Shown here one piece after another: positions 1 to 32,000 of a stretch of 32,000 bases of DNA. The position numbers were made by a program, and so were the translations under genes. Where the stretch lies: contig NZ_FOKT01000002.1 in assembly GCF_900112305.1 (NCBI RefSeq), positions 497,228-529,227 on the forward strand, given 5' to 3'. This stretch comes from Microbulbifer thermotolerans. Its GTDB lineage: Bacteria > Pseudomonadota > Gammaproteobacteria > Pseudomonadales > Cellvibrionaceae. The notes beneath the pieces were generated by a model. It was given only the letters and a program-made list of their open reading frames with translations. It was not told the origin of the DNA and did not search any database. Within the stretch, counting starts at the first letter, position 1. Every line of letters starts with the position of its first letter.

Positions 1-445
1 CCTGCACAATCAGTGCCGGGCACTCGAGCCGCTGCAGATGCTCAGTGCGCAATCTTTCCGGCTTGCCCCGCGGGTGGAAGGGATAACCCAAGCAAATCAA
101 ACCGGCCACATCGCCACTGTCTGAATATTCCTGTGCCAACAAGCTGGCCACTCTTCCTCCCATGGATTTACCGCCGATAAAGAGCGGCAACGGGCTGCTC
201 GCGGACGCTATCTGTGCGCGATAGCAGTCCAGCAATACCGGCATCGGGTTCGGTGGACGCTTTCCGCCACCCGCGCGCCTCGCCGCTATATAGGGAAACT
301 CAAAGCGGATCACTTCAATGTCACGGACACACAGGCCGGAGGCGATGGTCTGCATAAAATCGCTGTCCATGGGCGCACCGGCGCCATGGGCAAAGAGAAA
401 GCGGGCCCGCGGCCGGGACGGGCGGTCAATCAGCAGGTCAGACAT
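1..445 (-). CDS. alpha/beta-fold hydrolase (KANL3/Tex30-like, dienelactone-hydrolase type); N-terminal part only, gene runs off the left edge
   Basis: Not in the ORF track because it is truncated. My own translation from the ATG at 445-443 gives [31 protein letters not shown]...[19 protein letters not shown]...GYPFHP. It has an HG motif and a G-x-S-x-G nucleophile elbow (GKSMG). Its start overlaps the stop of the yheU-like gene by 8 nt. Confidence 0.6.
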
Positions 446-662
446 AGCCTTCCACATCCCGCGCCAACACCAGATTGACCGATTCTTCTCCGGGCTCGAA
501 CCAGATTACCACCTCGCCGGATTGCAATTGCCGGCGTAAATTCGCCACCTTATCACTCAGGCTTAACTCCCGCTCACCGTAGTCGGTGCCTTCGCGGGTC
601 ACATACTCCTCCAGGAGATTCTGCAGCGTATCTGGATCGAGTTGTTGAAAGGGAATAATCAT
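438..662 (-). CDS. yheU: YheU family protein (UPF0270)
   Basis: The 74-aa ORF ([51 protein letters not shown]) aligns by eye along its whole length with E. coli YheU. It is followed by a hydrolase gene, as in enteric yheU-yheT. Confidence 0.8.
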
Positions 663-774
663 AAAATTGAAGGGAAATAAATTCAGGAGAAGCGGTGGCC
701 GCGACTTGGGAGCGCCTGACGCGTTCGCTCTCGCCCCCAGGCAAAGCCCAACTCAGTCGCGGCCGTCGCCCCGC

Positions 775-1581
775 TTACATTTTCGGCTTGCGGAAGCGCA
801 AGGTCATACGATCACTCTCGCCGATCGCAAGATATTTATCCTTGTCCTTGTCGCCGAGACGCAACGAGGGAGGCAGAGTCCAGACGCCTTTCGGGTGATC
901 GGCGGTATCTTTGGGGTTGGCGTTTACCTCGCTGGACGCTTCCAGCACAAAACCCGCTTTTTCCGCCAGATCGATCACGTAAGCCTGGGTGACATAACCG
1001 CTCTCGATCATGCGCTCTCGGGAAGTGCCCGGCTTGGCCCGGTGCTCAACCACGCCGAGTATGCCGCCGGGTTTCAGCGCGGCAAAAAACTGATTAAACG
1101 CTTTCTGATCGTTGTCACTGCGCATCCAGTTATGCACATTGCGGAATGTCAGCACCGCATCGGCACTGCCCGCGGGCGCAATTTCTTTAGCGGAAGCCGG
1201 GTCAAACTCGGTCAAAATCACCTTGCCGTAGTTGTCCTTGTCCGCGGCCAACTTTTCCTTAAAGGCAGCGAGAGAGCGCTGGTAGTAACCGACATCGCTA
1301 TCTTGCGGAAAATGGGCTGCGTAGAAGGTCCCCTTGTCCTTCAGATACGGCGCGAGAATTTCGGTGTACCAGCCACCACCGGGGGAAATCTCCACCACCG
1401 TCATATGCGGCGCTATGCCGAAGAACGCCAAGGTCTCCGCCGGATGGCGGTATTTGTCGCGCGCTACATAGGCTTCCGTGCGGTGTTTACCTGCGATCAC
1501 CGGCTCGAGGTCGTTCGCCTGAGCCGCACCAGCAAAAGCCGCGGAACAAAGCACCGCGGCCAGAATTTGCTTGATATTCAT
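775..1581 (-). CDS. secreted/periplasmic class I SAM-dependent methyltransferase-like protein
   Basis: 268-aa ORF with an N-terminal signal peptide (MNIKQILAAVLCSAAFAGAAQA). It carries a methyltransferase motif I-like VVEISPGGGWY and a later ALKPGGILGVVEH block. Its ATG overlaps the upstream gene's stop (ATGA, 1578-1581). Confidence 0.65.
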   Translation of the reverse strand: MNIKQILAAVLCSAAFAGAAQANDLEPVIAGKHRTEAYVARDKYRHPAETLAFFGIAPHMTVVEISPGGGWYTEILAPYLKDKGTFYAAHFPQDSDVGYYQRSLAAFKEKLAADKDNYGKVILTEFDPASAKEIAPAGSADAVLTFRNVHNWMRSDNDQKAFNQFFAALKPGGILGVVEHRAKPGTSRERMIESGYVTQAYVIDLAEKAGFVLEASSEVNANPKDTADHPKGVWTLPPSLRLGDKDKDKYLAIGESDRMTLRFRKPKM

Positions 1582-1901
1582 ACTGTCTCCTGTTTGTTAT
1601 TACCGTTTAATTTCCTCTGAACACTGTCGATTTTATCCTGCAAAGACTGCTGGCGGTCAGTACGAGTTCCCAGTTTCAGGCTGGTACTGATGCGCGGCGC
1701 ACCCATGGCGTGCACACGTTCGTGGCAGCGCTTTACCGCTGCCATTACCCTGTCCCAGTCCCCCTCGATATTGGTACCATATGCGTGCAACCGGTACTCC
1801 AGCCCGGCCTCATCCAACACCCGCTGGCACTCGGCGATGTAGGTGCCGACGGACACCCCGACCCCCAGGGGGATAAGACACAAATCTGCGTGTACTTTCA
1901 T
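1578..1901 (-). CDS. MTH1187/YkoF-family (UPF0045) thiamine-binding-like protein
   Basis: I chose the internal ATG at 1901-1899 (MKVHADLCLIPLGVGVSVGTYIAECQRVLDEAGLEYRLHAYGTNIEGDWDRVM...). The pattern and the roughly 107-aa length are typical of the family. The 27-codon upstream extension in the ORF track has no support. Confidence 0.7.
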   Translation of the reverse strand: MKVHADLCLIPLGVGVSVGTYIAECQRVLDEAGLEYRLHAYGTNIEGDWDRVMAAVKRCHERVHAMGAPRISTSLKLGTRTDRQQSLQDKIDSVQRKLNGNNKQETV

Positions 1902-1993
1902 CGACAAAATCTCCCAAAGTGAAACGACCAGCTCGCGGGCGTTATCAAATACAATGCAGTGTAACCGCCCCCTAGACAGCAAAGGAACAGGCT

Positions 1994-2524
1994 ATGCAAC
2001 AGCACCTCGTTATCTCCCTGATCAGTGACGACAAACCCGGCGTGGTGGAAAAATTATCCGCCGCGATCGCGGACAATCGCGGCAACTGGGAAGACAGCCG
2101 CATGGCACACCTGGCCGGAAAGTTCGCTGGCATACTGCGCGTCAGCGTGCCCAGCGAAGCCAGTCAGGGGTTGAAGGACGCGCTCGCGGCTCTCGCCGAC
2201 GAGGGCTTCAAATTACAGATCGAAGAGGCCCTTGCCGTAGCCGCAGGCCCGCAGCAAACACTGAGACTAAAACTGGTCGGCAACGATCGCCCGGGTATCG
2301 TACACGAAATCGCCCGCGCCCTCGCCGCGCGCCGGATCAATATGGAACAGCTGGAAACCGGTTACGGCAGCACCCCGTGGAGCGGAGAACCACTGTTCAC
2401 CGCCGAATGTATGATCAGCGTGGCGGGCGACATGGATCTCGAGGGGCTCCGCGACGAGCTGGACGAGATCGCCGACGAATTAGGAGTCGATATCGACTGC
2501 GAAGAAGTGCCCACCGCGGTATAA
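1994..2524 (+). CDS. gcvR: GcvR-like tandem ACT-domain protein (glycine cleavage system regulator family)
   Basis: 176 aa with two ACT-like repeats (VISLISDDKPGVVEKLSAAIADNRGNW and LKLVGNDRPGIVHEIARALAARRINM). An AAAGGAA ribosome-binding site lies upstream of the ATG. Confidence 0.65.
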   Translation: MQQHLVISLISDDKPGVVEKLSAAIADNRGNWEDSRMAHLAGKFAGILRVSVPSEASQGLKDALAALADEGFKLQIEEALAVAAGPQQTLRLKLVGNDRPGIVHEIARALAARRINMEQLETGYGSTPWSGEPLFTAECMISVAGDMDLEGLRDELDEIADELGVDIDCEEVPTAV

Positions 2525-2632
2525 TCCGCCCCCACTTTCTGCGGGAGCCCGCCCCGAAACAGATACCCGCGCGCAATCAACCGGCTCGCGGTGGGGGGCT
2601 CGCGCAGCAACTCAGTGGTACGCCATCGGCCA

Positions 2633-3103
2633 ATGTTCAAGATCGTCCTCTACCAACCGGAAATCGCCCCCAACACCGGCAACATCATCCGCCTCTGCGC
2701 CAATACCGGTGCCGAGCTGCACCTGATTGAACCACTCGGATTTGCGATGGACGACAAGCGCCTGCGCCGCGCGGGTCTGGACTACGGCGAATACAGCCGC
2801 GTGCGGCGCCACCGCGACTGGGCGGCATTCGCCGAGGCGGAGCGGCCGACACGCATCCTCGCGCTCTCCACCAAGGGCAGGCGCAGACATACGGATATCG
2901 ACTACCGCCCCGGCGACGCCATCGTTTTCGGACCGGAGACCCGCGGTCTGCCGGCAGACTTTCTCCAACAAGTGGGCTCCGCGCACACGCTGCGCATCCC
3001 AATGCGGCCAGAGAGCCGCAGCATGAATCTCTCCAACGCCGCTGCGGTGGTGATTTACGAGGCCTGGCGCCAGCTGGACTATGCCGGCGCCGCAACGCAA
3101 TAG
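2633..3103 (+). CDS. trmL: tRNA (cytidine/uridine-34 2'-O)-methyltransferase TrmL (SpoU/TrmH class)
   Basis: Starting from the ATG at 2633, the product is [49 protein letters not shown]...[19 protein letters not shown]. Length (156 aa) and motifs are typical of YibK/TrmL. Confidence 0.85.
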
Positions 3104-3114
3104 TTTTACCGGAT

Positions 3115-3648
3115 ATGCAAACACCTCTTGCCCCCATTGGGCTTTTTTACGGTTCCAGCACCTGTTACACGGAAATGGCCGCGGAGAAAATCCGCGACCG
3201 GATCGGCGCCGAGTGGATAGACCTGCACAATGTCGCCGACAGCGATATCGCCCTGGCCGAGCAATACGACTTTCTCATCTTCGGTATCCCCACCTGGGAC
3301 TACGGCGAATTGCAGGAAGACTGGGAAAACGTGTGGGACGAGTTGGCCCAGCTGGATCTGTCTGGAAAAACCGTGGCCCTTTATGGACTCGGCGATCAGG
3401 CCGGTTACCCGCAGTGGTTTCAGGACGCCCTCGGCTACCTGCACGCCCAAGTGCGCGCCTGCGGCGCCCGCACCGTAGGACACTGGCCCGCGGAAGGCTA
3501 TACATTTGAAGCCTCTAAGGGGCTGACAGAAGACGGCACACACTTTGTCGGCCTGGCCCTGGATGAGGAAAGCGAATTCGAAAAGAGTGACGCACGCCTC
3601 GACCAATGGTGCACCCAGATAATGCGCGAGTTCGGCTTGCAATCCTGA
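3115..3648 (+). CDS. fldB: long-chain flavodoxin FldB
   Basis: The blocks [20 protein letters not shown]...[18 protein letters not shown]...[20 protein letters not shown]...FVGLALDE are collinear with E. coli FldB. Confidence 0.9.
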
Positions 3649-3663
3649 GGGGACACAATAGCA

Positions 3664-5691
3664 ATGCGCGAAGAATCCCCCTACGCAGACATCCTTTGGC
3701 GCGACGACGCCCAGCCGTTATCGAGGGCCTTTGACGACATCTATTTCTCCACCAGCTCCGGCCTGGAAGAGAGCCGCTACGTCTTCCTGCAACAAAACGA
3801 CCTGCCCCAACGCTGGGCGACTCTGAAACCGAGCGACACCTTTACTATCGGCGAAACCGGCTTCGGTACCGGCCTCAATTTCCTCACCGCCTGGGAGCTG
3901 TGGCGGCAACGGGCGCCAGCCGGCGCGCGCCTGCATTTTATCTCGGTGGAGAAATATCCCCTCCACCCCAGCGATCTGCGCCGCGCCCTGGACTTGTGGC
4001 CCCAGCTGCAGCCGCTGGCGGAACAGTTGATACGAGAATATCCGCCACTGCTGGCCAAGGGTGTACACCGGCTGCACTTAGAGCAGGCCACCCTTACCCT
4101 CGTTGTCGGCGAAGCCAGCGAAGCCTTCCACAACCTTCGCCTGGAAGACGACAGCCGCGACCAGTTAGTGGATGCCTGGTTCCTGGACGGTTTTGCCCCG
4201 GCGAAAAATCCCGCCATGTGGACCTCGGAGCTGTTCGAAAATCTCGCCGCACTCAGCAGACCCGGCGCCACCTTTGCAACTTTCACCTGTGCGGGGCTGG
4301 TAAAACGAGGCCTCAAGGCAGCCGGTTTCACAATACAAAAAGTGCCCGGATTCGGTCGGAAACGGGAAATGTTGCGCGGCCGGCTGGAAGCGCGAAAGCC
4401 GAGCCAAATCACCGCCACCCCCTGGCACCTGCCGGGTGGAAATCCCGAAATAAAGATCCGCAAAGTAGCCGTGGTGGGTGCGGGCATCTCCGGCGCCACC
4501 ACTGCCCGCACCCTGGCCGAACGCGGGATCGAGGTTCACGTCTTCGACCAGGCCCCGACACCGGGTGCCGGGGCATCCGGCAATGCGCAAGGCGTCCTGT
4601 ACGCGAAGCTTTCCCCCAAGCCCGGCCCTAACGGGGACTTCAACCTGCACGCACTGATGTATGCGCTCCGCTACTACCAGCGGCACTGCCCTGAATCCGT
4701 GCATTTCTCCGGGCTGCTGCAACTGGCACAGACGGACAAAGAACGCCAGCTGCAGGCACAGATCGGCCAGTGGCTGGCACCGTACCGGGGCAAATCACTG
4801 GCAACAGAAGTAACACCGGCACAGGCAAGTGAGATCGCGGGGCTTCCACTGGCGTTTGGCGGGCTCTACTTTCCCCAGGCGGGATGGCTGGAGCCGCAAA
4901 AGGTCTGCGAGGCACTGCTGCGGCACCGCAATATCCACCTGCACTACACGCGCAAAATCGACCAGCTCACTGCGACGGATTGCGGCTGGCAACTCACAAG
5001 TGCGGAAACCGGGTTGCAAGAGGAGACGGCGAAAGAAAGCGTATTGACTGCGGACGCAGTGGTAATCTGTACCGCCAACGGCATACGTCATTTCCTGCAA
5101 ACCGCCGCCCTGCCCCTGCGCCCCATCCGAGGCCAGGTGTCCAGCGCCCCCGCCGACGATTTGTCGCGACAACTGAAAATCACCCTCTGCGGCGAAGGCT
5201 ATATCGCCCCGGCTCACAACGGGCGCCACTGCTTCGGCGCCACCTTTAAATTGAAAGAAACTGCGACGGACTTGCGCGCGGAGGAACACCGGGAAAATCT
5301 GCATACCCTGGCGGAAATGCTGCCCCCGATAGCCGACGCATTTTCCACCCAATCGATCAGTGGGCGAGCGGCTTTGCGTGCGGCAACGCCCGACTACCTG
5401 CCGATTGCAGGCCCTATTCCAATTTGGGATTCGTTAGAAGAAACCTACGCGGAACTGCGAAAAAACCGCAAACGCCTAATTCCGCAAAAAGCGCCTTACC
5501 AGCCGCACCTGTATGCGCTTGGCGGTCTGGGCTCGCGCGGCTTCGCCTATGCGCCCCTGGCAGCGGAGGTCATCGCCGCTTGGTTGTGCGGCGAAGCCAT
5601 GCCGGTTTGCAACACTTTGGCAAAAGCGCTGCACCCGGCCCGTTTCGCGGTCAGGGATCTCGGTAAAAACCGCAAGGGAGTGGCATCCTAG
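3664..5691 (+). CDS. mnmC: bifunctional tRNA mnm5s2U34 synthesis enzyme MnmC (methyltransferase + FAD oxidoreductase)
   Basis: 675 aa. The N-terminal part matches the MnmC methyltransferase domain (DDIYFS...FTIGETGFGTGLNF...WFLDGFAPAKNP.MW). The C-terminal part is a DAO-type domain with the dinucleotide fold VAVVGAGISGATTARTLAERG. Confidence 0.9.
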   Translation: MREESPYADILWRDDAQPLSRAFDDIYFSTSSGLEESRYVFLQQNDLPQRWATLKPSDTFTIGETGFGTGLNFLTAWELWRQRAPAGARLHFISVEKYPLHPSDLRRALDLWPQLQPLAEQLIREYPPLLAKGVHRLHLEQATLTLVVGEASEAFHNLRLEDDSRDQLVDAWFLDGFAPAKNPAMWTSELFENLAALSRPGATFATFTCAGLVKRGLKAAGFTIQKVPGFGRKREMLRGRLEARKPSQITATPWHLPGGNPEIKIRKVAVVGAGISGATTARTLAERGIEVHVFDQAPTPGAGASGNAQGVLYAKLSPKPGPNGDFNLHALMYALRYYQRHCPESVHFSGLLQLAQTDKERQLQAQIGQWLAPYRGKSLATEVTPAQASEIAGLPLAFGGLYFPQAGWLEPQKVCEALLRHRNIHLHYTRKIDQLTATDCGWQLTSAETGLQEETAKESVLTADAVVICTANGIRHFLQTAALPLRPIRGQVSSAPADDLSRQLKITLCGEGYIAPAHNGRHCFGATFKLKETATDLRAEEHRENLHTLAEMLPPIADAFSTQSISGRAALRAATPDYLPIAGPIPIWDSLEETYAELRKNRKRLIPQKAPYQPHLYALGGLGSRGFAYAPLAAEVIAAWLCGEAMPVCNTLAKALHPARFAVRDLGKNRKGVAS

Positions 5692-5715
5692 CGGGGTGGA
5701 ATCAGAAACCTTTAG

Positions 5716-5928
5716 GGAACCTCTGATTAATTCGCTTCCTGACGGTAAAAATTCTTTGGAGCTAGATGAGAAGCTCAGGTGATAGGATGGCCATTTCGAA
5801 ACCGTCGGATACAAGGATGTATCCGTCGGAGCTACAGGGAAGTACTCGTGCGTTTTCGAAATGGCCATCCTATTGCCTGAGCGCCACGGAACTAACCAAA
5901 GCGTTCGCGCGAATTAATCAGAGGTTCC
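5716..5928. mobile_element. MITE-like palindromic element, copy 1 (intact, 213 bp)
   Basis: The terminal inverted repeats are GGAACCTCTGATTAATTCGC (5716-) and GCGAATTAATCAGAGGTTCC (-5928), a perfect 20-bp match. TTAG flanks both ends (5712-5715 and 5929-5932). The interior is a long imperfect hairpin with a central GGATAC..GTATCC stem. Confidence 0.8.
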
Positions 5929-6012
5929 TTAGGGAATCCATGTCAGCCGAGTATTAGAAGCCGCGCTTGCACACATCTGCAGCTGCATACACGCGAATGA
6001 GCCGCCATTTCC

Positions 6013-6633
6013 CTAGATCCGCTCCTTTGGCGCCAACAGGCTGCCGCTTCCAGCTCCGCAGGCGACAATGGACTTCATGGCCGCTTCCACCGTGACCTCG
6101 GGCAAAATCTCCACGCACCCCGCCGGCACATGGTATACAAGCCCGGAAGTGGGCACCGGCGCTGTGGGCACGTAAACGGTGTAATCACCGTTGGGATGGC
6201 GGGAGGTGACGATCGCCGTCACCGACAGCGGGTGGTCCGGGCCGTGAATCCGCACCCTGGCAACTGGTCCCGACAGCACGCCCTCCCCGGCTCCGCCGCC
6301 AATAAACTGCAGCACCAGTTCCTTAATGGTGTTGTAACCGGGCGCCAACCGGCCGAGCCAGTGGTCCAAGTGCCGATGCAACCAGCGCCCCACACTGGTC
6401 TTGACCAAAAGGCCGATCACAAAGCACCCGCCCAACATCAGCACTATCACCGCCAGTTTGGCGAGGGTATCCTTGAAATCTGTGTGCGCCTCCAGCCAGG
6501 CGACAGCGGGCGCCACCAGCTCGCTGATCTGGCCGAACAACCATTGAAACAGCAAAATAAAGATGGCGATGGGCAACACCACCGCCAGCCCCCCGAGAAG
6601 GGTCAACGTCACAAAGGTTTTTACTCTGGTCAT
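6013..6633 (-). CDS. DUF502-domain inner-membrane protein
   Basis: 206 aa with two N-terminal transmembrane segments (LTLLGGLAVVLPIAIFILLF and LAVIVLMLGGCFVIGLLV). These are followed by a conserved PGY..IKE...V...P.P.SG block characteristic of DUF502. Confidence 0.75.
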   Translation of the reverse strand: MTRVKTFVTLTLLGGLAVVLPIAIFILLFQWLFGQISELVAPAVAWLEAHTDFKDTLAKLAVIVLMLGGCFVIGLLVKTSVGRWLHRHLDHWLGRLAPGYNTIKELVLQFIGGGAGEGVLSGPVARVRIHGPDHPLSVTAIVTSRHPNGDYTVYVPTAPVPTSGLVYHVPAGCVEILPEVTVEAAMKSIVACGAGSGSLLAPKERI

Positions 6634-6645
6634 AACTTTCTTCTA

Positions 6646-7449
6646 ATGCGTAAATTCACGATTCTGTTTCTGCTTCTGCTCTCTCCCCTCACACTGGCCG
6701 AAACGCCGCCAAGCGTCCCCTTCTCGGTCCTTGAAGAGCGCCAGCGCCCAGCCGATCACTTCACACAGGGGCTCTATTTCGACGGCCAGCGCTGGTGGGA
6801 GAGCAGCGGTCTCTACGGCCGATCCTGGCTGGCGGAGTATAGCGATCCCGGCGCCAGTCCCCTAAGGCGTAAATGGCTGGCGGAGAACCGCTTTGCCGAG
6901 GGATTGACGGTATTCGGCGACAGGCTATACCTGCTTACCTGGAAAGCGGGGGAAGTGCAAATTTACCGCGCCGCCGACCTGTCGCCTCTGGGCCTGCGCC
7001 GCTATGCTGGCGAAGGCTGGGGGCTCACCAGCGACGGCGAGCACCTGATTATGAGTAACGGCAGCGGCAAATTGACGTTCCGCGACCCGGAAACCTTTGC
7101 CGTGCTGCGCAGTGTGGAAGTGCACGGCGGTGGGGAAAAGTGGAAATGGTTAAACGAGCTGGAATACGCGAACGGGTTGATCTGGGCCAATATCTGGCAG
7201 GACAGTCGACTTATCGCCATAGACCCCAAAAGCGGAGAAGTGCGCGGACTGATCGACTTGAAACAATTGACGCCATCCCTGCATCACCCGGACGCAGTCG
7301 CCAACGGTATCGCCTGGGACCGGGTACGCAATGGCCTGTGGGTGACGGGGAAATACTGGCCGAAGCTCTACCTGATCCGGCCGCACGGACTGGGCTTTGC
7401 GCCGCGGTCAAAGTCAGCCCCAGCAAAATCAACAGCACCCGGCAACTAA
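6646..7449 (+). CDS. glutaminyl-peptide cyclotransferase (beta-propeller, plant/bacterial type), secreted
   Basis: Start set at the ATG at 6646 (MRKFTILFLLLLSPLTLAE, a signal peptide). Family blocks are FTQGLYFDG, FAEGLTVFGDRLYLLTWK, EGWGLTSDG, LNELEYANGLIWANIW and NGIAWD...LWVTGKYWP. The 172-codon upstream extension in the ORF track is antisense to the DUF502 gene. Confidence 0.8.
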   Translation: MRKFTILFLLLLSPLTLAETPPSVPFSVLEERQRPADHFTQGLYFDGQRWWESSGLYGRSWLAEYSDPGASPLRRKWLAENRFAEGLTVFGDRLYLLTWKAGEVQIYRAADLSPLGLRRYAGEGWGLTSDGEHLIMSNGSGKLTFRDPETFAVLRSVEVHGGGEKWKWLNELEYANGLIWANIWQDSRLIAIDPKSGEVRGLIDLKQLTPSLHHPDAVANGIAWDRVRNGLWVTGKYWPKLYLIRPHGLGFAPRSKSAPAKSTAPGN

Positions 7450-7492
7450 ACCCAGGCGCTATCCCGCGAGCCGTTGCGAAAAATAACGTGGA

Positions 7493-7930
7493 CTAAGGAT
7501 TGGGTCCGGCGCGGTGGTCGACCACCGTCAACAGTCCGCCGTCGCGTATCAAATCCAGCGCCTGGCCCACAATCCGCAAACGGTAACCGTGTCCACGGCT
7601 CTCCAGGCTTACGCCGTCAAAACCGTTGACACCATCGTAGAGCCGCATCTGCTCACCTTCATCACCGACCCACTGTACCTCCTTTACCTTGCGCATACCC
7701 GGCAGTTCCAGTGTCAGCGTATCCAAATGATCCGGCAGAGGCCGCAAGGTCACACGACCAATACCAGACGCCGTGGCAAGTGCAAACGCTAACTGATTCT
7801 CCGGCGCCGGGTGCCAGCCCAGATGAGTGTCGGCCAGCGCCGATTGCACCAAGGTATGAGGGGAAGTGGCGGAACATCCCGCAACGCCCACCCCCATCAT
7901 CACCAGCACCAAGATTACTGAAGCTCGCAT
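7493..7930 (-). CDS. hypothetical lipoprotein
   Basis: 145 aa with a signal peptide and lipobox (MRASVILVLVMMGVGVAGC). I recognise no family. Confidence 0.5.
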   Translation of the reverse strand: MRASVILVLVMMGVGVAGCSATSPHTLVQSALADTHLGWHPAPENQLAFALATASGIGRVTLRPLPDHLDTLTLELPGMRKVKEVQWVGDEGEQMRLYDGVNGFDGVSLESRGHGYRLRIVGQALDLIRDGGLLTVVDHRAGPNP

Positions 7931-8093
7931 CGCCTTATCCTTGTCTGTGCATGCGGTGCGGCGATTATAGACCTGAGAACTACGTCACAGAAACAAGTAG
8001 ATGACACAATCAAGGGGCGAATACCCTTCCAGCCTCCCTCACCTGTCCCACCGGTAGCGTCCCCGGCACCTGCACGCGCTATACTCCGCCGCC

Positions 8094-9911
8094 ATGGACG
8101 CACCACAAGAAATTCTCGAACACGTTTTCGGCTACACCCGGTTCCGAGGGCAACAGAGACAGATCATCGACACACTCATGGCAGGTCGCGACGCTCTGGT
8201 ACTGATGCCCACTGGAGGCGGCAAATCCCTGTGCTATCAGATACCGGCCCTGGCCCGCCCCGGCTGCGGTGTGGTGATATCACCACTGATCGCCCTGATG
8301 CAGGACCAAGTGGAAGCACTGCGGGCCGCCGGTGTGCGCGCGGCTTACCTCAACTCTTCCCTGCCTTTCAGCGAGGCCCAGCGAGTCGAAGAGGCGCTGG
8401 TGCGCGGAGAAATGGACCTGCTCTACCTGGCCCCCGAACGGCTGTCGCAAACGCGCACACTGGAACTGTTGCGCCGCGCGGAGCTGTCGCTGTTTGCCAT
8501 CGACGAGGCCCACTGTGTATCCCAATGGGGCCACGATTTCCGCGCAGATTATCTGCAGCTCAATTGCCTGCACGAACAATTTCCCCATGTACCGCGTATC
8601 GCGCTTACTGCCACCGCCGATCGGCGCACCCGCGCGGAAATTGCCCGGCGCCTGGATCTGGAAAACGCCGAGCACTTTGTCAGCAGTTTCGACAGGCCCA
8701 ATATCCAGTACCGCATCGCGCAAAAGGACAATCCACGCCGCCAGCTGCTGCAATTTCTGCGCTCGGAGCACCAGGGGCAGGCGGGTATCGTCTATTGTCT
8801 GTCCCGGACCAAGGTAGAGAGCACCGCCAATTGGCTCTGCCAGCAGGGGTATACCGCCCTGCCCTACCACGCCGGACTACCCGCTGAAATGCGCGCCGAG
8901 CACCAGCGTCGCTTCCTGCGCGAGGACGGAATCATCGTCGTCGCCACCATCGCCTTTGGCATGGGCATCGACAAACCGGACGTGCGCTTCGTCGCCCACC
9001 TGGATTTACCCAAAAGCATTGAAGCCTATTACCAGGAAACTGGCCGCGCCGGACGAGATGGCGAGCCGTCGACGGCACTCCTGCTGTACGGCCTCGAAGA
9101 TGTGGTCAAGCTGTCGCAAATGGCTGCAGATTCCGACGGCAGCGAAGAGCACAAACGCCAAGAGAGCGCGCGCTTGAATGCCATGCTGGGCCTATGCGAA
9201 ATCACCAGCTGCCGTCGCCAGGCCCTGCTGCACTATTTCGGCGAGGAGCTGCCGGAACCCTGCGGCAACTGCGATACCTGCCTAAACCCGCCGCAAACAT
9301 GGGACGGTACGGAAGCCGCGGCGAAGTTGCTGTCCTGCGTCTACCGCACCGGCCAACGCTTCGGCGCCGCCCATGTCATCGACGTGTTGCGCGGATCGGA
9401 AAACGAGAAGGTACGCAAGTTCGGCCACGACACCCTGTCCACCTACGGCATCGGAACCAACTTGTCCGCCAGCGAATGGCGGGCAGTGACGCGGCAACTT
9501 GTGGTACGCGGTTACCTCGAAGTTGAGGGTGAATTCCACAGCCTGCGCCTGACCGAAGCCTGCCGCCCACTACTGCGCGGCGAGGAGCGCATTCAGTTGC
9601 GCAAGCTGCCGCCGAAAGCCAAAGGGGCCCGAAGTGATGCCAGTAAGGCCACTCCACCCGCAGAGATAGCGCCCGCCGATCTGCCGTTGTGGGAAGCGCT
9701 GCGCGCCTGCCGCAAACAGCTCGCGGACCGACACGGTGTACCGCCCTATGTGGTCTTCCACGATGCCACACTGCGCGGCATGGTGGCCGCCCGACCGCAA
9801 AGCCGCGAAGAAATGCTCGCCGTATCCGGTATCGGAGACAGCAAGCTGGAAAAATTCGGGGACGCTTTTCTGGCGGTGTTACGAGACTTCAACCCCTCTG
9901 CTGTCGATTAA
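8094..9911 (+). CDS. recQ: ATP-dependent DNA helicase RecQ
   Basis: 605 aa. It has Walker A (MPTGGGKS), a DEAH box ([16 protein letters not shown]), a zinc-binding CGNCDTC motif and a C-terminal HRDC-like region ([13 protein letters not shown]). Confidence 0.95.
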
Positions 9912-10077
9912 TATATTTAACACATGGTTATAAAAAACCCCAGGATATCGCCCGTTGGCTCACCATTGCTGCAAGAGACGCCACACAAAAAACTGAATAA
10001 TCCTTCACCTATTGTAAATTTTATTAATCATCCCTAGACTCACCGCGATACGATAACAAAACCGTACGAGGTGAATC

Positions 10078-11412
10078 ATGGCCGAGATCGACAGCTTTGC
10101 CGGTCTGAGCCCCGACGAACTCGACGCGCACTGGATGCCCTTCACCGGCAATCGCCAGTTCAAGGCCAACCCGCGCCTGTTTGTCCGCGCCGAAGGAATG
10201 CACTACACCACCGCCGACGGCCGCCAAGTGCTGGACGGATTTTCCGGCCTCTGGTGTTGTAACGCCGGCCACGGCCGAAAAGAGATTGCCGACGCGGTGG
10301 CCCGGCAGCTGGTTGAGCTGGATTACTCCCCCGCCTTTCAGTTCGGCCATCCACTGTCTTTCAAACTGGCCAAGCGCCTGGCCGATATGGCGCCCGACGA
10401 TCTGAACCGCATTTTCTTTTGCAACTCTGGTTCAGAGGCGGCGGACACAGCGTTGAAAATCGCACGTGCCTACTGGCGCGCCAAAGGCCGACCGGAAAAG
10501 ATTCGCCTAATCGGCCGCGCCCAGGGCTACCACGGTGTGAATTTCGGCGGCATCTCCATCGGCGGCATGCCGGGCAACCGCAAACACTTTGGCCCGGCCC
10601 TGGATGTGGACCATTTGCCCCACACTCTGCTGCCGGAGAACCGCTTTTCCCGCGGCCTGCCCGCGCATGGCGGCGAGGCCATGGCGGCGAGGCTGCTGGA
10701 CATTATCGAATTGCACGGCGCAGAAAATATCGCCGCGGTGATGATTGAACCCTTCGCCGGCTCAGCCGGAGTGATACTGCCGCCGAAAGGCTATCTGCAG
10801 CGGCTGCGCGAACTCTGCAACCAATACGAAATTCTGCTGATTTTTGACGAGGTGATTACCGGCTTTGGCCGAACCGGCGCAGCTTTTGCAGCCGAAGCGT
10901 TCGGCGTGGTGCCGGATATCATGACCACCGCCAAGGGCATTTCCAATGGCGCTGTCCCAATGGGAGCCGTTTTCGCGCGGGAAGAAATCTACAACACCTT
11001 TATGCAGGGTCCCGAGCATATCCCCGAACTGGCCCACGGCTACACCTATTCCGCCCACCCGGTGGCCTGCGCCGCGGCCATGGCCACTCTGGATATCTAC
11101 GAGCACGAAAAGCTGTTCGCGCGCGTACAATCGCTGGCGCCGCACCTGGAAGAAGCCCTGCACAGCCTCCGGGATTGCCCCCATGTGATCGACATCCGCA
11201 ACTGCGGCCTGGCCGGTGCCATCCAACTGCAACCCCGCGCCGGGGAGGCATCCAAGCGCGCGATGGAAGTGGTATTGGAATCCTACCGGCGCGGACTGCT
11301 GCTGCGTTGGACCGGCGATACCATCGCAGTGGCGCCGCCGTTTATTATCGATACCGCTCAGATTGAAACGATTGCAAAGACCCTGCGAGCCGTGCTGCAA
11401 AAAGTTGACTGA
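10078..11412 (+). CDS. class-III (omega) aminotransferase, beta-alanine--pyruvate transaminase type
   Basis: 444 aa with the blocks WCCNAGHGRKEI, FCNSGSEAADTALK, FDEVITGFGRTG and the PLP-lysine context TTAKGISNG. A GAGGTG ribosome-binding site lies upstream. It is paired with a (methyl)malonate-semialdehyde dehydrogenase gene. Confidence 0.85.
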   Translation: MAEIDSFAGLSPDELDAHWMPFTGNRQFKANPRLFVRAEGMHYTTADGRQVLDGFSGLWCCNAGHGRKEIADAVARQLVELDYSPAFQFGHPLSFKLAKRLADMAPDDLNRIFFCNSGSEAADTALKIARAYWRAKGRPEKIRLIGRAQGYHGVNFGGISIGGMPGNRKHFGPALDVDHLPHTLLPENRFSRGLPAHGGEAMAARLLDIIELHGAENIAAVMIEPFAGSAGVILPPKGYLQRLRELCNQYEILLIFDEVITGFGRTGAAFAAEAFGVVPDIMTTAKGISNGAVPMGAVFAREEIYNTFMQGPEHIPELAHGYTYSAHPVACAAAMATLDIYEHEKLFARVQSLAPHLEEALHSLRDCPHVIDIRNCGLAGAIQLQPRAGEASKRAMEVVLESYRRGLLLRWTGDTIAVAPPFIIDTAQIETIAKTLRAVLQKVD

Positions 11413-11488
11413 CCCCCACCGCGCATTGGCAAAAATCACCGCAGCACTACGACCACGGAGCACCGGAGCCATCCGAAGGAGCACAAAC

Positions 11489-12985
11489 ATGAACACCATC
11501 GGCCACCTGATCAATGGCACTACCACCGCCAATGACTCTCGTCAGCAGGAAGTGATGAATCCCTCCACCAGCGCAGTGATCGCCAAAGTCGCCCTGGCCA
11601 GCCGCGCTACCGTGGAAGACGCCATCGCCGCCGCCGAGGCCGCTTATCCCGCCTGGCGGGACACTCCGCCCATCAAGCGCGCACGCATCCTATTTCGCTT
11701 CAAGGAATTGCTGGAAACCAATGCCGACAAGATTTGCGAACTGATCACCCGCGAGCACGGCAAGGTACTGGGCGACGCCATGGGCGAATTGCAGCGCGGC
11801 ATCGAAAATGTCGAGTACGCCTGCGGCATCCCAGAACTGCTAAAGGGCGAACACAGCAGGAACGTCGGACCCGGCATCGATGCCTGGAGCGAATTCCAGC
11901 CCCTGGGCGTCTGCGCCGGTATCACCCCGTTCAACTTTCCCGCCATGGTGCCCCTGTGGATGTGGCCCATGGCCATCGCCTGCGGCAACACCTTCGTACT
12001 CAAGCCCTCCGAGCGGGCTCCCAGTTCCGCGCTGTTTATTGCCCAGCTGGGCCTTGAAGCGGGCATCCCCGCCGGCGTGCTGAACCTGGTCAACGGCGAC
12101 AAAGAAGCGGTGGATACGCTGCTGACGGACCAGCGGATACAGGCGGTCAGCTTCGTGGGCTCCACGCCGGTTGCCGAGTACGTCTACCGCACAGGTACCG
12201 CCAGCGGCAAGCGGGTCCAGGCGTTCGGCGGTGCCAAGAACCATGCGGTGATCATGCCCGACGCCGACTTGGACAACGCGGCCAATGCACTGATGGGCGC
12301 CGCTTACGGCTCTTGCGGCGAGCGCTGCATGGCCATCTCCGTCGCAGTGGCCGTCGGCGACGCCGTCGCCGATGCATTGATTGGGAAACTGAAAGCCCAC
12401 ATCACCAAACTGAAAGTCGGCGACGGCATGGACAACAACAACGATATGGGACCGCTGATCAGCCGCGCCCATCTGGAAAAAATCCGCAGCTACATCGCCA
12501 AGGGCATTGAGGAAGGCGCGGAATTGGTTGTGGATGGGCGTGATCTGAAGGTTACCGGTTTCGAGGATGGCAATTTTCTAGGCGCCTGCCTGTTCGACAA
12601 AGTCAAAGAAGGCATGACGATTCACCGCGACGAAATCTTCGGCCCGGTGCTCTGCGTGATGCGGGTTCGCACCCTGCAAGAGGCGATGGAGATTATCAAC
12701 GCCCACGAATACGGTAACGGTACCTGCATCTTCACCCGCGACGGAGAGGCCGCGCGTTACTTCTCCGACAATATAAAAGTGGGCATGGTGGGTATCAATG
12801 TACCGCTGCCGGTACCCGTGGCCTACCACAGTTTCGGTGGATGGAAACGCTCACTATTCGGCGATCTGCACGCCTATGGCCCTGACTCCGTGCGTTTCTA
12901 CACCAAGCGCAAAGCGGTGACCCAGCGCTGGCCGGCCAGCGGCCTGCGCGAGGGAGCCCAATTCAACTTTCCCAGTAACGACTAA
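11489..12985 (+). CDS. mmsA: CoA-acylating methylmalonate/malonate-semialdehyde dehydrogenase
   Basis: The ATG at 11489 is preceded by AAGGAG. The product starts MNTIGHLINGT and carries ITPFNFPAM, FVLKPSE and the catalytic-Cys context GSCGERCMAISV. The 91-codon upstream extension in the ORF track overlaps the aminotransferase gene and was rejected. Confidence 0.9.
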   Translation: MNTIGHLINGTTTANDSRQQEVMNPSTSAVIAKVALASRATVEDAIAAAEAAYPAWRDTPPIKRARILFRFKELLETNADKICELITREHGKVLGDAMGELQRGIENVEYACGIPELLKGEHSRNVGPGIDAWSEFQPLGVCAGITPFNFPAMVPLWMWPMAIACGNTFVLKPSERAPSSALFIAQLGLEAGIPAGVLNLVNGDKEAVDTLLTDQRIQAVSFVGSTPVAEYVYRTGTASGKRVQAFGGAKNHAVIMPDADLDNAANALMGAAYGSCGERCMAISVAVAVGDAVADALIGKLKAHITKLKVGDGMDNNNDMGPLISRAHLEKIRSYIAKGIEEGAELVVDGRDLKVTGFEDGNFLGACLFDKVKEGMTIHRDEIFGPVLCVMRVRTLQEAMEIINAHEYGNGTCIFTRDGEAARYFSDNIKVGMVGINVPLPVPVAYHSFGGWKRSLFGDLHAYGPDSVRFYTKRKAVTQRWPASGLREGAQFNFPSND

Positions 12986-12994
12986 AGACTCTAC

Positions 12995-13205
12995 CGGCAG
13001 TCTGATACGTTTGCTTAGTCGCAGTAAAGATACTGCGAGACCAAATAAGAAACGCAAGTGATGGAAAGGAAATTTCAATACTGCGGATACAGGGATGTAT
13101 CCGGCGGAGCTACAGGGAAGTACTTGTGGTTTTCAAAATACCCGTCCTATTGCCTGAGCGCCCCGAAACCTACCATTGTGTTCACGCGAATTAATCAGAG
13201 GTTCC
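12995..13205. mobile_element. MITE-like element, copy 2 (near full length, left end decayed)
   Basis: The right half is near-identical to copies 1 and 3 (GGATACAGGGATGTATCC...GCGAATTAATCAGAGGTTCC, ending at 13205). The left TIR is degraded to CGGCAGTCTGATACGTTTGC. The flanks are CTAC (12991-12994) and CTAG (13206-13209). It fills the whole mmsA/ligB convergent spacer. Confidence 0.7.
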
Positions 13206-14975
<1,770 letters not shown>

Positions 14976-15029
14976 TTAACCGATTTGCCAACGCGAGTGA
15001 TAGAGTCCGGAAAACAGCGGATGCATTAG

Positions 15030-15242
15030 GGAATCTCTGGTTAATTCATGTCCTGGTGGTAGAGGCTCTTCAGGGGCGGATGTGAAGCTCAAGTGATAAG
15101 ACGGCTATTTCTAAACCGTCGGATACAGGGATGTATCCGTCGGAGCTACAGGGAAGTACTCGAGCGTTTTCGAAATATCCGCCCTATCGCCTGAGCGCCC
15201 CGGGACCTACCATAGTGTTCACGCGAATTAATCAGAGGTTCC
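15030..15242. mobile_element. MITE-like element, copy 3 (intact, 213 bp)
   Basis: The TIRs are GGAATCTCTGGTTAATTC... and ...GCGAATTAATCAGAGGTTCC. TTAG flanks both ends (15026-15029 and 15243-15246). Its length is the same as copy 1. Confidence 0.8.
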
Positions 15243-15258
15243 TTAGCAATCAGGAATA

Positions 15259-15287
15259 CAAAAAAAGGCGCCGAAGCGCCTTTTTCA
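15259..15287 (-). terminator. Rho-independent terminator of ompW-like gene A (bidirectional-looking)
   Basis: The sequence is A7-GGCGC-CGAA-GCGCC-T5. Read on the minus strand, the GC stem is followed by a run of seven U, about 22 nt after the stop codon at 15310. Confidence 0.8.
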
Positions 15288-15309
15288 TCTGCACTGTAAT
15301 GCAAACGAT

Positions 15310-16131
15310 TCAGAATCGATATCCGATACCCAAGTTGTATACCCAGGAATCCAGTTCAATGTCTGTTCTCGCCGCATTAATAACGGTAGTGGGAGAAAAA
15401 TAAAAATTGGGAGCCTGATAGTGCAAATCGGTTTGCACATCTGAATCCAGGTACTGGACAGCCGCATTGACCAGCCAGTTACTCTCGCGGCCCAGCATAA
15501 TATCGATCCCTATTTGACCAGCCCAGCCCCAATCATCTTCCAGATACAGTTTTGCCGGCCCTATGGCTCCGGCCACTTCTGCCAGATAGTCATTGGCCGC
15601 AGTTCGAAAGCGCACACTATCGTAATCGGTATAGTGCGCTCCGATGCCCACGTAGGGCTGCACCCAGGACTCCTTGCAAACAGGGAACCAGTTGAACATC
15701 AGTGTTGCCGAGCGGCGGTCGATACTGCCGGCGCGAATTTTGCTGACGCCAAAATCCTGCACAAAAGTGGCATCCAGCCCCGTTAAATCCAGATCGTGCT
15801 CCGCTTTTCCGATATAGCCCAGTTCTACGGACATATGGTCAATCGGCATAAACCCCACAGAGAAATTCCAGGTTGTCTCTCCATCCAGGTCGTATCTGAG
15901 CCCATCAAAAAACGGTTGCAGATCCCGGTCGTAGCGCCACTTACCTGAGTCATCGTCGAGATCGACATAGGAGGCGCCAATGCGAAGCATCACAGTACCC
16001 GCCTCATACACCGCCGGAGGAGCTGAAGGTATTGGTGCTGCATAGCCGGACGGGCCGGCCAGTACCGGTTCAGCACTGACCGCCGCGGCTACAGCAATCG
16101 CCATAGGTGTCAGAATGCGCGTCAATTTCAT
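15310..16131 (-). CDS. OmpW/AlkL-family outer-membrane beta-barrel protein, paralog A
   Basis: 273 aa with a signal peptide (MKLTRILTPMAIAVAAAVSA). It shows alternating beta-strand patterning, and its C-terminus WVYNLGIGYRF matches the OmpW terminal motif (..W.....GYRF). Confidence 0.8.
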   Translation of the reverse strand: MKLTRILTPMAIAVAAAVSAEPVLAGPSGYAAPIPSAPPAVYEAGTVMLRIGASYVDLDDDSGKWRYDRDLQPFFDGLRYDLDGETTWNFSVGFMPIDHMSVELGYIGKAEHDLDLTGLDATFVQDFGVSKIRAGSIDRRSATLMFNWFPVCKESWVQPYVGIGAHYTDYDSVRFRTAANDYLAEVAGAIGPAKLYLEDDWGWAGQIGIDIMLGRESNWLVNAAVQYLDSDVQTDLHYQAPNFYFSPTTVINAARTDIELDSWVYNLGIGYRF

Positions 16132-16468
16132 CTGAAGTACTCCATTGATATTCGGCTAATTCAACAACAATCAACCCAATCACTTTTCAGTCTAGACACG
16201 AAAAAACACCTCTGTAGAAATTCCTCCCCCAGCCATTCACCGACAGCCCATATAGTGTGGTATTGGCGCATTTTTATTCGCATCTTTTGGCGCGAATTTC
16301 TCCATTGCATGCTGTGCCAACCTTTTCACTGGCCCTCCGCTTTGCTATGCAACCCCCTTCTTTTTCATTTGAGCGTCATTGTTGGCTCCGGTGCGAACAA
16401 TCACTTTCCTCTCATTAGCACTATTCTCCCGACCGCTGCATTTCAGTGAATAACCCTACATAGCCGCT

Positions 16469-16496
16469 ATAAAAAAGGGCGCCGAAGCGCCCTTTA
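16469..16496 (-). terminator. Rho-independent terminator of ompW-like gene B
   Basis: The sequence is A6-GGGCGC-CGAA-GCGCCC-TTT. On the minus strand the stem is followed by a run of six U. The stem-loop core GGCGCCGAAGCGCC is identical to the terminator at 15259-15287. Confidence 0.8.
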
Positions 16497-16518
16497 ACAC
16501 AACCTTTCATCATCAGAT

Positions 16519-17316
16519 TCAAAAATCAAATTTGTATCCGATGGACAAGTTGAACACCCACGGATTGTAAAGGTAATCACCGGAATAAGATTCCAGGAAG
16601 AAATCGGTATTGGTTGAGGCGTTATTGCGGACGGTGAATCCCAAATCGGTCTCCGAATCCACGTAGATTGCAGCCATATTCACCAGCCACGCACTATCGT
16701 GGCCAAAGTTAATATCGGCACCAATCTGCCAAGTGTATCCCCAGGAATTTCCCAGAGACATGCGAGAAGTGAGGCCAAGGTCATTGAGGTCCGCACGTGC
16801 AACCCCTCTGAAGCTCTCACCGCCAAAGTCCGTGTAATTAATACCAACACCGACATAGGGCTGGAACATGCAGGATGGATCCAGCGGATACCAGTTGACA
16901 TAAGCCATGCTCATATCGGCTTCAAATTTAGCGAGGTTCCGCAGTGCCACATCGTCGAATCCGGCTACTGTTACGAATCCTTTGCTGTTGCCGCCAACAT
17001 GATCATCGCCGTCAACATACATCAACTCGAATCCGAAATGATCGTGAGGCTTCCAGACACCGCTGATATTCCAGCCCCACTCATCATCCGGGTCTATAGT
17101 TGCCCGAAAAGCGTCGAAGTACTGTAGCGAATCATCGACAAAACTTACTTGCTCCGAATTCGGATGAATATAAGAGGCACCGATCCGGATAATAAACTCC
17201 TGAGTTTTAGGCGGAGGCGGTGCGGGTATATAACCCGAAGGACCGGCTAACGCATTAGTAGAAACCGCCAGTGCCAGAGGTGCCAGAACCGGGGTCAGAA
17301 TACGCATCATCTTCAT
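16519..17316 (-). CDS. OmpW/AlkL-family outer-membrane beta-barrel protein, paralog B
   Basis: Start set at the ATG at 17316 (MKMMRILTPVLAPLALAVSTNALA, a signal peptide), with GGAG 8 nt upstream. The C-terminus is PWVFNLSIGYKFDF. The post-signal motif AGPSGY plus a Pro-rich linker is shared with paralog A. Confidence 0.8.
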   Translation of the reverse strand: MKMMRILTPVLAPLALAVSTNALAGPSGYIPAPPPPKTQEFIIRIGASYIHPNSEQVSFVDDSLQYFDAFRATIDPDDEWGWNISGVWKPHDHFGFELMYVDGDDHVGGNSKGFVTVAGFDDVALRNLAKFEADMSMAYVNWYPLDPSCMFQPYVGVGINYTDFGGESFRGVARADLNDLGLTSRMSLGNSWGYTWQIGADINFGHDSAWLVNMAAIYVDSETDLGFTVRNNASTNTDFFLESYSGDYLYNPWVFNLSIGYKFDF

Positions 17317-17627
17317 TGAGGTAACTCCATTGATTTTCAGCGGATTAAACAGCAATCAGCCCAATCAATGGTCAGTTTAGTCGCGGGGTAATACAGCTGT
17401 AGAAAAAACAACCAATTATTGGCGTCAAAAAAAAAGTCACGGAGATTTTGGCGCAAGAAAAGTTCTTTTGGCACGCATAGTCACTTGCCATACTCCCTGC
17501 CCTAAGGCTGTGAAACCAGCGACAGCGTTCGCACGAACTATGCAGAGGGCCCTAATTCCATCGGAAAAGAAGCGAACGCCATACGTGGAAAAATATGCCG
17601 ACGTGAAAGGAACAGCCCGATAACAAA

Positions 17628-17816
17628 AATGCCTTTGATTAATTCACACGGGAGCTGTAATGGCTCTGGGACACTCAGTCAATGGGATGGGCATTTTGAA
17701 AACGCCCAGGTGCACCCCTATGCCCAACAGTTTCGAAATATCCATCCCCATCAGCTGAGCTTCTCATCGGATCTCAATGTATCTTGACCGTCATGAAACG
17801 ATTTATTCAGGATGAC
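17628..17816. repeat. MITE-like element, copy 4 (diverged, inverted relative to copies 1-3, central hairpin replaced)
   Basis: Three blocks match the reverse complement of copy 1: CTTTGATTAATTCACACG, CTCAGTCAATGGGATGGGCATTTTGAAAACGC and GTTTCGAAATATCCATCCCCATCAGCTGAGCTTCTCAT. The right end is followed by TTAG (17817-17820), 5 nt before the bolA stop. Confidence 0.6.
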
Positions 17817-17825
17817 TTAGCAAAT

Positions 17826-18131
17826 TCAATGTTTGCCGCCACCGAGGCACTCCGGACTCTGCGGCGCCTCACCCGGCCACTCTTCCGGACTGTATGTATG
17901 TAGCGCCAGGGCGTGAACCGGCCCTGCCATTTCCTCGGCCAGTATTGCGTAAATCCGCTGGTGGCGTCGCACTTTACTCATCGAAGTGAAAGCGTCACTG
18001 ACCAAAACGACGCGAAAGTGCATCTCCGCGCCAGGCGGCACATTGTGCATATGACTTTCGCATTGTACATCGATATATTCAGGCGCCAGCGCCTCGGTAA
18101 GCTTCTCTTTAATCTGGTTTGCCAAGCTCAT
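17826..18131 (-). CDS. bolA: BolA family protein
   Basis: Starting from the ATG at 18131 (GAGAGG upstream), the product is MSLANQIKEKLTEALAPEYIDVQCESHMHNVPPGAEMHFRVVLVSDAFT...RHQRIYAILAEEM.GPVHALALHTY. It is collinear with E. coli BolA. Confidence 0.85.
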   Translation of the reverse strand: MSLANQIKEKLTEALAPEYIDVQCESHMHNVPPGAEMHFRVVLVSDAFTSMSKVRRHQRIYAILAEEMAGPVHALALHTYSPEEWPGEAPQSPECLGGGKH

Positions 18132-18194
18132 GCCACTACCTCTCAAAATATCGCTGATCCATTCCTGTGAAGTGTCGTAGGTAGTTACGGGTGC

Positions 18195-18980
18195 TCAGGC
18201 CGAAGCCCCCGCCTTGCGTTTGCGCGCCTCCACAATGGTTTCGTAAGCCAGAGTGATACTTTTCATCTGGTCTTCTGCATGCCGCATAAACTCTTCCGGT
18301 AACCCCTTGGCGGCGAGCTTATCCGGGTGGAATTCCGCAGCCTTGCGCCGATAGGCGAGTTTCAGCTCTCGGTCGCTGACATCGGGAGTGCAGCCCAATA
18401 CATCGTAATGCTGCTTCAGGCTCTGCGCGGAAACCGATGCGCGATGGCCGAACTCCCCCTGCATGGCGGAAAAAATGGAGCTATGTAACCCCAGATCTTC
18501 GGGAATACGGCGCAGTATCTCCTCTTCCGCCGCGTGCAGCTCACCATCCGCACAGGCCACTGCGAACAGCAGGCGGTAGACCATTTCGCGCATGGCCTCG
18601 TTGCGCACCAGCTGACGGTACTGACGGGCGTAGTCGTAGATGCTGTAAGCGTCGGTTTTCGCGTTTTGGAAAATCTTGATGGCCTGCGCCCGATCCTCGG
18701 CGCTGAGGCGCAGATTATTCTGCATGAAGTCTTCAATCAGGTTGACTTCCGCCTTCGAAACCAGACCGTCCGCCTTGGCCATCTTCGCCAACATGGAAAA
18801 AACGGTGACGATAAATACCGTCTGTGCTCCTTCACGGTTCAGACCTGCCACCGCGGCACCAGCCGCCCGTTGCAGTCCGGAGCCAAAAGAGCTGCCTATC
18901 CAGGCGCCCAGTGCCGCACCGATAGGGCCTCCAAACATCAGGCCGATACCGGCTCCGATTCCCGCGCCCAACCAGGACAT
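18195..18980 (-). CDS. djlA: co-chaperone DjlA (N-terminal TM, TerB-like domain, C-terminal J domain)
   Basis: The ATG at 18980 has GGAGG upstream. The N-terminus is Gly-rich and membrane-like (MSWLGAGIGAGIGLMFGGPIGAALGAWIG). The C-terminal J domain is HYDVLGC....S..ELK.AYR....FHPDK, containing the HPD motif. Confidence 0.85.
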   Translation of the reverse strand: MSWLGAGIGAGIGLMFGGPIGAALGAWIGSSFGSGLQRAAGAAVAGLNREGAQTVFIVTVFSMLAKMAKADGLVSKAEVNLIEDFMQNNLRLSAEDRAQAIKIFQNAKTDAYSIYDYARQYRQLVRNEAMREMVYRLLFAVACADGELHAAEEEILRRIPEDLGLHSSIFSAMQGEFGHRASVSAQSLKQHYDVLGCTPDVSDRELKLAYRRKAAEFHPDKLAAKGLPEEFMRHAEDQMKSITLAYETIVEARKRKAGASA

Positions 18981-19016
18981 AATCGTTCCTCCAGGCGCCT
19001 CACCGCGCCCCTCATA

Positions 19017-19045
19017 CAAAAAGGCGCCTATGATACCACGCGCCT
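19017..19045 (-). terminator. candidate terminator of the guanidine operon
   Basis: Minus-strand RNA reads AGGCGC-(12-nt loop)-GCGCC-UUUUUG, about 85 nt after the allophanate hydrolase stop. The stem is only 6 bp and the loop is long, so confidence is low. Confidence 0.35.
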
Positions 19046-19128
19046 CCAGCGCCCTGGTGCCCTGCCGGGAAAGTCATTCCCCCATACCCAAATTCATGGC
19101 ACTCCGGGGTTCCTTTATCGGCGACTGC

Positions 19129-20931
19129 TTACTGACTCTGTAACCAATTGCGCCAACCGCCATAGTGGGTGATTTCTTCGGCACCCTTGAGGCCAGACGC
19201 CTCGCAGATAAACCCGCTCACCCAACGGCCATCGGCCAATTCCACCTTGCCGATACCCAGGGGGGCCGGGATGGCGGCGACGAAGCTGCCCAGTTCTGCG
19301 GTGGGAATAGACCAGACTTCCACTTCGATACCTCTGCCGCCGCTTTCATCGCGCATAAGTCCCGGTCGCAACGGCGGACCTCCGGCGAGGGCGAACAGCC
19401 GGTAACAAGCCGCGGTTTGGGCGCGGGCCTTCAGAACAGCCCCGCGCTCAGTCAGCTGCCAGTTCAGAGGCAATTCTTGCAAGTGGGCACCGCAAACTAA
19501 CAGATCTGTGCGTTCGCTTCCGCCGCAGTCTGGCGCCGTTGTGGGCGCAGCTTCTGTGCCCAGAGCACCTTGAGGAAGCGGCAATATCTGGCGTATCCGA
19601 TTACCGATGGATAGCAGTCTGCGATCGCTGAAGTGATCCCCCACCAGGGTCACGCCAAACGGCAAACCTCGCGTTGTAAAGGCCGTGGGAATGGCAACCG
19701 CCGCCATATCCAACAAATTCATGAAGTTGGTGTAATAACCCAACTGGGAATTGAAGCGCACCGGCTCGGCCAGCATTTCGTCTACGCGGAAGAGACGTCC
19801 CGCCGTCGGGGTGAGCAGACAGTCCAGCCCTTCCATCTGCTCGAAACAGGCCAGGCGCAGCTCCTGCAAGCGGTATTGGGCTCGGAACAGGTCTGTGGCA
19901 GGTGGCGTCTTGCCCGGCTCAATGATGGCGCGCACCACTGGATGGATCGCTTCGGGATCACTGTTTAACAGGGACTCGCAGGCGATATAGCGTTCGGCCA
20001 CCCAGGGGCCTTCATAGAGCAGCCGCGCCGCCTCATCGAAGGGGGTGAAGTCAACGGTTACCAGTTCGATGCCCGCGCCAGTCAGTGCCGCCAGGGTATC
20101 CGCATAGGCCCGCGCATAGTGGTCAGACCCAAAGAATTTCAGCTGTTCCTGAGGCAAAACGCCGATTCGCAACGGACCGCTTCGCAGGCCGTACTGGCGG
20201 GCGGCGTTATCGAACCCGTTGCGACGACTATAACCGTCGCGGGCATCAAAACCTTCAGCGCAGGCCAAAACCGTATTGGCGTCATCAGTGTCCAAAGTGA
20301 AAATGCTGATGCAATCCAGCGACCGGCAAGCGGGCACCAGCCCCGTGGACGACAAGAGTCCCCGTGTGGGCTTGAGGCCAACCAGATTGTTGAAGCAGGC
20401 GGGGACCCGGCCAGAGCCCGCAGTGTCCGTGCCCAAGCTGAAGCTGGCCAGCCCCAGCGCCACCGCTACAGCAGAGCCGGAGCTGGAACCTCCGGAGATG
20501 TAATCCGAATCAAAGGCGTTGCGGCATGGTCCATAAGGTGACCGGGTGCCGTTCAGCCCGGTGGCAAACTGGTCCAGGTTAGTCTTGCCGACGGGAATGG
20601 CGCCGGCATCGATCAGCTGCTGCACTACCTGTGCCGAGCTTTCCGGTGTGTAGGCAAAAGTTGGGCAGGCCGCGGTGGTGGGTATCCCGGCCAGATCAAT
20701 GTTGTCCTTGATGGCAAAGGGAATACCCCACAGGGGGTGGCTGGCCGGGTCCTTCTGTGCCAGGGCCTCCAGCCAGGGTTGCTGCTCCTCGGCCGTCAGC
20801 AGGTGAATCCAGATATTGTGCGCCTCATATTCAGCTGTACGGCGGCGGATATCCGCCATCAGCTGCGCCGGTGTCAGGCGGCCTTCGGCAAAGGCACGCT
20901 GAAGCGCAGAAATACTCATGTCAATGCTCAT
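19129..20931 (-). CDS. allophanate hydrolase (amidase-signature N-domain + C-terminal domain)
   Basis: 600 aa with the amidase signature GGSSSGSAVAVA and FAIKDNIDLAG. Its start overlaps the carboxylase stop (ATGA, 20928-20931). Confidence 0.9.
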   Translation of the reverse strand: MSIDMSISALQRAFAEGRLTPAQLMADIRRRTAEYEAHNIWIHLLTAEEQQPWLEALAQKDPASHPLWGIPFAIKDNIDLAGIPTTAACPTFAYTPESSAQVVQQLIDAGAIPVGKTNLDQFATGLNGTRSPYGPCRNAFDSDYISGGSSSGSAVAVALGLASFSLGTDTAGSGRVPACFNNLVGLKPTRGLLSSTGLVPACRSLDCISIFTLDTDDANTVLACAEGFDARDGYSRRNGFDNAARQYGLRSGPLRIGVLPQEQLKFFGSDHYARAYADTLAALTGAGIELVTVDFTPFDEAARLLYEGPWVAERYIACESLLNSDPEAIHPVVRAIIEPGKTPPATDLFRAQYRLQELRLACFEQMEGLDCLLTPTAGRLFRVDEMLAEPVRFNSQLGYYTNFMNLLDMAAVAIPTAFTTRGLPFGVTLVGDHFSDRRLLSIGNRIRQILPLPQGALGTEAAPTTAPDCGGSERTDLLVCGAHLQELPLNWQLTERGAVLKARAQTAACYRLFALAGGPPLRPGLMRDESGGRGIEVEVWSIPTAELGSFVAAIPAPLGIGKVELADGRWVSGFICEASGLKGAEEITHYGGWRNWLQSQ

Positions 20932-23900
20932 ACCTTGTCCTCCCCGGTTGTCAGTGTGGCTTCATCCTCCAGCACCACCAGCGCCTGACCGGCGCTGACC
21001 CGCCCGCCTTGGTTGGAGAGCAGCTGGCTGACGACGCCGCTACAGGGGGCGCAGATGGGGATTTCCATTTTCATGGACTCAAGAATCATCAGCAGCTGTC
21101 CGGCTTCCACCGTGTCACCGGCCCGGACTTCCGTCTGCCAGACGCTGCCGGACACAGGGCTGTCCACCAGAGTGGCGTCCTCTGGCCAGCTCTGCTCAAT
21201 GGATTCGGCTTCTGCCTCCTCCACTTCAAAGTTGAACTGGCCGTTGGCATGCCAACGTTCCAGCTCTTCCTGAAAGGCCTCGTTGCGCTGTTCAAGGAAT
21301 GTCTGGATGTCACCGGCGTTGTCCGCAACAAACTGCTCGTATTCCGCCAGGGAGAAATGGCTGTCCTCGATCTTCAACGGGTAGCGACCTTGCGGGAAGT
21401 CGCGCCGAATCTGCTGCAGCTCCTCATGGCTGACTTCGTAAAAACGTATCTGATCGAAAAAACGCAGCAGCCAGGGTTTTTCAAAAGCATCGGTGCGCCG
21501 GTAGCGATTCCACATCTGCAGGGTGCGGCCGACAAACTGGTAGCCACCGGGCCCTTCCATGCCGTACACGCAGAGATAGGAGCCGCCAATCCCCACGGAG
21601 TTCTCCGCGGTCCAGGTGCGCGCCGGGTTGTATTTGGTAGTCACCAGGCGGTGGCGCGGGTCTACCGGTGTGGCCACCGGTGCCCCCAGGTAGACATCCC
21701 CCAGCCCCATCACCATATAGGAAGCGTTGAATACGATCTGTTTGACCTGGTCAATGCTGTCCAGGCCGTTGATGCGACGGATAAACTCCAAATTACTTGG
21801 ACACCAGGGAGCATTCCTGCGCACGCTCTGTTCGTATTTCTCAATAGCCAGCCGGCAGGCCGCGTCATCCCAGGAAAGTGGCAGGTGGACAATACGCGAC
21901 GGCACACTCAGTTGCGCCAGCTGCTGTGACAGCTCGCGCTCGCCTTTCTCTATATGGGCCAGCAGATGTTTATGGCTGAGCTCCTGAGTGTCGAAGTGGA
22001 TCTGCAGGGAACGGATACCCGGGGTCAGCTCGCGCAACCCGGGCAAGGGATGCTGCTGCAGCCACTGCATCAGCGCATGGGCGCGAAAGCGCAGGCGGAT
22101 ATCCAGCGCCTGGGGGCCGTACTCCACCAACAGGAAATGGTCCCCGGCAGCGCGGCAGACGATCTCGTCGCCAAAAGTCTCAGCGTCAAATCGGGCCAGT
22201 ATTGGGGTGTCCGGCTCCACCGGCTGCCAGCTGCACGTCTGTGCCTGCAGTGTTTCGATCGCCCGGTTCTGAGCCGCTTCCAGGGCCACGGCCTGTTCCA
22301 GGCTGACCGGCACAAAGCGCACCTTGTCCCCGGCCCGCAACTGGCCCAGTTTCCACAGGTCCGCCGTGATCACCGTGGCCGGACAGACAAAGCCGCCCAG
22401 GGAAGGACCGTCCGGCCCCAGAATCACCGGCATGTCGCCAGTAAAATCCACGGTGCCGAAGGCGTAGGCGTTGTCGTGGATATTGGAGGGATGCAAACCG
22501 GCTTCTCCCCCATCGCGGCGCGCCCATTGCGGCTTGGGGCCGATCAGACGCACACCGGTGCGGCTGGAGTTGTAGTGGATCTCCCAATCCGTATCGAAGA
22601 AGGTGCGCATATCCTCATCGGTAAAGAAGTCCGGAGCCCCGTGGGGGCCGTAGATCACGCGCAGCTCCCAGTGATGGTCCAGAACAGGCCGCAGCGCCTC
22701 CGCGACCCCCCGCACGGGAACAGAGCCGGGGTCAGCGGCCGCATCGAGATGCAGTACATCACCGGTACGCAGAGCGCGGCCATTGTGGCCGCCGAACTGA
22801 CCGAGGGTGAAGGTGGAGCGGGAGTTCAGGTAACCGGGACACTGAATACCGCCACACACAGCCAGGTAGGCCCGCGCCCCCGCCCGGACTCGCCCCAGCT
22901 GCAGAGTCTGTCCCGCCGCCACCGGAACTACCTGCCAGCCCGGTATTGCCTGTCCGTCCAGGGTGGCATCGATGGTGGCGCCCGTGAGGGCAATCCGGGT
23001 ATCACAGGCAAAGGTCAGCGTGGGTCCCTGCAGGGTGATCTCCAGTCCCGCTGCACTGTCCGGGTTACCCAGCAATCGGTTGGCCAGGCGGAAGGAGCGG
23101 CTGTCGAAAGGACCGGAGGGTGGCACGCCCACATCCCAGTGCCCCTGCCGCCCCGGAAAATCCTGGATGGTGGTCTGAGTGCCCCCCTGAAGCACATCGA
23201 TCCGGGCCGGCTGATAGCGGAAGCTGTTCAGGTAGCGAGTGGTGACCTGGCCCCGGGCCAGGGTATCGTCACGGCTGAGCGCACGCAGGTAGTCCAGGTT
23301 GGTTTCGCTGCCGTACAGTTCGGTGGCATCCAGTGTCTGTTGCAGTTTTTCCAATGCTGCGGGGCGATCGCCGGCGCGGACAATGACCTTGGCCAGCATG
23401 GGGTCAAAGAAAGGAGGAACCTCGATGCCGGATTCGATCCAGTGGTCAATCCGCACACCTTCCCCCTCGGGAAAGGACACATGGCTCAGCAGGCCGGCAC
23501 AGGGCTGGAAATCGCGCCAGGGATCTTCCGCATAGAGGCGCACCTGGATAGCGTGCCCCGTCGGTTTCAGCTGTGCCCGCTGCGCCTCCAGATCCGGTGC
23601 TTCGCCAGCGGCGATACGCAGCATCCATTCCACCAAATCAACGCCGTACACCTCCTCGGTCACCCCGTGCTCCACCTGCAGCCGGGTGTTGACCTCAAGA
23701 AAGTAGAAATCCCCGCTGTCAGCGTCGTAGATGAACTCCACCGTGCCCGCGTTGCGATACTCAACACTGGCCAGCAGCTTCTCTGCGGTACTGTGCAGGC
23801 GGGTGCGCACCGCTTCACTCAGATTGGGCGCTGGGCACTCCTCCACCACCTTTTGGTTGCGGCGCTGGCTGGAGCAGTCCCGCTCACCGATGGCCAGGGC

Positions 23901-24557
23901 TCTGCCGGAGCCGTCGCCCACCACCTGGACTTCGATATGGCGGGCACGGGCAATGAACTTCTCCAAAAAAACACCGTCATCGGCAAAGTTGTTGGCGCCC
24001 AGGCGTTTGACAGAATCAAAGGCCGCATCCAGCTCTGCGACGTCATGGCATAACTGCATACCGATGCCGCCACCACCGGCGGTGCTCTTGAGCATAACCG
24101 GATAACCGATGCGTTGTGTTTCGGCGCGGGCCGCGGCCAGATCGGTCAACAGCTCCGAGCCCGGCAGCAGGGGCACACCGGCGGCCTCCGCCAGGGCACG
24201 GGCCCGGTGCTTCAGACCGAACGCCTGCATCTGCTCAGCGGTGGGGCCGATAAAGGTGATGCCCGCCGCCTCACAGCGTTCCACAAAGGCGGCATTTTCA
24301 CTGAGGAATCCGTAACCGGGGTGTATGGCCTGAGCGCCGCTGTCGGCGGCGATCTCCAGCAGGCGCTCGACATTCAGATAGGTATCAGCCGCAGCGCCTT
24401 CCCCCAGACTGTAGGCTTCATCGGCGTGACGCACATGCAGACTGTCGGCATCGCACTCGGCATAAACTGCCACCGAGGCGATACCCATACGCTGCAGCGT
24501 GCGAATCACGCGGGTTGCAATAGCGCCGCGGTTGGCAATCAGAACCTTGGTAAACAT
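20928..24557 (-). CDS. biotin-dependent urea-carboxylase-family enzyme, predicted guanidine carboxylase
   Basis: Start set at the ATG at 24557 (MFTKVLIANRGAIA, the canonical biotin-carboxylase N-terminus). The central part has KipA/KipI-like carboxyltransferase domains. The C-terminus has the biotinyl motif ESMKMEI. The guanidine assignment rests on the riboswitch context and the DUF1989 gene pair. Confidence 0.9.
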   Translation of the reverse strand: MFTKVLIANRGAIATRVIRTLQRMGIASVAVYAECDADSLHVRHADEAYSLGEGAAADTYLNVERLLEIAADSGAQAIHPGYGFLSENAAFVERCEAAGITFIGPTAEQMQAFGLKHRARALAEAAGVPLLPGSELLTDLAAARAETQRIGYPVMLKSTAGGGGIGMQLCHDVAELDAAFDSVKRLGANNFADDGVFLEKFIARARHIEVQVVGDGSGRALAIGERDCSSQRRNQKVVEECPAPNLSEAVRTRLHSTAEKLLASVEYRNAGTVEFIYDADSGDFYFLEVNTRLQVEHGVTEEVYGVDLVEWMLRIAAGEAPDLEAQRAQLKPTGHAIQVRLYAEDPWRDFQPCAGLLSHVSFPEGEGVRIDHWIESGIEVPPFFDPMLAKVIVRAGDRPAALEKLQQTLDATELYGSETNLDYLRALSRDDTLARGQVTTRYLNSFRYQPARIDVLQGGTQTTIQDFPGRQGHWDVGVPPSGPFDSRSFRLANRLLGNPDSAAGLEITLQGPTLTFACDTRIALTGATIDATLDGQAIPGWQVVPVAAGQTLQLGRVRAGARAYLAVCGGIQCPGYLNSRSTFTLGQFGGHNGRALRTGDVLHLDAAADPGSVPVRGVAEALRPVLDHHWELRVIYGPHGAPDFFTDEDMRTFFDTDWEIHYNSSRTGVRLIGPKPQWARRDGGEAGLHPSNIHDNAYAFGTVDFTGDMPVILGPDGPSLGGFVCPATVITADLWKLGQLRAGDKVRFVPVSLEQAVALEAAQNRAIETLQAQTCSWQPVEPDTPILARFDAETFGDEIVCRAAGDHFLLVEYGPQALDIRLRFRAHALMQWLQQHPLPGLRELTPGIRSLQIHFDTQELSHKHLLAHIEKGERELSQQLAQLSVPSRIVHLPLSWDDAACRLAIEKYEQSVRRNAPWCPSNLEFIRRINGLDSIDQVKQIVFNASYMVMGLGDVYLGAPVATPVDPRHRLVTTKYNPARTWTAENSVGIGGSYLCVYGMEGPGGYQFVGRTLQMWNRYRRTDAFEKPWLLRFFDQIRFYEVSHEELQQIRRDFPQGRYPLKIEDSHFSLAEYEQFVADNAGDIQTFLEQRNEAFQEELERWHANGQFNFEVEEAEAESIEQSWPEDATLVDSPVSGSVWQTEVRAGDTVEAGQLLMILESMKMEIPICAPCSGVVSQLLSNQGGRVSAGQALVVLEDEATLTTGEDKV

Positions 24558-24569
24558 GGTGGTATCCCG

Positions 24570-24614
24570 CACGGGCCGTCCCGTGAACTTCTATACGACA
24601 GCGGTCGTCCGCTG
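24570..24614 (-). promoter_or_regulatory. guanidine-II (mini-ykkC) riboswitch candidate, internal to the operon
   Basis: Minus-strand RNA reads CAGCGG-ACGA-CCGCUG, then a 13-nt linker, then CACGGG-ACGG-CCCGUG, then CGGGAUACCACC-AUG. These are two 6-bp hairpins, each with an ACGR tetraloop closed by GG/CC. The second ends 12 nt before the carboxylase start codon. Confidence 0.75.
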
Positions 24615-24685
24615 AAGGTGTGTATCCGGTGTGGTGTCTGAAGACCGTTGCTGACAGGGAGCAAACGGGGATGGTTGGCAGTGCC

Positions 24686-25330
24686 TTATTCGTTATCCCA
24701 CACCAGCAGTTCAATCGGCGTGGGGTTGTAGCCGTTGCAGGGGTTGTTTAGCTGTGGACAGTTGGAGATCAGTACCACCACATCCATCAGAGCCGTCAGC
24801 TCCACATATTTGCCGGGGGCCGAGATGCCGTCCTCGAAGGTGAGTCCGCCCTCTTCGGTGACCGGAACATTCATGAAGAAATTGATGTTGTGGCCGATGT
24901 CGCGCTTGCTGATGCCATATTCCGGGTGCTCGGCGATGGCCAGCATCCAACTGTCCCTGCACGCGTGCATGCAACGCTTTTCCAGGGCGTAACGCACTGT
25001 GTTGCTTTCGGTGGCGCAGGCGCCGCCCAGGGTATCGTGGCGGCCACAAGTATCAGCCACGATTTCCAGCATCGGGCGGTTTTCGCTGGAGCGCAGTACG
25101 CTGCCGGTGGTCAGGTAGAGGTTGCCCTGCTCGCGGATGGTATCCATGGCACTGTAGCGTTCGGCAGGGTCGGCCGCACTGTAAAAGAGCGTATCCGCCG
25201 CTTGGTTGCCCTCCAGATCCAGGATGCGCAATGTCTGTCCCTCACGGACAATACCGATAAAGTAATCCCCAGCATCCACCTTGGTACGGGAAACCGCCTG
25301 CTCTGCCTGACGTGTACTTTCAGTCAACAT
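24686..25330 (-). CDS. DUF1989 urea-carboxylase-associated protein; probable carboxyguanidine deiminase subunit
   Basis: 214 aa and paralogous to the next gene (shared C...HDT/ET.CG and N.F.NV patterns). The position, a DUF1989 pair just upstream of the carboxylase, is the conserved arrangement. Confidence 0.8.
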
Positions 25331-25340
25331 ATTCGCCTCC

Positions 25341-26057
25341 TTATTTGCCCAGGTGATACAAGGCGTTGTTCTGGAAACCGCGCCGGTTTTCCGGGCGGAA
25401 ATTCAGGCAGTAATCGTCGTCGGACACGGGATCTGCTTCACCCAGATCGATACGGACCGGCCTTTGGGGATAGGTGGGCTCCTGGCACAGAGGGTGCGGG
25501 CAGTTGTGCAGCACCACCAGGGTGTCCATCTCGAAACGCAGGGTCAGATGGCTGCCCGGCTGGCTGTGTCCCTCCACCAGTTGCATACGACCTTCAGCGT
25601 CGGCGGCCACCTTGCTGAACCAGTTGATATTGGCCGCCAGGTCCGCACATCCGAGACCGTACTTAGCCAGCTCGACAAGAAAGGCGTCGTGACCATTCTG
25701 GTGCCAGTTATTGCGGTCGTGCTGATAATCACGCACACCCCAGCGCCCGGTGACCTGATCGGCGCGGATATTGCCGCAGACGGTTTCGTGCCAACCCAGG
25801 CTGTCCTCAACAATGGAGGCAAAAATACGTCCCATATCGGAGTAGAGACAGTTGCCCCGGGTGAGCTTAAAGGTATGTTGGCACTTGAGCGTATCTGGTG
25901 CGTTGTAGCGCTCCAGCAGGTTCTCCGGATTGTAGAACAGCATGCCCACATTGGCGCCGCCCTCGAGATCGGTCAGGCGCATCAGGGTGCCTTTGCGCAT
26001 GCGCAGCGACCAGTGGCCACCCGCCGGAATTTCGGTGGTGTATTCAATGCTTTTCAT
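25341..26057 (-). CDS. DUF1989 urea-carboxylase-associated protein; probable carboxyguanidine deiminase subunit
   Basis: 238 aa. It is the second DUF1989 paralog. Its start overlaps the stop of the ABC ATPase gene (26054-26057). Confidence 0.8.
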
Positions 26058-26839
26058 AATGCCTTTTCTGTTTCTCTTGCAGTGAGCGTGAGATCGCGAT
26101 CAATTTTCTTAAGCTTTCTGCCGTCCATCTGACCCACCGGCAGGTCGTAAGTAATCGTGGCGCCATAGGCATCAGGCGCCTGGGGGTCGAGACGGGTCTT
26201 GTCAAACACCCACAACCGGGTACCTAAATAAAACCCCTCGGTGAGGTCATGGGTAACCATAAACACAGTGAGCTCGTATTCGCGCCAAAGACGCAACACG
26301 AGATCATGCATATCGGCCCGAATACCGGGGTCCAGTGCGCCGAAAGGTTCATCCAGGAGCAGAATACGCGGCTGTCCCAACAATGCCTGAGCAATGGCGA
26401 GACGTTGTCGCATTCCCCCTGAAAGCTCCCCCGGATAAAGCGATTCCGCATTTCCCAAACCGACTTCCGCCAGTATTGCCCGCGCTTCATCCCGCGCCTG
26501 CTGGCGGGCCGCCCCAAACAACAAACCGGTCACGCCGGGGCGCCCGAAACCGCGGGCCGCCATGACGTTTTCCAGCACTGACATGTGAGGAAAAACCGAG
26601 TACTGCTGAAAAACAATGCCTCGATCCGGACCCGGCTCGTCGGGGATCGGTTTTCCGTCTAGCAGAAGTTCACCACTACTGGCGGTCTCTGTCCCCAATA
26701 GCATTTTAAGAAAGGTGCTCTTACCACAGCCGGACGCCCCGACCAGCGTAATAAATTCACCTTCTTCAACCCGCAGATTGAGTCTTTCCAAAACAACCTT
26801 GTCACCGTATTTCTTCCACAGATTGCGCGCCTCTATCAT
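26054..26839 (-). CDS. ABC transporter ATP-binding protein (NitT/TauT family, urea-carboxylase-region type)
   Basis: It has Walker A (GASGCGKST), the ABC signature (LSGGMRQR) and Walker B (ILLLDEPF). It shares 1 nt with the permease stop (TAATG). Confidence 0.9.
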   Translation of the reverse strand: MIEARNLWKKYGDKVVLERLNLRVEEGEFITLVGASGCGKSTFLKMLLGTETASSGELLLDGKPIPDEPGPDRGIVFQQYSVFPHMSVLENVMAARGFGRPGVTGLLFGAARQQARDEARAILAEVGLGNAESLYPGELSGGMRQRLAIAQALLGQPRILLLDEPFGALDPGIRADMHDLVLRLWREYELTVFMVTHDLTEGFYLGTRLWVFDKTRLDPQAPDAYGATITYDLPVGQMDGRKLKKIDRDLTLTARETEKAL

Positions 26840-27657
26840 TACTGCACTCCTTTACTCTGCCAGGGGAAGAGACGGCGACTGACCCAGGCCAGAACCGAAT
26901 CGATCAAAAAGGCCAACACAGTGATCCAGGCCACATAAGGCAATATCACGTCCATGGCCATATAGCGACGGACCAGAAAAATCCGGTAGCCGAGGCCATC
27001 AGTGGAGGCAATGGCTTCCGCCGCAATCAAGAACAACCAGCCGGCGCCCAGCGACAGGCGCACGGCGTCAATCAGTCTCGGCATTAACTGCGGAAGTAAT
27101 ACGCGGAAGATAATTTGGCTGGTATTGGCACCGAGGGTTTGTGCCTTTACCAGCTGTTCACGGGGAATTTCCAGTGTTCTGCGCTGGATATCACGCGCGA
27201 TAAAGGGTGTGATCCCAATGGCGATCAACGCCACTTTGGATACTTCCCCCAAACCGAAGACAATAAACAGCACCGGCAAAAGAGCCAGCGGGGGAATCAG
27301 CGATACCACAGTGAGCAGTGGACTGGCCACCGCAGAAACGCTGGGCAATGCACCGGTCAGTAAACCCAGCACTAAACCGACAAACGCTGCGATCAATACA
27401 CCCAGCCCCAGACGGGTCAGGCTACTGGTGGTATCCCCCCAAAATAAATATTCCCCCGTGCGCTTGCTCGGTTCAAACGCCATACGCTGGATAGCGTCGC
27501 CAATCTGACTGAAGCCCGGCAACAGTTTGTCACTGGGGTTTTCGGCCAGGCGTGCATCCGACGCAACAATGTAAAGAATCACCAGCAATACAAAAGGCAG
27601 CAAACCGAACATCATGCGCGTTGCCGGTGCCGGCGTCAGGTTAATAAATCGTTTCAT
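26839..27657 (-). CDS. ABC transporter permease (NitT/TauT family)
   Basis: 272 aa and polytopic, with a BPD-type permease loop (AQTLGANTSQIIFRVLLPQLMP). Confidence 0.9.
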   Translation of the reverse strand: MKRFINLTPAPATRMMFGLLPFVLLVILYIVASDARLAENPSDKLLPGFSQIGDAIQRMAFEPSKRTGEYLFWGDTTSSLTRLGLGVLIAAFVGLVLGLLTGALPSVSAVASPLLTVVSLIPPLALLPVLFIVFGLGEVSKVALIAIGITPFIARDIQRRTLEIPREQLVKAQTLGANTSQIIFRVLLPQLMPRLIDAVRLSLGAGWLFLIAAEAIASTDGLGYRIFLVRRYMAMDVILPYVAWITVLAFLIDSVLAWVSRRLFPWQSKGVQ

Positions 27658-27664
27658 CTTCAGT

Positions 27665-27695
27665 CCTTAGGGAAGCACAAACTTCCCTCCTAAGG
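27665..27695 (-). promoter_or_regulatory. intercistronic stem-loop overlapping the permease ribosome-binding region
   Basis: CCTTAGGGAAG-CACAAA-CTTCCC(TCC)TAAGG gives 6+5 bp with a 3-nt bulge. In the mRNA, the arm nearest the permease ATG carries AAGGA, 7 nt from the ATG at 27657. Confidence 0.4.
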
Positions 27696-27735
27696 GCTCG
27701 GGGGTACCGGGCTTAATACGCCCGCACGCAGGGCT

Positions 27736-28776
27736 TCAGAGATCACCATCAACGGCCATCTGCAACCAGGCTGGGTTGAAACGCAGCTTGATATTGTTGC
27801 GATCGCCATAGATACCGGCAGGTGTTTCGATACCGATAAAACCGGCATCTGGTGCGCCTTCCCCAAGCAGACCGTGCTCGAAGGAGAACTCGGCCACTTT
27901 TTGCATCGTGGTGCGCAGGTCTGGACTGTTGGTAAATTTCAAGGCCGCTTCAGGGGTGTAGAACATCGCGGTAGTGGCAAGCTGTGCTTCATAGCCTGCC
28001 AAATCAGTACCTGCGGCCTGAGCCATAAAGGTTTTTGCTGCCTTAGCGGTGGCATCCTTCGCCTGCATAATTTCCGTTAATTCGAACCAGGCTCCGGTCA
28101 AAGCTTTACCGAGCTCGGGGCTTTTCTCCAGAACTTCGGTTTTAACCACCAACATATCGAGGATTTCCCCGGGGATTTGGGACGAATCAAATACTTGGTT
28201 TGCGCCCGGCATGGACAAAATCTCACCCAACGGCGGATTCCAGGTCGCCACCGCCGTAACTTCCGGCGTTCCATAGACCGCGACCATATCAGCATCAGAA
28301 GTGTTGACCACCTGAATATCCCGCTCACTCAAGCCGACCGTTTCCAGAGCGCGGGCGAGGAAGTAGTGGGATACACTGAGCTCGACCAGATTCACTTTCT
28401 GGCCTTTAATATCCGCCAATGACGTTTTGTCTTTGAGCACAATGCCATCATTGCCGTTGGAAAAGTCATTGATAATCAAGACGGTGTTATCGACACCACC
28501 TGCTGCGGGAATGGTCAGCGTGTCCATGTTGGTTATGGAACAGGCATCGAATTCGCCGACCGTGTACTGATTGATCGATTCGATATAGTCATTGAACTGC
28601 ACAACTTCGATATCGATGTCGTACTTATCGGCCCATTTCTGCACAATCCCCTGCTCGACACCATATGCCCATGGCATCCAGCCGGCATAGATGGACCAGC
28701 ACACTTTGAAAGTATCGCGGGCGGAAGCTGTCGACGACAGCGTCAATGCAAGTAGAAGAATGGAAAGTCGCTTCAT
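27736..28776 (-). CDS. periplasmic substrate-binding protein of the ABC transporter (urea-carboxylase-region type; predicted guanidine-binding)
   Basis: Start set at the ATG at 28776 (MKRLSILLLALTLSSTASA, a signal peptide), with GAGAGGTG upstream. It shows NMT1/TauA-like periplasmic binding-protein patterning. Confidence 0.85.
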   Translation of the reverse strand: MKRLSILLLALTLSSTASARDTFKVCWSIYAGWMPWAYGVEQGIVQKWADKYDIDIEVVQFNDYIESINQYTVGEFDACSITNMDTLTIPAAGGVDNTVLIINDFSNGNDGIVLKDKTSLADIKGQKVNLVELSVSHYFLARALETVGLSERDIQVVNTSDADMVAVYGTPEVTAVATWNPPLGEILSMPGANQVFDSSQIPGEILDMLVVKTEVLEKSPELGKALTGAWFELTEIMQAKDATAKAAKTFMAQAAGTDLAGYEAQLATTAMFYTPEAALKFTNSPDLRTTMQKVAEFSFEHGLLGEGAPDAGFIGIETPAGIYGDRNNIKLRFNPAWLQMAVDGDL

Positions 28777-28839
28777 GGCGCACCTCTCAGTTGGCTTCGG
28801 TCGGTTGCTCACGGAGTACTCCCGGCATCACGCCTGTAG

Positions 28840-28934
28840 TCCTCCCGGGCTTTTATCCCGCCGTGTAACCTTTCACTGAAAGGTCGAGTGCTCTCGGACC
28901 AGTCACCGTTATAAAACAGCCGGAACCCTAGCGC
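28840..28934 (-). promoter_or_regulatory. guanidine-I riboswitch (ykkC-yxkD motif, subtype 1) aptamer
   Basis: Minus-strand RNA reads GCGCUAGGGUUCCGGCUGUUUUAUAACGGUGACUGGUCCGAGAGCACUCGACCUUUCAGUGAAAGGUUACACGGCGGGAUAAAAGCCCGGGAGGAC. All three hallmark blocks are present in the right order: CUAGGGUUCCG, GGUCCGAGAG and ACACGGCGGGAUAAAAGCCCGGGAG. The aptamer lies about 65 nt upstream of the first gene's ATG. Confidence 0.9.
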
Positions 28935-28989
28935 TCCATTTTGCGAATTGTCTGTCACGTAGTGTCAGGAGTACGGACACAAATAAACA

Positions 28990-29005
28990 ATCAAAATACG
29001 TGCCA
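28990..29005 (-). promoter_or_regulatory. sigma-54-like promoter candidate for the guanidine operon (imperfect -12)
   Basis: The minus strand reads TGGCAC-GTATT-TTGAT. The -24 box is perfect and the spacing is correct, but the -12 element is GA instead of GC. It lies about 55 nt upstream of the riboswitch. I found no convincing sigma-70 -35/-10 pair nearby. Confidence 0.3.
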
Positions 29006-29118
29006 AACATAAAAGTCTGTCTTTGCGCTTCATTTCCATATAAAAGTCCAAACAGAACAATATCCAGCCTTTTTGCGCACCACTTTGAATCAATCTAAAC
29101 CTCTGAACGCCCACTTTT

Positions 29119-29136
29119 GGCGCAACACAATGCGCC
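29119..29136. promoter_or_regulatory. perfect 6-6-6 inverted repeat GGCGCA-ACACAA-TGCGCC (candidate activator/enhancer site)
   Basis: Read directly from the sequence. It lies about 115 bp upstream of the minus-strand sigma-54-like box and about 270 bp upstream of the plus-strand one. Confidence 0.3.
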
Positions 29137-29172
29137 GACATCGCATTACTCCAAAGCACATACATTTTTACC

Positions 29173-29196
29173 CATGGAATAAACCAATATTCCATG
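29173..29196. promoter_or_regulatory. perfect 9-6-9 inverted repeat CATGGAATA-AACCAA-TATTCCATG (candidate operator)
   Basis: Read directly from the sequence. It is the longest perfect palindrome in the divergent control region. Confidence 0.3.
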
Positions 29197-29401
29197 CATG
29201 TAGCCAAGACCCAACCTTTGTTGGTGCTTTCTTCGCTTCACCAGCCTCTATCACAATAAAATTGTTCCACAAAGATGCACCAAATCCCTCTGAAAATACT
29301 CTTAAAACCCTCTCTTTCAGAAGAGCTATCCCATCACTTGCGCTTCCTATACCCGCCAGCATATTCCTGCACACCGGGAAACATACTCTCCAGTGGCCGA
29401 G

Positions 29402-29417
29402 TGGCATAATTAGTGCA
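29402..29417 (+). promoter_or_regulatory. sigma-54 (RpoN) type promoter candidate for the oxygenase unit
   Basis: The sequence is TGGCAT-AATTA-GTGCA, with GG (29403-04) and GC (29415-16) at the canonical GG-N10-GC spacing. It matches 14 of the 16 positions of TGGCAC-N5-TTGCA counting the five N positions, or 9 of the 11 specified bases. It lies about 120 nt upstream of the ATG, which leaves room for the riboswitch leader. Confidence 0.55.
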
Positions 29418-29427
29418 TAAAAATTGA

Positions 29428-29443
29428 GTTACATAGTTACATA
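29428..29443 (+). repeat. tandem direct repeat GTTACATA x2 at the predicted transcription start
   Basis: Two perfect adjacent 8-mers lie 11 nt downstream of the -12 GC. Confidence 0.5.
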
Positions 29444-29458
29444 AAGTATTCCCCCCAA

Positions 29459-29506
29459 CCGGGACGACCCGGCCGGCATCCGCCGGAACCGCTCTGGACG
29501 GCCAGA
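29459..29506 (+). promoter_or_regulatory. guanidine-II (mini-ykkC) riboswitch candidate in the oxygenase leader
   Basis: CCGGG-ACGA-CCCGG (29459-29472), then a 20-nt linker, then TCTGG-ACGG-CCAGA (29493-29506). Both ACGR loops are closed by GG/CC. They are followed by CCUUU..AAAGG pairing potential over the AAGGAG ribosome-binding site (29524-29529) and the ATG at 29538. Confidence 0.75.
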
Positions 29507-29537
29507 AACCTTTTTATTGCACAAAGGAGACTGGAGC

Positions 29538-30563
29538 ATGAGCAAACCCACCCGCACCTTTGACCACATCCCTGTTGTCGATATCAGCGGCCTTTATTCC
29601 GATAAATTGGCAGATCGGCAGCAAGTGGCCAAACAAATCGCTGATGCAGCCACCAACGTGGGCTTCCTGTACATTACGGGCCACAGAATTCCACAGTCGT
29701 TGATCGATGCCCTGCTAATCCGCACCAAGGAATTCTTCGCCCGCCCTCACCGGGAAAAAATGCGCTACTACATCGGCAATTCATCCAACCATAGCGGTTA
29801 TGTCCCCGAAGGCGAAGAGCAGTTTTACGGTGGGAAAATCGATCACAAAGAAGCCTATGACATCAATAATGATCTTGGCCATCTGAGCCAGCAAGGGCCA
29901 ATGATAGGCCCGACCCAATGGCCGGATATGGCTGGTTTTAAAGAGGATGTCAGCGCTTATTACCAGGCTGCGTTAAATTTAGGTCAGTTACTCTTCCGGG
30001 GCTTTGCGCTTGCACTCGACCTGCCGGAAGATACCTTTGACGATAAAGTCAAAAACCCTCCCAGCCAGCTTCGACTGATCCATTACCCTTACAACCCCGA
30101 TGCTCAGGACCGGGAGGGCATCGGTGCTCATACAGATTACGAGTGCTTTACCCTGCTATTACCAACTACCGATGGCTTGGAAGTTCTAAACGATAACGGA
30201 GAATGGATTGATGCGCCCGTAATTCCTGGGAGCTTTGTTGTCAATATCGGCGATATGATGGAAATACTCAGTAATGGCCGTTTTATCGCCACCTCACATA
30301 GAGTCCGCAAAGTAAAAGAAGAGCGCTATTCTTTCCCATTGTTTTGCAGTTGTGACTACGACACGATCATTGAACCTCTCGTCGATCCTGCTCCCGGAAT
30401 TAAGCCTGGGACCTATCAACCCATGTGCTGTGGAGATCATTTACTCGCTCAAACCATGCATACGTTTCACTACTTGAAGGAGCGGGTAGCAAAAGGCGAG
30501 TTGCAATTCCCAGATTCCTCGGCCGATGCATCATCCTTCGGCAAACTGCGGGAGGTTTTATAA
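29538..30563 (+). CDS. 2-oxoglutarate/Fe(II)-dependent oxygenase (isopenicillin-N-synthase / ethylene-forming-enzyme-like family)
   Basis: Start set at the ATG at 29538 (AAGGAG upstream). The N-terminal DIOX_N-like region reads IPVVDISGL...GFLYITGHRI. The facial triad is GIGAHTDYE (H-x-D) plus SHRV, and the 2OG-binding Arg-x-Ser is RYSF. The SGYVPEGEE block resembles EFE's SGYVASGEE. Confidence 0.85.
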   Translation: MSKPTRTFDHIPVVDISGLYSDKLADRQQVAKQIADAATNVGFLYITGHRIPQSLIDALLIRTKEFFARPHREKMRYYIGNSSNHSGYVPEGEEQFYGGKIDHKEAYDINNDLGHLSQQGPMIGPTQWPDMAGFKEDVSAYYQAALNLGQLLFRGFALALDLPEDTFDDKVKNPPSQLRLIHYPYNPDAQDREGIGAHTDYECFTLLLPTTDGLEVLNDNGEWIDAPVIPGSFVVNIGDMMEILSNGRFIATSHRVRKVKEERYSFPLFCSCDYDTIIEPLVDPAPGIKPGTYQPMCCGDHLLAQTMHTFHYLKERVAKGELQFPDSSADASSFGKLREVL

Positions 30564-30565
30564 TC

Positions 30566-31492
30566 ATGCACCTTGCCGAGCTCACTTCTGTAATCAATTC
30601 ACCCACTGCTAACACTGTGCCGCGCTGGATGCGCGGCTGCTTTCAGCGGCGCAGTATCAGTTTTGCCAACGGCCAGACGGATACAGATACCCGCGTATTT
30701 TGGCTGCAGTCTAACCTTCTGACCATTGACCTGCGTTTACCGGTCACCGCACAGCAGGAAAAAGAAGGCGACGATATTCAAAAAAAAGCAGATTACGAAG
30801 GTTGGTATGCGCATGCCGACTGGGATGGAAAACAACTTCAGTGGCGTGGTGGTGCCACTTATCAGTTGCACAATCGCTGGCCGGAACCGGCGATTTTACA
30901 GCGCATCGGCAATTGCATGATGGAATTTGCCCCGAGTGGTATTTATGTCGAGGATTGGCGGTTACTTTCAGATCAACCTGGGCCACTCATTGGACTGGAG
31001 CTGATCAGTGAGACAGACCTCAGCAGCGGCACAACGTCTCCGCGCAAGGGGGCACTGATTATCTGCGGCCGGCATGCCGGACTGGTAATCGACCGCCCCC
31101 ACCCGATCAGCGATAGTGGAGGCCTGTTAAAGCAACGATTGACGAATCTACAGATTGATGAAAGCGAACGGAGCAATCTGTTGGACTTTGAAACTTCAGT
31201 GGCTTTGGGATCGCTGTCTGAAGGGTTCACCGTACAGCACAGCCTGCATAAATACCGCTTGCAACAACCCCTGCTTTCTCTGACCGGGTTTGAGCTCGAT
31301 GCAAAATCGGGTTACCTGCGCCAGCGCACAGAAGACAACGGCAAAGCAGTAGAGCGGCTCTTTCGTATTGATTGTTGCGAAATGGAATTTCCCTTTACCC
31401 CGTGTACACCGTCGTCAGAGGATAGCCTCGAGTGGTTCCAGCGGGAGGCACCGACTCTGACGCGCTATACCCGTGTGCTTTATCAGAATTGA
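30566..31492 (+). CDS. hypothetical protein, no recognisable family (308 aa), translationally coupled to the oxygenase
   Basis: Start set at the ATG at 30566, 2 nt after the oxygenase TAA, with GGGAGG 10 nt upstream. It has no signal peptide or transmembrane segment and no motif I can place. The 47-codon upstream extension in the ORF track overlaps the oxygenase and was rejected. Confidence 0.6.
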   Translation: MHLAELTSVINSPTANTVPRWMRGCFQRRSISFANGQTDTDTRVFWLQSNLLTIDLRLPVTAQQEKEGDDIQKKADYEGWYAHADWDGKQLQWRGGATYQLHNRWPEPAILQRIGNCMMEFAPSGIYVEDWRLLSDQPGPLIGLELISETDLSSGTTSPRKGALIICGRHAGLVIDRPHPISDSGGLLKQRLTNLQIDESERSNLLDFETSVALGSLSEGFTVQHSLHKYRLQQPLLSLTGFELDAKSGYLRQRTEDNGKAVERLFRIDCCEMEFPFTPCTPSSEDSLEWFQREAPTLTRYTRVLYQN

Positions 31493-31511
31493 AAAGCCGG
31501 CCTGAATTCAA

Positions 31512-31672
31512 GCAACGACTGATAAGCTCGCGGGAAAGGCGTATTCGCTTCTAGAGGGCTTTGTGAATTTGGAAAACTGATTTCTGTTGCGCTGCCGGAC
31601 ACATCCCTGTATCCAGCGGCTTCAAAAAATCGCTCTCTCAGCGCATCTGAAGCAAATAAATCAGAAGTGTTG
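31512..31672. repeat. MITE-like element, copy 5 (decayed, inverted orientation)
   Basis: It matches the family in several blocks: GCAACGACTGATAAGCTCGCG for the TIR, TTTGGAAAACTG, the central CCGGACACATCCCTGTATCCAGCGG, and AAATAAATCAGAAGTGTTG for the other TIR. It fills the convergent spacer before oadB. Confidence 0.4.
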
Positions 31673-31683
31673 TCGAAGATACA

Positions 31684-32000
31684 TCAGCCTGTCATCGCCC
31701 GCACCATGGTGATCATCACACCGGCGGCCACCGCTGAGCCGATCACACCGGCCACATTGGGCCCCATAGCGTGCATCAACAGGAAGTTATGCGGGTTGGC
31801 TTCCAGGCCCAGCTTGTTGGATACCCGCGCAGCCATGGGGACTGCGGAAACACCGGCAGAGCCGATCAGCGGGTTGACCTTGTGCTTACTCACTAGGTTT
31901 AACAGTTTCGCCATCAATACACCTGCGGCGGTACCGATCGCGAAGGCGATAATTCCCAGTGCGAGAATGCCGAGGGTTTTGGGGTCCAGAAATTTATCCG
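31684..32000 (-). CDS. oadB: sodium-translocating oxaloacetate/methylmalonyl-CoA decarboxylase beta subunit, C-terminal part (gene runs off the right edge)
   Basis: My own extension of the ORF to the window edge gives ...[65 protein letters not shown]....[25 protein letters not shown]. It is collinear with the OadB C-terminus. Confidence 0.85.

Follow-up and report, generated by a model that had tools for sequence, protein, structure and literature searches.

Results

The guanidine-assimilation operon

The window (the whole 32,000-nt stretch analysed here) carries on its minus strand a gene set that Pfam and NCBIfam searches resolved, in minus-strand order, into an ABC substrate-binding protein, a permease, an ATPase, two DUF1989 proteins, a carboxylase and an allophanate hydrolase. 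The ABC importer genes occupy 26054–28812 (Pfam/NCBIfam, TIGR03427 among the operon matches); the first of them encodes the substrate-binding protein (27736–28812, with its real start probably at ATG 28774–28776) and is followed by the genes for the permease (26839–27657) and the ATPase (26054–26839). Next come cgdA (25341–26057; DUF1989, TIGR03425 UAAP1) and cgdB (24686–25330; DUF1989, TIGR03424 UAAP2), the latter named as a carboxyguanidine deiminase subunit after Sinn et al. 2025 (PMC12508155). The carboxylase gene gca (20928–24557, 1209 aa) is annotated as urea carboxylase (TIGR02712, 1873 bits) and starts at ATG 24555–24557, where the N-terminus MF.KVLIANRG is kept in all relatives; the riboswitch context and the literature suggest that the enzyme would prefer guanidine over urea. 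Since the gca stop overlaps the start of the allophanate hydrolase gene (19129–20931; Amidase + AH_C) by 4 nt, translational coupling of this pair is likely. Neighbouring genes of the operon overlap or lie 10–128 nt apart, and all pathway genes are present, contiguous and on one strand.

The operon begins with a guanidine-I riboswitch, just as the original prediction had claimed. The aptamer (RF00442, ykkC subtype 1) was located at 28840–28942 (−) with a Rfam score of 95.9 bits against a threshold of 63, the match covering model positions 1–107, and the aptamer contains each of the core motifs CUAGGGUUCCG, GGUCCGAGAG and ACACGGNGGGANAA.

The internal guanidine-II element

A second riboswitch candidate lies between cgdB and gca at 24570–24614 (−). 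On the coding strand it consists of a P1 hairpin, CAGCGG-ACGA-CCGCUG (24599–24614), a 13-nt linker UCGUAUAGAAGUU (24586–24598) and a P2 hairpin, CACGGG-ACGG-CCCGUG (24570–24585), and it is separated from the gca ATG by the 12-nt spacer CGGGAUACCACC (24558–24569). Each hairpin has 6 bp and a GG/CC closing, with an ACGA loop in P1 and an ACGG loop in P2, as read from the sequence and from its alignment to Rfam RF01068, and the loops with their closing pairs form the octamers GGACGACC and GGACGGCC. The two hairpins, their 13-nt separation and the 12 nt to the ATG are all as originally described. The gap, which had been given as 113 nt, needs correction: from the cgdB stop (24686–24688), which lies 71 nt upstream of P1, to the gca ATG there are 128 nt, more than in most relatives; counting to 24572, where P2 contains an in-frame GTG that is not the conserved start, gives 113 nt.

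Riboswitches of class II have been described as two ACGR-loop hairpins with two G-C closing pairs and a linker of 7–40 nt (PMC5558903), a range into which the 13-nt linker falls; the conserved nucleotides of the class number 16 in all, namely the loops and closing pairs of both hairpins. The check with the mini-ykkC covariance model that had been proposed for the guanidine-II identity came out in its favour, RF01068 matching the element with 32.5 bits and a window-wide E value of 0.0053, marginally over the gathering score of 32. R1, a covariance model trained on 65 unique gca-linked orthologous elements, gave the window element 51.4 bits. The pattern GGACGRCC-N10-40-GGACGRCC occurs twice in the window and in none of 100 dinucleotide shuffles; the folding stability of the whole gap is unremarkable relative to shuffles (z = 0.37). 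Guanidine binding has been shown for an orthologous element, and we regard the window element as a bona fide guanidine-II (mini-ykkC) riboswitch.

A weak Shine-Dalgarno (SD)-like GGGA is located in the spacer at 24565–24568 (−), 7 nt 5′ of the gca ATG, and this purine-rich stretch 3′ of P2 presumably serves as the SD of gca. Of 68 unique orthologous elements, 24 retain UCGUA as the 5′ bases of the linker, and G plus UCGU is the complement of ACGAC, the P1 loop extended by one base.

Conservation and covariation of the internal element

Relatives were collected by a CgdB protein scan using one genome per species. The 80 closest loci (76–93% identity) all belong to Gammaproteobacteria, the closest being Marinobacterium with 92–93% identity, which places the window in a marine gammaproteobacterium and outside the enterobacteria that the literature has dealt with. 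When the 80 loci were searched strictly for two octamers, the element was detected directly 3′ of cgdB in 69, and inspection of the remainder added four with a G·U or A-U variant in a closing pair and another whose linker measures 59 nt. In five loci the cgdB–gca gap is short and the element absent, and one more contig ends too early to be informative. The element is thereby found at the cgdB–gca junction in about 74 of 79 informative loci (~94%, species-level). R1 recovered 72 of the 80 loci at E ≤ 2e-4, every one at this junction, to which two further loci with long linkers (50 and 59 nt) are added. Apart from these two outliers, linkers measure 10–21 nt in most relatives. In 64 loci the strand that bears the internal element also has a Guanidine-I core, some 4.3 kb further upstream.

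Among the 69 orthologous elements found with the GGACGRCC pattern, and therefore having ACGR loops by selection, ACGA forms loop 1 in 50 and loop 2 in 41, and ACGG does so in 19 and 28, respectively. The ACGR loops and GG/CC closing pairs are invariant in 65/65 aligned elements, which partly reflects ascertainment by the same pattern. Outside the selected positions, base pairs 3–6 of P1 are paired in 61–65 of the 65 elements with 4–6 pair types, and base pairs 3–5 of P2 in 59–65 of them, with covariation. Over the whole 65-element alignment, 94% of cells are paired (75.5% in shuffles) and 132 cells are changed on both sides (37 in shuffles); both-side changes occur in 8 of the 12 pairs of the two stems. 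The covariation score of 0.474 compares with 0.127 after shuffling and was reached by 0 of 500 shuffles, and controls slid by 1–3 columns gave 0.02–0.19. In an alignment-free count anchored on the octamers, P1 is paired over 6 bp and P2 over 5 bp, beyond which pairing falls to background level. When curated Rfam models were applied to seven diverse loci, Guanidine-I was reported in 7/7 and the internal Guanidine-II in 5/7 (34.0–49.6 bits); the two loci below the Guanidine-II threshold clearly carry the motif, and the curated threshold is borderline for the gca-linked subfamily.

These data bear on whether the hairpins sense a ligand at all. The class is very small and simple and the Rfam score marginal, as would be expected if the element were a chance occurrence or a generic repeat (REP-like or terminator-like) devoid of ligand sensing. 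Such an origin has a negligible probability: the pattern is lacking from the shuffles and there is no U-tract, an element with covarying stems recurs at the same position in many genera, and an orthologous element binds ligand (PMC12508155). From the sequence comparisons, a chance or repeat origin appears effectively refuted.

The relatives also carry a purine-rich AGG, GGA or GGAG 1–5 nt 3′ of P2 and 7–10 nt before the ATG, and the distance from the element to the gca ATG is fixed at 10–24 nt. This placement points to translation initiation and argues against the hairpins being mainly an RNA stability or processing element, in which differential decay would be the primary effect, for instance through 5′-end protection of a processed gca–atzF segment or a block to RNase E scanning, and translational control by ligand would be secondary. 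A pair of stable GC-rich hairpins between two cistrons could indeed stabilise the RNA that follows, guanidine-III is reported to govern RNase E access as well as translation (PMC12186494), and Sinn et al. point out that control of mRNA level and of translation are often linked (PMC12508155). Stabilisation needs no invariant ACGR loops and GG/CC closings, though, and precisely these are the ligand-binding and kissing nucleotides of class II (PMC5558903); we hold a role chiefly in RNA stability to be very unlikely.

Predicted promoters and the probable extent of the transcript

Because the operon consists of nitrogen-assimilation genes, sigma-54 promoters were scanned for. The sole 1-mismatch sigma-54 match in the window is TGGCACGUAUUUUGAU (TGGCACGTATTTTGAT) at 28990–29005 (−), some 48 nt 5′ of the Guanidine-I aptamer, and its −12 dinucleotide is GA, not the invariant GC. 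Window-wide, matches were not richer than chance (174 versus 163 expected), and the sigma-54 evidence consists solely in the position of the best matches and their recurrence in relatives. Among the relatives, a −24/−12 element with invariant GG/GC and no more than two mismatches was sought in the 160 nt upstream; Guanidine-I is preceded by one in 49 of 69 loci and the internal Guanidine-II in 0 of 71, and the coding control contains one in 0 of 68.

An internal transcript had been offered originally as the alternative to two thresholds. It would amount to two adjacent operons, the guanidine-II element being the 5′ leader of a separate gca–atzF transcript with a promoter within or just after cgdB. 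The 128-nt gap of the window could house such a promoter, and the scans covered sigma-70 and sigma-54 consensus types only. Neither a sigma-70-like promoter nor an intrinsic terminator was found at 24300–25400, however, and sigma-54 sites are distributed as just described. The distance from the cgdB stop to the first octamer, 75 nt in the window, has a median of 29 nt in relatives (range 6–167) and in most of them is only 6–35 nt, which leaves little room for an intergenic promoter. In addition, Sinn et al. 2025 draw Gd-II as internal in V. boliviensis and observed induction of the whole operon on guanidine or methylguanidine (PMC12508155). The promoter asymmetry, the short gaps and the lack of a sigma-70-like site in the scanned region favour a single mRNA with an internal switch, although promoters of other types could lie inside cgdB; two separate operons seem improbable.

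Candidate expression platforms of the two switches

In the Guanidine-I leader, the central aptamer hairpin lies between GGUCCGAGAG and the 3′ hairpin. Its 5′ strand, ACCUUUCAGU (28875–28884), is complementary to the SD region ACUGAGAGGU of the first gene (28782–28791), just 5′ of the probable true start ATG 28774–28776, and the two strands pair in the MFE structure. Of 55 unique leaders, 41 have an uninterrupted complementarity of at least 7 nt; the mean is 7.9 against 5.5 in shuffles, and both sides covary. A U-tract terminator after the aptamer is absent from the window and almost never occurs in the leaders of the relatives' operons. Taken together with the conserved and covarying complementarity between aptamer and SD, this leads us to infer that Guanidine-I acts here as a translational ON switch. 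A translational switch at the 5′ end cannot reach a start codon 4 kb away, which would provide a rationale for a dedicated gca switch.

For the gca start itself, a conserved anti-SD was not found among 68 elements, whose base-pair probabilities gave locus-dependent partners. Complementarity between the SD spacer and its surroundings equals that of shuffles, both for the 5′ flank (3.85 versus 3.84) and for the linker (4.28 versus 4.42). One candidate from the MFE structure of the window, a helix of AUCCC (24668–24672) with GGGAU (24564–24568), was rejected because the centroid lacks it; nor can it be a conserved helix, as most relatives are coding at the AUCCC position. Class II has been described as a translational ON switch operating via a loop-loop dimer (PMC5558903; PMC12186494), and by that analogy the SD of gca would be unmasked by a ligand-induced loop-loop dimer.

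A divergent unit with a second class II-type element

On the plus strand, pattern matching revealed a second Guanidine-II-type element at 29456–29506, whose Rfam score of 26.3 bits falls short of the gathering score (32). The element comprises P1 (CCGGG-ACGA-CCCGG, 29459–29472), a linker with its own small hairpin (29473–29486) and P2 (UCUGG-ACGG-CCAGA, 29493–29506), and is followed 3′ by CCUUU...AAAGGAG, a possible SD-masking hairpin. R1 gives this oxygenase-linked element 21.5 bits, which is no counter-evidence since R1 was trained on the gca-linked subfamily. A sigma-54-like element TGGCAUAAUUAGUGCA lies about 40 nt upstream at 29402–29417 (+). The window is thus predicted to hold three guanidine-class riboswitches, of which the third is sub-threshold.

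The gene behind this element (29538–30563, +) encodes a 2-OG/Fe(II) dioxygenase (Pfam DIOX_N + 2OG-FeII_Oxy) that is MgdH-like, being 54% identical (E 3e-124) to the product of the gene at the mgdH position in the gca operon of a Halomonas locus (L077); Sinn et al. 2025 characterised MgdH as a methylguanidine hydroxylase (PMC12508155). Its partner ORF (30566–31492, +; 308 aa) starts 2 nt after the oxygenase stop, has no Pfam family and is distantly MgdL-like: it matches the protein at the mgdL position of L077 weakly (29% over 86 aa, E 2e-6), intermediate loci bridge the two, and its DLRLP motif aligns with a DLRLP of the L077 protein. From this alignment, DLRLP may correspond to the reported catalytic D49/R51 of MgdL. 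In metagenome loci, a two-hairpin ACGR element was found 40–120 nt 5′ of oxygenase homologs in about 47 of 80, and its linker usually includes a further small hairpin; a sigma-54-type site lies upstream in 35 of 45 testable loci, and the partner ORF directly 3′ of the oxygenase in 55 of 80. The full divergent layout of the window recurs in several of these loci. The stand-alone sigma-54/class II/mgdH–mgdL unit is widespread in metagenomes; the literature examined yielded no description of it, and we do not claim it to be unreported.

The presence of these genes raises the question of what the internal switch responds to. In-line probing in V. boliviensis gave a KD of 44 μM guanidine for Gd-I, which rejects methylguanidine, and KDs of 93 μM for guanidine and 83 μM for methylguanidine for the internal Gd-II (PMC12508155). 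The two-threshold design proposed in the original prediction thus draws little from the guanidine KDs, which differ only about 2-fold; the clearer difference is one of ligand specificity. The main task of the internal class II element might accordingly be to sense methylguanidine together with guanidine, and not to constitute a second threshold for guanidine; methylguanidine would then open the carboxylase arm and the divergent mgdH-like genes, while guanidine-I stays guanidine-specific. Besides the published KDs, the MgdH-like/MgdL-like pair behind its own class II-type element is in keeping with this role. Among the 80 closest cgdB loci, most of which have the internal switch, an MgdH homolog within 10 kb is found only in L072 and L077, so that methylguanidine sensing is not the general reason for the switch. 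A distinct ligand role is therefore a possibility that we rate on the doubtful side, and it is compatible with the best explanation, an internal switch on a single mRNA.

Discussion

The most satisfactory explanation, which we consider quite probable, is that the guanidine-II element sits inside one guanidine-assimilation mRNA and provides a sensor of its own for the translation of gca. The mRNA would most likely start at the sigma-54-type promoter 5′ of the guanidine-I leader and would span, as a single transcript, the ABC importer genes, cgdA, cgdB, gca and the allophanate hydrolase gene. In the ligand-free state, one strand of the central aptamer hairpin of guanidine-I would base-pair to the first gene's ribosome-binding site, and ligand would lock this strand into the aptamer and so free that site. 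At the internal element, guanidine, and probably methylguanidine too, would bind both ACGR loops and bring about a P1–P2 loop-loop kissing dimer, by analogy with characterised class II RNAs. The dimer would render the ribosome-binding site 3′ of P2 usable, whereupon gca would be translated, an ON direction that, like the unmasking of the SD, we infer, and the overlapping allophanate hydrolase gene would follow by coupling. The costly ATP- and biotin-dependent step would then be made only when the mRNA is present, probably under nitrogen limitation, and (methyl)guanidine is available inside the cell. That the carboxylase and allophanate hydrolase are gated separately from the transporter and deiminase genes, as the original prediction put it, is supported by the position of the switch before the gca pair.

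A more extended scheme, a three-riboswitch relay not described as such, may be encoded in the window; we put it forward tentatively and think it rather less likely than not to hold. Under nitrogen limitation the two divergent sigma-54-type promoters would fire, and the methylguanidine-tolerant class II switch would open the mgdH/mgdL-like unit, by which methylguanidine would induce its own demethylation. The guanidine so produced would open the translational guanidine-I on the importer arm, and the internal class II switch would separately license translation of the carboxylase. The internal switch would exist because the translational 5′ switch cannot act on distal cistrons, and the UCGUA linker, complementary to the P1 loop, could be auto-inhibitory and tune the threshold.

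The layout itself is already known, and the element was correctly identified. The mixed-class, intra-operon arrangement was originally thought never to have been analysed, yet a layout with class I first and an internal class II before gca was published by Sinn et al. 2025 (Nat Commun 16:8957; PMC12508155), who measured KDs for it, stated that it occurs 'like in several other bacteria' and discussed dual control. It also appears in a 2025 J Bacteriol review, which, with reference to Sinn et al. 2021, reports the same arrangement in Raoultella, Erwinia and Klebsiella (PMC12186494). The feature may not have been pointed out before in the genus of the window. The anti-SD, the UCGUA linker, the translational Guanidine-I and the methylguanidine relay are refinements of the published system.

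Class I at the front and class II before gca turns out to be the default across marine and other Gammaproteobacteria, at ~94% of 79 species-level loci. Why one mRNA has two sensors for the same small molecule was left open by Sinn et al. 2025 (PMC12508155), and the wide spread of the layout makes it a good natural system for this question, now sharpened to three testable propositions, a single sigma-54 promoter, a translational 5′ switch with an aptamer-strand anti-SD and an internal switch without a conserved anti-SD. The Rfam threshold misses part of the gca-linked subfamily as well as class II elements before mgdH-like genes, and the latter genes are consequently probably under-annotated as guanidine-regulated.

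Comparison with known systems

The operon of V. boliviensis (Vreelandella/Halomonas) shares with the window the order ABC importer, cgdA, cgdB, gca ... atzF and has both riboswitch classes at the same positions. The Halomonadaceae loci L072 and L077 share this layout as well, with mgdH/mgdL between gca and atzF. In the window, unlike V. boliviensis, the mgdH-/mgdL-like genes are outside the operon and divergent, with a class II-type leader and a sigma-54-like site of their own. The closing pairs of P1 are the canonical GG/CC in the window, whereas the Halomonas loci L050 and L077 have a GGAG...CUCC variant. The Guanidine-I leader of the window has no terminator and possesses aptamer–SD complementarity, while Sinn et al. 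presume Gd-I to be transcriptional in their species (PMC12508155), which differs from the translational mode proposed here.

The system in Raoultella, Erwinia and Klebsiella is likewise described, in the review, as guanidine-I preceding an importer and carboxyguanidine deaminase and guanidine-II preceding the carboxylase and allophanate hydrolase that follow immediately downstream (PMC12186494). It differs from that of the window in bacterial order, the closest relatives of the latter being the Marinobacterium loci.

With the canonical gdx/sugE guanidine-II riboswitches (E. coli, P. aeruginosa and G. violaceus) the gca element has in common the ACGR hairpins, the two G-C pairs, a linker in the 7–40 nt range and a nearby SD. 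The gdx/sugE elements form the 5′ end of their transcripts, whereas the gca element lies between cistrons, at a median distance of 29 nt from the preceding stop. The anti-SD model of P. aeruginosa, in which the linker and the 5′ side of P1 take part, finds no support in the gca-linked elements.

Tandem glycine aptamers and the guanine–PRPP two-input gate resemble the arrangement in that several aptamers act on one pathway with combined or sharper logic. In those systems, however, the aptamers are adjacent within one leader and share an expression platform, whereas the two switches of the window's operon belong to different classes, lie 4.3 kb apart and each have their own platform before a different cistron.

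Start codons and the linker of the internal switch

Mechanical ORF calling placed starts at GTG 24572 (-), which lies within P2 of the internal guanidine-II riboswitch (24570-24614 (-)), and at GTG 28812 (-). The conserved start of the carboxylase gene gca is ATG 24557 (-), giving a protein that begins MFTKVLIANRG, and the true start of the first gene of the operon is probably ATG 28776 (-), which is preceded by GAGAGGU and opens a signal-peptide-like sequence (MKRLSILL).

The linker of the internal switch starts with UCGUA (24594-24598 (-)). Of 68 unique gca-linked elements, 24 share this linker start (columns 17-21 of their alignment, A1), and they come from several genera. If the final G of P1 is included, UCGUA is complementary to ACGAC, the P1 loop plus one base, so that a 5-bp alternative hairpin formed by the linker and the P1 loop could conceal the ligand-binding loop. 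Linker-loop complementarity was 3.56 compared with 2.49 in shuffles, an excess confounded by shared ancestry.

Five related loci (L022, L038, L045, L055 and L058) lack the switch at the cgdB-gca junction. Since the gaps between the two genes are very short there, down to ~10 nt, these sequences suggest direct translational coupling of cgdB and gca instead.

A second guanidine-II-type element heads a divergent oxygenase unit

On the opposite strand, a second guanidine-II-type element (29456-29506 (+)) was detected at 26.3 bits, under the Rfam threshold, ahead of an MgdH-like dioxygenase gene (29538-30563 (+)) and an MgdL-like conserved partner ORF (30566-31492 (+)) of the same unit. A leader of this type also precedes ~47 of 80 oxygenase homologs from metagenomes, and no description of a stand-alone guanidine-II-type/MgdH-like/MgdL-like unit was found in the papers covered. 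In the oxygenase-linked elements (window and L081-L138) the linker usually folds into its own short hairpin, CCGGC-AUCC-GCCGG in the window (29473-29486 (+)), whose stem sequence varies from locus to locus. An SD-occluding hairpin is typically predicted 3' of P2 in these elements, the window version being CCUUU...AAAGG.

Unmistakable two-hairpin ACGR elements in other loci (L025:10679-10723, L016:10803-10847 and L092:5919-5959) also failed to reach the gathering score of Rfam RF01068, a curated model that under-calls the gca-linked and oxygenase-linked subfamilies alike. In the 13 kb metagenome locus L092 and its relatives (L087, L089, L091-L094, L096 and L099), three guanidine-I aptamers occur together with two guanidine-II elements in the space of 13 kb, and by their sequence these loci appear to be a dense guanidine-regulated island. 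Only ~2.8 kb separates the divergent guanidine-I from the internal guanidine-II in this group, and the operon content is therefore unlike that of the window.

Promoter-like sites and the guanidine-I leader

Each 5' leader has a sigma-54-type -24/-12 promoter-like site in front of it, and the two sites are directed out of the divergent intergenic region: 28990-29005 (-), before the guanidine-I leader and with GA rather than GC as its -12 dinucleotide, and 29402-29417 (+), before the leader of the oxygenase unit. Equivalent sites were found in 49/69 related loci on the leftward, guanidine-I side and in 35/45 on the rightward, oxygenase side; none of 71 related loci had one before the internal switch. 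At the other end of the operon, the allophanate hydrolase gene is closely followed, on its own strand, by a gene for a TerB and DnaJ-domain protein (18195-19019 (-)).

The SD region of the first gene (28782-28791 (-)) is complementary over 10 bp to the 5' strand of the guanidine-I central hairpin (28875-28884 (-)) in the window, and this complementarity is kept, with covariation, in 41 of 55 guanidine-I leaders. No terminator was found in the guanidine-I leader. Guanidine-I has been read as "presumably transcriptional" (Sinn et al. 2025, PMC12508155), whereas that of the window operon looks, from its sequence, like a translational switch.

Follow-up and report, generated by a model that had tools for sequence, protein, structure and literature searches.

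A guanidine-II-type riboswitch ahead of a putative methylguanidine demethylation unit in Microbulbifer thermotolerans

Two short tandem hairpins with ACGR tetraloops precede a 2OG oxygenase gene in a 32,000-nucleotide stretch of Microbulbifer thermotolerans DNA, which was analysed as a whole and is termed the window here. This arrangement raises the question of whether the leader is a genuine guanidine-II (mini-ykkC) riboswitch and, if so, which enzymes it would control and in which direction. The anatomy of the leader, its conservation and the assignment of the enzymes were all obtained from tool results. The leader is very probably a functional guanidine-II-type translational ON switch, which serves a methylguanidine demethylation unit composed of mgdH and an mgdL-like gene.

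The leader, its genes and the divergent guanidine operon

The first aptamer hairpin (P1, CCGGG-ACGA-CCCGG) occupies positions 29459..29472 of the plus strand with its ACGA tetraloop at 29464-67, and the second (P2, UCUGG-ACGG-CCAGA) is found at 29493..29506 of the same strand with its ACGG tetraloop at 29498-501. Both were recognized from the sequence and in the Rfam scan, and both contain GGACGRCC, in which two G-C pairs close the loop. They are separated by a linker of 20 nt (29473-29492), where the minimum-free-energy fold places a further hairpin, CCGGC-AUCC-GCCGG (29473..29486, plus strand), that abuts P1. A sigma-54-type promoter precedes the hairpin pair, the AAGGAG/AUG of the oxygenase gene comes after it, and P2 is followed by AAACCUUUUUAUUGCACAAAGGAGACUGGAGC-AUG. 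The Shine-Dalgarno AAGGAG (29524..29529, plus strand, assigned by sequence) stands 18 nt past P2, ahead of the start codon at 29538. The preliminary description of this DNA had reported tandem ACGR hairpins with GG/CC closing pairs ahead of an oxygenase, and its sequence and coordinates were found to be exact.

On the minus strand, a guanidine-I riboswitch (28840..28942, Rfam RF00442, 95.9 bits) heads the divergent ABC-cgdAB-gca-atzF operon. It is followed by the genes of an ABC substrate-binding protein, a permease and an ATPase, by cgdA and cgdB (two DUF1989 genes), by a gca-type guanidine-II riboswitch before the guanidine carboxylase (24571..24614, minus strand, Rfam RF01068, 32.5 bits), and finally by gca and atzF, which encode a biotin carboxylase of 1214 aa, belonging to the urea/guanidine carboxylase type, and an allophanate hydrolase. 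These minus-strand genes constitute a classical guanidine carboxylase operon, from which mgdH and the mgdL-like gene are transcribed divergently on the plus strand. The two riboswitches of the operon are the only matches returned by a scan of the window at Rfam gathering thresholds. Four copies of GGACGRCC were counted in the 32-kb window, against 3.1 expected, so that the octamer count by itself is at chance level; all four copies fall in two hairpin pairs, namely in the mgdH leader and at 24571-24614 (minus strand), and this paired, same-strand arrangement at gene starts is above chance. The preliminary description had taken the recurrence of the hairpin pair before the carboxylase as an argument against chance, and the recurring copy is a genuine RF01068 match.

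The pathway to which the plus-strand genes are related was reported in 2025 by Sinn and colleagues for Vreelandella boliviensis (Nat Commun, PMC12508155). MgdH of that organism is a 2OG dioxygenase that hydroxylates methylguanidine, and MgdL is an N-(hydroxymethyl)guanidine lyase, for which a beta-barrel was proposed and in which D49 and R51 were demonstrated to be essential by mutagenesis (PMC12508155). The oxygenase gene of the window (29538..30563, plus strand; Pfam DIOX_N and 2OG-FeII_Oxy) encodes 341 aa and is an mgdH orthologue, the product of which is a putative methylguanidine hydroxylase. Over 333 aa it shares 53% identity with the MgdH of V. boliviensis (E = 3e-122), and its iron triad H198/D200/H253 (HxD...H) and the R262/S264 of its 2OG motif (RxS) are aligned with and identical to those of the characterised enzyme. 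Among the mgdH genes of the synteny group, identity to the enzyme of the window runs from 51 to 74%, so that V. boliviensis MgdH lies inside the range of this group.

The second gene (30566..31492, plus strand) begins 2 nt past the mgdH stop codon and encodes a protein of 308 aa, which is identical (100%) to a hypothetical protein of Microbulbifer thermotolerans and for which no Pfam family was found. In BLASTP it resembles the 250-aa MgdL of V. boliviensis at 25% identity over only 124 aa (E = 2e-5), and profile-profile comparison of the long family with the MgdL family by hhalign gave 98% probability (E = 1.7e-13, 208 columns). Moreover, D55 and R57 (DLRLP), which are invariant in 18 long-family members, align with the catalytic D49/R51 of MgdL, and a YVExW motif is common to both families. 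As judged from these alignments, the protein is a remote MgdL homologue that belongs to a distinct, longer subfamily, and its gene is designated as a long-type mgdL-like gene for a putative N-(hydroxymethyl)guanidine lyase. The AlphaFold2 (ColabFold) model of the 308-aa protein is a mostly-beta barrel (pLDDT 86.5, pTM 0.87), for which Foldseek retrieved only weak lipocalin-like barrel matches from the PDB (E about 3e-3); the predicted fold would be consistent with a beta-barrel of the kind put forward for MgdL. The preliminary description had regarded a 2OG oxygenase followed by an orphan protein as an uncharacterised target of guanidine riboswitches, a view that is not supported, because such a pair is MgdH plus MgdL (PMC12508155), to which the oxygenase and the orphan of the window correspond as an orthologue and a remote homologue, respectively.

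In related loci, the pair of mgdH and the mgdL-like gene is often followed by a gene for a substrate-binding protein, or is arranged divergently from the carboxylase operon.

It is conceivable, though unlikely, that the riboswitch is real and that the enzyme pair acts on some other substituted guanidine, with a lyase of a different, longer family. Such a reading could appeal to the short and low BLASTP similarity between the 308-aa protein and MgdL, to the absence of the long-family genera checked (Microbulbifer, Variovorax, Gilvimarinus and Marinimicrobium) from the published MgdL alignment, and to the substrate-binding protein gene that the pair has behind it as its own in many genomes. However, the window MgdH resembles the characterised enzyme to the same degree as it resembles other members of its own synteny group, the 308-aa protein retains both the catalytic Asp/Arg and the YVExW motif known from MgdL, and methyl- and dimethylguanidine were the only compounds of those tested that the prototype MgdH accepted (PMC12508155). 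The assignment of the two genes to methylguanidine demethylation is hence retained in the favoured account of the leader as a guanidine-II-type ON switch.

Conservation of the hairpin pair and an Rfam-threshold subtype

In a scan of 201 nt, the mgdH leader was the best match to Rfam RF01068, with 26.3 bits and E = 0.0011. The gathering score of this model is 32 bits, and the site was not reported by RF01068 in the whole-window scan at that score. The covariance-model check suggested beforehand for this leader thus came out borderline on the side of failure. On the Rfam covariance model alone, the case for a riboswitch is undecided, and it is the comparative evidence that settles the question.

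A profile of the 308-aa family was used to scan 185,579 species genomes, which yielded 80 loci, 72 of which have an mgdH orthologue directly upstream of the mgdL-like gene. Within the 300 nt upstream of mgdH that were examined, tandem ACGR hairpins are present in 66 of these 72 loci, which belong to Gamma- and Betaproteobacteria, and one of the six loci lacking the pair is cut by the end of its contig. The hairpin cores in the 66 loci are CCGGG-ACGA-CCCGG for P1 and CUGG-ACGR-CCAG for P2, separated by linkers of 10 to 78 nt. When 1.48 Mb of related loci were searched on both strands for tandem GGACGRCC hairpin pairs, 82 were found in total: 64 before mgdH/mgdL, 13 before gca, and 5 immediately past cgdB, in places where the locus ends before gca or within it. 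None of the 82 lies away from those three places.

The substitution pattern of the hairpins was also informative. Only ACGA or ACGG is used as a loop among the orthologues, and the loop-closing pair is invariant in both hairpins. In P1, five of the six pairs are changed on both sides among 50 distinct orthologous sequences, and the covariation observed was reached by none of 500 column shuffles on four measures and by one of 500 on the fifth. The second pair is G-C in 46 of the 50 distinct P1 sequences and invariant in P2. The P2 core CUGG-ACGR-CCAG does not vary among 49 distinct sequences, so that its four inner pairs are uninformative on structure, and the three outer pairs covary. The percentage of paired cells is inflated, because the picking of hairpins demanded pairing.

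A covariance model of the subtype was trained on 47 distinct orthologous leaders that did not include the window. It recovered positions 29456-29509 of the window with 49.6 bits (E = 3.7e-11) as the sole match with E < 0.1; the runner-up in the window reached 10.6 bits and the gca-type switch only 7.5 bits. Over the loci, the model found 65 sites with E <= 0.01, all but one of which stand before mgdH or mgdL. Whether orthologous leaders keep the ACGR hairpin pair had been proposed beforehand as a comparative test, and both the retention of the pair in the great majority of loci and the score of the window-free model decisively bear the riboswitch out. On this comparative sequence evidence, the riboswitch is real, widely conserved and of the known guanidine-II class.

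The low RF01068 score is not peculiar to Microbulbifer. A Pseudomonas mgdH leader scores 23.3 bits, and none of the mgdH leaders in the seven loci scanned passes the gathering level of RF01068, whereas the gca-type guanidine-II copies of the same seven loci pass at 43-45 bits. In addition, a linker hairpin was found in 56 of 60 distinct linkers in spite of very different sequences (mean z = -1.7); it starts 0-1 nt past P1 in most leaders and is missing only in the short-linker Ectopseudomonas group. In mgdH-type leaders, U-A occupies the third pair of P2 without exception. Taken as a group, the mgdH leaders appear to be a recognisable, undescribed guanidine-II subtype, which lies below the Rfam threshold and possesses a conserved linker hairpin. 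Since the RF01068 threshold systematically misses this subtype, present counts of guanidine-II switches and of the genes they regulate would be too low.

The question then arises of what the subtype binds. In V. boliviensis, the guanidine-II switch before gca binds guanidine with a KD of 93 µM and methylguanidine with a KD of 83 µM (PMC12508155). It could be proposed on this basis that the mgdH-type subtype prefers methylguanidine, the substrate of the enzyme, over guanidine and is in effect a methylguanidine riboswitch, given that a guanidine-II switch already accepts this compound. The subtype is distinct in its invariant U-A third pair, its linker hairpin, its sub-gathering Rfam score and the poor fit of the gca-type switch to its model, and it controls methylguanidine-specific enzymes only. 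The part of the RNA that contacts the ligand in guanidine-II structures consists of the ACGR loops and the GG/CC closing pairs. These are unchanged in the subtype, however, the sequence gives no hint of discrimination against guanidine, and equal binding of both ligands suffices to explain the regulation. A preference for methylguanidine is accordingly considered distinctly improbable, and a guanidine-II switch of ordinary specificity remains the preferred reading.

Promoter, expression platform and direction of control

The sigma-54-type promoter TGGCAT-N5-GTGCA (-24 GG / -12 GC) lies at 29402..29417 of the plus strand and was assigned from the conservation of the motif across leaders. No enrichment of the pattern was detected in the window alone, where 20 matches with <=2 mismatches were counted and 21 were expected, so that the promoter is supported by positional conservation across loci and not by the match in the window. 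Of 67 orthologous leaders, 50 carry a GG-N10-GC motif <=160 nt ahead of P1, with 0.066 expected per 155 nt, and in most of these 50 it is situated 40-90 nt upstream of the P1 loop; the sigma-54 promoter called in the preliminary description is upheld by this regularity. No sigma-70-like promoter was found in 28900-29600. From the conserved sigma-54 motif and the lack of a sigma-70-like promoter in that region, dual control by nitrogen status and ligand is a reasonable inference.

Minimum-free-energy folding of the window leader yields P1 and the linker hairpin but no P2. Instead, the P2 region is predicted to enter a sequestering (OFF) hairpin (29491..29543, plus strand), which competes with P2 and was recognized from the fold and from the conserved design. 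Three helices are predicted in it: CCAG of the P2 3' arm (29502-05) with CUGG (29531-34), CCUUU (29509-13) with AAAGG of the Shine-Dalgarno region (29523-27), and GCUC (29491-94) with GAGC (29540-43). The CCUUU:AAAGG pairing had been pointed out from the sequence beforehand; it is present in the minimum-free-energy fold as a piece of this larger, conserved hairpin.

According to the predicted folds, the sequestering design recurs in very different leader sequences. In the predicted ligand-free ensembles of 65 distinct leaders, P1 has a probability of 0.90 and P2 of 0.12, and the P2 3' arm together with the next 10 nt accounts for 57% of the pairing of the nucleotides from the Shine-Dalgarno to the AUG. 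RNAalifold on a MAFFT alignment of the P2-to-start region gave no consensus sequestering helix, which is attributed to register shifts of the helix between lineages, and it was replaced by energy tests on each sequence and by tests of cognate versus non-cognate pairing. With the P2 3' arm in place, the sequestering hairpin has a mean energy of -11.2 kcal/mol; the mean becomes -4.7 when the arm is removed and -8.0 when it is shuffled, and the native arm beats the shuffled one in 59 of 62 leaders. Likewise, in 40 of 45 distinct leaders the arm forms a stabler duplex with its cognate start region than non-cognate partners do (-7.2 versus -4.7 kcal/mol), which indicates co-evolution of the switching helix. 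Forcing P2 in silico raised the predicted accessibility of the Shine-Dalgarno only from 0.27 to 0.30, and the claim made here is for that reason that the sequestering hairpin is weakened rather than fully opened.

A mechanism can be proposed from these elements, in which the identity of the ligand and the ON-switch logic are modelled on the guanidine-II family and on the V. boliviensis data. Transcription would most likely start at the sigma-54 promoter, through which control by nitrogen limitation is implied. Without ligand, P1 and the adjacent linker hairpin would form, and the P2 3' arm (CCAG...) and the U-rich stretch would pair with the region from the Shine-Dalgarno to the start codon, by which initiation would be blocked. 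The ligand would be guanidine and very probably methylguanidine too, by analogy with the V. boliviensis switch, which binds both with a KD of ~90 µM (PMC12508155). Its binding, which in the guanidine-II class is cooperative and involves a loop-loop dimer, is expected to stabilise P2 and an ACGR-ACGR loop-loop contact between P1 and P2, and the stabilised P2 would remove the base of the sequestering hairpin, allowing the ribosome to bind. MgdH and the long-type MgdL would then convert methylguanidine into guanidine and formaldehyde, and the guanidine may feed the divergently encoded guanidine carboxylase pathway.

The opposite direction of control would result if P2 and the following AACCUUUUUA were an intrinsic terminator, in which case ligand-stabilised P2 would terminate transcription and the element would be an OFF switch or an attenuator. 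A simple scan indeed flags 29493-29506 with its T-run as terminator-like, and a U-rich stretch stands behind P2 in most leaders. The stem, however, has only 5 bp and the U-run begins after a gap of 4 nt; the purines of the Shine-Dalgarno find their complement in the U-rich stretch in every lineage and pair with it in the folds, and a sub-threshold match of the FourU-thermometer to the sequestering hairpin, obtained on the Pseudomonas leader, also points to pairing with the Shine-Dalgarno. To our knowledge, all guanidine switches described are ON switches, and an OFF switch would make no physiological sense ahead of a catabolic enzyme. The terminator reading, very improbable on these grounds, was rejected for the short stem, the gap and the pairing of the U-run with the Shine-Dalgarno.

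The idea that two GC-rich hairpins came together by chance and regulate nothing, for which the octamer count of the window and the sub-threshold Rfam score could be cited, is scarcely credible and effectively refuted by the comparative data, that is, by the same position of the pair throughout the loci, the covariation and the score of the window-free model.

Significance and comparison with known systems

Both the riboswitch class and the enzyme chemistry are known, and what is new is the arrangement of the known parts. No published account of a guanidine-II switch dedicated to mgdHL, of the subtype features, of their invisibility at the Rfam threshold, of the coupling to sigma-54 or of the long MgdL family was found in the literature searched, the scope of which ended short of the original guanidine-riboswitch papers (Sherlock 2017, Nelson 2017), where dioxygenase-associated mini-ykkC elements may be listed. 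The guanidine-II-type switch before mgdH and the mgdL-like gene would extend the MgdH/MgdL pathway from a few halophiles to many genera, including Pseudomonas, Stutzerimonas, Gilvimarinus, Cellvibrio, Microbulbifer and Variovorax, and suggests that methylguanidine demethylation is usually a self-contained module with its own riboswitch. A probable function can now be assigned to the long MgdL-type family. Moreover, the sigma-54 promoter with the guanidine-II switch offers a compact, testable case of combined nitrogen and ligand control.

A bolder version may be formulated, according to which the mgdH leaders are a distinct subtype defined by P2 CUGG-ACGR-CCAG, the linker hairpin and a sequestering hairpin that uses the P2 3' arm, always found with a sigma-54 promoter and methylguanidine demethylation genes, widespread in Pseudomonas, Cellvibrionaceae, Variovorax and relatives, possibly tuned to methylguanidine and maybe preferring it over guanidine. 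If it were true, the promoter and the switch would make up an AND gate that responds to nitrogen starvation AND (methyl)guanidine. As a whole, this version is speculative and probably goes too far.

For the favoured reading of a translational ON switch of the known class, three known systems serve as comparison. The closest in gene content is the V. boliviensis locus, in which mgdH and mgdL lie between gca and atzF and the operon is placed under guanidine-I and guanidine-II switches (PMC12508155). As in the window, a 2OG/Fe(II) dioxygenase gene is directly followed there by the gene of a small protein, for which a beta-rich fold is proposed or predicted, and in both loci the two genes are linked genetically with guanidine carboxylation and guanidine riboswitches. 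In V. boliviensis, however, mgdH overlaps the stop codon of gca and lacks a separate leader, and the locus contains just two riboswitches, one of guanidine-I type that heads the operon and one of guanidine-II type in front of gca (43.1 bits); the window pair, in contrast, is a separate divergent unit with its own sigma-54-type promoter and guanidine-II switch, and its lyase partner is a remote homologue of 308 aa instead of the 250-aa MgdL.

FourU-type and other anti-Shine-Dalgarno hairpins resemble the mgdH leader in that the AGGA of the ribosome-binding site is paired to consecutive U residues. Unlike in the FourU type, the predicted mgdH hairpin is coupled to an aptamer through the common P2 3' arm, and there is no hint of temperature sensing.

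The guanidine-II riboswitches of RF01068, such as those before gca in the window and in V. boliviensis, share with the mgdH leader the tandem ACGR hairpins closed by G-C/G-C, a variable linker, a position in the 5' leader close before the Shine-Dalgarno, genes of guanidine metabolism downstream and a presumed action as translational ON switches. The two types differ in the core of P2, which is always CUGG/CCAG in the mgdH type and GGG/CCC in the gca type, and in the linker, which nearly always holds a hairpin beside P1 in the former but is short and A-rich in the latter. In addition, the Shine-Dalgarno of the mgdH type is set ~20 nt past P2, within a separate predicted sequestering hairpin that borrows the P2 3' arm.

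Guanidine switches in the window and in related loci

Besides the mgdH-type guanidine-II switch, whose first tandem ACGR hairpin (P1) lies at 29459-29472 on the plus strand, the window carries two further guanidine switches on the minus strand. The divergent ABC-cgdAB-gca-atzF operon opens with a guanidine-I riboswitch (28840-28942, 95.9 bits), a gca-type guanidine-II switch (24571-24614, 32.5 bits) precedes the carboxylase gene, and three guanidine switches are therefore found inside 5 kb.

Among the related loci, which were recovered with a profile of the 308-aa mgdL-like family, the Ectopseudomonas-type locus L072 harbors three guanidine-I switches, one gca-type and one mgdH-type guanidine-II switch in a single 20-kb locus, the guanidine-I scan having covered L072 among the three loci of this kind. 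The other two, L078 and L080, share the gene order of L072, in which the ABC transporter genes are divided and flank mgdHL on both sides, and both types of guanidine-II switch are also present there.

Association of the mgdH-type element with mgdH and mgdL

Immediately 5' of the mgdL-like gene, mgdH-type guanidine-II elements were detected with the covariance model R1, built from orthologous leaders without the window, in L023 (9893-9956, 41.6 bits) and L073 (9156-9208, 38 bits), and a tblastn search over both loci found no mgdH anywhere in them. Guanidine-II hairpins are absent upstream of the adjacent mgdH-mgdL-like pairs in L028, L037, L045, L068, and L070; in their place, L045 possesses a guanidine-I switch farther downstream.

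In both organisation and sequence type, the locus and leader of L027, labelled as Gordonia sp. IEGM753, are nearly identical to their counterparts in the Pseudomonas fluorescens group, which points to mislabelling or contamination of the assembly, or else to a transfer in recent time.

Putative promoters and repeats of the leaders

A sigma-54-like -24 element, TGGCACGTATTTTGAT (28990-29005, minus strand), precedes the guanidine-I aptamer by 48 nt and may represent the promoter of the divergent operon, its -12 element being GA in contrast with the GC expected for sigma-54. On the plus strand, the perfect tandem direct repeat GTTACATA GTTACATA (29428-29443) is situated between the sigma-54-type promoter (29402-29417) and P1, at or just 3' of the predicted transcription start.

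In L012, L016, L017, L025, and other Pseudomonas loci, a GCACC-N6-GGTGC inverted repeat follows the sigma-54 promoter and precedes P1 by about 15-45 nt. This repeat, which is symmetrically changed to GCATC...GATGC in L041, may serve as a palindrome of the NtrC type or may form a hairpin in the 5' RNA.

Likeness to FourU thermometers

In the Pseudomonas locus L012, the sequestering hairpin of the leader (8907-8956) matched the FourU thermometer family at 20.1 bits, below the gathering score of 60, and this sub-threshold match reflects the UUUU:AGGA anti-Shine-Dalgarno pairing of the hairpin.

Follow-up and report, generated by a model that had tools for sequence, protein, structure and literature searches.

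A predicted methylguanidine demethylase locus with a divergent long-form second enzyme and a leader of its own

Two directly adjacent genes in Microbulbifer thermotolerans, encoding an oxygenase and a protein of 308 aa, lie beside an operon for guanidine uptake and breakdown, and raise the question of which compound they act on and how their expression could be coordinated with nitrogen supply. The pair was analyzed within a window of 32,000 nucleotides, i.e., the whole stretch of DNA under study. The initial annotation considered these genes an undescribed module, a qualification that does not hold: in October 2025, Sinn et al. reported the MgdH/MgdL system (Nat Commun 2025; PMC12508155). In Vreelandella boliviensis, MgdH is a methylguanidine hydroxylase and MgdL an N-(hydroxymethyl)guanidine lyase, which together yield guanidine and formaldehyde, and growth on methylguanidine has been shown for this system (PMC12508155). 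The published demethylase has been described from a few halophiles, Vreelandella and Salinisphaera (PMC12508155), and no later literature on MgdH/MgdL was found beyond the 2025 paper.

This paper describes the locus as the known system equipped with a divergent long-form second enzyme and its own leader. On the basis of sequence comparison, ORF1 and ORF2 are very likely to constitute an MgdH/MgdL-type methylguanidine demethylase that feeds guanidine to the neighboring breakdown operon. ORF1, employing Fe(II), 2-oxoglutarate (2OG), and O2, would hydroxylate the methyl group of methylguanidine to give N-(hydroxymethyl)guanidine, succinate, and CO2, as suggested by orthology. [quoted passage not shown] Judged from the gene context, the released guanidine would be converted to ammonium by guanidine carboxylase, carboxyguanidine deiminase, and allophanate hydrolase, and would also turn on the guanidine-I riboswitch of the divergent operon.

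Gene layout and distribution of the pair

ORF1 and ORF2 are both located on the plus strand, divergent from the minus-strand guanidine operon, and are coupled through a TAA-TC-ATG junction. The coding and regulatory features of this part of the window are the following.

29538-30563, plus strand: ORF1, mgdH-like gene of 341 aa (ATG at 29538, TAA at 30561-30563), predicted methylguanidine hydroxylase
30566-31492, plus strand: ORF2, long-form mgdL-like gene of 308 aa (ATG at 30566), predicted N-(hydroxymethyl)guanidine lyase
28840-28942, minus strand: guanidine-I riboswitch, leader of the divergent ABC/cgdAB/gca/atzF operon (Rfam RF00442, 95.9 bits)
19129-28812, minus strand: operon for guanidine uptake and the carboxylase pathway, encoding proteins with 50-78% identity to their counterparts in the V. 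boliviensis operon
27736-28812, minus strand: SBP gene of the guanidine operon
26839-27657, minus strand: permease gene of the guanidine operon
26054-26839, minus strand: ATPase gene of the guanidine operon
25341-26057, minus strand: cgdA (DUF1989) of the guanidine operon
24686-25330, minus strand: cgdB (DUF1989) of the guanidine operon
24571-24614, minus strand: internal guanidine-II riboswitch, gca leader (Rfam RF01068, 32.5 bits)
20928-24572, minus strand: gca of the guanidine operon
19129-20931, minus strand: atzF of the guanidine operon

The layout given in the initial annotation, with coupled genes divergent from the carboxylase operon and preceded by a sigma-54 element and a guanidine-II-type leader, was seen in all its parts. 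The rest of the window contains only housekeeping genes, and neither formaldehyde-detoxification nor creatinine genes were found there, the absence of the former being a point against the demethylase reading.

Homologues of ORF2 are numerous: 198 were retrieved from a 90%-clustered database, the superfamily comprises 559 representative clusters, and relatives are present in 185 species genomes, so that the earlier designation of this protein as an orphan can be abandoned. Among 80 genome loci, an oxygenase gene is located directly upstream of the ORF2 homologue in 73, a guanidine-type SBP gene directly downstream of the pair in 36, and gca within 10 kb of the pair in 22. Linkage of the orthologues to guanidine genes and riboswitches, the lack of which had been named beforehand as an argument against a guanidine-related function, is thus recurrent, and leaves that proposal standing. 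Among the relatives are many Pseudomonas, Marinobacter, Haliea, Variovorax, and marine gammaproteobacteria, which makes the long-form variant far more widespread than the published methylguanidine demethylase. In view of their presence in 185 species genomes, the use of methylguanidine as a nitrogen source may be common in both soil and sea.

Promoter element and leader upstream of the oxygenase gene

The region that precedes ORF1 contains a candidate promoter followed by a candidate aptamer and expression platform.

29402-29417, plus strand: sigma-54-type -24/-12 promoter element, TGGCATaattaGTGCA, matching 9/11 of the consensus with GG and GC correctly spaced
29456-29506, plus strand: guanidine-II (mini-ykkC)-type aptamer, two ACGR-tetraloop hairpins closed by G-C pairs
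29459-29472, plus strand: aptamer hairpin P1, CCGGGACGACCCGG
29493-29506, plus strand: aptamer hairpin P2, UCUGGACGGCCAGA
29500-29534, plus strand: putative expression platform, in whose MFE fold the AAAGG(AG) Shine-Dalgarno region and CUGG are bound by CCUUU and by CCAG, the latter being the 3' strand of P2
29524-29529, plus strand: Shine-Dalgarno (SD) sequence AAGGAG

With TGGCAC-N5-TTGCW as the consensus, about 35 of the 75 leaders scanned have a sigma-54 element that matches at least 9/11 positions and precedes P1 by about 50-60 nt, against a background of 0.037 such matches per 400 nt. The element at 29402-29417 presumably functions as a promoter, and a scan of the ORF1 leader found no sigma-70 promoter. 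NtrC-type dyads (GCACC-N5-GGTGC-like) occur in 41/64 leaders, the background being 0.28 per 400 nt, and in Pseudomonas they concentrate at about 110 nt before the promoter. The NtrC-like site in the window is weak (a 9/12 match), and a search of the intergenic region for inverted repeats found none. Transcription of ORF1 and ORF2 would be driven by the sigma-54 promoter, with a predicted start around 29428-29432 and probably with NtrC as the activator when nitrogen is limiting. No literature was found on sigma-54/NtrC control of guanidine riboswitch genes.

Scored against Rfam RF01068, the ORF1 leader reaches 26.3 bits (E 0.0022), which is below the gathering score of 32, as are the 23.3 bits of the orthologous Pseudomonas leader at locus L015. 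Moreover, in all seven loci of which the gca-leader copies pass the gathering threshold, the oxygenase leaders are missed (7/7). The twin hairpins are nevertheless located upstream of the oxygenase gene in 63 of 80 genome loci. The P2 12-mer CUGGACGRCCAG is invariant across the orthologous leaders, and the outer stem pairs covary, with a score that was attained in none of 500 shuffles; the four inner pairs of the stem carry no weight in this respect, because they were demanded by the hairpin scan. The P1 pair 4-17 is CG in 31 leaders, UA in 9, UG in 2, and AU in 1, and is unpaired in none. The linker between P1 and P2 is 20 nt here and folds into a small hairpin of its own, and in the orthologous leaders it has a median length of 21 nt and a maximum of 65 nt, while the start codon follows the end of P2 at a median distance of 30 nt.

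In 56 of the 61 orthologous leaders that were modeled, most of the SD sequence is engaged in pairs in the ensemble without ligand. Forcing P2 in the thermodynamic model raised the median probability of an unpaired SD from 0.23 to 0.29, a gain so slight that the ON-switch mechanism rests on analogy and not on the model. By analogy with the guanidine-II class, binding of guanidine or methylguanidine to the two ACGR hairpins may free the sequestered SD and allow translation of ORF1, and translation of ORF2 would be released with it through the coupling of both genes. The combination of a sigma-54 element with a riboswitch-type leader provides a compact example of two-input control, by nitrogen status and by ligand.

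The oxygenase and its long-form partner

ORF1 consists of the DIOX_N and 2OG-FeII_Oxy domains (Pfam, E 5e-28 and 5e-24) and is 53% identical to V. boliviensis MgdH over 333 aa (BLASTP, E 3e-122). In the BLASTP alignment, the Fe(II) facial triad (H198-x-D200 and H254 in ORF1) is identical in MgdH, and the same is true of the 2OG-binding RxS motif (R263-Y-S265). Out of 107 positions conserved in the ORF1 family, three short-type MgdH proteins have the identical residue at 95, with one fixed difference, whereas only 60 are common to 9ovh. The latter, an EFE-annotated chain, is the solved structure closest to ORF1 by sequence (E 1.8e-53), its identity to ORF1 being approximately 40%. By these comparisons, ORF1 appears to show no sign of a specificity switch relative to MgdH. 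Genes of the ORF1 type are currently annotated as 'isopenicillin N synthase family oxygenase'.

The earlier proposal that a 2OG oxygenase would hydroxylate the carbon next to a guanidino nitrogen and supply guanidine to the adjacent pathway matches the published activity of MgdH, and methylguanidine, the first-named candidate, is the demonstrated substrate of this 53%-identical enzyme. The reference MgdH rejects arginine, homoarginine, arginine derivatives, guanidino acids, creatine, taurocyamine, and guanidine itself (PMC12508155), which removes the support for most of the further candidates that the initial annotation had listed; agmatine, which it had also named, lies outside the printed panel.

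ORF2 is currently annotated, like other genes of its type, as 'hypothetical protein', and it gave no sequence match in Pfam, NCBIfam, or the PDB. Pairwise comparison with MgdL yields 25% identity over 124 aa (E 2e-5), and ORF2 is only a remote homologue of MgdL. At the level of families the relationship is recovered with an hhalign probability of 98.1% (E 7.6e-14, 206 columns), and the long-family profile finds short MgdL-like proteins at E-values of 1e-16 to 1e-30 among 1.84 billion sequences. Residues D55 and R57 of ORF2 (motif TIDLRLP) align to the catalytic D49 and R51 of MgdL, and this D55-x-R57 dyad is invariant in 37/37 aligned members of the long-form family. The likewise invariant E120 aligns to the proposed guanidine-binding Glu126 of MgdL, and the invariant residues common to both families include W46, Q48, D55, R57, E120, Y127, E129, and W131. 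In hemiaminal cleavage, the general base would be Asp55 of ORF2 and the general acid Arg57. The initial annotation had proposed for ORF2 the handling of a co-product or the role of an accessory subunit, neither of which is supported: MgdL, the homologue that has been characterized, acts as a lyase on a hemiaminal intermediate of unexpected stability.

Some homologues of ORF2 are much longer (approximately 500 aa). Mis-called starts were considered as the origin of these proteins and rejected: they are real C-terminal fusions, of which the fused domain has no sequence match in Pfam or the PDB. In some genomes, a third domain of about 175 aa is fused or adjacent to the ORF2 homologue.

The differences between the long and short forms bear on the identity of the physiological substrate. 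It is fairly unlikely that the long-form ORF2 family has diverged in function within the MgdL superfamily, acting on another hemiaminal or in formaldehyde capture or transfer, with the leader being a methylguanidine-tuned guanidine-II subclass that is AND-gated with sigma-54/NtrC. Likewise quite improbable is the proposal that the same hydroxylase and hemiaminal lyase steps serve another small N-substituted guanidine, the partner having been adapted to a different hydroxylated intermediate, e.g., one with an acidic group. Such adaptation would fit a separate ORF2 subfamily, in which an invariant Arg113 takes the place of the pocket residue Asp112 of MgdL (hhalign, MAFFT L-INS-i), the register of this alignment being uncertain because the region is flanked by indels. 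Relative to MgdL, ORF2 has an insertion of 7 residues (RWPEP) and a deletion of 7 residues in the vicinity of Arg113. The subfamily also carries an invariant Asp130 and about 65 extra, conserved C-terminal residues, ORF2 exceeding MgdL by about 60 residues in total length, and it is absent from the published alignment of the MgdL family (PMC12508155). Moreover, in an NJ tree of the oxygenases, the clade with long partners is sister to the clade with short MgdL partners, both being far from 9ovh as the outgroup, and this basal split coincides with partner type (long versus short), so that a shift in the specificity of ORF1 may be envisaged. Against such a shift stands an oxygenase with essentially no specificity-determining differences from MgdH, a reference enzyme that refuses guanidino acids, arginine derivatives, creatine, and taurocyamine, and a leader of the guanidine-II type: the one Gd-II riboswitch that was probed bound guanidine and methylguanidine equally and did not accept dimethylguanidine (PMC12508155).

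It is very improbable that ORF2 is a non-catalytic beta-barrel with a ligand-binding, chaperone-like, or regulatory role, and that the hemiaminal decays spontaneously. The AF2 model of ORF2 (pLDDT 92) is mostly beta with short connecting helices. Its structural matches in the PDB are only partial and are to lipocalin-like binding barrels, and one proposed pocket residue of MgdL is not kept, both of which would suit a binding protein. However, the Asp-x-Arg dyad is invariant throughout the aligned family, and mutation of its counterpart D49/R51 abolishes MgdL activity (PMC12508155). The coupled translation of both genes and the strict association of ORF2 homologues with the oxygenase across genomes also argue for an enzymatic partner, as does the N-(hydroxymethyl)guanidine hemiaminal itself, which is unexpectedly stable, with a half-life of >1 h without lyase (PMC12508155).

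Finally, it is hardly credible that ORF1 makes guanidine by hydroxylating arginine or homoarginine in the manner of EFE, NapI, or the plant C23 enzymes, with ORF2 as an unrelated accessory protein, since the related chemistry and the proximity of the EFE-annotated 9ovh are outweighed by the clustering of ORF1 with MgdH (53% versus approximately 40%), the inactivity of MgdH on arginine and homoarginine, the homology of ORF2 to a lyase of which it has kept the catalytic dyad, and the retention of the gene pairing in 73/80 genomes.

Relation to known systems

Methylguanidine demethylation thus stands as the preferred function of the ORF1/ORF2 pair, and the comparison with known systems provides a concrete basis for the re-annotation of ORF1- and ORF2-type genes, the leader of which is missed at Rfam thresholds. 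Moreover, the divergent lyase may serve as a natural experiment on pocket residues, because the Asp/Arg dyad has been kept while another proposed binding residue has changed.

The closest counterpart of ORF1 is MgdH of V. boliviensis (UniProt A0A265DXP8), which has the same domain pair and the same HxD...H and RxS motifs, and of which the gene likewise has an MgdL-type gene directly behind it and guanidine riboswitches and the gca pathway in its neighborhood. In V. boliviensis, however, mgdH is located between gca and atzF inside the operon and has no leader of its own, whereas ORF1 is the first gene of a divergent unit apart from the operon, to which a sigma-54 element and a leader of the guanidine-II type belong. 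ORF2 resembles MgdL (V. boliviensis, UniProt A0A265DXW6) in its position downstream of the oxygenase gene, and its fold, predicted to be beta-rich and barrel-like, may correspond to that of MgdL. The MgdL-type architecture consists of a beta-barrel core and a second sheet in a protein of about 220-250 aa (250 aa for MgdL), whereas ORF2 has 308 aa and, unlike MgdL, a conserved extra C-terminal beta-hairpin and helix. As in the guanidine-II riboswitch (mini-ykkC, RF01068), the ORF1 leader places a pair of ACGR hairpins directly upstream of the ribosome binding site of a guanidine-related gene, but leaders of the ORF1 type differ from RF01068 by their sub-gathering scores, longer linker, and invariant P2 12-mer.

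More distant parallels concern the chemistry. EFE, NapI, and the plant clade-23 homoarginine/arginine hydroxylases belong, like ORF1, to the 2OG oxygenase superfamily, and follow the logic of MgdH, in that the carbon next to a guanidino nitrogen is hydroxylated and guanidine is released. These enzymes nevertheless use amino-acid substrates and have no lyase partner, their hemiaminals decaying spontaneously, and the sequence similarity of ORF1 to EFE-type enzymes is clearly lower than that to MgdH. The authors of the MgdL study drew the analogy to PHM/PAL, in which hydroxylation is likewise followed by the action of a dedicated lyase on a stable N-C(OH) intermediate (PMC12508155); PHM/PAL differs from MgdH/MgdL in having no sequence homology to it, a copper monooxygenase, and another lyase fold.

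Gene pair and genomic setting

ORF1, a gene for a 2OG/Fe(II) oxygenase, and its partner ORF2 are best explained as encoding a methylguanidine demethylase, very probably composed of MgdH and a long form of MgdL, which would supply guanidine to the adjacent guanidine pathway. The elements concerned are as follows.

29538-30563, + strand: ORF1, ATG at 29538, TAA at 30561-30563, 341 aa
30566-31492, + strand: ORF2, ATG at 30566, 308 aa
29524-29529, + strand: Shine-Dalgarno sequence AAGGAG ahead of ORF1
29402-29417: sigma-54-type element TGGCATaattaGTGCA, 9/11 match
28840-28942, opposite strand: guanidine-I riboswitch, 95.9 bits
24571-24614, opposite strand: guanidine-II riboswitch within the divergent operon, 32.5 bits

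The pair and its setting were observed correctly in the initial annotation, including the TAA-TC-ATG junction that places the ORF2 start two bases past the ORF1 stop. Both start codons could be settled on the basis of Microbulbifer thermotolerans database proteins, which are 99% identical to ORF1 across its whole length and 100% identical to ORF2. The ORF1 product contains DIOX_N and 2OG-FeII_Oxy domains, and ORF2 had no match among Pfam, NCBIfam, or PDB sequences. On the opposite strand, the guanidine-I riboswitch is followed by an ABC transporter, two DUF1989 genes (cgdAB), the guanidine-II riboswitch, a 1214-aa guanidine carboxylase (gca), and an allophanate hydrolase (atzF), the proteins of which share 50-78% identity with their counterparts in Vreelandella boliviensis, whose guanidine carboxylase operon has been studied experimentally. 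The remaining genes of the window encode housekeeping functions. The spacer of approximately 480 bp between the divergent units (28960-29440) appeared by eye markedly AT-rich relative to its neighbours, and the ORFs within it are all short and probably spurious (28965-29207, minus strand; 29073-29420, plus strand). No inverted repeats were detected in this spacer, which could accommodate binding sites for an activator or IHF serving the sigma-54 promoter.

Putative promoter and riboswitch leader of the oxygenase gene

Sigma-54-type elements matching at least 9 of 11 positions, and often 10 of 11 (as in TGGCACGCACATTGCT of Pseudomonas), were found about 50-60 nt upstream of P1, the first leader hairpin, in approximately 35 of 75 leaders, against a background of 0.037 per 400 nt. 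NtrC-like dyads were likewise enriched upstream (41/64 leaders, background 0.28 per 400 nt); their position is conserved in Pseudomonas, and the match in the window is weak. In the Pseudomonas locus L015 (8714-8732), and at equivalent sites in other Pseudomonas loci, such dyads (for example GGCTCCATTCTGGTGCA) precede the sigma-54 element by about 110 nt. A second, perfect GCACC-N6-GGTGC dyad between promoter and P1 (L015:8847-8862, with equivalents in other Pseudomonas) could bind a protein or form a hairpin in the leader.

The leader element in the window (29456-29506) scored 26.3 bits with Rfam, below the gathering score of 32. Twin ACGR-loop hairpins (P1 and P2) are also present ahead of the oxygenase gene at 63 further loci, with a median P1-P2 linker of 21 nt (range 10-65) and the start codon a median of 30 nt beyond the end of P2. 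Covariation was seen in the outer stem pairs, which the leader scan did not demand, and none of 500 shuffles reached the observed covariation score; P1 pair 4-17, for instance, was CG in 31, UA in 9, UG in 2, and AU in 1 case, and was never unpaired. Moreover, the P2 12-mer CUGGACGRCCAG was invariant in 49 of 49 distinct sequences. The orthologous Pseudomonas leader (L015:8866-8917) scored 23.3 bits. In seven loci (L003, L007, L015, L017, L041, L052, and L053) the gca-leader guanidine-II copies pass the gathering threshold while none of the oxygenase-gene leaders does, so that this leader is systematically overlooked in standard annotation. Oxygenase-gene leaders with the invariant 12-mer that the Rfam guanidine-II model misses may constitute a subclass.

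In the minimum-energy folds, most leaders show base pairing of the Shine-Dalgarno and start region with the 3' strand of P2 together with the bases that follow it, and the predicted accessibility of the Shine-Dalgarno sequence rose only slightly when P2 was forced. Known guanidine-II switches suggest, by analogy, a translational ON mechanism. The earlier prediction that expression would require both nitrogen limitation and a ligand is reasonable, with comparative support for both parts; a literature search retrieved no paper on such combined control by sigma-54 and a guanidine riboswitch. In Psychromonas arctica (L041), guanidine-II-like twin hairpins (about 8860-8917) come within about 140 nt after a guanidine-I riboswitch (8622-8719), forming a tandem of two guanidine riboswitch classes; downstream of these, the oxygenase and lyase genes are the first of the entire transporter/cgdAB/gca/atzF operon.

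Distribution and gene neighbourhoods

ORF2 relatives were detected in 185 species by the genome scan, and the analysis retained 80 loci. The oxygenase gene lies directly upstream on the same strand in 73 of these, a homologue (at least 50% identity) of the guanidine-operon substrate-binding protein (SBP) directly downstream in 36, and gca within 10 kb in 22. A complete lack of guanidine-gene linkage among orthologues, named initially as grounds for refuting the reading, is therefore not what the loci show. No oxygenase was detectable (tblastn, E<=1e-10) in the fetched loci L028, L029, L062, and L077; in L028 (Oxalobacteraceae bacterium) the ORF2 homologue directly adjoins the gca operon. The gene order is reversed in L059, with the oxygenase downstream.

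The closest match to ORF2 in the scan was 69% identical (L003, a Pseudomonadota MAG). M. thermotolerans itself gave no record, although its NCBI proteins match at 99-100%; possibly the representative genome of the species lacks this pair, the locus then varying between strains, or the pattern scan overlooked it.

In fluorescent pseudomonads the oxygenase, the long-form lyase, and an NMT1-type SBP form a compact three-gene unit (L015, L018, L020, L021, L032-L037, and other Pseudomonas loci; about 8950-12060), preceded by the same sigma-54 element and twin-hairpin leader as ORF1. Its SBP is 54-57% identical to that of the guanidine operon in the window and is considered an orphan, since no permease, ATPase, or gca was found within 10 kb. 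Haliea and Marinobacter loci carry a third gene, about 175 aa in length, between those for the ORF2 homologue and the SBP (L049:10969-11481, L055:2253-2771, L058, L069, L074:10972-11508). Its product had no Pfam or PDB sequence match, and several metagenome proteins, 493-524 aa long, contain it as a C-terminal fusion to the ORF2 homologue (P0047, P0051, P0059, P0118, and P0120 are listed with this gene or fusion). This gene is absent from the window.

Comparison with the MgdH/MgdL system

The initial annotation regarded the module as undescribed, but the V. boliviensis gca operon, recovered here as locus L001, contains a 2OG oxygenase (MgdH) and a hypothetical protein (MgdL) that have been characterized (Sinn et al., Nat Commun 2025; PMC12508155). 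MgdH hydroxylates N,N-dimethylguanidine as well as methylguanidine, for which KM is 0.16 mM and kcat about 20 per second; guanidine, arginine, homoarginine, guanidino acids, taurocyamine, creatine, creatinine, methylarginines, and metformin are not accepted as substrates. The N-(hydroxymethyl)guanidine produced has a half-life of more than one hour and is cleaved to guanidine and formaldehyde by MgdL, in which D49 and R51 are essential; methylguanidine supports growth of the strain (PMC12508155). The kind of chemistry and the pathway link were anticipated correctly, whereas the partner role then proposed does not stand, and of the broad substrate list methylguanidine is retained and arginine, homoarginine, guanidino acids, taurocyamine, and guanidine are not.

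ORF1 shares 53% identity with MgdH across 333 residues (E 3e-122), including H198-x-D200, H254, and R263-x-S265. In a neighbour-joining tree of 73 oxygenases adjoining ORF2 homologues and three MgdH adjoining short MgdL, the two groups were sister clades, both distant from the outgroup 9ovh, an EFE-annotated PDB chain. Among 107 positions at least 95% conserved in the long-partner oxygenases, 95 are identical across all three short-type MgdH and only one shows a fixed difference, compared with 60 common to 9ovh. No sign of a specificity change was seen, and methylguanidine is therefore the most likely substrate of ORF1.

Pairwise, ORF2 and MgdL share 25% identity across 124 residues, and hhalign of a 37-sequence ORF2-family against a 20-sequence MgdL alignment gave a probability of 98.1% (E 7.6e-14, 206 columns). 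Invariant residues common to both in the joint alignment include W46, Q48, D55, R57, E120, Y127, E129, and W131; D55 and R57 (motif IDLRLP) are equivalent to MgdL D49 and R51, and E120 to E126. In contrast, Asp112 of MgdL, proposed to bind guanidine, aligns to an invariant Arg113 in the long family, which also displays an invariant Asp130, a seven-residue RWPEP insertion with a deletion close by, and about 65 additional conserved C-terminal residues. None of the signature strings of the long form occurs within the published MgdL family alignment. Against 1.84 billion representatives, the long-family profile matched 559 clusters at E <= 0.001, of which 58 reached E <= 1e-30; a large share of the matches of 230-290 aa have 25-34% identity to MgdL and the W-x-Q...D-x-R motif. 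The AlphaFold model of ORF2 (pLDDT 92, pTM 0.90), mostly beta with short connecting helices, appears consistent with the published description of MgdL as a barrel with a second sheet; Foldseek against the PDB returned only partial lipocalin-like matches. Based on these alignments, motif, profile matches, and model, ORF2 is a member of the MgdL superfamily with an intact catalytic dyad, belonging to an uncharacterised long subfamily.

In V. boliviensis, the internal guanidine-II riboswitch accepts guanidine and methylguanidine as ligands equally, guanidine being the sole ligand bound by the guanidine-I riboswitch (PMC12508155). What is new relative to that system is modest in extent, yet real: the lyase subfamily, both divergent and widespread; a leader of its own that pairs sigma-54 with a variant guanidine-II aptamer; and the compact three-gene form of Pseudomonas.

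Follow-up and report, generated by a model that had tools for sequence, protein, structure and literature searches.

The closest described system is the methylguanidine demethylation pathway of Vreelandella boliviensis, in which the dioxygenase MgdH hydroxylates methylguanidine and the N-(hydroxymethyl)guanidine lyase MgdL (UniProt A0A265DXW6) carries out the final step of demethylation; both enzymes have been characterised biochemically (Sinn et al., Nat Commun 2025, PMC12508155). The 2025 description of the system covered a few genera of halophiles, and its homologue set was defined by a HMMER E-value of at most 0.001 and a minimum identity to MgdL of 30% (PMC12508155). MgdH of V. boliviensis was fully active without MgdL, and MgdL was catalytic when added separately; the lyase did not accept the hydroxymethyl intermediates of N,N-dimethylguanidine (PMC12508155). 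Residues D49 and R51 of MgdL are essential, their mutagenesis abolishing catalysis, and in the published model, a beta-barrel, D112, E126, and a cation-pi Trp bind the guanidinium of the substrate (PMC12508155). The guanidine-II riboswitch of V. boliviensis binds guanidine and methylguanidine, but not dimethylguanidine (PMC12508155).

A comparable gene pair is present in the window, that is, the whole stretch of 32,000 nucleotides of Microbulbifer thermotolerans DNA (contig NZ_FOKT01000002.1) that was analysed. The first gene (mgdH-like; 29538..30563, + strand) encodes a 2-oxoglutarate/Fe(II) dioxygenase of 341 aa, which is predicted to be a methylguanidine hydroxylase from its Pfam matches and its identity to MgdH. 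The second (30566..31492, + strand) is a long-form MgdL-like gene of 308 codons, for whose product homology, conservation, and an AlphaFold2 model predict N-(hydroxymethyl)guanidine lyase activity. This ORF runs from the ATG at 30566 to a stop codon ending at 31492; the protein begins with MHLAELTSVINSPTANTVPRW, has a mass of 35.0 kDa and a pI of 5.45, and is 100% identical to the M. thermotolerans hypothetical protein OQJ46_06635. The oxygenase stop codon TAA occupies positions 30561-30563, leaving a gap of 2 nt, and the Shine-Dalgarno sequence GGGAGG of the 308-aa ORF, read from the sequence (30550..30555, + strand), falls within the oxygenase gene, at its 3' end. Motifs of the GGAGG type were also found upstream of orthologous long-form starts. 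The highest mean Kyte-Doolittle value over 19 residues was 0.88; thus, the protein has neither a transmembrane segment nor a hydrophobic signal peptide, in agreement with an earlier note on this DNA.

The same note had described the protein as an orphan without a recognisable domain. Searches against Pfam and NCBIfam (E ≤ 1) and against PDB sequences (E ≤ 10) indeed returned no match, and MgdL itself had none in Pfam, NCBIfam, or PDB sequences. The label “DUF3445 domain-containing protein,” carried by the UniRef cluster of MgdL, was disregarded, as the Pfam scan did not reproduce DUF3445. However, profile-profile comparison linked the 308-aa protein to the characterised lyase. Alignment of the long-family profile with the MgdL-family profile by hhalign gave a probability of 98.1% and an E-value of 9.5e-14 over 205 columns and MgdL residues 6-225, nearly the full length of MgdL. 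With the single MgdL sequence, the profile gave 96.7% (E 4e-10), and BLASTP of the window protein gave 25% identity over 124 aa (E 2e-5). The identity between long and short lyases was 16.5–29.1% (median, 23%), below the 30% cut-off of the homologue set of Sinn et al.; the long-form motifs YVEDW, GNCM, and IDLRLP are absent from Supplementary Data 1 of PMC12508155, the alignment of which contains no long form. Judged by sequence, the 308-aa protein is a remote homologue of MgdL and a member of an uncharacterised, longer clade. It exceeds MgdL (250 aa; family approximately 220–250 aa, with no extra domains) by 58 aa and differs from it in having a C-terminal extension.

The AlphaFold2 model of the protein (pLDDT 93.5, pTM 0.92) is beta-rich and contains a lipocalin-like barrel, which would be compatible with the beta-barrel model published for MgdL. 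A Foldseek search of the model against the PDB yielded nothing at E ≤ 1e-3, only partial lipocalin-like barrels, and the function was not assigned by fold. One barrel of the model superposed partially on lipocalin-like or calycin barrels (PDB 4qrl, 5byp, and 3ge2), with target-normalised TM values of 0.59–0.67 and a Foldseek probability of 1.00; however, the E-values were 0.02–0.04, identity was 8–12%, coverage was approximately 120–140 of the 308 residues, and a functional link was absent.

The candidate active site was compared in a superfamily alignment of 120 sequences, comprising 47 long, 53 mid-length, and 20 short forms. The essential D49 of MgdL corresponded to D55 of the window protein (Asp in 119/120 sequences) and R51 to R57 (Arg in 118/120); D55 and R57 were invariant in 47 of the 47 long forms and stood opposite D49 and R51 in every alignment made. 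This Asp-x-Arg dyad is part of a DxRLP motif, which both proteins have in common, together with a YVE[DH]W motif and the acidic and Trp residues of the pocket. E126 of MgdL corresponded to E120 (conserved in 119/120), and W40, W99, and W137 to W46, W93, and W131, respectively. The position of D112 is occupied by Glu (E107) in the window protein, and was acidic in 116 of the 120 sequences (46/47 long, 50/53 mid-length, and 20/20 short). This match depended on the alignment: pairwise profile alignments placed the invariant R113 opposite D112, and larger alignments with intermediates placed E107 there. A D112-to-Arg (R113) swap with an altered substrate charge was considered and dropped, since the alignments including intermediates favoured E107. 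Several invariants of the short clade are lost in the long forms: R101 is variable, D104 is replaced by Ser, P107 by Leu, and the short-clade W46 by Phe or Leu. Taken together, D55 and R57 are candidate catalytic residues, and E107, E120, W46, W93, and W131 are candidate substrate-binding residues. The description in the earlier note, which identified no catalytic motif, is out of date in this respect.

The oxygenase matched DIOX_N (PF14226; 5e-28) and 2OG-FeII_Oxy (PF03171; 5e-24), the architecture of MgdH, to which it showed 53% identity over 333 aa (E 3e-122), compared with approximately 40% to paralogous DIOX_N oxygenases. As in V. boliviensis, the lyase-type gene directly follows the dioxygenase gene, and this arrangement is conserved in the clade: an MgdH-like gene was located immediately upstream of the long form in approximately 74 of 80 genomes. 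The median distance from the oxygenase stop to the long-form start was 1 nt, with 9 nt or less in 62 of 68 cases; in one genome (L028), the long form had no oxygenase within 8 kb. The oxygenase and 308-aa genes form one translationally coupled unit, and such genes are almost always coupled in the clade, where a putative long-linker guanidine-II riboswitch likewise nearly always comes before the pair. On the neighbour-joining (NJ) tree, the oxygenases that accompany long forms made up a separate clade of 74 tips, which excluded MgdH and the oxygenases of three other short-form pairs. Therefore, the window pair represents a sister system rather than a strict orthologue and may have a different substrate; methylguanidine is only the predicted substrate of the window oxygenase. 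A recent displacement of the short MgdL by a paralogue was also considered. The oxygenase tree shows the same division into long-form and short-form partners, which is better explained by an ancient split of the entire pair.

The long-form clade is widely distributed. The protein database contained 198 homologues of the 308-aa protein, and relatives were detected in at least 285 species among species-representative genomes. They include Pseudomonas, Cellvibrionaceae, Halieaceae, Thalassolituus, Psychrobacter, Colwellia, Variovorax, and Methylotenera. Among 47 long-form sequences, 44–73% identical to the window protein, 39 columns were invariant, and both the N-terminus and the start position were conserved. 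A C-terminal extension of approximately 65 aa (residues ~243–308), modelled as a beta-hairpin and helices, was specific to this clade and lacking in mid-length and short forms. An hmmsearch with the long-family profile graded continuously into proteins of 230–290 aa, and the wider superfamily comprised 568 clusters at 50% identity; the mid-length relatives had no match in searches of Pfam, NCBIfam, and PDB sequences. The two-step demethylation of methylguanidine would thereby be extended to a much larger, uncharacterised sister clade, and its spread over at least 285 species suggests that methylguanidine serves as a nitrogen source in the environment more commonly than has been assumed. In addition, the comparison provides a concrete, testable annotation for a family missed by Pfam and NCBIfam.

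A full guanidine carboxylase operon adjoins the gene pair on the opposite strand, and all of its genes are 50–78% identical to their counterparts in V. boliviensis. It is headed by a guanidine-I riboswitch (28840..28942, - strand; Rfam RF00442, 95.9 bits against a gathering score of 63), behind which lie the genes of an ABC transporter substrate-binding protein (27736-28812), permease (26839-27657), and ATPase (26054-26839), and two DUF1989/CgdAB-like genes (25341-26057 and 24686-25330), all with 60–78% identity to the V. boliviensis operon. A canonical guanidine-II riboswitch (24571..24614, - strand; RF01068, 32.5 bits against a gathering score of 32) precedes the gene of a guanidine (urea-type) carboxylase of 1214 aa (20928-24572; 63% identity), and an allophanate-hydrolase-like amidase of 600 aa (19129-20931; 50% identity) completes the set, all on the - strand. 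Both in the window and in V. boliviensis, the pair and the guanidine carboxylase pathway belong to one regulon of guanidine riboswitches; the V. boliviensis pair, in contrast, lies inside the carboxylase operon, whereas the window pair is a separate divergent unit with its own guanidine-II riboswitch. In approximately 20 loci, the pair adjoins or sits inside operons for the degradation of plain guanidine. The remaining large ORFs of the window included no recognisable formaldehyde-detoxification gene.

The 308-aa ORF had been considered AT-richer than the neighbouring operon, which was taken as a hint of co-acquisition with the oxygenase. The GC content is 53.0% for the ORF and 49.6% for the oxygenase gene, compared with 57.7% for the window. 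The value for the ORF is within the range of the neighbouring operon genes (52.2–62.4%) and matches that of the adjacent substrate-binding-protein gene (52.2%); the compositional argument, which concerns a difference of a few percent GC, is weak. The conserved adjacency of the two genes is better evidence that they travel together.

Upstream of the pair, a guanidine-II (mini-ykkC)-type riboswitch aptamer with a long linker was recognised at 29456..29506 (+ strand) from a sub-threshold Rfam RF01068 match, its hairpins, and covariation. It consists of the P1 hairpin CCGGG-ACGA-CCCGG (29459-29472, + strand), a linker hairpin (29473-29486, + strand), and the P2 hairpin UCUGG-ACGG-CCAGA (29493-29506, + strand); both aptamer hairpins carry an ACGR tetraloop closed by G-C pairs. 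The RF01068 score was 26.3 bits, below the gathering score of 32 (E 0.0043 in an 800-nt search), and at the gathering threshold Rfam called guanidine-II-type elements upstream of the oxygenase in 0 of 8 related loci. In the window, the linker has 20 nt, forms a hairpin of its own in the fold, and appears as inserted bases in the RF01068 alignment; across related loci it reaches 74 nt. The low score is likely due to this long linker, and long-linker guanidine-II riboswitches would represent a class lying below the Rfam threshold.

Comparative data strongly support the presence of this element. In 68 of 74 related loci, the orthologous oxygenase gene was likewise preceded by two ACGR-loop hairpins at the corresponding position, and 62 of 73 upstream regions contained two or more copies of the GGACGRCC motif, the background frequency of which was 0.094 per kb per strand. 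In the covariation analysis, 90.1% of the cells were paired and 7 of 12 pairs had changed on both sides; these values were reached by 0 of 500 shuffles, and slid controls were 23–54% paired. Ligand binding and switching are predicted. In the ligand-free minimum free energy fold, CCUUU pairs with AAAGG and the P2 arms re-pair around the start codon (z = -2.1, prediction), by which the Shine-Dalgarno sequence AAGGAG of the oxygenase gene, read from the sequence at 29524..29529 (+ strand), is predicted to be sequestered. Riboswitch control, as assumed in the earlier note, is predicted on these comparative grounds, although the element falls short of Rfam's own threshold.

The explanation that best accommodates these results, to which we assign a probability of roughly 0.75, is that methylguanidine is demethylated by two enzymes, of which the 308-aa protein is the lyase. 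The protein, which is longer than MgdL and distantly related to it, probably acts second in a riboswitch-controlled module of two enzymes that supplies guanidine to the adjoining nitrogen-assimilation operon. From homology, conserved residues, gene arrangement, and conserved RNA structure, we infer its substrate, catalysis, and regulatory logic. By homology, the MgdH-like dioxygenase would hydroxylate the methyl group of methylguanidine with O2 and 2-oxoglutarate, and the product would be N-(hydroxymethyl)guanidine, an unusually stable hemiaminal. Its guanidinium would be held in the beta-barrel pocket of the 308-aa protein by E107, E120, and conserved Trp residues, and the hemiaminal would be cleaved to guanidine and formaldehyde by acid-base catalysis, in which D55 would serve as the base towards the hydroxyl group and R57 would protonate the leaving nitrogen. 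The presence of guanidine or methylguanidine would cause the guanidine-II riboswitch to free the ribosome-binding site of the pair. The released guanidine would act as the ligand of the divergent guanidine-I riboswitch and would also enter, as the substrate, the adjacent pathway of carboxylase, CgdAB, and allophanate hydrolase, to be converted into ammonium. This suggests a cascade in which methylguanidine or guanidine acts through guanidine-II on the demethylase, and the released guanidine acts through guanidine-I on uptake and degradation. The earlier suggestion that the function be sought in guanidino-nitrogen metabolism was right. Counting against the lyase reading are the identity to MgdL of approximately 23%, the extra subdomain, the sister oxygenase clade, the alignment-dependent counterpart of D112, and the sub-threshold riboswitch.

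Some of these points would also be explained if the pair performed the same chemistry on another N-methylated guanidino substrate, such as hemiaminals derived from N,N-dimethylguanidine or a substituted methylguanidine, with the C-terminal extension reshaping the pocket or its entrance. The separate clade of the long-context oxygenases, the low lyase identity together with the ~65-aa subdomain, and the changes in R101, D104, P107, and W46 of the short forms all point in this direction. So does the gene cluster of one mid-length relative, which also encodes PhyH, two DIOX_N oxygenases, a DDAH/ADI-family enzyme, and a Rieske oxygenase and thereby suggests that the superfamily acts on other guanidino substrates as well. 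However, all four residues for catalysis and guanidinium binding are conserved, the regulator is of the guanidine-II type, the V. boliviensis example of which does not bind dimethylguanidine, the pair repeatedly accompanies plain-guanidine operons, and the oxygenase is nearer to MgdH than to its paralogues. Another substrate is considered unlikely.

It is highly improbable that the 308-aa protein is non-catalytic, serving as a binding, chaperone, or scaffold subunit for the oxygenase or as a lipocalin-like ligand carrier. The sole structural likeness in the PDB is partial and is to small lipocalin-like barrels, which are mostly binding proteins, and close coupling of translation, as in this pair, is characteristic of stoichiometric partners. 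Nevertheless, a dyad that is invariant in the long forms and nearly so in the superfamily argues for catalysis; MgdH of V. boliviensis works without MgdL, which is catalytic when added separately, and the long form occurs in one genome with no oxygenase within 8 kb. Finally, the chance that the ORF is spurious or untranslated is negligible and was ruled out by conservation: apart from the missing curated domain match, everything from the 198 homologues and relatives in 285 species to the conserved start, the upstream Shine-Dalgarno sequence, the confident model (pLDDT 93.5), and the 39 invariant columns in 47 sequences indicates a real gene, and the claim of the earlier note that it is tightly coupled to the oxygenase gene stood.

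The lyase reading may also be widened. On this view, which we consider tentative and rather doubtful, hemiaminal (carbinolamine) lyases would make up a broader superfamily with partners among different hydroxylases, namely 2OG dioxygenases, FA_desaturase-type di-iron enzymes, and Rieske systems. The long form would be its main, widespread version, and the C-terminal subdomain could give it a property that MgdL lacks. If this is true, the subdomain could dock onto the oxygenase and channel the hemiaminal and formaldehyde, or the long form could accept intermediates derived from dimethylguanidine, which V. boliviensis MgdL does not. Animals possess a lyase of comparable activity, which is a metal-dependent beta-propeller enzyme. 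It is the only such activity named by Sinn et al., a lyase that speeds the breakdown of an oxygenase-made hydroxylated N-C intermediate, and is a functional analogue with no sequence homology (PMC12508155). In the broader reading, the module would include a further domain as its third component. The extra C-terminal domain of a 493-aa fusion protein had no match in Pfam, NCBIfam, or PDB sequences, and the model of the fusion had a pLDDT of 40, from 5 sequences only. This second orphan domain, of approximately 180 aa, is fused to the long form in some genomes or encoded beside it.

The oxygenase gene at 29538–30563 (+) encodes a 341-aa protein with DIOX_N and 2OG-FeII_Oxy domains and ends in a TAA codon (30561–30563). 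After a 2-nt spacing, an ATG at 30566 opens the ORF of the 308-aa protein, which runs to the end of its stop codon at 31492 (+), as placed in the earlier note, and is preceded by the Shine-Dalgarno sequence GGGAGG (30550–30555, +). The acidic product (35 kDa, pI 5.45) begins with MHLAELTSVINSPTANTVPRW, lacks any hydrophobic stretch (its 19-residue Kyte-Doolittle mean peaks at 0.88), and is identical to M. thermotolerans OQJ46_06635, labelled hypothetical protein. Searches of Pfam (E ≤ 1), NCBIfam (E ≤ 1), and PDB sequences (E ≤ 10) yielded zero matches, in agreement with the earlier description of a protein with no recognisable domain. The label "orphan" thus held for the curated libraries, but homology to MgdL was detected and the label was overtaken by a 2025 publication (PMC12508155).

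In Vreelandella boliviensis, two extra genes, mgdH and mgdL, belong to a guanidine carboxylase operon that is under the control of guanidine-I and guanidine-II riboswitches (PMC12508155). MgdH is a 2OG/Fe(II) dioxygenase hydroxylating methylguanidine (KM 0.16 mM, kcat about 20 s-1), and MgdL, the N-(hydroxymethyl)guanidine lyase, had been annotated as a hypothetical protein (PMC12508155). The sole functional analogue named for it is the peptide-amidating lyase PAL, which has no sequence kinship with it (PMC12508155); in the literature searched, no mention of MgdL was found beyond Sinn et al. (PMC12508155). The MgdL sequence was taken from Supplementary Data 1 of PMC12508155, and that of MgdH from the V. 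boliviensis genomic locus L082. The window oxygenase shared 53% identity with MgdH (333 aa, E 3e-122) and about 40% with two paralogous DIOX_N oxygenases of another cluster. For the 308-aa protein, BLASTP against MgdL aligned 124 aa at 25% identity (E 2e-5), and hhalign of the profile of its long-form family against the MgdL-family profile gave a probability of 98.1% (E 9.5e-14; 205 columns; MgdL residues 6–225). The relationship is only a remote one, and MgdL is the closest known entity to the 308-aa protein. When the long-family profile was run in an exhaustive hmmsearch, 568 clusters passed E ≤ 1e-3; the 59 strongest (E ≤ 1e-30) were mostly of 290–330 aa, together with shorter partial sequences, and the further matches listed included many 230–290-aa proteins aligned to profile positions about 14–250.

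The active site was compared in an L-INS-i alignment of 120 long, mid-length, and short MgdL-type sequences, in which all functionally implicated MgdL residues are conserved. Residues D49 and R51, essential in MgdL (PMC12508155), correspond to D55 (119 of 120 sequences) and R57 (118 of 120) of the window protein. In the beta-barrel model of Sinn et al., guanidinium is bound by D112, E126, and a Trp (PMC12508155). Here, D112 is matched by E107 (a position occupied by Glu in 46 of 47 long forms, by either acidic residue in 50 of 53 mid-length forms, and by Asp in all 20 short forms), E126 by E120 (119/120), W40, W99, and W137 by the conserved W46, W93, and W131, and Y133 and E135 by the conserved Y127 and E129. 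Pairwise profile alignments instead set D112 against the invariant R113; this was treated as a local misalignment, given the E107 pairing in the 120-sequence alignment, and remains a caveat. The AlphaFold2 model of the 308-aa protein is nearly all beta, with helices at the C-terminus, and is compatible with the published MgdL barrel. The structural check proposed earlier produced a confident model, but Foldseek against the PDB returned nothing beyond partial lipocalin-like barrels, and the fold alone would assign no function.

In the proposed pathway, the MgdH-like dioxygenase would convert methylguanidine to N-(hydroxymethyl)guanidine, which the 308-aa protein would cleave to guanidine and formaldehyde with D55 as general base and R57 as general acid; guanidine would then yield ammonium by way of the carboxylase, CgdAB, and allophanate-hydrolase steps encoded nearby. 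The analysis shows the homology, the conservation of residues, the coupling of the two genes, and the RNA structure; we infer substrate, catalysis, and regulation, and put the probability that the protein is the lyase of methylguanidine demethylation at roughly three in four. A lyase acting on another methylated guanidino hemiaminal keeps a small share of the probability, and a non-catalytic partner, set beside the conserved D55 and R57, is a distinctly improbable reading. That the ORF is spurious is scarcely credible in view of 198 protein-database homologues, relatives in 285 species-representative genomes, 39 invariant columns among 47 sequences sharing 44–73% identity with the protein, and a model with pLDDT 93.5 and pTM 0.92; it is certainly a genuine gene. 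An N-(hydroxymethyl)guanidine lyase function would extend a recently described pathway to many genera, overturning nothing, and gives the family an annotation open to test. The relevance to guanidine metabolism had been sensed correctly in the earlier note.

The 308-aa protein resembles MgdL in all testable respects except two membership features: it falls below the authors' 30% identity criterion and departs from the family size and architecture. The long clade carries about 65 additional C-terminal residues, missing in the mid-length and short forms and modelled as strands 250–257 and 260–275 and helices 285–298, and its motifs do not occur in the 150-sequence alignment of Sinn et al. Among long-long pairs in the 45–60% oxygenase band, median identity was 56% for oxygenases and 45% for lyases, whereas long-short pairs with oxygenase identity of 45–60% had a lyase median of 23%; the lyases have diverged further than their partner oxygenases. 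On the NJ tree, 74 long-form-paired oxygenases formed a single clade without MgdH and three other short-form partners, so the window pair is a sister of the characterised system and not a strict orthologue. Equivalent searches gave 198 database matches for the long form and 48 for MgdL, which makes the uncharacterised sister clade the commoner one in databases.

Of the 80 loci retrieved from genomes, about 74 have an MgdH-like gene, 51–74% identical to that of the window, immediately before the long-form gene. The stop-to-start gap had a median of 1 nt (≤9 nt in 62 of 68; ATGA overlap in 21). A homologue of the window substrate-binding protein (SBP) gene came directly next in roughly 40 loci, and guanidine carboxylase pathway genes lay within 8 kb in about 20. 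The minus strand of the window carries the entire V. boliviensis operon, gene for gene, at 50–78% identity, with Rfam guanidine-I (28840–28942, −) and guanidine-II (24571–24614, −) riboswitches. Unlike in V. boliviensis, the mgdH- and mgdL-like genes stand apart from this operon and are divergently transcribed as a unit, and the long-form clade appears to have its own, putatively riboswitch-controlled operon. The supposed AT-richness of the ORF was weak: its GC content is 53.0% and that of the window 57.7%, but the adjoining transporter genes have 52.2–55.0% (oxygenase gene, 49.6%; carboxylase gene, 62.4%). No formaldehyde-detoxification genes were found among the large window ORFs scanned. 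The GTG (24572) called mechanically as the start of the carboxylase ORF (20928–24572, −) falls on the 3' end of the guanidine-II aptamer, and the true start is probably a little further downstream. A few kb past the guanidine operon lie tandem OmpW-family genes (15310–16131 and 16519–17355, −) and a class-III aminotransferase and aldehyde dehydrogenase pair (10078–12985, +).

Riboswitch control of the oxygenase gene, as claimed earlier, was backed by RNA structure but not by the Rfam score, and regulation itself is putative. The guanidine-II match at 29456–29506 reached 26.3 bits (gathering score, 32), and Rfam left equivalent elements uncalled in eight related loci. In the window, as in 68 of 74 loci, two ACGR-loop hairpins, P1 and P2, precede the oxygenase gene, and 62 of 73 upstream regions contain two or more copies of GGACGRCC (background, 0.094 per kb per strand). 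In the stems, 90.1% of cells were paired and 7 of 12 pairs had changed on both sides; none of 500 shuffles reached these values, and slid controls were 23–54% paired. The data support a real guanidine-II-type element despite the sub-threshold score. The linkers span 7–74 nt across loci, the window linker contains a hairpin of its own, and the low score probably results from linker bases inserted in the model alignment. In the predicted ligand-free MFE fold, P1 is kept, and the P2 arms and CCUUU pair with AAAGG of the Shine-Dalgarno region (z = −2.1), which would fit a translational ON switch. P2 and the AACCUUUUUA that comes after it (29493–29515) were flagged as terminator-like by a simple scan; CCUUU is also the predicted anti-Shine-Dalgarno, and control may be translational, transcriptional, or both. 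In V. boliviensis, the guanidine-II element was shown to bind guanidine and methylguanidine to the same extent, whereas guanidine-I rejects methylguanidine (PMC12508155); guanidine-II would therefore be a sensible sensor before a methylguanidine demethylase. In Psychromonas arctica (L042), a full guanidine-I riboswitch (6622–6719, 89 bits) and long-linker guanidine-II-type hairpins (about 6875–6920) stand in tandem upstream of an operon ordered mgdH-like gene, long-form gene, transporter genes, cgdAB, a further guanidine-II element, and carboxylase gene.

Other arrangements were also observed. In Oxalobacteraceae bacterium CAVE-383 (L028), the long-form gene (7977–8945) has no MgdH-like oxygenase in the 17-kb locus, is divergent from a guanidine carboxylase operon, and is followed by a biotin-synthase-like ORF; L029, L054, and L072 likewise have no adjacent oxygenase match. 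A metagenome-assembled genome (L033) combines a long-form gene (8001–8969) and oxygenase with a short MgdL-like gene about 3 kb downstream (12165–12848), 31% identical to V. boliviensis MgdL and directly preceding an SBP gene. Loci resembling those of Pseudomonas, with mgdH, long-form mgdL, and SBP genes, occur under an actinobacterial label (Gordonia sp. IEGM753, L034), with the same riboswitch hairpins as in most Pseudomonas loci, and in a Bacteroidota MAG (Crocinitomicaceae, L080); contamination, mis-binning, or recent transfer is indicated.

Another orphan domain, about 180 aa long and marked by the motifs AGRSFAYHL and CLGCLYLYP, is absent from the window but was noted at L001 7727–8263, L052 8969–9481, L065 2253–2771, L068 8969–9481, and L081 8969–9478 and in proteins P0047, P0051, P0059, P0118, and P0120. 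It is fused C-terminally to long-form MgdL in 493–524-aa proteins, Marinobacter and Haliea encode it as a gene of its own between the long-form and SBP genes, and it may be a third module component; its Pfam, NCBIfam, and PDB sequence searches were empty, and AlphaFold2 reached only pLDDT 40 for the fusion. Mid-length superfamily members (254–263 aa) occur in other oxygenase or guanidine-linked contexts (L085 1737–7827, L086 794–1916, L087 4970–6780, and L088 1545–3355), which hints that the whole superfamily partners with hydroxylases. One has PhyH and two DIOX_N 2OG oxygenases on its upstream side and a DDAH/ADI-family enzyme plus a Rieske oxygenase on its downstream side, another lies downstream of an SMR (Gdx-like) transporter gene, and a third lies downstream of an FA_desaturase-type di-iron enzyme in a cluster that includes a LysR regulator.
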